Positions 1 to 64,000 of a DNA stretch of 64,000 bases are shown here, piece after piece (the stretch's first letter is position 1; every line of letters starts with the position of its first letter). This stretch comes from Cyanophora paradoxa CCMP329 (lineage: Eukaryota; Plantae; Glaucophyta). The stretch lies in NCBI GenBank assembly GCA_004431415.1, contig QPMI01000408.1, forward strand, positions 1,163,364 through 1,227,363, read 5' to 3'. The notes below the pieces were generated by a model, which saw only the letters and a list, made by a program, of their open reading frames with translations, searched no databases and had not been told where the DNA came from. A program made the position numbers and the translations under genes.

Positions 1-2370
1 CCGCAGGGGCGAGGCCGGGCCCGAGGGCGGGCCCGCCCGTATCGGCGAGATCGCCCGCCGCTGCCCCGCCGGCCGCCCCGCCGAGGAGGGCGCCGAGGGG
101 GGTACGACGAACGACGCGTCCGGCTGCGGGGGCTCCGGGAATCCGTCGTCGTCGTCGCCGCCGTCCTCCGCGTCGAAGGCGTACCCGTACCCCCCGTCGG
201 CATCGTCCCCCGGATCCCGCCACCCGGCGCCGCCGCCGGCGCCGCCGCCTGCGGACGCAGCCAGCGCCGAGCCGACGCGCTGCCTTAAGGACGCAGCTGC
301 CGCCGCCGAGGTCGAGGCCGGAGGCGACGGCGAGGGGGAGGGGCCGAAGAGGGGGTACGCCCGCCCGGGGCTCCCCGCCGAGGACACGAAGGAGGCCTGA
401 GGGGGCGGAAGGCCGCCGCCCGCGTCGGTACCCCCCGGGGAGATGGGTTCGGGCTCCTCCAGGGCCAGTCCGGGCCGGGCGCGCCCGGCGGCGGCCCGCT
501 GGCGCCTGAGGACCTCGCGGAGGCGCTTGGAGGGGGTAGTGGGATCCTCGAGCCGCTCGGGCTCGGGGTCCAGGGGTAGACGCTCGGCCGCGATTTCCTC
601 CAAGGAGGCAGGCCGGGGGGGAGCCGGGGGGGCGGGGAGGAAGCCCGAGGCGGGGGCGGAGGGAGGGGAAGGGGAGCGGGCCGGGGGAGGGGGAGGGGGA
701 GGGGAGGGGGAGGGGGCATCGTGGGAGGCGGCGGGAAGGAGGAGGGGAGCTCCCCTCGGAGCGCCCTGAGCCTCTGAGCGAACTGCGAGGAAACTGAGCC
801 CCAAAGGGGGGACGCGAACGGGTCCGGAAAGGGGGGTACCTTGAGCGTGAGGAGGGACTCGTCCGCCTCGCCCCTCCCGCACGGCGGCCGCGCGTGCGCG
901 AGCAGAGTCGCCTCGAAGGGGGGCGTCAGCCTGCGGGGGGTACGCCTTTCAGCGGGTAGGGTGGGGGGGTGAAGGGTCGTGAGGGGTACGCACGCGGGGC
1001 GGAGGACGTGGGTCAGCTTCGAGTCGCGGTAGGGGACGGGCACGGGCTCGGCGGGGGGCGGCGGGGGAGGGGACAGGGGGGGTACGACGGGCCCCAGGAG
1101 GGTTGCCAGTACCCCCGCGAGGGCGGAGAAGGCGCGGGCGACGCGCTGGCGTGCGGCCGGCGGCGCCGGCGGCGGACGGGAGACGCCGGGCGGGTCCAGG
1201 GCGGATGCTTCCCCCTCCCGGGCCTGACGCGGATCAGGGGGGGGGAGAAATGGCGGGGGGTACGCGCACCAGCTCGGCGTCGGCGAGGCGGGCGACAGCG
1301 AGGACGGCGGAGCCCTCCGGCTCCAGTCGGATCGTGTACACCACGTGGCAGAGGCGCGCCCGCTCCGCCCCGCCCGAGATCGACCGCGCCGCCCGCACCC
1401 TGCGCGGCGAAGCTCAAGACGCGCTAGAATCCCGTAACCCAGGACCGAGGGGGTACCGTTCCATGAGCTCCTGCACGTCGGACGGGGAGGCCACGCGGTG
1501 CTGGGACTGCGGCGATTTCGGCGCAGTCAACCGGAGGGGCCGCGGGAGGGAGGGGGGGGGCGGACGAGGCCCTGGACGGCGCCCGAGGCGGAGACGCGCA
1601 GGTGCGTGTTGCGGGGGCGGCATGCGTCGCTGAGCACCTCACCGTCCGCAGCGCTCACTGCGAAGGGCTGATCAGCGCTAGCGGCGCGGCGAAACAGCGG
1701 CGCAGCGGCGGCGCGCCTGCGGAGACGACGACCGTGGCGTCGGGATCGACCGCCGCCGCGTCGATCAGCTCGCACAGCATCCTCGGGACCTGTGCCGGCG
1801 TCGGCGCCGCGGGGGGGCGGAGGCGGCGGGGGCGCAGCGCACGAGGCCCCGGCCGTCCGCATCCGGGTCGACGCCCTCGACCGGCGAGCCCTCCGCCGAG
1901 TGCGTCTTGCCGCTGCCGCTCTCGCCGTACACCAGCACGGCGCTGCTCACGCCCTGCGAGGCGCGTGAGGCGCGGGGCGCGGAGCTGGCGCGCGGAGTGA
2001 AGGGCGCGGCCGGGAGCGACCTGCAGCAGGAGGTCCACAGCGCGCGCGCCGACCTCCTCGTACACATCGCGCTGCGTGCTCCGCTCGCCGAGCACCTGCG
2101 AGGCGCCTGGCTGAGCGCTGGCGCCGACTGGCGCGGGAGCAGCCTGGCAGCGGACCCGGTCAAATCCGAAGACGCGCTCCCCGCGGTACGACTTGTCCGG
2201 CCACACTACAGCGCCGTCTGTCGTTGCGAACGAGTCCGCGGCCGGCTCGTAGACTGGCCTGTCGAAGGGCGGGAGTTAGCCAGGAGCGGCGGGCGCGCTC
2301 GGCGAGGCGCAAGGGGTTTCTCTGACCCTCTTCGAAAGCGGACAACCGTCCGCAAGGCAGCCAGCTCCAT
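1..2370 (-). CDS. Kinesin motor-domain protein, atypical, multi-exon; 3' end runs off the window
   Basis: Spliced exons give LRTVVRFR, RVFGFDRV, STQRDVYEEVG, P-loop VLVYGESGSGKTHS (~1905-1940), RAFSALAGVLATL, VPYRDSKLTHVLRPA (~995-1040) and ESLLTLK|FAQRLR. Start is approximate. Confidence 0.85.
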
Positions 2371-2903
2371 TTCGTTCAACTGCTCCAGCCGTGCGCGCGC
2401 GTACCCGTCGACGTCGGCCTTCCCCGCAGCGAACCCCGCGGACGTCAGCCGCCGCTGCTGTGGCCTATTTGTCAGCAACTGAACGCCAGTAATTTTGCAG
2501 TGAACCCGGGAGCTCGCCAAGCCTGCCTGCCTGACCCAGCGCACTTCCGGACAGTCGGCGCCCGCGTCCGCGGGACGTCGCCGGAAGTCCAGCGTCTAGA
2601 TTGAAAGTGGGAATTGACAGAACGATATCTACAAGCACTCTACAGCCCATACCAGAGAAAGGACAGCTAACGTGTGGATCTACCCATAGTCCCTGACGCA
2701 CGGCCCCGGAAAGGAAGGAAAAGGAGGGGAAGTGCGCATCTACTAAACTAAAGCGAACAGAGAGTTAGCAGTTACACTATGTACATGAGCGATCGAGCCT
2801 GGCCCGACCGGGGCCGTGAAAACGCCAGCGACGTCTGGGGAAGAGGCCGACAAGCGGCGCCCTGGAGGCGACTCGGCGACCGCCGCGCCTCCGAGCTCCA
2901 AAC

Positions 2904-3551
2904 TCATTGCCAGCCGGGCTGCAGCGGCGATCGGTCAGAGAGGGCGGCATGGCAGGAGGCCGCAAGCGGCGCGGATAGGGCGCCGCGCTCGAATCCAGCG
3001 CTCGCACACGCACCTCTTTCTGCATCTTGGCCTTCTCGATGATAAACTTTCCTTCCTTGTACTTCTGCGACTCCTCGAAGGCCTCCTCATACTTCCAGCC
3101 TAGGATCGTCTGGCAGCACTGCAACCGCGTCAAGGGGCGAGCGCGAGCGCGGGGCGGGGGCGCCAACATTGCAGTAAATGTCGGCGACGGTGTGTAGGCC
3201 AGTTATGAGGATCCTGTCCTCCTTGGGCCCCAGGCACACGTTGACGACGTCATTGAACAAGTACGCACGCCCGTGACGGCCCTGAAAGGACTTGGAGATA
3301 ATCTGCGGACGCAACAGAGATTAGAAAGGAGCGTCGGTATCGACTCGCCGGCGCTCCCCGCGGCGCTCTAGAGGCTGCAAGCTGCGACGACGCCCGGTTC
3401 GCTTGCCTCGTCGTGGTTTGCAAGGTGGGCGTGGCAGTTGGAGCAGGAATACACTCGGGGGCCGGAGATGTACGCTTTGAAGAGCTGGGGGGGCGCGTCA
3501 GGCGCGCAGATGGGCAGGGCGGAACCGCCGCCGCAGCCGCACCCGCCCCAT
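2904..3551 (-). CDS. YPEL: Yippee-like zinc-binding protein (5 exons)
   Basis: MGR|[26 protein letters not shown]|[45 protein letters not shown]|[35 protein letters not shown]|PGWQ*, a close match to the Yippee family signature. Confidence 0.97.
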
Positions 3552-3690
3552 CTCAGAATGTCCTCAACGTCTTCGTGAACGCGTCAAGCGCCAGCGCCAA
3601 GCGCCGGCCTCTCGCTCTCAGCCAAGCGGGATGCAAAGTTCCGGGGTACAAGTGCGAGTAGCAGCGAGGACCCAGCGAATCGCGGCAACG

Positions 3691-4398
3691 ATGCCGGGCC
3701 TGGACCTGGGGGTGCGCGGCGGCGCGTGCCTGCGCTCTTGACGGCGCAACGCTGGACAGACCGACAGTGACCGTACGCGCGCAGGTCATCGACGCGGTGT
3801 ACGCACTCGGCGTCGGCGCGATGGCGGTCGGAGGCATCACGTTCATGCTGAGACAGGTTTGAGAGTGATGCTCCTGTCAGCGCCGCGCTGAGCCCGCCGA
3901 TCAGGGTTTCGCCGCCGAGCCGCGCAAGAAGCTGCCCAACACGCGCGCCCGGCCGGTGCGTCGCCGGGTCCACGCTTCGCCGCGTCGAATCCCGCTGGCT
4001 GCTGCTGCTGCGAGCTTCGAAGTCTCCTGAGCTGCTCGAGCTTACCGCACGGCGCCGGCGCCGCCGGCGCACGCAGACTATCGTGCAGCTGTGCGGGCAG
4101 TGCCTCGGCAGCGGCAGGGTGCGCTGCGATGCGTGCGGCGGCACGGGAACGGACGCGAAGCGCGAGACGAAGTACACGACGTGCAAGTGCGCGAGCGAGG
4201 CCGCTAGCGCTGCAGCTAATCATGAGCGGACTGCCACGTGCAACCGCGCGCAGCTGCGCACACGCCCGTGCGCCCTCCTGCTGATTCACAGTCGCGCGTT
4301 CTTCGCTCAGATGCTCGGTCTGCTCCGGCGCCGGAAAGATCGCGTGCCTCTACTGCAACGGCACGGGCGACTCGGCCAAGGGGAGCAGGAGGAGGTGA
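3691..4398 (+). CDS. Small DnaJ-type zinc-finger protein (4x CxxCxGxG) with N-terminal hydrophobic anchor and no J-domain
   Basis: MPGLDLG|VIDAVYALGVGAMAVGGITFMLRQ|TIVQLCGQCLGSGRVRCDACGGTG...TTCK|CSVCSGAGKIACLYCNGTGDSAKGSRRR*. Confidence 0.85.
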
Positions 4399-5092
4399 CG
4401 CCTGCGCCGGCGCCGGCTGCGGCGGCGCGGGATCCCGGAGCGCAGCCCCATCGTCCAAGCGCTGCGGAGTGCACGCGCCGACGTATATCAGTGCTTCCGT
4501 GACCGTTAAGCCCGATCGCCGCCGGCGCTGGGGCGCACTGCGGCAGGCGCCGGCGCTGAATTCGGAAGCTACGGCAGGCCGCACTGCGCATGCGGCAGGC
4601 GCCGGCGCCGGGGCGCCGGCGCCGGCCTTCCCAGCGCTGACCTCCACTGTGCCACGGTGGCTCGACTGTTGAGGCCCTTCGCTGAGGCTCGATCGTCGGA
4701 CGCTCTCTTGTTGTTTATTGAAGCTCATGTAGTAGATTTATTGTAGCCACAGCTAGCAATAGGTGTTGAGTTCTATAACAGATTTTGATATCGATATCTA
4801 GATCTAGATCTATATCTCGACGCAGTCAAACTTCGATTTCTTCGATTTGGCGCTTTCCGGGCCCCTGTCACCCAGCCCCTTCAGAACCCTCCCCGTCAAT
4901 TGCAATTTGCAATCCCCTCGAGCTCGGGCCTCGGCCAGGCAAGTGGGGGAGCAGTGCACGTTCCACCTATAATTAAGATAGAGCTCGAGGCTCCTGCAAT
5001 AGGGAGTCGGACGACCCCGAAAAACTGCAGCTGTCACTTTCCTGCCCTGATGTCGCTACCCTACCTACATAGCTATCGCTCAGGAGCCCGCG

Positions 5093-6058
5093 CTACAGGT
5101 CGGGGACGTCGGAGGACTTGATGATTTTGACGCCCTTGGCCCTGCACGCCTCCAGCTGCTTCTCGATGCACGCCGGGTCGATGCCCCGCGACGCGTCCTC
5201 GATGAGGAAGGTGGAGAAGCCCTCGCCGGCCGAATCCAGCGCCGAGAACGAGACGCAGTAGTCTGTGGCGAGCCTGCCGTGCCGCGGGGCGTGGGCGCGG
5301 GCGCGGCGTCGCGCGGCGGGTTAAGAGGAAAGCGGCGCGACGCACCCGCACATGTACACGTCCGTGATGCCCTTCTCCTTCAGGAGCGGGGCCAGCTCCG
5401 TTGCCTGCAGGCGCGCGTTGTCGTAGAAAGCCGAGTCTGCCCGCCGGCCGGGTCAGCGGCCACGCGCGCGGCGCGGCAGGGGCACTCACAGGAGTCCACT
5501 TTGATGTTCGTGCCCTTCTGCACGATGCGGTCGCTCTCCGCGCGCTCGAGGGCCGGGTGAAACTGCGCCCCGAAGGAACCCTGCGCGAAGCGAGCCTCAG
5601 CGCACTTCGCTCAACTTAAAGAAACTTAGCTAAGCCCGCGGCAGCGTCGCGTGGCGTCCGCGGCGGCTGCAGCGATCCGCGCGCGGTTCGTCGCACCTGG
5701 ACGCAGTGGTCAGGCCAGAGCACCTGCGGGCCCGTCTCGAGCTCCATCTGCTCGAATGGCTTGCGATCATGCGTGCTCGCAAAGCTCGCGTGCTTCGGCG
5801 GATGCCAGTCCTGCGGCGGCGGCGGTGAACGGCTGAACCGGCTCGCGCCCCGAACGCCGGGCTCGCCTGCGAGAGAACGATGAGGTGCCAGCCCTTCTTC
5901 CGCAGCCTGTTCACGATTTCCAAGATCTCTGAGGCGTTCGGCACGGCCAGGGCGCCGCCCTCGCAGAAGTCGTTTTGAATGTCCACGAGCAGGAGGCACC
6001 GCCGCCGCCCCGCGAAGATCGCTGGACAGCAGCTCCAGGAACGGTTAACGCACCGCAT
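5093..6058 (-). CDS. pncA: Nicotinamidase/pyrazinamidase (isochorismatase family)
   Basis: LLLVDIQNDFCEGGALAV, SQ|DWHPPKHASF, LWPDHCVQ|GSFGA, QKG, GLATDYCV, SRGID. Start is approximate. Confidence 0.95.
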
Positions 6059-6462
6059 CGCTCGCTGCGCGCTTGTCCGGCTCGCCGGATGACTTCGCGG
6101 CCGAGCTCGAGTCGGTCCTCTGAACACGCTCAAGTGATCATGACCCCCCCAACTGACACCAGCTGACAGAGCCCAGAGTGACGATTCGAGTACGTTACAA
6201 GCAACGCGCGTGCATCATGGCATGCACCCAGGCCAGGCGCGCCGGCCATACATGTACAATCCAGCCTAGGCCTCACTGAGTCACACTGTGACACGGCCGC
6301 GGCCTAGCCGCAGGGCCCGTCCGAGCCTCCGAGGCTCGCTGAGCATGGATCGAAAGAGGTGTCTTTAAATTCTATTTAAAACGATATGCAAATAGCACTG
6401 TATAGTACGACCTTCTGCCCTACTAATAAACTGCTTCGAGAAGAGCGCGCGGGCCTACTAGG

Positions 6463-8060
6463 CTACGCCCCGTCCTCCGCCAGCGCCCGCTTGAACGCCT
6501 CATACGTCGAGATGACGACGGCGCAGGCCGGCGTCACGCGCGTGATCCGCGCCGCCATGCCTGCGGCCCCGCCCCGAGCGCCGTCGGCGAGCGGACGGGA
6601 AGCATGCGGGGGGGTGGATGGGCATCATGGGGGGCGGACCGCGGGTGAAGCCCCGGAGCCCTTCGTTCGCCATTATGTCCCGCGAGATGTCCCACGCGCG
6701 GAGCCGCCGCTCCGCCGCGTGTACCTGTACCCTCGTCTTCACGACGTCTGCGGCGGAGCCGTCAGCGGCGCCGGGATCGGAGGGCCGTGGGGAGGGCGGC
6801 GCGCCGGCGGGGTTCGTTACGGCTGCCGCGAGCATTCCCGCGCCGCCGCCCGCGAGGAAGGACTGAAGGAAGGAGGACCCGTCCTTGAGCCTGCGGGAAG
6901 TGTAGTGGTCAGGCCGGCAGCTTATCGTCCTCCAAATCAGAGCGCACGAGAGGGGCCCCCGCAGCGTCTCGTACGCCCCCCAGTAGACCGCCGAGAAGGG
7001 GATGTCCCGGAGCAGCGAGACGCCCATACCCGTCCAGAGCCGCCTCCAGTTTTGCATGCCCGGCCCCGCAACCAGCCTGAAGCTCTCGATCATCGCTGGA
7101 GAGGGCGTCAGAGCTAAGCCGTCGTCAGAGCGGGGCGGGGGCGGCGCACTGGGCGCGCGGGCCGCGCCAACGTGCGCCTGCATCGAGGTGCGGACGAGCT
7201 CCAGAGGAACGAACACCGACGCGATGCCGCCGCGCGCGAGCGCCCCTGTGGCAGAGTTGGGCGGCGGATCGGAAGCGCGGCGGCGGCGCCGCCGCATTGC
7301 ACACCCGCGAGAAAAGCCGAAGCGACGGGCGGCTGCATGGGTCCCAGCGCGAACCCCGTCGACGCGATCGCTGCCTTCAGGTACTCGTACGACGAGAGAT
7401 ACCTGCAGGACGCGCCGTGCGTCAGAAGCAGAAGATTCGAGAGCGGCGGGGCGGGAGAGGGAGAGCACAGCGCGGAGGAAGGAACGGTCATGACGAGGCC
7501 GGGGCCGACTCCCCTCCACAGCGCTAGGGGTCCCTGCGAGTGCAACGGGGGCTCTGAGCTCGCGCGCGCAAGCCAGACGACGAAGCGGCGGGCGTGCCTC
7601 GTGCCGAACAATGTTCGCGAACGCCTGCATGCTGCCCGCATGACTGGAAGAGGCCTGCAGGCGCACAGAGATGACTTTCAGAACCAGCCAGTGAGCGGGC
7701 GGGGCTCAGCGAACCTGCACGCGGACTTTCACAACGTCGAACGGCGAAGCTGCGCGTGGGGTGAGCGGCAGGGCGCGCAGCAGTCTGTATCGACGAGCGC
7801 ACTGATGAGTGTGGCCGCAACGCTCCCGAGGGTGCTCGCCAGGATCTGGCTGCGGAAGTTCAATGATGGGAGCGACGCGCTCGAGCTTGGCGCCGGCTCC
7901 GCTGGGGCTGCCGCGAAGGCCTCGCTGTCATCCACGGACACCTGATGCGTGTGCGGCAACGGCGTCAGTGCGGTGGACGACGGCGGAGGGGCGAGCATGA
8001 AAAGACCTCGAGTGGGGGCAGCTGACTTCGCCTTAGCGCAGCCGTGGTCATTTCGGGCAT
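6463..8060 (-). CDS. Mitochondrial carrier, SLC25A39/40 (Mtm1)-like
   Basis: Carrier motifs FDVVK, PLELVRT and NPA|DVVKTR. Also LWRGVGPGLVMTVP, LLRDIPFSAVYW and RVTPACAVVISTYE, which are typical of this subfamily. Confidence 0.9.
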
Positions 8061-8252
8061 GCGGCCGCACGTCCGAAGGCGATCCAGCCCGATTCGAAGT
8101 CCACTCGCCAGGGTACGACCACGTGACAGGGTACAGGTGCGGCGCTTGGTAGTAGCAGGTGTTATGATGGCCAGCCACAGGGGAGGCCTCCCGGCGGTTG
8201 CCGGTGCGTTCCGAGTGGGATATGAGCCAGACCCGGCCTCAGGACGGCGCGA

Positions 8253-10959
8253 ATGATGGTGGCTCCTAACGGCGGCGGTACTAGCCACCGTTCTGGCGCG
8301 GCCAGCTGGCCATAGAACAGTCCATACAGCGTTATCCGTCACCCTCACCCGTCCGACGTCGGTCCTGTCCGGTGTTTAACGCCCGCTCCCGCCTCGCAGG
8401 CGGCATCCTCCTTGTCGTCCTCGCGGCGTTTGCCCCGGTTGCGCACAGCGCCTTCAGCAACGGTGTTGAAGGGTTTATTCAGCTTAAGCCCACGGACGGC
8501 GGTGATTTCGATGGGCTGGCGGTCTTTTCCTACAACGGGACAGCTAGCCCGCCGACGTTCGAGGTGCAGAGCTCCGAACGGTGCCTGCCAAGCCGAGTAG
8601 CATCATCTAACTGTATATGATGCAGTTCTTCGTGTACCATGGATTCTATGAGACGCTGGCGGCGACCGATATCACTCTGAACGGCGTGAGCGCTGATATC
8701 AAGATGACTTCTTCAGAGAAGTTCTTCTTCCACGGGACGTGCGTGCTCCTCTCGCTTCTCTCGTTCGAACTTTCTGAGCAGCGGCGTTTGCCAGGTTTGC
8801 CAACACGACCGGCTTCCTCACTCGGTCGTCTCCCGGGGCAGCCTGGACCATGAATGGAGAGATGGCTATTTTGAAGGCCGTCACAGTCGGCGGCGCCAGC
8901 GTGAAGTACAGGATGGCCGGCACCACCTGGACTCCTGCTTCGGGCGTCACGGAGATGACCTTGGTTCAGATGTACAACAAGGCTACCTGCGCGGGCCCTG
9001 CTGCGGGTACGACGAGCCCCTCGCATAATTCTTTTCTTGTCTAATCTCTCGTGAAGCCTTCCTCTGGAAGTCGGGAACCCCGGCTACAACCAACATCGTG
9101 TGGACGGGCGGCCCGGTTTCTCAGAACTTCACGTACGGTATTTTCATCAGCGACTCCGGTGATCTCAATCCCACCACTCCAGTCGGGGCCGCTACGTGGG
9201 CCGCTGCCGACAAAGACGCGTTCCCGAAGAAGCTGTGGGCGGTGTGCTTTTCGCAGCTCTTTCTTTCTTCCGTCTCTGTCTCATTCCCTACCTGCCGTAG
9301 ACCACGACCGCCACGGTCTCCGTCCTGGCTATCAGCGGCCTGAACGATGCCACCGCGAAGAAGTTCCCCGGGGAGGTCCAGAACATCGAGGCCATTCCCT
9401 CTCAGTGGGGGAGGACCCTCACGTTGGATCTCATCAAGCCCAAGGGCTGCACTCCGAGTGCGGCCGGCCGCTCCCAGCCCTCCCCCGCCTCGCCGCTCAC
9501 ATTTCTCCAGGCAACTCGACGTCGACCACTGCTCCCGCCAGCACCCTCTACGTTTACTTCCGCGGCACCCAGTGTTCGGCTATCAGCAAGACGGCTCTGC
9601 AAGACGCGGCCAACGCGCTGGCCCGCATCACGGGTATCACCGCCAGTGATTGCGTCCAAGCGACTCGCAAGGCCCGCCGCTCCACCCGTGGCACTGCCTC
9701 GGGGGTCGCCTCCAGCTCTGGCGTTCGTGTCCCAGCCGCCTTTCACGATCCGATCCCGCGCCCTAAAGCCTCTACAGGCTCGGTTCCAGCTCACATTCCC
9801 CGCTGGTGCCGGCGCCGCGGCTGCGACCCAGTTCCAGCGCTCGATCCAGTCCGGCTCTGGCCTCGCCGCCCTCGCCAACGCCCTCAACGTCGACGCGTCG
9901 GTCATCTCCATGACTGCCCTGGGCACCAGCGCCAACCCCACCGCCGGCGTTAGCACCGGCGGTCCGTCGACGTTGCTCTCGTGCCCCGCCGTTCCATCGC
10001 CCCTCATCCTTGTGGCGCAGCGCTGGCGTCTGTCGACACCACGAACCGCCTCCGCCTCATCTGTGAGCTCATCCCCCATTTGTTTCCCCCCCTTCTGCTC
10101 CGCTCAGACAGCCCCAGACAACCCGTTCTCGAACGTGATCAAGAGCTCGCTCACCGGCGCCCCGTCGGGGGGCGCCCAAACCCCGGCGAGCGATGAGCAG
10201 CTGCGCGCGGCGTTCTGCGGCGCCTCTGGCCAGTACGACTACGTGCGGAATGCCCCCGTCGTCCCGGCGTTCACCGACGGCCTCATCTCCGCCTACCTCC
10301 GGCACGGCGGCGCTGAGGCGCTCACCACCGCCTTCACGCCTCTTGCCAACCTCGCGCCCGTGGCCGGCGCCTCCGTCAGCCTCGGCACCATCGACCAGAA
10401 GACGCTGTACATCCCCGCGAGCTGCATGGTTGCTGCCAGCGACTCGGCCTCTGGCAAGCGCAAGCTCCTTCAGCTCGGCGGCTCCACCACCGGCAACACG
10501 TTCGGAGTCCAGACGGCGGTCGGCGCCATGAACGCCGTGCCCGTCTACGCCATCGTCTCGGGCGGCGTCGTGCGGGCTACGGGGACCGTGAACGGCGGCA
10601 CCAACCTGGTGGAACTCTCGATCGGCGTCGACAATCTCTACGGCCTGTTGAAGGCGGCCATGACCAAGACCGCGCCGGCGGGCACAAGCTGGGCCGCCGC
10701 CAAGACTGGGTTCTATGGGTACATCTCGAACTACGGCGTCCTTCCCGCCGACATCGCCAAGAACAAGAACCTGTGCCGCGAAGTCGTCGGCAATGTCATC
10801 AACACCCCCACCGGCAACGACTGGTACACTTCGCCCTGCTTCGTCCGCAACCCCGAGCTCGTCCTCCCTGCCGGCTACAGCGCCGCCGCCGTCCTCTCGG
10901 CCGGCCTCGTGCCCTTCCTCCTCGCCCTCGCCACCGCGGTCTACGCCCGCTACTTCTAG
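8253..10959 (+). CDS. Large secreted, C-terminally anchored (TM or GPI) surface protein of unknown family
   Basis: Signal-like ILLVVLAAFAPVAHSA, strong C/G-ending codon bias, T/A/G/S-rich exons, RKLLQ motif and hydrophobic tail SAAAVLSAGLVPFLLALATAVYARYF*. Start is uncertain. Confidence 0.75.
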
Positions 10960-11215
10960 GCGTGCGGCGGGCCCCCGTCCCCCTTTCTGTTTGTTAAGTA
11001 AGTCCCGCGGGGTACCCCCCCGCGGTTGCTTGTATGTAGGGTTAGTTTTACGTTCTCCCATCCTCTTATTTCGAGTGTGTCCTGATCCTTAGTAGGGGTA
11101 ATTACATCGTTCATTCGCGATTTCGATCGAACACGCTGCACACGGCATGCGCACGCCCGCCCGCTTAAAAGCAAGCGAGCACAGCTTCCAATCCGCGCCG
11201 CCTTCGCAACTAGAG

Positions 11216-12649
11216 CTAGCCGTCCTCCAGCGTATCGGACTCCACGGGCGCCCATGAGAGCCTATCCTCGAAGTCCTCAATCTGAAGCCAAGCAAAGCAG
11301 CGGGACTCGAGCTCAGCGATCGAAATGCAACATTTGATCCGAGGTAGGAAAGGAAAGCGGACCTGGAGGCGCGAGGCGCGGACCTTGCGGGCCGTGAAGA
11401 GGCGCCGGGCGGGGCGGGCCTCCCCCTCCGCCCACCGCCCGAACCCCGTCTCCTCCTCCCCGTACGGGAACGACCCTGCAATCCAGCCTGCGACGCGGGC
11501 GGATCAAATCCCCGCCCTAGGCCTCCTGCCGCCCCGCGCGCCCCGCACCGAGCTTGGCGAACGAAGACTCGACGTCGGACATCGAGAAGCGCCCAGCGGC
11601 GGCGCCCTCGCCCTCGCCCTCGCCCTCCGTGGCGACGTCCCCGAAGAGCCAGCTCTCCTCGCACGAGAGGTCCGAGATCGCCTCGAGGAGGGCGTCTCCC
11701 TCGTCCTGCGCGAGCCGGTCCAGGGCGCCGTCGATGACCCAGACAGTCGCGACGTTCACGTCGTGGCCCCGCATCTTCAGCACGTCCATCCAGAGCTGCG
11801 TGTCCCGCAGCGGCGCGACCACGCTGAAGAGCTTGCAGCCCGCCGGGACGGCCTGCAGCCCTGCGGCGGGCGCGGCGCGGTCGACGGAACGGAGAGGAGC
11901 GGAGCGGAAGGAAGAGGAAGCGCTTCGGCCGCGCACGGTCCAGGGTCTCCCGCTTGGCGTCAGCCACGTCCTTCTCCTCGACCTGGTACACGAACTGGTT
12001 CGTGCCCCACGGGAGCCGGTACGGACGCGCATCGAAGCCTGCAGGTGCGTGAGGCCGCGCGCGCGGGGCGGGCGGCGCGGGCGGCGTGCCGGTGCCGAGC
12101 AGGACGGCCTGCGGGAGGAGGCGGACGAGCACGGCGCGCTCGAGGAGGAACTCGTCTCCGAGCCGCGTGCGCACGGCCTCAAGCCTCTGCAGCTCGGCAT
12201 CCGGCTCCCCGCCGTCTTCCAGCAGCGCCGCGAAGCGTGCCGCGAGCGAGTCGTCGATCAGCCGCTCGCCCTCGGGCCTCGCGGTCTCCGCGGAGCGCGC
12301 CGCCGCCAGCTGCACGCACAGCTTGAATGCGTCGCTCGTCTGTGCCGCCGAGGACGGCCCTGCGCGTGCGAGGGGATCGGACAGAGAAGCTGGACCGGAA
12401 CCGGCGGCGGATTCTCGAACCAGGCGTGGAGGCGGAGGCGACCGGCGCGGCTTCGAAGGCACACGGCCTCCTTTGCCGACGCTCGGCGCGCACGCGCGTC
12501 GCTTTGTCTGCGCCCAGCTCAGCCGAGCGCGAAGCGGCCGGTGTGCAAAGCGGCGGACCGTGCGGGCAGCGCTGTCCGAGCCAGCCTGATGCCGGCCTAG
12601 AGACGGACGACGGCAGGGGGGCCACAGGAAGGGCGAAGGCGAGGCTCAT
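11216..12649 (-). CDS. SAM-dependent methyltransferase, LCM/TIGR00027-like, probably plastid-targeted
   Basis: Transit-like MSLAFALPVAP. Motifs AAARSAET..RLIDDSLA, AVRTR..DEFL, QAVLLGTG|FDARPYRLPW and TVWVIDG. Acidic tail RLQ|IEDFEDRL...EDG*. Confidence 0.88.
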
Positions 12650-12956
12650 CGGAATTTGCTGTACGCGGGGCCCGGAGGGGGGAAGAAGTCGAACGGGGGG
12701 AAGAAGTCGAACGGCCACAAAATTCGAGCGGCTTTCACAGCGAAGGTGCGGTCGTCCGGGGCGAGCAGACGTGAGTACCATCCTATAGACGCCATAGCTA
12801 TTGTCACCTAGCGACTCCTGCGTCCGGGCTTCGCTGAAGTCGCGCACCGACCGGCCCGCCAACTCCGGCTTCGGAATGGGTCGTAAACCTCAGCTATGGG
12901 CTCACAATGCTCGCAGATAACATCTTGAAGACCCGGAGAGGCGAGCGATCGATACG

Positions 12957-15900
12957 ATGAGCGCGGCGGCTGCTCCACCGCAGCCCACGCCGGCTCCGCC
13001 AGCTCCAGCACCGATCCAGCCCGCAGCTGACTCGGCCGCCCCACCTCAAATAGCACAGGCCACGGCAGCGGCAGCAGCACCGTCACAGCCGCCTGCCCAG
13101 CCAGGTCAACCTGCCACCGCCCAGCCCTCAGCAGCACCGCCAGCTCAGCCCGCCGCCACTTCCCCCGCCCCCGGCGCCGCTCAGCCTGCGGGGCAGCCGC
13201 CAGCACAACCCGCCGCTGTGCCGCCTGCCCCGGCTGCCGCTCAGCCCGCGGGAGCGCCGCCAGCACAGCCTGCCGCGGCGCCGCCCGCCCCGGCCGGCGC
13301 TCAGCCCGCGGACCGCCGCCGGCACAGCCCGCTGTCGCGCCGCCTGCCCCGGCTGCCGCTCAGCCCGCGGGAGCGCCGCCGGCACAGCCCGCTGCCGCGC
13401 CGCCTGCCCCAGCCGCCGCTCAGCCTGCGGAGCAGCCGCCAGCGCAGCCCGCCGCCGCGGCCCCGCCCCGGCCGCCTCTCAGCCTGCAGGGCAGCCGCCA
13501 GTTCCGCCGGCTGTCGCGACCCCTGCCCCGCGTCTGGTCAGCCCGCGGGAACGCCGCCAGCACAACCCGCTGTCGCGCCGCCCGCCCCGGCCGGCGCTCA
13601 GCCCGCGGGAGCGCCGCCAGCACAGCCTGCCGCTGCGCCGCCCGCCCCGGTCGCCACTCAGCCCGCAGGACCGCCGCCGGCACAGCCCGCTGCCGCGCCG
13701 CCTGCCCCGGCCGCCGCTCAGCCCGCAGGACCGCCGCCAGCACAGCCCGCCGTCGCGCCGCCCGCTCCGGCCGCCGCTGCACCCGCCCCGGCCGCCGCTC
13801 AGCCCGCGGGAGCGCCGCCAGCACAGCCCGCCGCCGTGGCACCCTCCCGGCCGCCGCTGAGCCCGCAGGAGCGCCGCCAGCTCAGCCTGCCGCCGCGCCG
13901 CCTGCCCCGGCCGCCGCTCAGCCCGCGGGACCACCGTCGGCACAGCCCGCCGCCGCGCCGCCCGCCCCGGCCGCCGCTCAGCCCGCGGGAGCGCCGCCAG
14001 CACAGCCCGCCGCCGTGGCACCATCCCGGCCGCCGCTGAGCCCGCGGGAGCGCCGCCAGCACAGCCCGCCGCCGCGGCACCCGCCCCGGCCGCCGCTGAG
14101 CCCGCAGGAGCGCCGCCAGCTCAGCCTGCCGCCGCGCCGCCTGCCCCGGCCGGCGCTCAGCCCGCGGGACCGCCGCCGGCACAGCCCGCTGTCGCGCCGC
14201 CTGCCCCGGCTGCCGCTCAGCCCGCGGGACCGCCGCCGGCACAGCCCGCCGCGGCGCCGCCCGCCACGGCCGCCACTCAGCCTGCGGGACCGCCGCCAGC
14301 ACAGCCTGCCGCTGCGCCGCCTGCCCCAGCCGCCGCTCAGCCTGCGGAGCAGCCGCCAGCGCAGCCCGCCGCTGCTGCCCCGCCCCGGCCGCCGCTCAGC
14401 CCGCAGGACCGCCGCCGGCACAGCCCGCTGCCGCGCCGCCTGCCCCGGTCGCCACTCAGCCTGCGGGCAGCCGCCAGTTCAGCCAGTCGCCGCCGTCCCC
14501 GCCCCGGCTGCACCTCAGCCCGCCGCCGCGGCCCCCGCCCCGCCGCCGCCCAGCCCGCCGCTCAGCCCGCCGCCGCAGCCCCCGCTCCGGCCGCCGCTCA
14601 GGCTGCGGGGCAGCCGCCAGTTCAGCCCGCGGCGCCGGCGGCCGCCCAGCCGACCGTCCCGGCCGCTGCGCAGCCGCAAGCCCAGGCGGCGGCGCAGGCG
14701 CCAGCTCAGCCCGCCGCCGCTGCCGCCGCCTCGGCGCTGGCGCAGCTCCCGCAGAGCATCACGCGCGACCTCCAGAACTTCCTCCTGCAGTGCGCCGCCC
14801 TCGCGGACGCCAACCTCGCCGCCGCCGGCCCGCCCGCCGCCGGCCTCCTGCCCTTCGCGGCCGCCGCCCCCGCCCCGCGAGGCCGGCCCGGCAGCCGCCC
14901 CGGCGCCCGCCCCGGCCCCGGCGCAACCCGCGGAGGCCCCGGCGCCCGTGACGTCTACACGCACGCCCGCGAGCCCGCCGCCGCGGCCGACCAGTGGACG
15001 GTACGCGTACCCCTCCCCGTCCTCGTCGTACCCCTGACGGCTCCGCAGGCTGCGGTCACGGGCTTCGCGGTCGAGCAGGCGCCCGCCGAGCCGCCGGTCC
15101 GGTCGGCGCCGGCCCCGCCGCAGGCCGCCCCGCCCCCGGCGCAGGTCCGACCGCCCTCCCGCCCGCCCGCCGCCTATCCCCTCCTCCTGACGCCTCTGGC
15201 GGCAGGTCTTCCACGTCCAGACCCCCGTCCAGGTCGTCGTGGCGACGCCGGCCCAGACCGGCGCGGCGGCACCCGCGGCCCCGCCCCAGCAGGGCGCCCC
15301 GCCGCCGCAGCACGGCGCCGCCCCGCCGCCGCAGCAGCAGGGCGCACCGCCGCCGCAGCAGGCGGGGGCGGCGCTGCAGGGGGCGGGCTACGCGGAGCGC
15401 CTGGGCCTGCAGCTCGGCATCCTCGGCACCAAGTCCAACTACCAGCTCCCTTACAAAGCCCGCGCCCCCTTCTCCGCTCCCCCTCCTTGCCTCCTCTTTC
15501 TTCTCCACTGAGTTCGAGTCCACCCCTCAGGTCCGGGAGATCATGGACGCGCGCGAGGCGGACCGCCTCTACTCCCAGGTCCGCCCCCCGCCCTCGCCCC
15601 GGCCCCCGCCCTTGGATTCGGATGGGAGATAGGTGGACGATAGCGGGGGATATGATATGCTCGTGGAGCCGGGTGGGGGACAGAGAGAGTGGAAGGGAGT
15701 AGCAGCGAGAGAGCGCGCCGGGTGGAGAGAGGCCCGACGCGGGGCCGGGGCGCGCAGTTCCTGCGGGAGCGCGCGGCGGAGCGGCAGGAGGCCGACGGCG
15801 GGCGCCCGGGCTTCGGCGGGCCCCTCGGGCCCTACGGCTTCGACGAGCGCCCCGGCACCTCCCTCCCGGTGCCGCCTAACTGTTTTAATGTTTCTAACTC

Positions 15901-16744
15901 TGCTTTCTAACTGTTTTAACGTTTAAATCAGATCCGCGACGTGATCGCCCCCGTCTCGCGGCCCGCCACCGGCTCGGCCGGGAGTCCCTCCCGCGGCCGG
16001 CCCTACACGGGCGCCTCGGCGGGGGGGTACGGCCCCGGCTACGACCGCTACGCGCCCCCGCCCGGGGAGTGGCAGCCTGAGCCCGACCCCGGCATCACCT
16101 ACTCCGACCTCTACAACCCGCGCTCGCCGGTGGGTTTCCTTGAACCCTTGGCTAGACTTTAAACTGTTCCGCCCGGATTCGAACCCGCGCCCGCAGTACT
16201 TCAACGGGCGCGGCGTGGACGAGTACGACGAGTACGGCCGCCCGTACGCGGCGGGGCCCGCGCCCCCGCCGCAGGGGTACAGCAGCCACGGCCCGCCCCC
16301 GCCTGGCTCTGCCTACGGCTCGCGCGGCCGCGCGGGCTCACCCACGCGGCGCCCGCCCCCGGGCTCCGCCCCGCCGCCGGGTCGGCGCCGCCCACCAAAG
16401 CCTCGCCTTTTCGCCGGCTGACGTGCGCCATGTGCATGCGCAGAGCCCGGCGCGTACGCCCGCAGCCCGAGCCCTACGCGCTCGCGGCCGCCCTACTCTT
16501 CCGGGGGCTACTCGAATTCCGGGTCCGCCCCTCTCGAACCCGCTCGCGCGCTTCCGCCCCTTACGGCGTACCCCCTGCAGCTACGCGCCCCAGGCCCGCC
16601 GCGCGCCCCCGCCGCAGCAGCGCTCCCGGCCCCCGACCGGCTACGTTGAGGAGCCGTGCGTCGTACCCCCCCTCGCGTTGGCCCTGGCTGCAGCTGCTCG
16701 TTCGATTCGCCGACCGTCCCTTTCCGAGCAGATACTACTACTGA
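12957..16744 (+). CDS. Low-complexity Pro/Ala/Gln tandem-repeat protein with Gly/Tyr/Pro-rich C-terminus
   Basis: ATG at 12957 opens AQPAGAPPAQPAAAPPAPAA repeats. Later spliced exons include VREIMDAREADRLYSQ, GYDRYAPPPGEWQP and DEYDEYGRPY. Several 1-nt frame breaks occur within the array. Confidence 0.6.
13140..14560 (+). repeat. Coding minisatellite, ~60-bp unit, >20 copies
   Basis: Recurrent GCTCAGCCCGCGGGAGCGCCGCCAGCACAGCCCGCCGCCGCGCCGCCCGCCCCGGCCGCC-like unit. Confidence 0.95.
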
Positions 16745-16990
16745 GTGCCCGCGGGCTTCGCTGGAATGATCAGTTCATACTTCGATACCCCCGCGGCTGC
16801 CCCGGCCCGGAGCGACGGCGCCGGTGCCGGCTGCCGTGGGGGGCGTACCACACCAACTTCTAGTTAGGCAGACGTCGGGTCTTGTTCATATTGCGGTGGA
16901 AATACACGTTTTTGACGAGAGGCGACGAGGGCGATCCGAAATTAAAATAAACAAACGTAACATTGAAGAAAACAATCTGCAGCTGCCGCG

Positions 16991-18819
16991 CTACGAGGTC
17001 TCGTAGACTATCTCCGTGTGAAGGAGCAGGACTCGGAGCGCCTCGCGCTCCTCCTCGCCGATCGCGGCGGCCGCCTCCGGCTTGATCGTCAGGCGGCGGA
17101 GGCGCTTCAGGTGGGACACGGCGGCAAGGCCGCCCGCGGAGTCGAGGGGAAGCGGCGACCCCACGGTGAGCTTCTCGAGGGAGGGCACGTCGGCGGCCAG
17201 CCGCTGCGGAACGAATCATGATCGTGAACCGTGATACAAACGGCAACCCGGATTCAGTTGACCTACCTTGAGAAAATTGCCTGGAATGACGTCCACGCTG
17301 TTGTTACAGCGGATTGACAGGGTCCTGAGGCTCCCCCACTGCTTCAAAGATTGCTCCCCCAAGGCCGACAGCGCGGGGGGCGAAGCCTTCAAATAAAGAT
17401 CCTGTGCAAAATCGAAGTCAGCAGGGCAAATGGCCTGGGGAAGCTTTTTTGAGGCATATGAGGAATTTCGATTACCTCCAGAGCGTGCAGCTTCGAGGCC
17501 GATGCAGCAAAGATTGCCGTGTGGACTTCATTGTTTGAGAAGTGTATCAGGGAGGCGCTCCGCAGCCCGCCAGCAACGGACACAAGCGGCGACATGTCGG
17601 CTGCTTCCCCAGTGATCAGGTGAATGTAGTCCAGCTTCATACCGCTGAGGTGGCCGAGGTGTAGGTGGCTCACAGTGACAGCGTACGCTGCTCGAAAAGG
17701 CATAAGTTACGTGATCCAAGCAACTCCAGGCACGACGCTCTCGATTATAATTAGACACGATTCTCTCACCCCGCAGAGAAGCAAGACTGGCAAGTGGCTC
17801 CAACTCTGCCTCGGAAGCGTCTGGGTAGATTATCCTCCCGTCCGCGTCGTGGATATCTGTTCGCAGAGCGTGAGATCATGAGTTGTGCATAAGCGAAGCA
17901 TCTGTTGCTGTTATACGAAGCATCAGAAGGCTCACCCACTGTTACCTGTTCCAACTGGTGGAAAGAAGCGATCGCTGACATGACGGGGAGCAGTGCGCCA
18001 TCTCTCATCACTCCACACCTCAGTCTCTTCAGCGTCGGAGCCAGCGGTGCGAGAGCTTGCAAGGTCTCGAGAGTCAGGGGAAAGCTGGTCATGAGAGGAC
18101 GGTCAAGCCACGGAGGGCAAGCTCGAGCTCAAAGACACGGCATTACTCACCATCTTATTTGCAAGCTCTGCAGATTGCACGTTGCCAACGCCTGCAGAGA
18201 GCCCTGAAAATACGGACCGATAACAGATTGCACATTCTGCCTCGGCCAATCTACCGACATCGAGGAAATGACCAGCTGCAGGGAAGAAGAACGTGAGAGG
18301 GGTAAAAAGCCGTGGTATTTCTTTTTTTTTGGGGGGGGGGGGGGGGGGGGCTTTAATTCTGACCTGTTCAAGGCGCGTGAAGTGATGAAGCGCGGGAAAG
18401 ATGTACGCAGGGATACCGCTAACGAATTTGAGACGCAGCTCACTGAGCTGAGTGCCGAAAGCTTGGCACAGCTCTTTCCACGATTTGACATTGATACTGC
18501 AATCCAGTAGCCCGAGACTTTGTAGAGCTTCGTGTCGCTTCTTTGGCTGTTTGAGAAAGGCTGCAATAGATTGGTCGCTGCCTGGAGCAATTATCATGCG
18601 CTGCCAGAGACTGGGCTGCTGGGCGAGGCTGCGGAACCGGCGGGAGACGTGGCTCAGCTGCACGAGCTCGAGCAGTTTCTGAGAAGTGATGCTGGTGGAT
18701 CCAACGAACAGCATGGACCCCGCTTCCATCCCGACGTGCTCCGACGCCAGCGCGATGATACGGGAGACGAGTTCGTCGGGAAGCGCGTCGAACGGGCTGC
18801 CTCCGGCAGCCATCGCCAT
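16991..18819 (-). CDS. F-box/leucine-rich-repeat protein
   Basis: F-box PFDALPDELVSRII...LSHVSRRFRSLAQQPSLW followed by LxxLxL repeats (LQSLGL, LSELRL, LKRLRC, LEKLTV, LRRLTI). A possible extra 5' exon starts near 19103. Confidence 0.88.
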
Positions 18820-19440
18820 AACAACGCTCGTGGCCGCTGCGCCGCAAAGAATGGTCAAAGACAAACGTCGTCGCCGGCCGAACGTCAACGGTCGCGCACC
18901 GCTCGCGCCCGGCGAAGGGACTCCGTGCGCGGCGGCCGCGTCGCTTCCTGTGCGTCGAGCTCAGAGCGCGACCGGAGATGGGCAGCTGGTGTGCGGATCC
19001 ACTGACCGGCAGCAGCCGCTGCCGACGCGGAACCGATGGGCGCTTCATCCGGATTCGCCCTCGCCCGCTTCGCCGTCCGCTCGAACTCCATCTCTCGCGC
19101 CATCACGCCTCCGCGCCTGCTCGTTGCTTGCTCGCTGCACGCATGTCCCTACGAATCGAATCGAATCGCCGAGTTGCTAGAGCGACTGGCAGTCGACTAC
19201 TCCAAGTCACCGCAACAAGGCCACGAGCGAGTGCGCCGAGGCCTGCTCCAAACCAGAGCCCGCAGCTCAGCGGCAGCTTAGCCGCAACTCAGCGGCAACC
19301 TCACGCGGGTACAGTGTTTTCGCCGGTGGTCTGGGTACAGGATCTAGATCCCGGCGGGTACAGATCGGGCCCCCCGTTTCAAGTTTGTTGTTATTTAGGG
19401 TAAACGTGCGGCAGATTTTGGTTTGTCCATTGTATGACGG

Positions 19441-22400
19441 CTACAGCTGCAGGATGCCTTGCGCGTGCAGCTCGCGCGCGGAGGGGGGTACGGCTTCGAG
19501 GGCGACGAGCGGGGGTGGGGAGGCCGCGGTCGCAGGGCCCGCCGGGCGGTCCACGGCACACAGTAGGCGGACGCGCGTGCCCGCGATCTGCTCGATCCAG
19601 ATGCCTGCCCGGGGTCGGGCCGCTCAGGGCGCGCAGGGGTACACTGCACGCGGAGCGGGAATGGGGTACCGCACCGGAGAGCTCAGCGACCTTGCCGGGG
19701 GGTACGCCGGCGAGGCCGAGGGGCGCCCCGCCGGCCTCTGGGCGCGGCTCGGTCGGGAAGAGGCAGCCCCGCACGATCCCCACGTCCGCCTGCGGGGCAC
19801 GTCTGAGCGGGCCGGAGGGGGTACGGGGACCGAGTCGACTCGCCTCGACCTCGAGCGCCGGTGCGCCGGGGGCAGCGCCGGGGGGAGCGATCCGCAGGAG
19901 GGCACGGGGTACGCTTGCAGGGCGGGGCGCGGGCGTCCTGCGGCGAGAGAGAATGAGAGAGGGGCGGGCGCCGGCGGGCCGACAGGAGGCGCGCTCGCCT
20001 GCAGCGGGGGCAGAAGGATGCGGTGGGGAGGCCACCGGGCCTGCGCGGGGCGCGTCGGGGATCGCGGGATCGAATTCGGGCGGACCCGCTGCGCACGGCT
20101 GCGAGAGGCCAACCCGCAGCGCGAGCGGCGCCGCGCAGGCTCCGCAGGCGTCATAAGGGGGCTGCGGGGGTGCGTGAGGGGGAACCGGTGCTGAGAGCGG
20201 GCGTGGGTACAGCGCGCACGAGGTCGTCGGAGGAGGAGGAGAGGACGGTACCCAGGACGGCGATGAGGGGACCCCGGGGGGCCCGGGAGAACGCGAGGGG
20301 TACGCGGGGGGCGGGAGTGCCCCCAAGGAGAGCCGAGGGTACGGGGGCGAGGAGGAGGGGGGAGGAGCCGGCGTCGATGCGGGGCGGCGGGAGCGGGTCG
20401 GGGCCGTCCCAGGGGAGGGGTACCGCAAAGGAAGAGAAGCGGTCGGCGATGAGGAGGGGTCTGCGGAGGGGTACAACATCAAAGAACGAAGATGAGGGCC
20501 AGGCACAAGCGCACGGGCGGAAGGCGGGGCCGGCGGGGCCCGGCTCGTCGTCCCTGCGGCAATCTAAGCGGCCTTCGGAGCGGTAGGGGGGTACAACGCC
20601 GCGCACGAGGACCGGAGCAGGGGTACGGCGTCGCGGAGGAGCAGCGGGGTACGCGCCCGGAGGCTGTCCAGGGCCTGGCCCGCCAGGAGGGGGTCCCGAA
20701 TCTCGACCGACTCCACAGCGCTGGAGGGGGTACGACGATTGAGATTTGGGGGTACGGGGATGGCGAAAAGGGGTTCTGGCGCACTCCGAGGGCCCCGCCG
20801 GGTCGACGACATACAGGAGTACCCGGGAGAGCCTGCAGCGGGTACGGCGTTAAGACGAGGGCGAGTTGGGTACGGGCGAGCGCGCACGGCTCGCAGAGGG
20901 AACCGGCGGGGAGGGGGCGGGCGGCGATGAGGAGGAGGGGGCACGAGAGGCGGGGCGGGAGGGGTTCGGGGGGCGGGGCCGCGGGGGCCTGCCCGTCGCC
21001 GATCTCGAGGACGCGCAGTGCGGCGCTCCCGTCGCGGGACGTCGCCGCCCGTCTCGCCGCCTCCTGAAGAAGTACCGTGTTCGGCTCGGGGGGCGGGGGA
21101 AGGGGCTCCTCGGGGGGTAGAGCCTCGGCGGCCGAGTCGGCGCCGCAGGAGAGGACGAGGAGGGCGCGGGGGGGTACGGCCCCGCCGCCGCGGAGCACGG
21201 CGGCCACAGCGGAGATCGCGTCTCGCCCCGACCTGCGAAGTTTGTGTCAGCGGGAGAAACAGAAGCCGAAGGGGGGTAGCCGCACAGTCGGCGGGAGGGG
21301 TAGAGGTGGCTGATCCGGAAGGAGCACCCCTCCCCCCCGAGGAGGGCCTCCACCAGGGGGCCCCTGGGGGGCAGCTCCAGGGCGCAGACGGCGGTGGGGG
21401 GTACAGACGCGTCGGAGAGGAGGACGAGGGGGGGCGCGGCGCGGCCGGCGCCGGGGAAGCCGCGGGGGACGGCCCGGGCGACCCGGGCTTCCAGAGCGAA
21501 GGGTCCCGGAGGGGGGGCGCGCGCCAGGGAGGCCGGGGTGTGGACGGAGCGGGAGGGTACGGGACCAAAGGGCGAGGCGGAGGCGTCGGGGGCGTCGAAC
21601 CCAACCGCGGCGGGGCCCGCGGGGGCGGCTCGGGCCCCGGGGCGCGCGTCGGGGGGTACGCGGGAGAGGAGGGAGGGCAGGTCCATCCCCGGGGGGGGAT
21701 CGAAGGGCTCGAGGAGGCGGGGGCCGAGGACCAGCGGGCGGGCGTACCCCGACACCCGCTGCAGGCGCCTGCCGCTCGATCAGAAAACAAAAGAAACGAA
21801 AAGAAAGGAAAGGAAAGGAGAGGAAGGGGCACCAGGGGGCGTGGACGCGGACGAGGCAGCCCGGGTCGAGGGGGGGACACTCGCGGGAGCGCTGGTGGGG
21901 GGGGATGAACGCCACGTCCACCCAGTCCTGGGAAGGGGAAGAGTGAGATGCGGGGGCCCAGGGGCGCTCTGAGGGCGCTGAGGAGCTCTGTAGGGCGCAG
22001 GGGACTTCGCTGCCGCCCGAAGGACGCTCGAAGCTCGGGCGAGACTCGAGCGAGGGAGCCCGTCGCCTTAGAAGAAGCTAGCGAGAACGAGCTAGAAGCT
22101 AGAAGCTAGAAGCTAGAACCCAGTCCTAGGAAGGGGAAGAGTGAGGGGCGGGGCCCGGGGGCGCCCCGAGGACGACACCAAGGTGCTCTGCAGGGCGCAG
22201 GGGACTTTCCGCGAGGCAGCCCGTCGCCCTAGAAGACGCTAGCCGGAACAAGCTGGCTAGATGGAGCTACATGGAGCCGGCTAGAATCTAGAAGCGGGGG
22301 TGGAGCCGGCTAGAAGCTACAAGCTAGGGTCTAGACGAGAACACATGCACCTCCTGCGGCGAAGCGGGGTCCGAGCCGGCCGGCTCCAGAGGGCCGCTGC

Positions 22401-24572
22401 GCCGCACGTGAGGCGAGAAGAGGGGGCGAGAGAGGAGCGGGGCAGAGGTGCGGACCTGCCGGGGAGCACGCGGCAGGTGGCCACGGGCACGCCCCGCGCC
22501 ATGCGTGCCTGGAGGGGTACGGGGTCAGAGCGGCACAGGGGTGCAGCTAAAGAACAGGGGAAGTGCCTGAACAACGGCCAGGAGGAGGGGGGCCCGACCC
22601 CCGCGCCCCCCCGGCGCCGCGTGCCCCAAACTCTGCGCGGGCGTTGAGGAGGGGTCGAATGGGGGCGAAGGCTTGGGAGGGCTACCCGGAGGCGGTGGTA
22701 AAAGTTGGTCTCGTCGTTCTTCTGGCGGCGGGCGATCTCCGCAAGCCGCCCCGCGTACTGGCCCCTGTACCCCGCCGCCGCTCAGTCAGGGGTACAGGGA
22801 CGAACGAAGAAGGGGGCGGGGCGACGTACTTCGAGGAGCGGCCGCGGGAGGCGTGCGGGCGGGGCGCCTGCAGCTGCGGCTGCTGCCCGGGGGTACCCGA
22901 ATCCGCCGCCGCCGCCCTCAGGCTCTCCAGCCACGCGTTGCGTGACGTTGGACCCGAGGCCCGCGGGGTGAGCGCGGATGAGGGCGCGGGGGGGTACGCC
23001 GCGCCCCCCGAGGACGGCCCCGTGGAGGGCGCGTCGAAGTCCGCGTCGGCCTCGTCCCCCGCGGGGGGGTACGGGGGCGGGGAGGAGGAAAGGGATCCGC
23101 CGGGGGCCGGCGCGAAGGGGTCGACGGGCTTGCTTCGGCTCGCGGAGGAGGAGCGGGGGAAGGACGGGCGGGCGGAGGAGGGGCGCGGCGCGGCAGAGGT
23201 GGCGGGGGCGGCCGGGGCGGCGGCGGCAGCGGCAGCAGAGAGGGGCAGGGACTGCGTTGGGCCCGCGAGCTGCGCCAGGTAGCGCTGCTTGAAGCTGGCG
23301 CCCTCTCCAGGGGGTCCCGACCCCCCCGCCGGGATCACGAACGGGTCGACTGCTGTGGCTGTGGGGCGGACGGGGCGTCAGAGCGGAACGCGCGGAGAGG
23401 GGCGGGAGAAGGAAGGCGCCGCACCCTTCCCGCGGGCGCGGCTGCCGCCGGGGCGGCCGGGGCGGGCGCGCGGGGCGGGCCGGTGCCCGAAGAAGGTCGC
23501 CAGGGAGGGCCCCATGGAGGCGGAGGAGCCGAGGCTCGCCTGGCTCGCGCTGGGGCCCGGGTCCCCCTCCGCCCCGGCCCGGGCCCGTCCGCGAGGGCGA
23601 GCCCGGCGGCGTCAGCATCGCCTTGAACGCCGCCGCGGCGGCCGCTGACGGCTGCGAGTGGCGCGGCCGCTTGCGGGGCACGAAGGCGCCGCCGGGCAGC
23701 TCCCTCGCCACAGCGGCGCCCGCGAACGGGAAGCGGCGCGCCCCCGCGGCTGCGGAGGACTGGCCTGCGGCGCGCGTTAGCGGGCGGGGCGCAGAGAGCG
23801 GCGCGGGCGGCCGCGCACCGTCGTCGCCCGCCGCAGGTGCCGCCGCCTGGCCTGCGGGCGGCACGGGCGGGCGAGTGGGCGGGGCGCGGAGCGGGTCCCG
23901 GGTGCGCGAACGCACCACCCTCCTCCTGCTCCTGCTCCTGTTCGTCTGCGTCGCCTTGGGACCAGTCCGCGTCGTCGCCGCCCGGGCCGAAGAGGTCGCC
24001 GAAGGACGGGACGGCGGAGGTCCACGGGGCGACGTGCTCCTCCGCGCTCTCCGCGAGCCGCTTCGCCGCTTCCTTCTCCCGCCTCGCGCGGATGACTTCC
24101 GCGTCCTCGCCGACCTCCGGCTCCGCTGCGGGGCGGGAGTCAGCGCGCATGCGGCGGGCCGAGGCGATGCCGCACGTACGCTCGTTCAGACGGTCATCGG
24201 GCTTCTGCGAGCGCGCGGCGGTAGCGTCAGAAGCGCTTGGGAGAGCTGCAGAATGAGCGCACGCCACGAAGGAGCTGCCGCTCCTTGAGGAGGTTCACGA
24301 GCGCGTCGCGCTCGTTCTGGCCATAGAGCACCATCACCTCGTCCTCCTCTGCGGCCCCGGGCGCGCGTGGGTCGCGCTGCAGACGCGCTCGCTCGCACGG
24401 CTCGTTCACCGGCGTAGTCCTCGTAGGCCTCGGCGTCCTCCACCCTCGAATCCCATCTCGGCGGCTCCGCGAGCTGCGGGAGCGTGCGTGAGCACGGCGC
24501 GCTCCGGAATTCCCGGATCGAATTCGCGCCACGGACCGCCGAGCCGAACACCGGGGCGCCCCGCCGCATCAT
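19441..24572 (-). CDS. SPIDR-like protein: disordered N-terminus plus tandem OB folds, the last with a CxxC zinc ribbon
   Basis: Exons LLLAVVQ|ARMARGVPVATCRVL, DWVDVAF...GCLVRVHAPW|RLQRVSGYARPLVLG, FALEARVARAVP...LVLLSDA, YDACGAC and ADVGIVRGCLFP..LAGVPPGKVAEL, ending ELHAQGILQL*. Family assigned by recalled similarity, not by search. Confidence 0.55.
21921..22245. repeat. Intronic direct duplication (~200-bp period) that includes a splice acceptor; (AGAAGCT)n lies between the copies
   Basis: CCCAGTCCT(G/A)GGAAGGGGAAGAGTGAG at 21921 and 22119; GCTCTG(T/C)AGGGCGCAGGGGACTT at 21985 and 22185. Confidence 0.9.
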
Positions 24573-24636
24573 AATCTTGCGGCGGTGCTCAGTTGCGCCG
24601 CTGCGCTCGAACGCTGCGGCTCGGTGGCCGCCAGTT
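24323..24636 (-). repeat. Inverted repeat copy A (5' end of the SPIDR-like gene)
   Basis: Reverse complement closely matches 30457-30789, e.g. ATGATGCGGCGGGGCGCCC, GGCGCGAATTCGATCCGGGAATTCC and GAGGGTGGAGGACGCCGAGGCCTACGAGGACTACG. Confidence 0.95.
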
Positions 24637-24946
24637 CGGCTCAGTCTTTCGCCTCGTACCCCCCCCCCCGCATTGGGGCCTAGTTTGGGCCTCTGGCGCT
24701 GTTGGTCAAGCCTGGTCTGAGCCCGCTAAAACAGCGCGTCCCATTCAAGCCTCTCATTCAAGCCGTCCTCAACCTCGATCTTCTTCCAAGCCCAGCCCCT
24801 CTATTCTAAGCCTGTCAAACCCAAGCCACAACCTGACCCACGCAAAAACGCAGCAGATAACGAGAGAAACTCTCTTTATTCACTCGCGCGCAAGATCAGA
24901 CGTGGGGCGCGCTCAAGTGATAAGCTAGCTAGTGAAGCTCCCTAGC

Positions 24947-26432
24947 TTACAGCTTGGACTCGAGGATGTCCGCCGAGGTGGTGGACAGGAGGCCGTAGAT
25001 CGGCTCCGAGAAGAGGACGACGGCGCAGAAGACAAGCTGCTTGTAGACGTCGAAGATGGCGTACAGCAGGATCTCAGAGTCGACGGTGACGGCGCGGGTG
25101 CCCTCGCCAATGACCCAGATGGTGAGGTACGGGAACCACGCAGCGAGCATGAAGAAGAGCGCGATGGCTGCGGGGCCCAATCAGAAAACCGGACGCAGTG
25201 AGCGCTCAAGTGGAGAGGAAAGGGGCGCACTGGTGGCGTAGCCGCGCGAGTCCGACTTGCGGTAGGCAGCCGGGCGGAAGTAGGCGAAGAGGATGCCGAA
25301 GAGCACCAGCTGGGCGCCGCAGGCGAAGGAGAACCAGCCCCAGCGGGACGAGTTGGCGGACAGGGCACCGAAGAGGCGGGTGGCGACGAAGATCAGAGCC
25401 GAGACGACACCGGCAACGATGGCCTCAATCGAGGCGCCAGCGAGGAGGCCGAGGACGTAGACGAGCGCCGGGGTGGTCGCCGCCCACTGGACGTAGCGAG
25501 CCCAGTAGAACACGCGGAAGCCGGTGTTGGCGTCGTTGGGGAGCGCAACACCACCCTGAGCACGAGCGAGGGCGTAGTAGACAGCGGCGCCGGTGACGGC
25601 GATGGCGACCTGCACGATCCCGGCTAAGCACCTGGCAGAGATAGCCGCATTTCGTGCATGCGGCTGTGCGCACGGTGAGGACGTGGAGGCGGCGGGACTC
25701 CTTGCCGTGGAAGACGGTGAGATAGCCGAAGACGATCATGGCGACCAGGTGGAAGCCGAAAGCCAGCCAGTAGAAGTCGTAGCCGAGCTGGGTGATGTTG
25801 TCGGCGTTGCCGTACAGGGTCGACTGTGCAAAAGCGTAAGAACGCAGAGCTAAGCATGTGCAAGGGAGCACGGGCATGTGCACCTGCTTCACGAAGTACT
25901 GGTTGAAGTAGTCGTAGAAGAGCGAGTTGCCGGCGAAGGCAGCAGTGTCAGGCCCGCTCATGCCAGCGCCGGGGAGGAGCCGGTTGATGAGGTTCTGCGA
26001 GGTCGGCTGGAGGAAGTTGCCGTTGTTGCCGCGGCCGTCAATGAAGTAGCTGTACTTGTTGGGCGCGAAGGTCTGCCACTGGCTGCCGCCCGCGGCGAAG
26101 TTAACCTGGCTCGGGCCAACCGGGTTGTAGTAGCCAATGGTGTTCGCGGTGGCGAGCTTGCCATCGACGCCAACGTTGCCGTTGTTGTAGAAGCGCGACG
26201 CATCGGTGTAGGGCTGGTTGATGCCCTGGCCGGCGTACGCAACGGCGCTGCCGACAGCGCCACCGTTCAGGGAGCCGCCCTGGCCGCCATTGAGCGTCGG
26301 GTACTGCAGGCCCGAGTAGACCTAACGGAATCGACCGGTCAGCATGGCGGCGAGCGGAGAGCATGGTTAACTGCGTGAAATCGTGCTGGGCGCTCGCAGG
26401 CGGGGCGGGCGGCTTGCCTGGAGGAGCGCCAT
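24947..26432 (-). CDS. Type-1 (microbial) opsin-family protein, ~400 aa, 5 exons, non-canonical retinal site
   Basis: Seven hydrophobic helices: helix C FYWARYVQWAATTPAL, helix E RWGWF, helix F WFPYLTIWVIGEG, helix G EILLYAIFDVYKQLVF. Exons 26432-26418, 26321-25884, 25823-25674, 25609-25231 and 25167-24947 join in frame. Confidence 0.93.
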
Positions 26433-27172
26433 CTTTCTTGTTTATTACGAGTGGGGGTACCCGATACTTTCCTCTTTCGGGCACCAACTTTCCTCCTCAA
26501 TTGTACCCCAGCGATCGAATCCCGGCGAGTCGACTTCGGAGAACGCAATTGCAATGGAGTCCCTCCGTCCTCTAGGCCGGCACGCGCTAGCGCTTAGAAC
26601 GTGCTCACAACTAGCACCGCGCGGCAGCCGTCGCTCATTCACGCGCGATGGGCGCCGGCGCCTTGCAGCACGCGCTGAGCTGAACTTCTGAGCTCACTCG
26701 CTCACAAGAGCGTGTCCACAGCTGCGTGCTCAGCGGCGCTCGCACAAGGCTCATGATCAGCGGCGCTCGTCAGGGTTTTAGGGTTGCGCATGCGGCACTA
26801 GCGCTTGAATAGTGCAGGAAGTTGGAGCAGCGCCGTCAAGGCTTCTGGTTATAGGCCGCAGAAGAGCGAGATGGACTCGGCGAGCTCGCCTTAACAAGCT
26901 TGAGCTCGCTAAAGTTAACGTTGAAAGCGACGTCGACGCGTACGTCGACCAGCGCCCGCCCGGCTCGCGTGTCGACGTCTTGCAGAGCACCTCAGTTCAA
27001 CGGTTAGCTTGAATCGCTGATCGCTTGGTGCGCTTCGACGTCCGCCCAGTTTGCGCCGCGCGCTTTGGAAGCGGATCCGGAGACAAAGCTGCGCATGCAG
27101 TAATTGAGGTTGTGACCGTCGGACGCTACAATCTAGCGTCTACATTCTGAGCGCGACTGGGAACACTAAGCA

Positions 27173-29391
27173 CTAAGCAGATGTGGCGATCTCCATCGGG
27201 ACGGGGAGCGGCGCCGCGGGCTCAGGGGCGGGGTCCGCGGCAGTGGCGGCGGGGGAGCGGGGCGTGGCGGGGGCGGGGGCGGGGGAGGGGGAAGCGAGGT
27301 CGGCGACCGTGAAGAAGGGGTAGTAGGACATGGGATCGAGGCCGAGCTTGCCGGCGTACTCCAATAGAGTGGCACGCTTCAGCCAGAGCCAATCGGTTTC
27401 GAGCACCGGCGTGGTGGCGCTCTGCAGTTCCAAGGGTCAGGACGGGACGAAGGGCGAAAAAGAAGCCGAGAGTACGCACGTTGCAGTTCGGGTGGGAGCG
27501 GATCTCGTCGACCAGGCGGCGGCGGGAGGCCTCGTACTCGGCGGCGAAGGCGGAGGAGGAGAGGGGGGGGCCGGCAGGGACGGAGGGGCCCGCCGCCGGC
27601 CCGGCCTGGGTCTCCTCGCCCAGAATCTCGGCGTACCCCCATCCGAACTCCGGGAGGGCGTCGTCTTCCTTGGCCCAGGGCGAGGAGGGGTCTGCGGGGG
27701 GGTCGTAGGCGTCAGGGGGGGTACAGGACACGAGCGCGGCGGGCGGGGGCCGGGACGCACTAACGCGGACGGGGCCGTCGGGGGCGCCGGGGCCCCGGGG
27801 GGCGAAGGAGGGGTACGAGGAGAGGTCGATGCCGAGCTTGCGGGCCAGCTCGGCGCACTCCTCGCGGCTGAGCTGGGAGATGCGGGCGTGCCCGCGGGGC
27901 ATCAGCTGCTTCCGCTCCGCCTGGAATCGCGGGTGGGCCACGATCTCGTCCCGCAGCCGCCGCCGCTCGCCGTAGGGCGAGGAGGCCGTCTTCGGGTGCG
28001 AGGGGGCGTGCGGCGAGTACTTGGGGGCGGCGGCGGCCGGCGGCGCCCGCGCCCGCTGCGGCCGGGGCGTCGCCGCCGCAAACAAGGAGTCCGCCGCAGC
28101 CCCGGAGGAGGGCCCGTCGGGGGCGCCGGCGGCCGCCGCCGCGGCGCGCGTGCCGTGGGAGCGCCGGGCGCAGCCGCAGCAGCAGCCGCCGCCGCCGCCG
28201 GGGTCGGAGCGAGCTCCTCAGCCTCGGAGGGGCGCCGAGGCTGCACGAGCCGCGGCGGGAAGCGCGCCTGGGACTGCGTGAACGCCGAGAACTTGGCCAG
28301 GTCGATGCCGAGGTCCTGGGCGAGGGCCAGCAGCTGGGCCTTGGGCAGGTTGGAGAGCCGCAGGCCCGTCGCGAAGTAGCGCGCCCCGATCGTGGCCAGC
28401 TGCGGGTGCTCGGTGATCTCGATGCGGAGCCCGCGCTTCTCCCGCTCGTACGCCCGGTCGTCGCCCCGCTTCTCCGGGCGCCCGCCCCGCGCGGCCGGCC
28501 GCGCCCCGCGCCTCGCCGCCCCGCCCCGCGCCGCAGCCGCTGATGGCGCGCCGCCTCTCGCCAAAGGCGCTGCTGGCGCTGCTGCTGGTGCTGCTGCTGC
28601 CCCCGCCGCCGCCGCCGCCGCCGAAGGCGCCGCGGGCTCCGCCGAGGCGACTGCGCCCGCCGCGCCCGCCGCCGAGGGCTCGACCGGCTCTCCGGGCGTC
28701 GCGACCTCCCCCGCCGGCTCCTCCGCCGGCGCTTGCCCTTCTTCCGGATGCGCGGCCAGCTCGCTTCCTTCGGAGAAAGTGCGCTGCCGCTTGCGCTTGC
28801 CTGCGCGGTACGCCGCTCAGCTGGTTGCACACCGGGCGCGCCAGCGGGCGCCGTGCGCACCGGGGGCCCCGCCGTCCTCCCCCTCCCCCTCGCTCCACAG
28901 CGCGTCGTCGTCCTCGTCGCGGGCCCGCTCCGAGTGCTGGTCCGGCCCCTCCGTCGTGTCTCCCGCATTTATGTCTCCGTCCAAGTCTTCGTCCCCGCGT
29001 TCGGAGCTCGCGCAATCGATCACGACCATTCTGCGGGGGCCGCCGTGAGGACGCGCGATCGGTCCGGCAAAAGGAGATCCCTCCGCGGAAAAGAAAGGAG
29101 CAGCAAGAGCTATTTGGAAAAGTGCGCACGCAGTCACTGAGGTGGTGGCAGGGCTGTGCACTTCGCGGCTGGGGCTCGTTTCATCGCAGGCATCACCGAT
29201 CACCTGCCGGTTGCGCTCGGCGCGGGCGGAAAGCGCTACATAAACGTTTTAAATACCTTGCATGGTGCGTGTTTCAGTAGCCGCTCGGTCGAAGGCGATT
29301 GCAGCGAGTCGGCCTTGTCCGGGGGGGAGTCGAGCAAGGTAACTGTCTGCTCTGGTCCAGTCGGGTGCTCGGGCGTCGCCGCTGTCGTCAT
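27173..29391 (-). CDS. Low-complexity protein carrying three copies of a ~55-aa helical (HeH/SAP-like) domain
   Basis: Repeats: KRGLRIEITEHP...LSNLPKAQLLALAQDLGIDL; RRRLRDEIVAHP...ISQLSREECAELARKLGIDL; RRRLVDEIRSHP...LWLKRATLLEYAGKLGLDP. Start is approximate. Confidence 0.75.
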
Positions 29392-30456
29392 GCTTCTATC
29401 TCTTGAAACGGACCTCCGTCGCTCGTTTCAGCTGCGCAAGTGCCGGAAAACGGAAGCGTCAGCGGGCCGTCTTCGGGCATCGCGCTTTCTCCCCCAGCGA
29501 CCTAGGGAGAGGAACAGGCGCAGCCGCATGTGCCGACTATCGCACCACATGCCCTAGATGATTGTAACGCGATGTCTAGGCGGCGGGGCGAGGGGTTATC
29601 CCGCGCTGATCCTGTCGCGCTGATACCTCGAGGCTCGTGGGTGTCGCGGCGCGGCTTCCGTGCGCGTAAATCGCTTGCGAGCACCCTCCAGGCCCGAATC
29701 GCGAGCTGTCGCTGCGAGACGCGTCAGAAACGCGGTCCGACAGCGATGCCGAAACGCTGAAAGCAGGGACTAGGGGTTGAAAGCGGGGCCCCGAAGCTGT
29801 AAGAATATCGACAAAGGTCGTACCGTCTCGCTGGCAAACGGGCGGGCTGGCCGCAGGAAATCCGCGAGGCCCGATGAAGTTCTTCGAGCACCAGCACGAG
29901 TCTCGGATGAGGTGCGCCGCCCAGCTAACAACGACGCAGGAGACCGTACTGAGCCGATTTCACGGCTCGCCGCCCGCCTGTGAGCGCGCCGCAGCTGCCG
30001 AGCCGCCAAGAAAACTGCGCGGGCTACTTGAAATTGATCGGGGGGGTACGACGGGCGGACATGGCAGGGGGTACAAACGCCCGTTGGCTTGCTCTTCCGG
30101 CTCTTTGGTCTGCGAGCTTGGACCGCGATTTCGCTCATGTGCTCGCTGCCGGCGCCTATCCAGCTCGCCGGCTCCATCCAATTCTAACGCGACGCGGTGT
30201 CGGTTCTAACTTGGAGCGCAGTGCACAGGCGGCGTCGCGCGATCGCTGCCACCGTGACTCGGCTTATGCGCTCTCCGCAGCACTTACCTGGAGCACTCGC
30301 CCGGCTGCAAGTACATGGAGCGCGGCGGGCACGTGCAAGCCTCGGAGCGGCAACGGAGCGAGCGAGCGTCTTCACATGGACATGCCTGCGGATGCCTGCA
30401 GCTGCCCGGCAGCCCAACCTCGGATGCATTCGCCCAACCTCGGCAACCTCGGCGCC

Positions 30457-30789
30457 AACTGGCGGCCACCAAACCGCAGCTTTCGAGCGCAGCGGCGCAA
30501 TTGCAATCGGACACCGTCGCACGATCATGATGCGGCGGGGCGCCCTGGTGTTCGGCTCGGCGGTCCGTGGCGCGAATTCGATCCGGGAATTCCCGGAGGG
30601 CGCCGTGCTAGCGCTTACGCACGCTTCCGCAGTTCGCGGAGCCGCAGAGATGGGATACGAGGGTGGAGGACGCCGAGGCCTACGAGGACTACGTCGGTGA
30701 CCGAGCCGTGCGAGTGATCGCGAGCGCGTCTGCAGCGCAACCCACGCACTCCGGGGGCCGCAGAGGAGGACGAGGTGGTGGAGCGCTAT
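30457..30789 (+). repeat. Inverted repeat copy B
   Basis: Matches the reverse complement of 24323-24636, including both introns. Confidence 0.95.
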
Positions 30790-31020
30790 CCGGGGGTGGA
30801 GCCTGGGAAGGCCGCGGCCGCGGCAGCGGCGCCGCTTCTCGCGATCGACTCTACCTGCTCGCTGTGCTATTTTGAAGTCACCGTGTATCTGCCCCACGCG
30901 CCCCATGGGCATGCCCATCGGCCCCAAAAAGAAGGGCTGGCGAGGCACATGCGAAGGCGCCGGCTGATCAAGATCGTGGATGGTGAAATGATATCGACCC
31001 GCCAAGTCCGCGACTACTAG
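30527..31020 (+). CDS. Short chimeric ORF or pseudogene: duplicated first exons of the SPIDR-like gene fused to unrelated sequence
   Basis: MMRRGAL|FAEPQRWDTRVEDAEAYEDYV|EEDEVVERYPG...RQVRDY*; splice sites are conserved relative to copy A. Confidence 0.45.
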
Positions 31021-31347
31021 TAGGAAGTTAGATGTCACATTGCAAAACTTGAATTCGAAAGGGCGCCCAAGTGCTCAACAGAGGATGAAAAGAAACACAC
31101 TACGGAATTCAAACACTACTAGAATCCGACTACCGTAGCACTAGGCTCAAACCTGAAACGAAGAGCTAAATCACCAGCTACTACCCGGGTAGGGCTAGAC
31201 TGAATAACGCATACTACTACTCTAAGCGCGCAACAAAGACCAATTAATGTTGAACTAACTATCATAGAATATATTACGCATCAAATAAAAGATGGCCCAG
31301 CGGGCGCGCGGGGGCCCCGGGACCGACTGGGCCAGAGCTTCTGGAGC

Positions 31348-34300
31348 TCAAATGTCCGACGGGACAAACGCGGCAGGGAACACGACCGACTGCCGCGAGA
31401 ACGGGTCAGGGGGGCCGGCCGAACGAGCGTCGAGCGAGAAAAGCGCACGAAGATGTTGTACGTGCGGACGATCGTCGCGGTCGAGATCAGAGTGCTCGTC
31501 ATCCACCTGGAAATGACGTCATAACTTTAGCGAGCGAGCGCGTCCCACTTGTTCGGTGGGACAGCCGGCCTCACATGATCGCGATGCGGTACCCGAAGCA
31601 GTCGACCATGCTCCAGCCCAGCTCGAAGCCGTCCTCCAGTGCCGCCGCGCGCCGCGAGGAGCGCGCCGCCCTCGTCTTGGCGAAGATCCGCACGCCGAGA
31701 AGGCAGAGCGAGAGAAAGACGACCGAGGAGGCGGCCGCCACGATGCACGCCGCGTACGTCTCCCAGGGCAGGATGTCCGGGTGGAAGGGGTACAGGATCC
31801 TGCTCCGCCCGTACCGGAACATCGTCATGATCGCGACGAACTGGCCCGACGCCATGATCGACGCGAGCGCCTGTACCCCTTTGAGGAAAAAACGGAAGAA
31901 AAGGGAGGGGGGGTACGCGCCTGGAGGAAGAAGAGGGCGCGGCCGCCCTCGCGGACGAGCCGGACGGCCTCCCGCCGCGTCTCGTCGCCCAGCCCGCCTC
32001 CTCGCTCCTCCTTCTCCTTCTCCTGCGGGGGGCGAGCAGGCCTCTCAGAGAGCTGGGCGCCCGTCTGCGCCCCTTCCCCCCCCCCCCGGCCGGCCCGGAT
32101 CACGTACCCCGCGGCCCGTGAGGAAGGGCCACAAGCCGCGGCCCTTGGCGGGCCGCAGGATCGTCGAGACGGCCTGCGCCAAGTCAAGCCACGTCATATG
32201 ATCAGACAGACCCCGGATCGCCGCTCAGATGGCGGCGCCTCGGGCGCACCCGCCCGAGGCGGTTCGTGAAGGCGCGGGAGATGTTCCCCAGCAGCAGAGG
32301 CGCGAAGGTCACCTGAGCGGGCGGGCGGGCGGGCGCGTGAGGGAGCCGGCGCCTGCATTCCGAGCGGGTCGGCCGGTCAGTCGGGAGCGCACCGCAGCGT
32401 CGCTGACGACTCCGAAGGCCAGCACGGCGTAGGACGAGGCCCGGAAGCTCCCCATGAGCCGCATGCTCCTCAGCAGGTGCTGCGGACCGGGGCGGAGCGG
32501 AGGCGGGGCGGAGCGGAGGCGGTTAGGGAGAGGGGGCGGGGCGGCTTGCTTGCTTGTGTCGGGGGGTACGGCACCAGGAGCCAGAGGAGGGCCAGGGCGT
32601 GGCCCCCGTGGTCGGGCAGCAGCGAGTAGAGGAACGTGCGGAAGATCTGAAGGGGGGGGGGGTACGGCGTCACGGGGGTAGGGGGTGTGATACGAGTCTT
32701 CGGGAAGGGGGTACGCCCACCCGCAGGACGGCGTAGCAGGTGCTGAAGCTCACGATCGAGAAGGCGAGCGAGACGATGACCTGGGGGGGGGTACGGGGGT
32801 CGCGCCGGATCGGGAAGGGGGGTACGGGGGTCGCCGGCGTCCGTCGGACCTGGGCCACCGAGCTGAACGAGAAGAGCGCGAAGAGGAAGAGGTACCCCCA
32901 CATGGGCCTGCAGAGCGGGGAGGGAGGGGGGGATGAGACCAGGGGCCTGCGTCACTCTCTGCCGAGCAGGGGGTACCAGATGATGACGGTCAGCCCCAGC
33001 ATCCACGTGAGGAGGTCCTTTGCGAGGTGCTGCGCTGCGGCGTCAGGAGAGGGGGAGAAAAAGGGGGGTAGGCGCGTGGCATGCCTTCCGCTCGTGGGGG
33101 GGCGGCTCTACGGTGGTCCGAAGGGGGGCAACCAACGGGGAGCGGGGCCCGCCGGGGCGGCCGGCGGCGCCGGCTCCGGTCGGGAACACCGCCTGGGCGC
33201 CCGCCGGGGGGGACTGCGGGAGGGGTACGACCGCGAGGGCCGGCGGTGGCGGCTTGGCCGGCGGCTTGCCTCCTCCTCCTCCTCCTCCTCCTCCGTCTTC
33301 TCCTTCGGTCTGCAGGGCCGGCTGGGGCGTGTACCTCCCCGAGCGACCGGATGCCTTCCAGGAGGAGGACGAGGAGGGGTGGGCGCGGGCCGTCTTGGGG
33401 TACGCGTGCAGGAGGATAGGGGAGGGCCGCCCCGTCGGCCGGTCCGTGGCGGCCCCCCGGGGCGCGAACTCTGGGAAGGGGTGCGGCTCGAAGCGGAGGT
33501 GGGTGCGGGGCGGCGTCGGCCGCGGGTGCGGGGGGGTAGAGAAATGCGGGACGCGCGGGGCCGGCGTCTCGCCCCCCTCCCCGTCGCCGGGTACATCCAG
33601 CTTCTGCTCCACTGTACCCGGAAGGGGCCCGTTCACCCCCCCGGGCTCGGGATCCCCCAGGGGGCTCGAGGGGGGGAATCCCTTGTCGGGGGGCGCCGAT
33701 TCCTCCCACGAGGGCTTCCCGTACCCCTCCGGCTCCGGCGCCAGCTCGGGAGATCCGGGGGTGGAGTTGCCGCTGGAGGGTACGCGCCCGCCAAGCACGG
33801 CGGGGTCTAGCACGTGGACGGGGACGGGGTACCCCCCGTCGCCCTCCGGTTCCGGCGCCTGCAGGGGTACAGGGTCCTCGGGAGGGGGGAGGGAGTGGGA
33901 CGATATGTTTCCGCTGGCCCCCAGCCGCCTCATTCGCCGGCGCCGGACGCTCTGCGGATCGAAAGAAGCGTCTCTGTAAGGCGGTCGGCCCCAACGGAGC
34001 GGGGGTACCGCCCACCTTCCAGACGGTGACGGTGATGTACGAGGAGGGTACGTAGAGGAACGAGACGGCGGCGGGGGGGATGAAGGCGACGCGCAGGGAG
34101 TCCGGTACCCCGTAGGCGAGGGCGCCGCAGGCGGCGAAGAAGACGGCGCTGTAGGCGAGGACGGGTACGCCGAAGACGAGGGGCCACTCCCGCGCGGAGC
34201 GCAGTCTCCAGTGGAAGATGAGGCTCGCCCACGTGACTGGGCGACGGCGAGGCGTCAGCGGGGCCGCCGTGCCGGGCCGGGCGGCGTGGTGTCGGCTCCG

Positions 34301-34557
34301 CACCTAGGGAGAAGCAGACCATGGGGCCGGTGAGTCCGGCCGAGTACACTGCGCGGCGGGCCGTCGGTCTGAGTGGCAACAGCGGCAGCGGAAGCGGCAC
34401 AGGAGCGCGGAGGCGCACTGAAGAGGGCGCGCCGGTCCTCAGGCTTCTCGAGAGGGCCCGGATAGACGGCGAGGATCACCGAAGGGACGATGGGTATCAC
34501 CATCATGCTGCAGAGCTGCAGGGCCCGCTGAAACATCGACCAGCTGAGCCACGCCAT
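31348..34557 (-). CDS. Uncharacterised multipass membrane protein: two TM blocks separated by a long Pro/Gly-rich loop
   Basis: Many hydrophobic exons (MMVIPIVPSVILAVYP, WPLVFGVPVLAYSAVFFAACGAL, WGYLFLFALFSF, YAACIVAAASSVVFLSLCLLG); loop at ~33080-33930. Confidence 0.72.
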
Positions 34558-35158
34558 CTCTGAGGCCGCGGAGCCGCTGCCACGGCGGCGTTGTGTGCTT
34601 AGCTAAGGTCGGAGACGCGGCCTGAGGTGGTTTCGCTCGGCGCCACCGCCGCCCGCGAAGAGCGGCGCTAGGCGGCTGGGGATCGGTTCCACGGGCGGGG
34701 CCGGCAAGAGGGCCTTCCGCTGTAGATTGGAACGACGGTGCAGCTACTGGCAGAAAACTTACAAAAGCTTGGCCGAAATCTACTGGCGGGTCGCGGAACG
34801 GGCGGGCTTTGCGGCCGGCGAGGCGCTGGCCGGCCAGGCAGCCCGCCTGTACCGTTGTTGAAGCCCGTCAGCCCTCGGGGAGGGCCCCGGCCCGGCGACC
34901 GAGGACTCTGCGAGGAGCCGCTTCCGAACGTCAGGCTCTTCTAAGGGGGGTAGGGGCATCGCGGAGATTGCCGGAAAAGAAGCAACCGGGCGCCGGCTCG
35001 GCGCGCACGTTACAGGCACGCGCGAGCTAGAGCAGTCGAATGAGAGCAGCTGCAGCTCTTCCGTGATGAGAGGCGGTGGCTCGAGTGGCAGGCCGTCACG
35101 GGCCTGATTGCGGAGTGGATTCGCAAGCTCGCATCCGGCTGCTCGGCAGTACTCGGCC

Positions 35159-38100
35159 ATGGTTGGGACAGTGGCTTCCGGTTACACTGGAAGCTTCGGA
35201 AGTGGCGCAGAGCACCGCGGCCGGCGCCGGGCGGTGCATGCGGCCTACGCCTTCCTGTACAGCACGCTTGCCTGGGGCGCGGAGGACCCGGGACCGCTGG
35301 CGTCGCTTCTCGGCAAGTACGGGCGGTTCATTCGAACGGGACACTTTCTAGTGTTGGTGAGGCTCCGCGCGCCCCACCGCCCGATGTCCGGCCGCGGCCG
35401 CCTTACCTCGACCTTGTCCCTCCGAACGCTGCCGGCCGCGCCGCCTCTTTTCGCTCACCGGGCGCTGTGCGCCGCAGGCCGGCGGCTACGACGCGTGCCA
35501 TGGGAGAGATTCGCCGGTGCCGCCCGAGGGAGTGGCGCTGGAGGCCGGCTGCTCGGGCCGGGACGGCGCGTACCGCTTCATGTCCCTGGGCCGGCCCTTT
35601 GGGCTCGCGGCGCCCCAGGAAACATACGTCTGGCTCATAGTGCGCGAATCCGCCGATCGCCCCGGCGCCTCCGCCCTCCAGAAAGCCGTCCCGAGCCGCG
35701 GCCGCGCCCCGCGCAGGTCGCGCTCCTGCTCTGCCTTCCCGCCCTCGTCGCGGTGCTGGCTGCCATCGAGACCGACGGGCGCTTCGTGACTCGCGTCCGG
35801 CGGATCACCCGCGCGCTCCTCACGGCGCGCCCATGCCGCCCCCGCCCCCCTCCGCCCCGCTCCCAGCTGACCGTCGGGCCCCGCCGGTACAGCTGATGAC
35901 GACCGCGCTTCTCTTCCCGTCCCTTCTGGCGACGCTCCCGGCCCTCTCCTGCCGCCCGGATCGTCCCTCCGCGTACCCCTGCCTCCTCCGGCCCGCCTCG
36001 GCCACCGGCGTGGCGGCCGTGGTCGGTACGTACCCCGTCTCTCTCGGGCCTCTTCCGCGCACCGTCCCGCACCCCTGGAGCGCTTAATCCCCCCCCCTCC
36101 CCCCCCCACCCGCAGCCTCTGCCGGGATCGTCGTCTTCTTTTCGGCGCTCGGGTTCGCCCGCGTCGATCTCCGCTGCGGCGAAAGCGCAGTAGACAGCTC
36201 CGCGGTCCATTCCGGCGTCCCCGGATCCCTGTATCCCGTCGCCGCCGCCGCCCTGGTCGCCGCCCAGCAGTTCCTATCGGCGTACCCCGCTGCGGCCGCC
36301 GCGGTGCAGCTGGTGGTGTCCGTCGGCCTGTTCGCGTACCCCGCCGTTTACTACCTGCCCTACCACCGCCCCTTCTCCAACTTCATGAACTGCGCCCTCT
36401 CCTTCGCCGTACCCTCGTGCGATCCGATCCCGTACCCCCTCCCCTTCTTCCCCCTACTAAGCGTGCCTCAGGCTATACGTCGCATCGATTTCGCTAAGGG
36501 CGAAGTATGGAGAGACGATGGGCGGCGCGGGGGCGGCCGAGGCCGTGGGCGCTCTGGTGGGGGCCGGCCTCGCCGGCGCCGCCGCCGGCGCCATCGCCTG
36601 CTGGTGCGCTTGCTGTACCCCGCAGCGGCTTCCGCCCCGCACCCGGCCCGGTCCGATCCGCCCCAGGGTACGCTACGGAGCCATCGTTCGCACGTACGAC
36701 TCCGCGGTCGCCTCGGGGCCCGACGCCCCTGCGTTCGCGAGGTACCCCCTACCCCCCTCATCTCCCCCCCCCCTTCCATTTTCAATTTTCGCCGCAGGCC
36801 GATCGACGCGATCATTGCGGCGCGCCTTATGGAGAGCCGCGCGCGGGGCCCCCGCCCCGCCGACGGATCCAGCTCGAACAGGTAGCGCCGTACCCCCCGG
36901 AAGGCTTCCCCCCACCTCCCGGCCCTCAACTCAACGCTACCCCTCGCAGCGTGGAGGAGGAGGGGGCGACGCCCCCCTCGGGGGGCCGCATCCGCTCCTG
37001 GCGGGGCGTCTCGATTGTACCCCTCTTCGCGTCCCGCCCGGCCCCCGGCGCGGCCGGCCCCCGGCGAGCCTCCGCCTTTGCGATGGCCACCGACGACCGC
37101 GTTGACGAGGTCTACCAGAGGCGCGTTTTGATTATCTAGCTAACTAACTGACTGACTGACTAACCACCTTTCTTTCCGTCGACTAACCTAATCTCGGCAG
37201 GGCGGTGCGGGGCCTGCCTCACAGCCCGCCGGTGCTGCTGGCGGCGGCGGCGTGGGCGCTCTTCGGGCGGGAGAACGCGCCGCTGGCCCAGCAGTACCTC
37301 AGGCGCCTCGCCGAGACCCCGTGCGCCCCTCCCCCAAAGCTCTCCGGTCATTTCTAGCACCCGGCCCAGAGGAAGGCGCCCGGGCGCTCATGATCAGCGA
37401 TCCGCCCGCCCGGCCCCGCCACGGCTCTTGACGCGGCGCCCCGCGCAGGGAGTGGGTACCCCCCGACGCGGCGTTCCTGGCGTACGCGGTGGACCGGCAG
37501 CGCAAGGAGGAGGCCGCCGCCCGCGGCGAGGAGACCGCCGACCTCCACGTGCGCTCCGGCGAAGGGTCTAGATCATTAGTTCGGAGATCTGTAGCCTGCT
37601 GCGCCCGCCCCTTACATACACGCTAGACTGAAAAGCCTTAGGCCTAAGGCCTGAGGATTTGAACCGAATCTTTAGACTGGAGCCGCATCCTGAAGCTCCA
37701 GCCTAAGATCTAGGGCCCCGATCTGGCCCCCGGCCCGGGCCGCGGGCGTCCTCTAGACTCCTTACATACACGCTTGACTTCAGAGTCTAGCTTAAAATCC
37801 TCCTAAGGTCCTGCGGTCTGAAGAGCGTAGGATCATTTAGAGTTTAGATCCTTGGTTTAGAGGCCTGTAGGCTGCTGACGGCGCTGACGGCGCTGCTGGG
37901 CGCAGGCGATGCTGGCGGCTGCGCGGCTGCACGAGCGGCGGGCGCGCATCCGCATGCGTGCCTTCTGGAACCTCCTCCTCCGCGGTGCCCGCCCGCCCCC
38001 GCCCCCGGATAAAGCTAGATCTAGCTAGCCGGCCCAGCTGCGCCGCCCACGCGCCCAGTCCTGGGCCCGTAAGGCCCTCTAGCTAGGCTCTCTTTGCGCT

Positions 38101-41100
38101 CTCCCCTTCCGAAACCTCCTCCTCCGCGGTGCCCCCGTCCGAGCTGCTGCCCCCACCCCGCCCCGCCCCCAGTCCTGGCCTCCCAAGGCCCTCTAGCGAG
38201 GTTCTCTTAAGCGTGCCGCGCCCCGCTCTCAAGCCCGACGCCCCCGCCCTCCCCCCCCCCCCCCCCCCCCCCCGGTGCCTCCTCAGAGCCTTCGCTTCCT
38301 CCCTAGATACAGGCGGCTGCTGATATCGATGCGGCATCGGACCTGACCGCCGCGCCGCGCCCCGCCTCCCGCCTCGTCCGCAGACGACCTGGAGGTGGAG
38401 AAGCTGCCCGGCGCCGTCGCCATGATCGAGCAGTCCAAGGCAAGCGAGCGAGCGCAGCCTGCGCCAGGGCCCCCGCCACGTTTTCGGGAGCCAGAGCTAG
38501 AATGAGCAACGTTAACCGCCCCGCCCCGATCCGACCGGCGGAGCTAGCCAGGCCAGGCCTGGCCAGGATAGGCCGCTGACGGTCTCGGGCAGGCGGCGGC
38601 GTCGGCGATCTACGCGCGTGTGGAGCGGCGCTTCGCGAGCAGCGCGCACGCCGCCCGCTGCCGCGCCGCCTTCCTCCAGGTGCCTAAACTATTGATCTAG
38701 ACTAGATGTAAACTAGATCTTAACTAGATCTTGGGATCTTAGCCCTTAGGATGTTAAGCTAGCCTGAACTCTCCTCCATCGCCGCCTTCCTCCTCCAGGC
38801 GCCCACCATCGCGCTGCACTTAGGCGTAGGCGAGCGAGAGAACGGGGGGCGCCGCCGCCGCCTCTTGAACGGGAGCTCTCCTTGCTAGCTAGCTAGCTAG
38901 CGCCTCCGCACCGCCGCACCCGCCCGCGCTGCCGCGCCGCCTTCCTCCAGACAGGGCCCCGACCCCGCACCGCCCCGCCCCGATGCCTCCCGCGCGATGT
39001 TCTCTAGCCTCTGAGCCCCGTGCGCCCCGTGCGCCCCGTGCGCCTCCGCACCGCCACACCCGCCCCGCCCGACCCCGCCGCGATGCCCTCCGCCTCTGTC
39101 TGCGGCTCTTCCTCTGAGCTTCCGAGCCTCTGAGCCCGGCGCGCCCGCCCGCGCAGGAGTTCGAGCTGGACCTGGAGGGCGCGGCGGCGCTCCTCGCCAA
39201 GGCCGCCCACCTCGAGGAGCACCAGGTTGGTCGTACCCCCAGGGGGGGGAGAGAGCCAGCCAACCAGCTAGCTAGCTAGCTAGCTTGCTAGATTCCTAGG
39301 AGGCTTCCCCCCCCGCACGCCGCCCGCTCTGAGGGCTTGACGAGGGGGGCCACCCGCGAGGGGGGCCACCCGCGCAAGTCCTTCGCGGAGCGGCCGGGGA
39401 GCCCAACGCGAGGGGGCCACTCGGTGGCGCCCAGCCCGGCGCCCACGCTCGGGCGGCGCAAGTCCAGAGGAACGATCGCCCTCACGAGCGCCGCCCTGGC
39501 CGCCCTCGCGCGCGAGGAGGTCCGCCGTACCCCCCAAACAAAACAAAGCCCCCCCCTCTTCCCGCGTCAAATCTCATGCTTCGTTCGCACACAGCACGAG
39601 GCGCTCTCGACGCCGCGCTCGATAGTGGTGCCCTTCGGGGCGGGCGGGGGCGCGGGCGCGGGTCCGACGCGGGGCCCGCCCGTCCTCTCCCGCCGCAGCT
39701 CCGCGGCCGGCGAGGCCACACTGGAGATGCAGTACCCCCCCGGCGGCTCGCCCCCGCCGGCCGCGGCCGACGTCGACGTGGTCGTCCCGCTCGCGTCGCC
39801 GCGGGCCGCGCACGTGCAACGCGCCGCGGCGCTCCTGGCGCTGCAGGCGGGGCCCGACGGCGCGTCGACCCCGCAGGCGCAGGCCGAGTGGGCCCAGGTC
39901 TGGATCCGCCCCATTCGACCCGCCTTCGAGGCCTAGGTGGCTGCGCCTGACGCCGACGACTCTGCCGCGCCGCGCAGCGCGGGCCGCGGCGCTCGTACCG
40001 CCTGGTGGCCTCCCGGCGCGACTCGGCCATGAGCATACGCTCCATCTCCCACTTGGTGCGCCCGGCCCGCGCCCCCGGCCCGCGCCCCCGGCCCGCGGCC
40101 GGCCGCTCTCGAGCTCCCTTCGTTCTCTTCTCCAAAACCCTAGAGCATAGAACCCGAAAGCTTACTCACTGGACGGCGCGCGCGCCCGCAGCAACAATTC
40201 CGCGCCCTCGTCTCGGGGCACGCCTCGCCCGTCCAGGTGCGGCACCGGCCGCCGCCAAGAGAAAGACTGAGCTGATCGGACGCGCCTCGCCTTTCGCGCT
40301 CGCTCGCTCGCTCGCTCGCTCGCTCGCTCGCCCTCAGAGCCGGGAGGGGAGCCCGGCGCGCTCGGCCGGCGAGGGGGAGGACGGCGAGGCCGGCGACCGC
40401 GAGGAAAAGAAGGGCACCCGCGCCGAGGTGAAGAAGGGCGCCGGCGGCGGCAAAGGGGACGCGAACGAGGGCGACGAGGAGAAGGAGGGGGCGGCGGCGG
40501 GGGCGGCGGCGGCCGCCGCCGCCGCTGTAGCGGACGCGACGACCCTCCAGGCGCGCCATACGCGTGCGAGGCTGCCGCCTTGGGCTCGGTCGCTGATCCT
40601 GGGCGCAGACGGACGACGAGTCGGCGATGGGTGTCCTCATGGCCCGCCGCTTCTACCGCCAGCAGGCGCCCCCCGCCCCGCCCCGCAGTCTCGCCTCTCG
40701 CGCTTGATAGGACCTACACATAGCCCTAGCCCTAGGCCTAAACCTAGCCCTGGCTCCAGCCCCAGCCCCGGCCGTAGCCCTGACGTCCCCGCCCCGCCCC
40801 GCCCCGCCCCGCCCTATAGCTAGCTAGCCCCGGCCGTCGCCCTGACGCCCCGCCCCTCCCCGCGGCTCGCAGCTGACGGCGAAGAGCGGGCGGGTGGCGC
40901 GGCGCCTCGCCCTCTCGACGCGGGCCGCTGTGCTCCTCTGCGCCCTCTTCCTCTCCGCCTTCTACGGCGCCGCCCGCTACCTCGGCAGCGGTGCGTGCGC
41001 GGCGACCTTAGAGCTGGCGGCGGGACATTAGAGCGGGTGAAGATAATAGAACTGGGTCGCGTTGAGAGCAGCGGCGACGGGCCGACGGGCGGGCCGACGG

Positions 41101-44100
41101 GCGGGCCGACGGGCGGGCCGGCGGGCCGGCCACTAGAGCTGGTGTGAAGATTAGAACGGGCGGGGCGGGCGGGCCACTAGAGCGGGCGGGACGTCGACGG
41201 CGATTAGAACGGGGTCGCGTGGCAGCCATTCAGAGGGCAGCGGTAGCGGTCGGCGGCGGCGGCGGCGGCCTCGGCAGCAGTGCGATGAGGCGAGCGGGCG
41301 GGCGGGGGGATGGGTGCCCTCGAGAAGTCGGACGGTTTCCCACAGTTGGAGAGAGGCTTTGGATCGAAGCGGTCCACGGGCACTTGGTCCTTCGGAGCGC
41401 CCCGGCGCCGCCTCACCGGACTCGCTCGCTCGCTCGCGTGCAGACACGAGCTCGTACCTGGAGACCATCGGGGTCGCCGCCGCCATCCCCGAGCAGGCGC
41501 CCCCACCTGCCCTCCCCTCCACCTGACTCAGATCTGATCCTCCTTCCACCCCCCCTCAGGTCTCGCGGGTCGCCCTCTACGCGCGCTCCGTCCTCTTTTC
41601 CGTCCTCCTCCCCACCGTGCGCCCCGCCCCGTCCTCTTCTGAGCCCGCCCGGCCCCGCCACGCCGCGCCCCGCCCTGCCCCGGCCCGCACCGCCCCGACC
41701 TGCAAGCCTTCCTTCTCCGCCTTTCTTCCCTCCTTCGAGGCCCTGGCGGGCCTTTGTTCTTAGCTTGTAATTTGATCCATCCGCGCCGCGCAGCCGTTCT
41801 CGACGCCGGCGCTGCTGGCGGAGTGGCGCCGGGAGACGGACCACCTCTTCCAGGCCCGCTCCATCCTGTGCGCATGCGCCCCGGCGCCTTTCCTCGCTTT
41901 TCTCGCTCGCTTTTTCGCACCTTCCTCTTCGAATTCTCACTTCGGCCGGGGCAGGACGACGCGGTACGCGCGGCTCTCCGTGACCGGCGAGCTCTCCAAA
42001 TGGGCCTCCTCCCTCGTCCGGGTCCGACCCCCCTCGAGCTCGCCAGTCCAGCCGCCCAGCCCTGCAGGCTTGGCTGGCTAGCTACCTCTTACTGGAAGCT
42101 CGCTGGAGCCTCCCTCAGCTAGTGCTAGTCCAGCTAGCAGTCCTAGCCTAGCGGCGCTGTCCTCGCCCCAGCTCTCGCTCGGCCCCGCTCACGGCCGCCC
42201 GCCCGCCCGCCCTCCCTCCCGCCCGCGCAGGTGTCGCTATTCAACGCGGAGGCGGAGCCGGCGCGCTGGTGGGAGGGGCAGCACCCGCAGGACGCCCTCG
42301 CCACCTTCCTCCGCCGCGCCGCCCTCGTGCGACCCCGCCCGCCCCCGCGCCCCCGCCCTGCCTTGGACGCCTGGAGAACGCTCACATAGTAGTTTTATAA
42401 TGTAATTCGCTTAGCTCGGCTTGGCTTGCTCAATAGCTTGCTCCGCCGTGCCGCCCTCGTCCGCCCGCCCCCGCGCCCCCGCCGACGCCTCGAGAACGCT
42501 TGCATAGGACTTGGGGCGGGCCGCCTCGCCCGGCCTTCTCCGCGGCTCTGACCCCGCCCCGCTCGCTTCTTTTGCAGGCGTTGGAGACGGCGGCGGCCTC
42601 GTTCGCGCCGGCGGCGCTGGCCCCCAACTCCCCCGTCCGCGCCGTGCGCCCCCGATCGCGAGATCTAGAGCCTCCCAGCGGGCCCTCCCGGCTTCGCCAA
42701 GGCCGCTCGACATAGATAGAACTCCCACCGTTCGAGCTCCGTCGCCCAACTGATAAGCGCCCCGCCCCTCCGCCTCGGCCCCGCAGGGCCTGGACGCTGC
42801 GGCCTTCGCCAACACGACCGCCTACCGCTTCGTCGTCGACAACGGTGCCCTCTCAGCTCTGCCCAGCATGCTCTCCTTCGCCTGCCCCACAGCTGACGCG
42901 CGCGCCCGGGCGCCTGCGCAGCCGAGCCGCTGCGGCAGGCGGGGGAGCTGCTCGAGACGGCCGTGCGCCCCCGCTTTGATAGATAGCTAGACCTTTTACT
43001 CAAGAGTTCTTCGCATCGTAACTTTAAACTCCAATGAGCCAGACAGTCTTGCGCCCTCTGACTACGCACCCCGCCCCGCCCCCGCCCCCGCCCGCAGGTC
43101 CTCGCGGACACGGAGGCGTACAACGCGCTCGTGCGGGTGGCCATGGGCGCCGTCTTCGGGGCCCTCTTCGGCGCCCTCATCGCGGTCCGCCCCGCCCCGC
43201 CCCGCATACTCTAGGAGAGTTAACATAGCATAACTTAACGTAACCGAGGAAGATTATCGTCTAGAAAGAGATGGCATAGGAAGTATTACGTCTAGGAAGG
43301 TCAACGCCCCGCGCGTCTAGGGAGATATATAGGAAGGGTAACAGGGTATTACCGCGCAGATCTATCTCTCTAGAGAGATCTCTAGAGAGAGATAAATACA
43401 GGAAGGGTATCATAGAGAAGGTTAACATGTATAATAGAGAGCGCCGCTCCCGCTCGCGGTCGCGATGATCGATGCGCGCCGGCCCGCCCCGACGCCCTCC
43501 GATCGCGCGCGCAGGTGGCGCTGGTCTCGTTCGCGCTGGCGACGCGCGCAGTCGCCCGCGAGCGCCGCGGCGCCCTCCTCCTCTTCCACGAGCTGTGCGC
43601 CGCCCCGCCCCGCCCCGCCTAGAGCTCGAAGTCCCAAGCTGAGCGAGAGAGGCGCTGCTACATCGTTCTATGACGCCTCTGACGCCCGCCGCCTCTGACG
43701 GCCCGGGCCCGCCGCCCCCGCGCGCGCAGGCCGCGTGCGACGGTGAAGGAGATCCGCAACGGCATCTCTGCCTCCATCGCCAACGCCGCGCCCCCGGCCA
43801 TGGACGCCCCTTCGGCTTCGGCTTCCGCGGCTGTGGCTTCGGCTTCGGCGGGAGGTGGTGGCGGCGGGGGCGGTGGAGGGGGCGGCCTCCTGCCCGACTC
43901 GGCCTCGGCGTCCGGGGCAGCCCCGCGCGTCCCGCTCGCCCCGCACGTCGCCGTCGCCCTGGGCGGCACCGTTCGACCCGCAGCGGCCGGCGCGACGGTC
44001 CGACCCGACTCCGCCCCGCCCCGCTTCGTCTGTCGCTCACGGCCTGGGGCCCCTGCAGACGCCGCGGGGCGATGGCGGCTCGGAGGCCCCCCAGTCGACC

Positions 44101-47100
44101 ATCCTGACCGTGCGCGCCCCGCCCCCCGTCCCCCGTCCCGACCTAGCGGACCCCATCGCCCTTCCCTAGTCCCGCTGCTTTCTAGATTCAAATCTGCCTC
44201 GACGGCCCCGCTCGCCGGGCCCTCCCCTCGCTCCCGCTCCGATCTGCTCTGCCCTGATCCGATCTGGTCCGCTCCGCCCGGCAGGGGACGCACGTGACGG
44301 GCGCGGCGGCGGAGGAGGCCCTCTCCGCCGAGTTCATCGAGGCCGAGTTCGTCCGCAACGTCCAGTGCGCAGTTTCCGTCCTTCTCTGTTCGGCTCCTGT
44401 TGTGGGTTTCATTTCTTCTAGAGTTCGGCTCATATATATAAGCTCTGCCAGCTCTGTTCGGCTCTTGTATATAAGTAGTTCCTGTTCTTTTCTGTTCGGC
44501 TCTTGCATATAAGTAGGTTTAGATCTAGAGTTCGGCCATCGCATCCGTCGCCTGCCAGCCATCGCCCGCCCTGGTTGGCTGCGCGTGCGCCGCTGAGGGG
44601 CGCCCCGTCCACGCGCGCGCGCGCAGGGCGAAGGGGAAGGCGCGGGCGGCGGGGCGCCTCATCGCCCGCAGCGCGGCGGCCCTCGCCGTCGCCCTGCTCT
44701 TCCCCGTCGGCATGCTCATCTGCATCCAGCTCCTCTTCAAGGTGCATGTGGTTGCGATTCGGCTCTCGGCATAGCTGCCGCCCCGGCCCAGCTCGGGCCC
44801 CGTCTCTAATCTAGAGCCGCCCCCTCTTCTTCGCCGCGGCCTCTGGAGCGCTGCTGCGTTCGCCCCCGGCTCCGTTCTGGCGTCTGACTTTCGGCGCGCG
44901 GCGGCTGCAGGGGAACCACGACGTGCTCGCGCCGGCGTCGAACGCGGCGCACCTCCGCGCCGCCGTCCCCGACGTGCGCCGCCCCGCGAGCCGAGCCGCA
45001 CTGGCGCCTTCAGAGGCATTAGCTCTCCCCTCCAGAGCGACCATGCTCCCGCAGCTGTCGCCCCCTGCCCATGACGCACCGGGCCGTGCCGGGGCGGCGC
45101 AGGTGGGCTTGTGGGCCCAGGAGCTGGTGGCGGCGCGCCTGGCCCCGCAGCTCGCGCTCCTGCCGCCTGAGAACGCGGCGGCGGCGCTGCGGGCGGCCAT
45201 AGGACGCCTCCAGGCCGCCCTCGCCGAGCTTGGAAACACAGACGAGGTCCTTTCTTATTATTGAGTTTACAAACGGGTCGATTTAATTTCTCCGTCAAGG
45301 TTCTTAAGGACTCTAGCTTCGCCGGCGCTCGGCTTCTAGCCTAGTTATTCTTAATATTTTTTGTTTCCTAGCTTTGCTCTAGCTTGTGCTCTGCTCTGCT
45401 CTGCCTGGCCGCCGGCCTGCTCCGGCTCCGCCGGCTGCTCACCTCCTCCTCCTTCTCGCTCGCGCAGGGCTCGATGGGGGACGCGGGGGACACGTGCGGG
45501 GACGCCCGCGCGCTGCTCGGTGACGACGGCGCCACCCGCGCCCTCGCCCCGCCCGGCGGGGGCGGAGGCGAGGGGGGCCCCTCGGGCGGCGGCGCCGCCG
45601 CTGCCGCCGCGTGCCTCTCCCTCCGCCAGCACGTGATCGAGGTCCGCCCCTCCCCGCCCGCTCGCTGCAAACTCGAGAGCTTAGGCCGCCGCGCGCTCGC
45701 TTTGAACGCAACTCTCGCGCGCGCCGACTCGCGCCGGGGTCGCATCGCATCGCAGGCGCTGGAGGCGGGGCGCATGGTGGCAGCGGCGCGGGCGGCCTCC
45801 TCCACCTTCCAGAACGGGTACCTCCGCTTTCTCCTCGAATCCGCCACCCACGTGCGCCCGCCCGCCCGCCTCCCCGCCCGCCCGCTGCGGGCCGGGGCCG
45901 CCGGGCCCTTCTTCGCGTCGCCTTTGCGAGCTTCTAAGCTTCTGCGCACTGACGGCCGCGGGCGCGGGCGGGCAGCAGGACTCGACGGCGTCGCGGACGA
46001 TCGACGCGCACTTCGACACCGTCGTCCACGACTCCCTCGCCAAGGTGCCTGCCCCGGACCGGACGGCAGGGGCTCGGCCCGCCGGGGCCTGCCAGGGCGC
46101 TAGCGTGCCAGCTGTACAGTCGGAGTCCGGGGCCCGATCTATCGAGCGCTAGCGATCTATCGACTCGCTCGCCAACGTGCGCCGGGCTCAAGAGATCACA
46201 TTAGATCCGGAGATGCGCCCGCCGGCCTCCGGTGGGCGGGCGGCGTCAGAGCGCCCCCGCCGCCTCCTTGGGGCCCGCCAGAGCCGTCGCTTCTGCTCGA
46301 GCTTCTGCTGGCGTCGACGGGCCGGGGCGCGCGCGCAGGTCGGGCAGGTGCTGAAGGCGATGGACGCAATCTACGGCGTCGGCGTCGTCGTCCTCCTCGC
46401 AATCTGGCGCGCCCGTCTTTCAAGGGACATATGGTTTCTCGTTCTTCTGACCGCGATCTCCCGCCCGGCAGGCTCTTCGTCCTGCGGCCCTCGGTCAAGG
46501 GCATCGCCTGGTCCGCCCCCCACCCCCACCCACCCTCCCCCCTCCCCCCCCCCCCCCCATGCCCTCCTCGGGACCCGATAAAGGAAAAAGGTAGAGCCGC
46601 ACAAGACAAGTGGAGCCCCCTCTAAAGCTCGGCATTCTAAGACGTCGAAACCCAGCGCTCGCCTCTGACGCCTGCTGGGGCCCCCGCCCCCGCCCCCGCC
46701 TCCTGACGTCGTTAAGAAGATATAGCCACTGTGTAAAACGCCGAAGGCTCGCCGCTGGCGCCGCTGACGCGCCGGCAGGGAGCACGAGACGACGCTCTCG
46801 ATGCTGCTGATGATCCCGCCGGCCGTCATCGACCGCATCCCCGCCGTCCGCGACTACATGGGTCAGCTTGTCCCGCCCCGGCCGGCCCGCCCCGGCCCGC
46901 CCCGGCCCGCCCGGCCCGCCCCGGCACGACACGGCCGGCCGGCTTCGCTGACGCCGCTCGGGTCGGGCGGGCAGCGGCGGCGGAGGTGCACACGACGAGC
47001 AGCGTGCTCGCCGACACGCGCGCCAAGGTCCGCCCAACCCCCGCCCCCCCCCCCCCCCCCGCCTCTTGTCCATCCTTCCGACCGGGGCTCCCCCGGGGCA

Positions 47101-50100
47101 GACCAAGTCGATCCTGGAGGCGGCCTCGGACGCCATCATCGTCTGGTGCGCCCCCCTTTAAGGCTCCAAGGCTTTAATTTAAGGCTATTTGGCTATTTGG
47201 CTTCCTTCAAGCTCGGCTATAAAGAGTATGTAAAAAGGCTTCTTTAGCTTGGCGGCCTCGGACGCCATCATCGTCTGGTGCGCCCTCGAGCTTGCAATCG
47301 GCGGGCCTCCTATGGAAAGCCTATGGAAAGGCTTGAAGGCTCTTTAGCTTCCTTCAGGCTCGACTATAGAGACTTTTTAAGGCCGCACCTCCTATGACTA
47401 TAAAAGAAGGCGGACCTAGCCCGAAGCCCCCCCCCCCCCCCCCCCCCCCCCCCACCCCCCCCCCACCCCCACCCCAACCCCCACCCTTCCCACTCGCCTC
47501 TCCAAGCTCGGCGGACCTCCTGTGGAAAGCCCGTTTGTTTAGCTCCAAGCTCGACTATTTAAAGGTTTAAAGCCTTTATATCTCTAGCTCGCCTATTACT
47601 CAGTGTCGCTAGCTCGCGATCGCCTCTCAGAGCCCCCCCCCGCTCGCTTCTAACGACACCGAGTCTCAAGTCTCCCGCGCGCCTCGCTTTCTTCTCCTTG
47701 ACGCCTATAAAGACTATAAAGGCTATTTTAGCGTCTTTCTTCTCCTTGACGCCCGCCGGCAGCGACGCGGAGGGCTCCATCCAGGTCTTCAACGCCGCCG
47801 CCGAGCAGGTCCCGCCCCCACGCCCCCGCCCCGGCCCCCGCCCTCCTCACTCCTCCCCCCGCTCTCCTCCAGCTGCTGGGGTGGAGCGCCGACGAGGCCC
47901 TCGCCACGCCCGTCTCCGCCATCGTCGGCGACGTCCGCAAAGCCCCGCCCCTCTAACCACGCAAGAGCGCGCGGATAATAAGAGCACAGCCGCCCGCCCC
48001 GCCCCGCCCCGCCCCGCCCCGCCCCGCCCCGCCCCGCCCCGCCCAACGCGAAGAAGATCCATCTAGAGCGCCATGGCGTCCTCTGCCGTGTGCCTGCCAG
48101 GCTGCGCTTGCTGATCCAGAACCCCTCGCCCCGCCCCGCGCCGCGGCAGATCCTGCCGCGGGCGCACGAGGGGGCGGACGGGGAGGCCGAGTTCGCCGCC
48201 CAGCGCGACCTCTTCGCGGCTAGGAAGGTCCGCCCCGCGAAGCCGCTGAGCCGCCCCTGGAGTGCGATACCATAAAGCTTTAAGAATCGATAAGATCATG
48301 CGATGATACACACATACATCCGATTTCTCGGAACTTAAAAAAGCAATGCGATAAAGCGATGCGATGCGATGCGATGCGATGCGTTGCTCGTCGCTGCGTT
48401 GTTCGACGATAAAACCGAGTTCCTGAAGAAGAAGAAGCTCGGGCCCTGATCGCACCGGCGCCGCCGCCGCCGCCGCCCCCGCAGAACGGGACGAAGTTCC
48501 CGGCGCACGTCTCCGTCGGCCGCGGGCGCGCCGGCCGCCGCCCCTACTTCGTCCTCTTCATCCGGTCCGCCCCGCCCTCCCCTGCGCTTCTCGCCTCCTA
48601 GTCTAGTCCCAGCTTTGTCTTCTAGTCCCAGCTTTGTCTTCTAGTCCCAGCTTTATCTTTATCACCTTCTAGTCCCAGCTTTATCCCCTGCGCTTTTCGC
48701 CTTCAAGTCTAGTCCCAGCTTTATCTTTATGAGACTAGAAGACGCCCCTCTGCACCTTTCAAACCGATAGCCACCCCGCCCCTACTTCGTCCTCTTCATC
48801 CGGTCCGCCCCGAATCGCATCGCGCAGACTAGACGCCCCTCCGCACCTTTCAAACCGATAGATAGCTCACCCGTGAGCGAGCGAGCGATCCATCGAACCA
48901 TCCATCCATCCGAGCGAAGCGCGCGCCCGCCTCTGACCTCGCCCCTTCCTCCTCCTTCCCCGCAGAGACGTGACGGAGCGGCACCGGGCGGAGGCGGCGC
49001 TGCAGGCGGAGAAGGCCCGCTCCGACCTCCTCCTCCGCAACATCCTCCCCGACCGTCCGCCCCGCCCGACCATCCGACCCGATCCTTATATGTAATTTCA
49101 ATGTGTATCTGAGGCCGCCGGGCGCAGCCATCGTGGACCGGCTGAAGGAGGGCAACGAGGACGCGCGCCCCGCCCCGCCCGCCCGGCCGCACCGCGGCCC
49201 CGACCCCGCCCGCCGGCCGCTGACCTCTGCCCCACGTTCCGCCCGGCCGCAGATCATCGCCGACGCCATCGACGAGTGCACCATCCTCGTGCGCCCCCCT
49301 GCACCCCCAGGCCGGATTCTTAGTCTTAGTCTAGTAGAGGCTTGATAGCGATGGTTTCAGTGCTCGCTATGTGTCTTTCCCAATCGCATCTGCTGCTCCG
49401 CGCCTCCCCCTCTGATTCTCCCGGCGGCAGTTCTCGGACCTCGTCGGCTTCACGCACATGTGCTCCTCGATGAGCCCCGACGAGACCGTCTCCCTCCTCT
49501 CCGAGCTGTGCGCCAAGAAATACGACACACCGTAGCAAAAGCACGACGAAACATAGCGCAACATAACATAACATAGCAGCCGGGCCGCTCCCCCCCCCCT
49601 CCCCCCACCCTCCCTCCCCTCCTCCTCCCTCTCCCCCCGAAACATAGCGAACTCGCTCGCTCGCGAGGCTCACGATAGGAAAAACGCACAACAATAAGCA
49701 AACATTGCGCGAAAGCGTGGACGCCCGCGGGCCGCTCACGCCTGCGGTTCATAGCGAAACATATAGCCAACTTTCTCGCTCGCTGAGGCTCATGATCACG
49801 CCTGCGGTGCAGGTTCAACCGCTTCGACGAGCTGCTGGAGAGCCACGGCGTCGACAAGGTCAAGACCATGTGCGCCCCTGCGCTTCCCCCGCCCTCGCCC
49901 GCCCCTGGCCGCCAGCCCGCCCGCCCGCCCCCGCCCCCGCCCCCGTTTCCGTTGGCGGTTTTCCCAGCTGAGCACCTGACGCTCCTTCCCTCCCTCCCTC
50001 TCCCTCGGCAGCGGCGACGCGTACATGGCCTTCACTGTGCGCCCCGACCCGCCGACCCGTCGGCGCCGATGCCGGTCTTTTGAATTTCCTGAAATTTCCG

Positions 50101-51030
50101 CCCGCCTCGCCCCGCCCCTCGCGCGCAGACCAAGCCGGCGGAGGTCATGATCGACTACGCGATGGGTCCGTTTGCATTGATATCGATCCTGCTTTCGTTC
50201 CGTCTCTAATTTACTTCGTTTTACTTGGGCGCCCGGCAGACATGATGGACGCGGTGCTGGCGATGAACCGCGAGCGCGGCTCGAGCCTCTCCGTCCGCAT
50301 CGGCGTCCACACCGGCTCCGTCGTCGCAGGCGCGTCCTCGAAGTCCTGCAGAAACAGCTGCAGAGCGCATTTCCGACGAGATGTCGGGCTCACGCTGTCG
50401 GGCTTGCAGGTGTCATCGGCACGAAGCGGCTCGCGTACGACATGTGCGCTGTGGCTCAAAGCTTGCGCTTGCGCTTCCGGTGGCGGGTTCCTGACGGGTC
50501 GGGGTCGCAGATGGGGCGACGCAGTCAACACGGCGAGCAGGTGCGCATTTCCGCTCGACATTCAAGATTTCGGCCCCGCCGCAGTCCTTGCTAACATGCC
50601 GAGCAGGATGGAGTCTTCGGGCGTGGCCGGGCGCGTCAACATCAGCGGGAGCACGCACGAGGTGCCGCGCGCCCCAGCGTCGCGCCGCTCGTCTACGATT
50701 TCTTTCGCGATCGCCGACCCCGCCGCCGGCGCCTTGCGCAGCGCGTGAAGTACAAGTTCGCGTGCGAGGACCCGCGCGAGGTCGAGGTCAAGGGCAAGGG
50801 CGTCATGACCACGTGCGCCCTCCTGCGGCCTTCGGCCCCGCCTTTCGATTCTCATACCCTTCGTTTTTAGGTACCTCGTGAAGGGCCGCCTGGCCTCCCG
50901 CTCCTTCAAGCAGCAGCGGAGCGCCTACGGGTCGTTCCTGCAGCGGCGGCCGGACCCGGCGCCGGCCGGGTCCGGCTCGTCCACGCCCCCCCCGCGCATC
51001 CCGTCGCGGGCGGGCAGCGTCTACATATGA
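35159..51030 (+). CDS. Large multi-TM class III adenylyl cyclase with PAS domain (TmcB/C-like N-terminal architecture), many introns
   Basis: PAS: SILEAASDAIIV..DAEGSIQVFNAAAEQ|LLGWSADEA...RK|NGTKFPAHVSV...FVLFIR|DVTER. Then EKARSDLLLRNILP and cyclase motifs FSDLVGFT, KVKTI|GDAYM, RIGVHTGSVVAG|VIG, YDI|WGDAVNTASR|MES, VKGKGVMTT|Y. N-terminal TM exons include YYLPYHRPFSN. That it is a single gene is inferred. Confidence 0.85.
47996..48725. repeat. Intronic microsatellites: (CCCCG)n ~47996-48043, (GCGAT)n ~48356-48382, CTAGTCCCAGCTTT repeats ~48604-48725
   Basis: Directly visible tandem units. Confidence 0.9.
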
Positions 51031-52152
51031 GCGGGCAGCTTCGATTCACATCTTAGCCGTCCTCTCTGCCTTCGACGTATTGATATCGAAACGAAGGTTT
51101 TCGCTTGTCGCGCACAGTGTTTCTTTTTATATTCGTAACATTATTGTAGAAAATGTTTAGGCCTCGTTCGTACATACCAGCAAGCGCCGGTACAGCTAGC
51201 TATAGCTTTAGCTAGCTAGCTAGATCTGTAGAGCTAGCTTTAGCCTGCTGCTCTCTTGATCTAGATCTGCTCAGCGGCTGCTGGCAATCGGCGGCTGCTG
51301 GCAATTACTGGCAGCTGCAATGTGGCCAACTGTACCTTTACCTTGTGATGTGCTGTGTATACTTTCAAGCTTGTATTTGCGTCTTTAATTTGTGATAGAG
51401 AAGCCCTTGTCTGTTTATCTGACTTACTGTGCTTATCGGCACATCTAGTGTCGGCGCCTAAGGGCCGACTAAGCATAATCTAGTTTGACCGTCGGACTCC
51501 GGGACTGTGATTCCGCTTTCGAATTCCTCCTTTCAAGTATAGATTCGAATTCTATAGCTAGATCTACAGATGGATTGGCCGCCGAGCTCGAATTCGATGC
51601 TGCCAGGTGGTCGTATTGAGATCGTATGTAAAGAATTCCGCGATTACCCAACCATATATATCCTGCCCCCGCTAATTGAGGTGACGTCATGATCAGAAGC
51701 GCTTCCCAAGCCCTTGAGGAATTCGAATTCGAAACTGGGCCGGGGAAAATCATGGCATGTCCAATGGCCAGCCACATTTTTTGTCCCAGCATGCATGGCA
51801 TATATGCATAGCTATAGATCTAGATGCGCACATGCACGTGCACACGCGCGCATGCATTCAGCGACCTTCAAGGCTTGGATTCAAAAAGTCGGCGTAATTT
51901 ATAAAAAGCAGCAAGAGAGAATTTTCGAAGTCTGCTTGGCTAAGGTACATAATTTGATTTTGTCCACTGCGTACACTCAGCTAGCCCTAGAGGCGAGAAA
52001 TAATCATACTGCTTCCAAAATCCGAACTTCGGAAGCAATTACGTATACCATGAACTATTACTGAAGAGAATTATGAACTCTTGATTTGTTGTGATTTGAT
52101 ATCCTTCATTCTGAAAACGCGAGTGGGAAGCTTAAGATGAAGATGCTCATGA

Positions 52153-54252
52153 TCAAGCGCGGTCGGCTGTCTTCTGGGAGGCAGTGAGAATCGCCAACAT
52201 TTCCGCGCTGTCAATTCGTTGCATCTGCGCCGCCGCGATAGCCAGAACCCCCTGCGATCGCGAATTCGAACCCTCGAGTCGAGAGAATTCATGCACATGA
52301 TTAGAGTCTTTAGACTTAATCATGAAATTATAATTATAACCTGACTTGTAACGAATATCGGAACACGTCAGCGGCAGAAAGTACACGAACCTTCACGTCG
52401 CTGGCAGCGTATGCCAAAAGGTGATTTGGCAGAGTTCGCTGGAGGAAGAGGCGAGGGTTCGATGCGAAATCTACGACCTGGGGACCAGATATCGATTTAG
52501 TGTTAATCATGTGATTTTGGGCATATGCATGTGGAGGAGAGTGTCACCTGCTTGAAGCGGTTGATTGCGTGCGGTGCGTACCTCCCAAGAAGCTCGTTGA
52601 GCCCGGCCGGCCGCTTGTGGCCCTTGATTTGCTTCTCAGCTTCCTGCACGTGCACATGCCCGGAGAAAATCGATATCATCATGATGTCGTCAACATGCTT
52701 CGTAGTTAAATTGATTGACTGAGAGCACCTGGGTGTCGAACACGTGATTGATGCTGACTCCGTATTCTCGCCGCAGCGTTCTGGCATCATTTATGCAGCC
52801 GTGCATGAACTGAGTTTTCGATCGATTAGCAAATGCAAATAAATATTCAGCAATCACTCTTGAATATCAGCATCGTGTGAACTAGAACTCATCTCACCTT
52901 CATGATTGATGGATTCTCGAGTAATTCCTGGAGACCAGCATTGCGAAATGGGCAAAGGGACCAAGAGACCGACTCGGATGCTTGATAAATATCAAGAACA
53001 AATGTCTCCGTGTCCGTCGCGATCTGAGAAATTTTCGATGAATATGTAGTATATGTATAGCTATCATTTGCGACTTGCATATTTTTATGTTCCGAATGCG
53101 GTCCCAGATGTCTTAAGATTTGTATTTAGAAATATTATTGCGAATGATGTACTGTACCTGAATCAACCTGATTTGGCCATCCGCACCACCAAGATTGAAC
53201 CCCTCGATGTCCAGCGCGAAGTAATTTAAGCCGTGCACGTGCAAGGCGCGCACCACCTTGTTCACCCCCGAGAAAGTCGTCACGTACTTGAACCGTTCGC
53301 CGCTCATCACGACCTCAAAGCTGTCGAGCTCGTCATCGTATGCATCTGTACGTGCGGTCCATTGTTAATTTTAATGAAACTACAGTTAAGCTCAATGAAT
53401 TAATATTAATGAAATGCAGGTCTGACCTGAAGTGTCTGAATCGGTATATACGTCATCGTCAGTTTCCTGATGATCGTCTTCATCTGAGTCGACGTCATGA
53501 TCAGCTGCACACCCATGATAAAATATCAATTTTTCGATATTTTAAAATGCTCTAGCTTAATCAATCCAAGCGCGCGCCGCAAGCTTAAGGCTCATCGTAA
53601 TCACCCGAAATCGAATTCGAATCTTCATCATAATTATCAGATGCATAATGTGCGATATTAATTACTCGCTTCGATTGCTATATATATTATTATAGGCTAG
53701 CGCATGCGCATATACATATATATACGTGCTCTGAACATGCACATGCATATATATGATCATGAATGCTAAACCCAAACCTGACGTTGACGCGTCGACTTCG
53801 GAATCGTCCAAAGCCGAGCCCTCATACGCTTCGTGTGCGTTATCGACTTTCATTCGCAGGTGCTGCTTGAGGGACGCCTGGCTCACGAACGCGAACCGCG
53901 CAGCTGACCGCGGGCAGCCGCTGACGGGGCAGACGGGGTGCTCGCACTCGCTCCAATCGCCCTCGCAGACGCCGCAGGGCTTCGCATCCTGCGCTGCTGC
54001 ATACGCCTCGTCGTGTTCATCATCGCCCTTCTCTCGCAGGTGCTGCTCGAGGGACGCCTGGCTCACGAATGCGTGCCGCGCGGCCGACCGCTTGCAACCG
54101 CTGACGGGGCAGACGGGGTGCTCGCACTCGCGCCAATCGCCCTCGCAGACGCCGCAAACGCCTCCCTGGCAATCTGTGTCGCGCCGGTGCCGTTTGACAG
54201 CTCCAAAGCTAACGAAGTAGCGGCCGCAGCAGAGGTAACCGGACGAAGTCAT
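52153..54252 (-). CDS. DEDDy 3'-5' exonuclease (EXD1/WRN-exo-like) with N-terminal tandem zinc fingers and acidic linker
   Basis: ExoI FALDIEG (~53203-53220), IRLIQ|IAT, LLENPSIMK|FMHGCINDA (ExoII), VFDTQ, GLNELL and ExoIII YAASDV (~52394-52411). The N-terminal Cys/His repeats are in ORF 53662-54258. Confidence 0.88.
53823..54156 (-). repeat. ~180-bp tandem coding duplication of a zinc-finger module
   Basis: Two near-identical copies encoding CGVCEGDWxECEHPVCPVSGCxRSAARxAFVSQASLxQHLRxKxDxxH. Confidence 0.95.
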
Positions 54253-54527
54253 CGGCACAGCTATATCGATTGCAGCTGTACGATCGCTAGGCGCGGGGAG
54301 CAGCCTCCCGAGCGGGGCCGGAAAACTTCGGGCAAGTCTTCGGGCGAAATGATTCCTCTATGTACCCCTGCCGCCAGCGACTGCTTCGCCGCTTCGTCAG
54401 TTCGCCGCTCCGCATGACGGGCAACACGAGCGCATAGCGAAGATGGCGAAGTTCCAGGCGATCTAAAGCGCTTGAGAGCGCTTGAGCACCGAGCAGCGAA
54501 GCCGCGCGGCACGGGCAAGACGAGCGC

Positions 54528-57500
54528 ATGTCGCGTCCCTTTATCGCTTCGCAAGCGAGCAATGGAAGCGTCAGCGCTCCCCTGGCGCTGCCGACGGAGC
54601 GCGCGGAGGCCGCCCTCGCTGCCGGTCAGGTCGACCTGCCGCCCCCGCTCTGCGCGGGTGTGATCGACCTGGAGAACGACGCCGAGTCTGTCGGCGGCGA
54701 CGGTGCGCGTTAGCGAGCGCGCTCGTCGAGATTGCAGAGCGCCGACGTCCTCTCAGAGGCCGAGGATCCGGAGCCAGCGGAGCCCGAGGCCGAGGCCGAA
54801 GAGCTCGACGACGAGGCGCGGCTCGTCGATCGCCTGAATTCGAACGAATGCGCCTGGCGCGTCGAGCTGCGTCGGAACGGCTCCGCGAGCACTTACGCCG
54901 CGCGCAGGGAGGTGGTCGTCTCGGACTGCGCGTGGCGGCAGTGGCGGGCGAAGAAGGGCGTCGAGCCCGTGCTGAGGCGGGACGTCCTGCGCAAGCTCAT
55001 CCGCATCGCCAGCGGCCAGCGCGGCGCACGCCTCTCGAAGCGGATCGCCCTCCCGGTGTGCACGCGGCGCCGCCCCGCGCGCCCCTCCCGGCGCCGCTGA
55101 GCGGTGTGCGCAGCAAGCGCCGCAGCCGCAGCTCTTCGAATCGTACCTCTGCGCCCGCGGCTGGCGCGCGCTATGGGAAGAGGCGCGTTCGTCGCGCCCC
55201 GCGCCCGCGCCCGCCCGCCGCGCGTGCGGCACAGGCCCGCGGGCTGACTGAGCGACAGGTGGTGGGGGTCTCGGGGCGGGACGGCGTCGTGCGGGATCAA
55301 ATTCTGCTGTGGTGCGCCCCTTTGAGCCCCGCGCCCCGCGCTCCCGCGCCCGGCCCACGGGGCGGGCGCAGGGGCGTCTTCGGCCACGACAGGACGGAGG
55401 CACGGATCCGCTACATCGAAGAGAAGATCCAGGGGCGGCCCCCCTTGGAGCTGCGGCCGGCGCCGCGGCCCGCCGGCCCCGGCGGCGCGAGGCTGCCGCG
55501 CGAGTTTGCGGGGGACCTGCCGCCCTCCGCCCCCGGGCGCCGCTACCTCGTCGCAGCGTCCCTGTACCCCGACGAGGCCCCGTCGGCCGCTGGTACCGGT
55601 GACGGCTCCGGGGGCGAGCGGCGGGGGCGCGACCGCGAGGCGGGTGCGCCGCGCCGCGCCGCGCGTGCAGCGGGTCGCGGGCCGCGGCGCCGACGCGGGC
55701 GGGGCGCAGACCAGCAGACGCTGGCGGAGGTGCGGGCGGAGGCGGCGGCGGTGGCGCTGCTGCCGCTGGCGGGCGGCGCCGACTTCCCGAACGAGATCGC
55801 CGCGCGGAGCAGCGGGGCGCCGTGGGCGCCGCCTGGCCCTGCCTCGTCAACGGGCGGCCCGGCACCGGCAAGACCTCCTGCGCCGCCCTCCGGTGCCCGC
55901 CCCGCCCCGCGGCCCGGCCCGGCAGCGCCGCTGACGCGGGGCGGCGCAGGCTGTGGGCGGGGCACCGGGCCTACTGGGGCCGCTCGCGCGGGGCGCGGCT
56001 GCTCTCGCGGACGGGCACTACCGTTCGGTCTTCCTCGCGGCGAGTGCGGCGCTCTGCCGCGAGGTCCGCGCCGCCTTCTGCAGGCTGGTGCGGCCCGCCC
56101 CGCCCGCCTCGGCCCCGCGCTCGCTGCCGGTGACGCCGGGCGCGCAGCGGCGGCGGAGGGCGCCTCGATGCGGGCGGTCGTCACGCGCGACGCGGCGGCG
56201 GCGGCGGTGCGCCCACCATTTCTAGATTCGATCTCCTCAGAGAGCGTCGTTCTGACGGCGGGGCGGCGGGGCAGGATGAGGAGGTGGACGGGATGGGCGC
56301 CGACGACGACGCGCTCGCCGCCGCCGCCGCCGCGTCGCTGGCGGAGCTCGACGAGGCCGCCTTCCCCCTCTTCGGTGCGCCCCGCCGCGCTCGCGGCGCC
56401 GGCGCCGCTAAACCTGACCGGCCGCGGCGCGCAGTGACGCGGGACCGGTTCCTGCGGATGCTGAACGGCGCGCTGGACCGGCCGTTCGACCTCGCCGGCG
56501 AGGGCGAGGTGCGGGAGCCGGCAGCCGGGCACGCCGCGGCCGGCGGGGGCGGCGCTGACGCGGGCGGCAGCGGCTGGTGACGGCGGCGCGGTTCCAGGCG
56601 GAGCTGTGGCCGGAGCTGTGCACGGCGGGGCGCGACGAGCTGCGGGCGATCGGCAGCGACGCCGCGTGGCTCGAGATCGTCTCCCACATCCGGTGCCCGC
56701 CCCGCCACGTCCTCCCGGCGCCCCTCCCGCGCAGCGTGCGCTGACGGCGGACAACGGCGCAGGGGCAGCCTGGACGCGCTCCTGTCGCCCGACGGCTGCC
56801 TCTCCGAGGCGCAGTACCATGAGCTCGGAGAGGCTCTCCGACGGCTCGGAGCTCGGACGCATGCAGTGCGCCCCGCGCGGCCCGCCCCGACCCGCCGCGT
56901 CACGTCAGCCGTGGACCGACCCGCGCCCTGCGGCAGGTCGACGCTGGGCGAGGGGCAGCGGCGGGCGGTCTACGCGCTGCACGCGCGCTACGAGCAGCTG
57001 AAGCGGAGCCCGCGGCACGCCCGCGCCGGCGGCGCCCTCTTCGACCACATGGTCCGCCCGGGCCCTGCCCCGCGCCTGCCCCGGCCCGCGCCCCGCGCCC
57101 CGAGCTGACGTGCGCGGGCGCCTCCGCTGCAGGACGTCGTGCCACACGGTGCACCACGTGTTCCGGCGGGTGCGGGCGGGGGGGTACCGCGGGCCGGCCG
57201 TGCACGAGGCCTACGTCGACGAGGTCCAGGTGGGCCCTTTCCTCGCAGGGCGGCCTTCCGGCCCCGGCTTGGCCCCGTCTTGAGGCGGCCGGCCGGGCAG
57301 GACTTCACGGCGGCGGAGGTCGGCCTCGTGGCGGCCTTCGCGGGCGACGCGCGCGCGCTGTGGCTCTCCGGCGACTCCGCGCAGGCCATCGCCCGCGGTC
57401 CGCCGCCCGCCCCACCACGCCCCGCGCCCCGAGTTCCTGACCGCGGCCCCGGCTCGCAGGGGTCTCCTTCCGCTTCTCGGATCTGAAGCGGCTGATCTGA

Positions 57501-60500
57501 AGTGGAGCAGGAGCTCTACGGGCGCGCCTGCACGCCCGCCGGCCACGCCCCCATGCGCTACCTGACGCAGGTCCGAGCCGCGGCGCGCGCGCCCCGGCCC
57601 GCCGGCCGCTCGCCCCTCGAGCTCCGACGCGGCGGGCAGAACTACCGCTCGCACGCGGGGATCGTGGGGCTGGCGTCGACGCTGCTGGACGTGCTCGAGG
57701 TCCTCTTCCCCGGCGCCCTCGACCGCCTGCCCCGCGACTCCGGTGCCCCCTTGCCCTCCCCCTCCCCCCCCCCCCCCCATCCGTCCCTCCCTTCCCCCAT
57801 ATCCCAGGGCCCCCTCCTCCCCTAGCTCCCCTCCCAACCCACAGCCCCCCCCCTTCCCCCCCTCCTCCTCCCCCCCTCCCAAACAAATCGGCCCCCCACT
57901 CCCGCCCTGCGCAATGCGCTGCTGAGCTCCCTGCTGCTTCGTCGCCGCAGGCATCCGGGAGGGCGAGCCGCCCGTCACGCTCCGCAGCGGCAGCGAGGCC
58001 GCTCTGGAGGCGTTCCTCTTCGGCGCGGGGCGCGGCGCCGCGGACCGTCGCCTCGGCGCCGAGCAGGTCCGCCCGCCCCGGGCCCGCCCGCGCCGCGGCG
58101 GGTCCGTGAGGCCGAGGGGCGGCAGGTGGTGCTGGTGCGGACGGCGGCGTGCAAGGCGCGGGTGCCGTCGTTCCTGCGGCAGAGCGTGGCGCTGACCGTC
58201 GAGGAGGCCAAGGGCCTCGAGTTCGACGCCATCCTCCTGTGCGCCGATGATTCTTTCCCGGCGGCCCTTCTCGCGGCCTCGCTCAGATCCGCGCGCTGCG
58301 CCGGCGCAGGCTGGACTTCTTCCGCGAGTCGCGGGCGGAGGAGGACCGCCTGTGGCGCGAGGCGCTGCGAGCGTGCGAGGAGGAGGTCGTCGCCCGCGCG
58401 ACGGCCGCCGGCGCCGGCTCCTCCGCGCCCGGCGACGGCGAGTCGTCTTCGGTGCGCAGGGCGCCTGCAGCGGTGTTTGCCTCGCGCTGCTGAGGGCCGC
58501 CGCCGCAGAGGGCGCAGGGGCCGGACCCGTCGGCGCCGCGGATGCAGGCGATCGCGCTGGAGCTGCGGCTGCTGTACACGGCCGTCACGCGCGCCCGCGA
58601 GCAAGTCTGGTCCGCCCCCTCGCTCCCGAGCCCCGGCAAGAGGCTGCTGATATCTGTGATGGGAAAGGATCTTCGACGCTGACGGCGGGGCGCGGGGCTC
58701 CGGGGCCTCCCGCCGCCAGGCCTTCATCGGCCTCCTGCACAAGTGCCGCGCCGTGCAGGTGCTTTCGCTCTGATTGACGAGTGGATCCGCGATCGCTGAC
58801 GGCTGGGCAGGACGAGACGACGGCCGGCACGGCGCCGCGGCGAGTGGAGAGCACTGCAGCCGATTGGGTGCGCTTTGCGCAGCCACTAAGACTGAATTCG
58901 GCGCTTCGTCTGACGCGTCTCGCCGCAGCGCCGGAAGGCGCGGGAGTACGAGCGGCTCGGGCTGCACGAGGCGGTCGCCCGCGCCAACGCCATCGCCGCC
59001 GAGCTCGACGCCGCCGCAACGGCCGCCGTCGCTTCCGCGTCCGGCGAGGCCGAGAGCGAGGCAACGGGGGCTCAGCCCGCAACGTCCGGCAGCGCTCCGG
59101 AAAAGCCGTCGACGCCTCCGAAATCTGCCTCGAACGAGGCCCGGTCGCAGCTGCTGGAGAAAGCGAAGCGGGCGCTGAACAGGGCGAGAGGTGCGCAGTA
59201 CTCGTACTTCTCTCCGCATCGATGAGGTGTGAGCGCCTCGCAGAGCGCAAGAACGCGGCGGAGAAGGCGGAGGACCTGCGCTCCGCGGCCGCCCTTCTCG
59301 AGCAGGCCGGCGAGCTGCTAGCGCTCCGCGCGGCAAAGGCGTATCTCGAGTGCGCAGAAATGTGCTCCGGTCACGCCGCGCCTTCCCGCCTTGATTGGGG
59401 CCTTCTCGCAGCGCTGGGGAGCACGGGCAGTCAGCCGAGCTGTTCGACCGCGCGGGGCAGCCGGCGGAGGCCTGGTCTGTCTGGAAGCAGTCAGGCCGCT
59501 GGGCCGACGCCGCTGCGGTGAGCTGCTTGTTGTTTCGCCTCAGCTTTTGGCTTTGCGATTGCCGACGGTCTTCGCGCAGTACTACGAGGCGCGCGGATGC
59601 ATGGAGCTTGCGCTCGAGGCGCTCGAGAGCGCCGGAATGTGGGGCGAGTGCTTCGAGCTGGCGAAGAAGCACCCCGCGTTGGTCATAGACGGCGGCGTCG
59701 GCGGGGCGGACGAGGAGGTGCCGCCGAACGTGTCGTCGCGGCAGCGCGGCCTGGCGTACTACGCGTTCAAGTGCTGCCTCCCGCTGCTCGAGGCGGTCGG
59801 GGCCGACCTCCAGCGCGACCCGCCCTCCGCCCGGCAGCTCGCCGCGTTCAACGTACTTATTGACGCCGTCTCGGAGAGAGATAAAGAGGACGATTCTCTA
59901 CCGCCACGCCCTGGGGTGCGAGCTTTACTCACCTGCCTTCACGCTCGAGCTCGAGGCTGACGTTGTACTTCTGCTGCTCTTCAGTTCGACAAAGTCCTCT
60001 CTTCGCCCCGGCATTTTCAAGCACCTGGGGCACGTGCTTTAATTTTCTGCAGCAGCGTTTCGGTTCTCTGACGCGCTATAATTCAGCTTTTGGAGTTTCT
60101 TTCCTCATGCAAGTACCCATCGCTGCTGAGATGGCTCGTTCGAGTTTTTGGCGCCAAGTGCAAAAGTTTCGAAGATCACGCAGCATTCTGCAGCCGTAAG
60201 CTTTGACCCACGTTTTCGCGTTCTTTTTCAGACGAAGGCTGTCTGCTCAGAGCACCGTTTACCGGAGTGGCTTTGGGGACACGTGTGCAATTTCTACAGA
60301 GCTTTTGAGGACGGAAGGCGAAACGGTAATTATCTTTATTTTGCTCTGACGTGTAATTATAATGAAGAGATATCGCTGTCTGACAATCGGGAGTACCGCA
60401 ACGCAGTTGCCGCTGTGATTGCAGAGCAGAGCGCTGACCCGAAAACGGTTTCCGTCGGTTCAACCGAAGAACTCTATGACGCTCTCCAACGCAGCCGAGA

Positions 60501-61229
60501 TAGCCCGTGCAGAGCAACCCGAATCGTTTTGCGTCCTGGCAGGTGCACGCACTGTGCATGCTCAGCATTTCTTTCAGCAAAGTACACGCTCTGATTCAGC
60601 GATCCGACAGGTACGTCCTCTCGAGGGGACTGGACATCAACTCGTCGGTTTCCATCTATGGGGAGCGGTCCTCCGTTTTGGACGGGTCAGAGCTCTCGGA
60701 GGGCGACAACCTGATCGCGATCGACGGCTGGAAGGCACCGGTGGACACCGCGCGACCTGTCGACCCTGCCTACGGCGAAGCGAAGCGGCTCAGGGTCGAA
60801 GTCTCGCTCGTCGGCTTCGCGATCGAAGACAAGCGTCGGCGCCCCGCCCCGCTCGCGTCTGCGGCGCCGTCCCCGTCCACCGTTTCAGTGCGGGGTCCGG
60901 CGGCCGCGTTCGTGAGGGGCTGCACGATCGTCAGCCAGCGCGGCGTCTGCATTGACGTCAACTCCGACGACTGCGAGCCATCGTCCTCTTGTCAGACCGA
61001 CGGCACCGATTGTGACGGGCCACCGAGATTGGTGAACGTGAGCTGCGTTTACAGTGTGATCCGCGGCGGGCAGAGCTCGATCGCTGTGCGAATCCGCCAG
61101 TCCAAGGCTTTCTTCGGAATGAATGAGATCCACGGAGATGGTGCGTGGCCGTTGAATTCGCTTATATATACAATTCATTATATCAAACTTGAAGAACGTC
61201 TATATATACAATTCATTATATCAAACTGA
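54528..61229 (+). CDS. TRANK1/Lba1-like SF1 (UvrD-like) helicase with RelE-like N-terminal domain, TPR-like repeats and a C-terminal parallel beta-helix
   Basis: Helicase motifs NGRPGTGKT (~55849-55875), YVDEVQ|DFT, SGDSAQAIARG|VSFRFSDL, LTQ|NYRSHAGI, GAEQ|VVLVR, LTVEEAKGLEFD and ELRLLYTAVTRAR. TPR-like SAELFDRAGQPAEA. A few apparent indels; the 3' end abuts the retroelement. Confidence 0.88.
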
Positions 61230-61234
61230 AGAAC
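61163..61234. repeat. ~35-bp tandem duplication at the helicase/retrotransposon junction
   Basis: TATATATACAATTCATTATATCAAACT(T)GAAGAAC at 61163 and 61201. Confidence 0.92.
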
Positions 61235-62920
61235 TTGAAGTTCGGTTTCGGGTCCCAATTTATCAAGTGGGTCCGCCTGCTCTACTCTGATCTGCAGGGT
61301 TCTGTTCACATTAACGGCTGGACCTCCGCCCCTTTCCCCATTCGATGCGGTGTACGTCAGGGTGGCCCCCTTTCGCCCTATCTATATAATTTGTGCACAC
61401 ACCTTTTAGCCCTTTTGATTAATGCTGATGCTCGTATACGAGGTGTCCGCTTGTCCTCTAGCTCTCTTTGCAAGGTGCTCCAGTTTGCAGACGACACGGT
61501 TCCTTTAATCTCGTCTTTTACCGAATTGCCTTTCTGGAAAGAGTGCTTTGATAAATACTGCCGGCTCTCTGGAGCTCTTATTAATCTCGAGAAATCTAGC
61601 CTTCTTCCACTCCGCGATATCCCCGCACATGCCTGGCCTAGCGTCGAGGACTGCCCCTGGCGGCGTCTTCAGGTGACGGATCTCCCTCCCGCTGAAAAAA
61701 TTCGAAAATACCTGGGCTTTCCACTAGAGCCCGATCTGTCCCGGTTCTGGCGGAAAAAGACCGCTGCTCTTGATATCCGTGTCCAGCAAGCGAAGACTTA
61801 TCGCATGCCGATGCGTTCCGGCGTTCTCCTTGCCTGGGCTGTATTTATTGGGTCCCTACATTATGCTCTATATTTGCTTGACCCCCTGATGCTCAGTATT
61901 CGACATGGCAAGAGAAGCTTCGCGCTTTTGCTGGCGTGAGCGGGCAGCTTTCGAAGTATATTTCTCCTCTGCCGTGGCGTCAAGGTGGTCTCAACTGCCC
62001 GGATATTCGAGCTTTTTCGTTATCGCTGAAAATGAAGTGGGTGGCCTTGCTCGCTGACCCCTCTTGTTCAGCTCCTTGGAAGGAGTACCTCTTGAGCAAA
62101 CTGACGCTCAGCTGGCACCTTTTTCCTATGGCCCCGCCCTTGTCTCGCTCGCCTCCCACTTGACAGACTTGACTTGCCTCCTATTTGGAAGCGGACTCTC
62201 TCCGAGTGGGCTCAGCGCCAGGGCGTGTGTCAACCTCGTAACTCTCCCGAAGTGTTATCCCAACTCTTTTCTTCAATCCTCTGTTCAGTACTCCCGGCGA
62301 CGAGGTCGACTGGAGTCGCTGTGCACGGTCCGGCTTGCTGCGGGTCTGCGATATCTGGGATTGTGCTGCCCGGGGGTTCCGGGCTCCAGCAGCTGCCTCC
62401 TCCGCCCTCCACTCCTTTTTCCCTAGTCTGTGTTCTGCGCTCCCGGCTACTTGGCGCCAGGTTCTCGAGGCCCCTGCATCGCCGCCTCCGCATCTCTGGT
62501 GGTCCGGACCGGACGCCTCGTTTGCTCTCCTTCGAGGCCCAAGTGGTACTTTTGTGTTGCCTTCCCCGTTCGCGATAACCAGATAATTCCACGGGTGCTG
62601 GACTACATACCGCGCGTTCCTTGCCGCCCTGCGGCTTCCCACCCTGTGGGCCTATCCTCGAGCTCCAATTCAATTCTGTCCCGTTTGCTCCCGCTGCATG
62701 TTTGCTTCAGCGTTTTTTTTGCAAAAGTGGACGTCGCATTGATACACCACGGCACATGTATCAATGTTCTACGTGACGCGCCCTTCCGACCGGTCATCTA
62801 TCTAGCCGAAGATGCTAGCGAGGTGCCGGCCATGGGTCGCTCAATATGGGAGGTTCGCCTGAGTGGGGGAGCCATGGTTTTCGGTGATAGCCGTAACCAG
62901 ACCCGCGCGCCCACCCCTTG
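61235..62920 (+). mobile_element. 5'-truncated, frameshifted non-LTR retrotransposon (L1/Tx1-like ORF2 reverse transcriptase)
   Basis: GFGSQFIKWVRLLY, GVRQGGPLSPYLY, QFADDT, SGALINLEKS, KYLGFP and PWRQGGLNCPDI. Intronless, lower GC, RT N-terminus missing; 3' boundary approximate. Confidence 0.92.
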
Positions 62921-63289
62921 ATCAACTCCTCCATCCCTCATGAGCCCTGGAAGTGAAATGTCTCGCAGTCCGCCGCCCTCCCTTGCCGCCGCTCCGCCAC
63001 CCCTCCTCCTCCTCACTCTGCCTCCTCCTCCTCCTCACCTGCGCCCCAGGACCCCGATTAATCGGTGTCCCGTCTTGTCGAGTGAAGAAGGTGGTAGGAG
63101 GAAGATATGAGGAAGGAGAGGGAGTGGGCGGAGGCAGCAGCTTGGGCGGGCAGCGGATGCGGGGCAGGCAGGGAGGGTGCCGGGACAGCAGTGTGGAGTG
63201 AGCGTGGGCATTGGCAGGCGGCGCAGAGAGCTGGGAGTGCGGGGACGAGGCGGGCCGCGAGGGGTCGGGAGGGGTCGACCGGGTTAGAG

Positions 63290-63425
63290 GGGGGGGCCGA
63301 GGCCAGGGGGGTGGCCGAGGCCGATGGGGTGGCCGAAGCCGGGGGGGGGGGCCGAAGCCGATGGGATGGCCGAAGCCGAGGGGGGCCGAAGCCGTGGGGG
63401 GCCGAAGCCATAGGGGTGGCCGGAG
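63290..63425. repeat. Degenerate ~18-bp tandem repeat (GGGGTGGCCGAAGCC-like) inside a Pro/Ala-rich minus-strand ORF
   Basis: Repeated GGCCGA(A/G)GCC cores. Confidence 0.75.
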
Positions 63426-64000
63426 TCAACGAGGGGTTCGATACTTGTGAGTCGGTTGGGCTGGGGAGGGACCGTAGGGGCGGCGGGGCGGCATCGTGTG
63501 GGGTCCCGGTCGGGGGGCCGGCTGAAGCGAGGAGGGGGGGGGAGAGTCGGCTACTTGAAGCGTCGTTAGTGGTTTGTACACTCCAGGTGCGAAGAGGGAC
63601 GTGATTGTGGGTTGTCCAGCGGGTATCGACACCGTTCGCGCTTTCTTGGTCCCGCGCTTGGGGTCTTGCGACCGGCTGCCTTTCTTTCGCCGTAGGTACG
63701 GGTGGGGCGGGTGCAGAGGCGGGAAGGGGAGGGGTCATGGGCACGGGCGTTTGGGTGCCGGGGCGGGGGAGTATCGGTTGTCCGTTTGCGTGAGGCAGGC
63801 GACGGGCGAGTTCGTTCGAGGGAGGGGCCAGGGGGGCGTTGGGCGGGCGCTTGGAAGGTTGAGTAGCGGACGTAGGCCCGCGGGCAAAGCGGGCAGGGTG
63901 CCATTGTTGGGGTTCTTGTGGGAAGGCTGCGTTGGGGTGCAGCAGGTTGGGAGGCAGGTCTAGAGTATGAGGTGGTCTCCGGGCGAGCGGGGCACTTTCC

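What the first reader, a model, noticed from the sequence alone, without database searches (positions are those of the whole stretch)
24947..25823. Microbial opsin with the retinal lysine displaced by one residue and a rewired binding pocket
Seen: helix G reads EILLYAIFDVYKQLVF. Aligned without gaps to bacteriorhodopsin ETLLFMVLDVSAKVGF, the Schiff-base position K216 is Gln (25037-25039) and a Lys sits at 215 (25040-25042), while D212 is retained. Helix C RYVQWAATTPALVYV gives a D85/T89/D96 motif of Q-T-V, so there is no primary counterion or proton donor. Helix D shows D115A, M118F and G122R; P186 is Leu. R82, W86, W182, Y185 and W189 are kept, and the gene is intact with strong codon bias. 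Established: Lys-less opsin-related proteins exist. Inference: an adjacent replacement Lys plus coordinated pocket changes suggests either a naturally relocated Schiff base (possibly unprotonated, UV-absorbing) or a non-retinal ligand sensor, i.e. a possibly undescribed opsin class.
Basis: partly seen in the sequence, partly recalled or inferred. Interest (0 to 1): 0.85.

Follow-up and report, generated by a model that had tools for sequence, protein, structure and literature searches.

The report
Lysine-less opsin paralog in Cyanophora
This is a real, expressed rhodopsin-like membrane protein gene of the alga Cyanophora paradoxa that has lost the retinal-binding lysine; the lysine next door looks incidental, and an arginine sits where retinal's ring would go, so it is most likely one more retinal-free "opsin-related protein", not a new kind of light sensor.

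Summary
On the minus strand, a spliced gene (opsin exons 25823-25674, 25609-25231, 25167-24947) encodes a type-1 opsin. Helix G reads D-V-Y-K-Q: Gln at the Schiff-base position (BR K216) and Lys one residue earlier.

The gene matches, exon by exon, a 400-aa Cyanophora paradoxa (glaucophyte) protein. Published proteomics detected that protein in isolated cyanelles.

The "relocated Schiff base / new opsin class" reading is not supported:
- **The Lys is not conserved.** Two C. paradoxa paralogs form a strongly supported clade with this gene, sister to the canonical Opsin 2. All three share Q85, R122 and Q216, but position 215 is K, R or Q.
- **The ring site is occupied.** Arg sits at BR G122 (generic 4.54), where the β-ionone ring packs. 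None of 74 Lys-bearing homologs has a charged residue there. All five Arg-bearing homologs lack the Lys.
- **There is a direct precedent.** In flotillin-associated rhodopsins, a Glu at what I infer to be the same position helps block retinal.
- **The pocket is more polar** (Q145) and lacks D85, D96, D115 and P186.

Best reading (about 0.7): a retinal-free, light-insensitive opsin-related protein (Rh-noK type) in which K215 contributes a polar contact.

RNA reads, paralog coding DNA and model coordinates could not be obtained. Another piece of this genome was already noted in this scan (paralog P0002).

The parts
24947..25167 (-). Exon 4: helices F and G, C-terminal tail ending -SKL, stop codon TAA at 24949-24947
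   Evidence: Translation. Splice acceptor CAG at 25170-25168 read. Matches the C-terminus of P0001.
25037..25042 (-). Codons AAG (Lys, P0001 K370 = BR position 215) and CAG (Gln, Q371 = BR K216)
   Evidence: Ungapped alignment to LR and CsR. Column table.
25168..25230 (-). Intron 3 (63 nt, GTGCGC...CCGCAG), phase 1
   Evidence: The stop in the exon-3 reading frame lies inside it.
25231..25609 (-). Exon 3: helices B to E. 100% identical to residues 202-327 of P0001
   Evidence: 100% identity over 126 residues. Pfam PF01036, E 1.1e-12. PDB hits CsR and LR.
25376..25378 (-). Codon CGC = Arg279, at BR G122 (generic 4.54), the β-ionone ring contact. Proposed plug of the retinal site
   Evidence: Literature.
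25487..25489 (-). Codon CAG = Gln242, at BR D85 (primary counterion / proton acceptor position)
25610..25673 (-). Intron 2 (64 nt, GTGCGC...GTGCAG)
25674..25823 (-). Exon 2: helix A with the family motif NITQLGYDF.WL.FGF
   Evidence: Alignment.
25824..25883 (-). Intron 1 (60 nt, in frame and without a stop, but low GC3 and absent from the annotated protein)
25884..26303 (-). N-terminal Asn/Gly/Tyr-rich region of about 140 residues preceding helix A. No recognisable family
   Evidence: No Pfam match. Atlas scores below 0.9. The TAILS peptide AGQGINQPYTDASR maps here.
26609..26638 (-). Candidate first exon (MSDGCRAVLV, GTGAGC donor) of the older gene model. The newer model instead uses ATG 26432-26418 with a GC donor and an acceptor before 26321
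   Evidence: Which first exon is used could not be settled without RNA reads.

Best explanation
The gene encodes a retinal-free, light-insensitive opsin-related protein. It is a microbial-rhodopsin homolog without the Schiff-base lysine (Rh-noK type) and belongs to a three-gene, Cyanophora-specific clade that arose by duplication of a canonical glaucophyte opsin (Opsin 2).

**Shown.**
- The 7TM rhodopsin fold is kept.
- BR K216 is Gln.
- The clade shares Q85, R122 and Q216.
- Position 215 is K, R or Q in the three members.
- The protein is made and co-purifies with cyanelles.

**Inferred.**
- The long Arg side chain at BR G122, helped by F118 and Q145, fills the β-ionone ring site so retinal cannot enter.
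- With D85 neutralised and no protonated Schiff base, R82 and D212 balance each other.
- The Lys at 215 is not a chromophore anchor. It is a polar or cationic side chain contacting Y185 and D212. This is the same helix G to helix F contact made by T204 and Y174 in sensory rhodopsin II. In the paralog the pair becomes Arg with Glu at 185.

**Guess, at low confidence.** The protein then works without light as an abundant cyanelle-associated membrane protein. It may act as a structural or regulatory subunit, possibly in mixed oligomers with the pump-type cyanophopsins.
For: **Identity and expression.**
- Exon 3 is 100% identical to P0001, a Cyanophora paradoxa protein in EukProt.
- The old gene model with the same helix G was quantified at about 6.3 and 8.8 fmol in cyanelle preparations with and without periplasm. 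It has EST EC660779.1 and a paralog-specific N-terminal peptide (PMC4510345).
- GC3 is 0.916.

**Fold.**
- AlphaFold2 with a 79-sequence alignment gives pLDDT 92.2.
- Foldseek to CsR 6gyh gives TM 0.96 and rmsd 1.4 Å.

**Loss of the retinal site.**
- Q at BR 216, with Lys at 215, in an ungapped alignment.
- The paralogs read DVHRQ and DVIQQ.
- The clade (P0152,(P0001,P0002)) has 100/98 support and is sister to Opsin 2 at 99/94.
- Among 74 homologs with K216, position 122 is G 67, A 4, and L, C, S once each, never charged. Position 215 is A/T/S in 69 of 74 and never K or R.
- All 5 sequences with R122 lack K216, in three separate lineages.
- The paralogs erode the pocket further: Y90 and N182 in P0152, E185 in P0002.

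**Precedent.**
- In PsFAR, H84 and E120 block retinal, and neither single reversion restored binding. M116/E120 spacing and helix-C numbering map these to BR T90 and G122.
- The unliganded Lys of PsFAR makes H-bonds in the core.
- A non-Gly residue at 4.54 clashes with the ring.
Against: - No experiment or coordinates: the prediction tool returns no atomic model, so I could not measure where K370 or R279 point.
- Position 215 (7.49) borders retinal C14/C15 in known rhodopsins. A Lys there is therefore sterically close to where a Schiff base would form.
- This gene is the most conservative of the three paralogs. It keeps W86, T89, T90, W182, Y185, W189 and D212.
- P0002 evolves about four times faster (31 against 8 unique changes). 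Its Arg could be secondary decay rather than evidence about the ancestor.
- Codon logic (Thr to Lys to Gln or Arg, single steps) even allows Lys215 to be ancestral to the clade. The paralog codons were not available.
- The functional part (structural or regulatory subunit) rests only on analogy.
Confidence: 0.7

Rival explanations
1. Relocated Schiff base: Lys370 (BR 215) binds retinal, or a shorter apocarotenal, covalently. D212 would be the only counterion, giving an unusual and possibly UV/blue photosensor.
For: - Position 215 (7.49) lies against retinal C14/C15 in SRII and BR (PDB 3t45).
- The gene keeps W86, T89, T90, W182, Y185, W189 and D212.
- It is the slow-evolving copy.
- Lys at 215 is unique among 98 homologs.
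Against: - Arg at BR G122 and Gln at 145 occupy and polarise the ring site. No Lys-bearing homolog tolerates a charged residue at 122.
- The residue at what I infer to be the same position helps block retinal in PsFAR.
- The two paralogs that share Q216 and R122 have Arg or Gln at 215.
- P186, which shapes helix F around the polyene, is Leu.
Confidence: 0.08
2. Retinal-free but ligand- or ion-handling: the polar residues lining the former pocket (R82, Q85, R122, Q145, D212, K215, Q216) form a binding site or conduction path for a small anion, carboxylate or proton. The protein would then be a chemosensor or passive transporter of the cyanelle envelope.
For: - Hydrophobic pocket positions are replaced by polar or charged ones.
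- There is net extra positive charge, from R122 and K215, with no new acidic partner.
- Light-independent activities are reported for other rhodopsin-fold proteins (PMC10730872 listed; yeast ORPs).
Against: - No conserved set of polar residues beyond Q85, R122 and Q216 across the three paralogs.
- In PsFAR the equivalent polar cavity is simply water-filled and stabilising.
- No partner, transducer or domain is attached in this gene.
Confidence: 0.15
3. Decaying duplicate without a function of its own.
For: - It belongs to a lineage-specific expansion in which the sister copy P0002 is fast-evolving and compositionally skewed, with 24.7% Ala.
- No orthologs were found outside C. paradoxa.
Against: - The reading frame is intact across four exons, with GC3 0.916.
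- It has only 8 unique changes against 31 in its sister.
- The protein was quantified in two cyanelle preparations and has an EST.
Confidence: 0.05

Closest known systems
Cyanophora paradoxa Opsin 2 (ACZ04975; P0003/P0151), Frassanito et al. 2013
   Same: - Same species and the same glaucophyte-specific subfamily, about 52% identity.
- Shares the helix-A motif, the F-G loop WVIGEGTRAVTVD and the C-terminal tail type.
- Sister to the Lys-less clade in the tree.
   Different: - Opsin 2 keeps Lys at BR 216 (DVITK), Glu at 85, Gly at 122 and Pro at 186.
- It has only a short N-terminus.
- This gene has Q216, K215, Q85, R122 and L186, plus an N-terminal extension of about 150 residues.
Microbial rhodopsin homologs lacking the retinal lysine (Rh-noK / opsin-related proteins: yeast HSP30/YRO2/MRH1, haloarchaeal ORPs, Guillardia Rh-noK)
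   Same: - Rhodopsin fold with BR K216 replaced, hence presumed retinal-free.
- Expressed in the native cell (PMC7714340, PMC4915679).
   Different: - Independent origin. Fungal HSP30-like sequences sit in a separate clade.
- This clade arose inside glaucophyte opsins and co-purifies with cyanelles.
- It carries a Lys immediately before the lost one, which no other homolog examined has.
Flotillin-associated rhodopsins (PsFAR; Kovalev et al. 2025 preprint)
   Same: - Retinal-free with the rhodopsin fold kept.
- A long charged side chain sits at the helix-D Gly that contacts the β-ionone ring (E120 there, Arg279 here).
- An unliganded Lys is held by polar contacts in the core. Paralog P0152 also has an aromatic residue at the BR T90 position, like H84.
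   Different: - FARs are bacterial proteorhodopsin paralogs linked to flotillin genes, and many keep the canonical Lys.
- Here the canonical Lys is gone and there is no flotillin context.
- The E120 to BR G122 equivalence is my inference from residue numbering, not a structural superposition.
Coccomyxa CsR (6gyh) and Leptosphaeria LR (7bmh) proton pumps
   Same: Best solved relatives by sequence and by predicted fold.
   Different: They are retinal-binding DTD-type pumps. This protein lacks the acceptor, the donor and the Lys.

Membership tests
Type-1 (microbial) rhodopsin fold, Pfam PF01036 | Significant match to the Bac_rhodopsin profile and a 7TM fold superposable on solved members | tested here: met
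   72.6 bits against a cut-off of 24.6 for P0001. TM 0.96 and rmsd 1.4 Å to 6gyh.
Retinylidene (chromophore-binding) rhodopsins | Lys at helix G position 7.50 (BR K216) for the Schiff base | tested here: not met
   Gln (CAG 25039-25037) in ungapped alignments.
Retinylidene (chromophore-binding) rhodopsins | Open hydrophobic pocket, in particular a small residue at 4.54 (BR G122) | tested here: not met
   Arg279. The 74 Lys-bearing homologs have G/A/L/C/S only. The non-G rule is described in PMC13739731.
Retinylidene (chromophore-binding) rhodopsins | Carboxylate counterion at BR D85 (D212 as second counterion) | tested here: not met
   Q at 85. D212 is kept.
Retinylidene (chromophore-binding) rhodopsins | Covalent retinal and a visible or UV absorbance band | not testable with these tools
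   Needs expression with retinal and spectroscopy.
Rh-noK / opsin-related proteins | Microbial-rhodopsin homology combined with absence of the canonical retinal Lys | tested here: met
   The class is defined in PMC7714340 and PMC4915679.
Glaucophyte cyanophopsin family (Opsin 2 branch) | Groups with Cyanophora and Cyanoptyche opsins to the exclusion of other eukaryotic and prokaryotic rhodopsins | tested here: met
   Six-member glaucophyte clade at 100/99, with Opsin 2 as sister at 99/94.
Fungal HSP30/YRO2 opsin-related proteins | Membership of the fungal ORP clade | tested here: not met
   The HSP30-like P0116 and basidiomycete P0147 form a separate starred clade.
Flotillin-associated rhodopsins | Proteorhodopsin paralog next to a flotillin gene | not tested
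   This is a eukaryotic spliced gene, and the nearest relatives are glaucophyte opsins. No FAR sequence was compared directly.

The most novel reading that the evidence does not exclude
Lys370, one residue before the canonical site, does form a Schiff base with retinal or a shorter apocarotenal despite Arg279. This would make the protein the first natural microbial rhodopsin with a relocated chromophore lysine, abundant in a primitive plastid.
Probability: 0.07. Interest if true: 0.85.

Novelty: new member of a known kind. Interest (0 to 1): 0.35.

Why it matters
If the reading is right, this is not a new photoreceptor class.

It does add a eukaryotic, plastid-associated and protein-level-confirmed example to the large but functionally obscure group of retinal-free rhodopsin homologs.

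It also suggests a recurrent way of closing the retinal site. A long charged residue sits at the helix-D glycine that touches the β-ionone ring. This is seen here, in a chytrid protein (P0020), in one uncharacterised Logan-assembly protein (P0081), and by inference in bacterial FArhodopsins.

One practical correction follows. One of the "three highly abundant opsins" of Cyanophora cyanelles in the proteomics literature is this Lys-less paralog, labelled "opsin 2" only by its best BLAST hit. Light-driven functions should not be assumed for it.

Tried and rejected
- **Coding DNA of the paralogs for dN/dS and codon-level ancestry.** The look-up of encoding contigs has no record of P0002 or P0152.
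- **Orthologs in metagenomes.** A single-protein scan found none. An alignment scan found only three hits at 30-37% identity. The 5.8-billion-protein search gave only six family members.
- **Side-chain geometry of K370 and R279.** Structure prediction returns no coordinates and none are stored.
- **Full-length single-sequence fold, for the N-terminal region.** pLDDT was 40.8, which is uninformative.
- **N-terminal region in Pfam and the ESM Atlas.** Nothing above noise.
- **Second opsin or a lipase gene in this window, as in paralog P0002.** None found.
- **Frassanito 2010 paper.** Not held in the library.
- **Indel or register shift in helix G.** Rejected, because flanking residues stay in register with Opsin 2, LR and CsR.
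- **Assembly error.** Rejected, because the older annotation's gene model has the same helix G.
- **Hand-joined model.** No search was run with one. The database protein P0001, which matches the exon translations, was used instead. The three opsin exons were concatenated only inside one script, to compute GC3.

Full report
**What is there.**

The window is GC-rich eukaryotic DNA. On the minus strand at 24947-26303 lies a spliced gene. Reading the DNA gives three short introns with GTGC..CAG boundaries: 25883-25824, 25673-25610 and 25230-25168. It gives three opsin exons:
- 25823-25674 encodes helix A.
- 25609-25231 encodes helices B to E.
- 25167-24947 encodes helices F and G plus the stop.

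Upstream, the same frame stays open to about 26303 and encodes an Asn/Gly/Tyr-rich region of about 140 residues.

Exon 3 alone matches Pfam Bac_rhodopsin at E 1.1e-12. In the PDB its best hits are the Coccomyxa pump CsR (6gyh) and the Leptosphaeria pump LR (7bmh).

An exhaustive HMMER search with exon 3 found a 400-aa protein, P0001, that is 100% identical over that exon. Its sequence equals the exon translations. Its source names it Cyanophora paradoxa tig00020553_g10775, so the window is from the glaucophyte C. paradoxa.

I used the exons by reference and the database protein P0001. The three exons were concatenated only inside one script to compute GC3.

**The observation.**

Helix G reads ...EILLYAIFDVYKQLVF..., with AAG at 25042-25040 and CAG at 25039-25037. 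HMMER aligns exon 4 without gaps to LR and CsR from the helix-F Trp through helix G. Asp matches BR D212, Lys matches the residue before the Schiff-base Lys, and Gln matches the Lys itself. Residues downstream stay in register with the canonical paralog, so there is no indel.

The remaining statements hold in a 98-sequence alignment:
- Q, T and V at BR 85, 89 and 96.
- A115, F118, R122 and L186.
- R82, W86, W182, Y185, W189 and D212 retained.

GC3 is 0.916 in the opsin exons, against 0.55-0.64 GC in the introns. The same helix G appears in a gene model from the older annotation, printed in the supplement of Köhler et al. 2015 (PMC4510345). An assembly error is therefore unlikely.

**Expression.**

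That supplement lists the gene as 10704_cds:3399. It is named "opsin 2" only after its best BLAST hit.
- It was quantified at about 6.3 fmol in cyanelles and about 8.8 fmol in periplasm-free cyanelles.
- EST EC660779.1 supports it.
- The TAILS N-terminal peptide AGQGINQPYTDASR lies in the N-terminal region that only this paralog has.

The paper speaks of three highly abundant opsins in cyanelles. It cites immunolabelling of the envelope for Cyanophopsin 1.

**The family.**

Only a handful of relatives exist in 5.8 billion proteins:

| Protein | Source | Helix G |
|---|---|---|
| P0001 (this gene) | C. paradoxa | DVYKQ |
| P0002 | C. paradoxa | DVHRQ |
| P0152 | C. paradoxa | DVIQQ |
| P0003 / P0151 (Opsin 2) | C. 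paradoxa | DVITK |
| P0153 | Cyanoptyche | DVLTK |
| P0009 | Cyanoptyche | DVLSK |

A maximum-likelihood tree groups (P0152,(P0001,P0002)) with 100/98 support. That clade is sister to Opsin 2 at 99/94, inside a glaucophyte clade at 100/99. Fungal HSP30-like proteins lie elsewhere.

The three clade members share Q at BR 85, R at BR 122 and Q at BR 216, while position 215 is K, R or Q. P0001 and P0002 also share Q145 and L186. P0152 adds Y90 and N182. P0002 adds E185.

Two metagenome scans found no orthologs.

**Why I read it as retinal-free.**

2. **Arg sits at BR G122.**
   - Among 74 homologs that keep K216, this position is G 67, A 4, and L, C, S once each. It is never charged.
   - All five sequences with Arg there lack K216. 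They fall in three separate lineages: this clade, a chytrid protein and one uncharacterised protein.
   - A recent numbering paper states that non-Gly residues at this position (4.54) clash with the β-ionone ring (PMC13739731).
3. **There is a structural precedent.**
   - In the flotillin-associated rhodopsin PsFAR, cryo-EM and mutagenesis show that H84 and E120 fill the polyene and ring sites. Single reversions do not restore retinal binding.
   - Its unliganded Lys is held by H-bonds to Ser and Asp residues (bioRxiv 10.1101/2025.04.29.651185).
   - From that paper's numbering, D79 is the counterion, M90 is the donor site and M116 is four residues before E120. I infer that H84 corresponds to BR T90 and E120 to BR G122. 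That is the position of Arg279 here, and of Tyr at position 90 in P0152.
4. **Position 215 looks structural.**
   - It is the A/TS colour switch (7.49).
   - In sensory rhodopsin II its Thr H-bonds the Tyr equivalent to BR Y185 (PMC3274258).
   - In this family the 215/185 pair reads T/Y, K/Y, Q/Y and, in P0002, R/E. That fits an inter-helix polar contact rather than a chromophore anchor. This rests on a single covarying case and is an inference.

The predicted fold is a normal rhodopsin: pLDDT 92.2 and TM 0.96 to CsR.

**What keeps the alternative alive.**

- Position 215 lies next to retinal C14/C15 in real rhodopsins, so a Lys there is not sterically absurd.
- This gene is the conservative copy. 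In a relative-rate count it has 8 unique changes against 31 in P0002 (chi-square 13.6). P0002's Arg could therefore be later decay.
- Thr to Lys to Gln or Arg are single-nucleotide steps, so Lys215 could even be ancestral to the clade.
- I could not obtain paralog DNA or model coordinates to test either point.

I therefore leave about 0.07-0.08 for a relocated Schiff base.

**Function.**

Beyond "retinal-free", function is inference by analogy. Lys-less opsin homologs make up about a tenth of known microbial rhodopsin genes. In yeast they regulate the plasma-membrane H+-ATPase and pH homeostasis (PMC7714340).

I commit, at low confidence, to a light-independent structural or regulatory role in cyanelle membranes, possibly in mixed oligomers with the pump-type paralogs. 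A polar-cavity ligand or ion function is the main rival (0.15). A functionless duplicate is unlikely, given the codon bias, slow evolution and protein detection.

**Comparison and novelty.**

- It works like an Rh-noK or opsin-related protein, and meets that class's defining features.
- It resembles FArhodopsins in how the pocket is closed, but it is not a member of that family.
- It is not a fungal ORP.
- It fails three tested defining features of chromophore-binding rhodopsins.
- The gene is annotated and appears in a published proteome. I found no paper in the searchable library that notes the loss of Lys in glaucophyte opsins.
- One algal survey stated that it kept only sequences with a conserved Lys in helix 7 (PMC10865886).
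- Earlier notes of this scan on other pieces of this genome describe paralog P0002 as a Lys-less opsin possibly fused to a lipase, and describe Cyanophopsin 1. My data agree that P0002 carries a Lipase_3 domain.

**Verdict.** This is a new member of a known kind. Interest is modest at 0.35.

Noticed in passing
window 26418-26638 (minus strand): Two conflicting first exons for this gene. The older model starts MSDGCRAVLV (ATG 26638, GTGAGC donor, acceptor before 26303). The EukProt model starts MALLQ (ATG 26432, unusual GC donor, acceptor before 26321). A TAILS N-terminus at Ala34 of the older model suggests N-terminal processing.
   Followed up: partly
window 24950-24958 (minus strand); also P0009, P0151, P0153, P0003: The protein ends in -SKL, and related tails (-SKL, -TSKL, -ESKLS, -KKL) recur in glaucophyte opsins of this branch. 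The motif resembles both a PTS1 peroxisomal signal and a class-I PDZ ligand. Its meaning for a 7TM protein found in cyanelle preparations is unexplained.
   Followed up: no
P0002 (C. paradoxa tig00020830_g14407, not in this window): The closest paralog is annotated as a 660-aa fusion of the Lys-less opsin domain to a class-3 lipase domain (PF01764). It evolves about four times faster and is 24.7% Ala. No lipase lies next to the gene in this window.
   Followed up: partly
P0022 (Gloeochaete wittrockiana transcript): Another glaucophyte opsin, in the Cyanophopsin-1 branch, has Arg at the Schiff-base position (DCVIR) while keeping D85 and Gly122. This looks like an independent loss of the Lys within glaucophytes.
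   Followed up: no
window 51000-54000 and 60000-62000: Stretches of 44-50% GC lie in a genome region that is otherwise 63-84% GC. They hold no long ORF with an obvious identity. They could be intergenic, a mobile-element remnant or organelle-derived DNA.
   Followed up: no
window 12000-16000, 20000-24000, 55000-58500: Blocks of 74-84% GC in which long ORFs are open on both strands at once. This is a composition artefact that makes ORF lists unreliable here.
   Followed up: no
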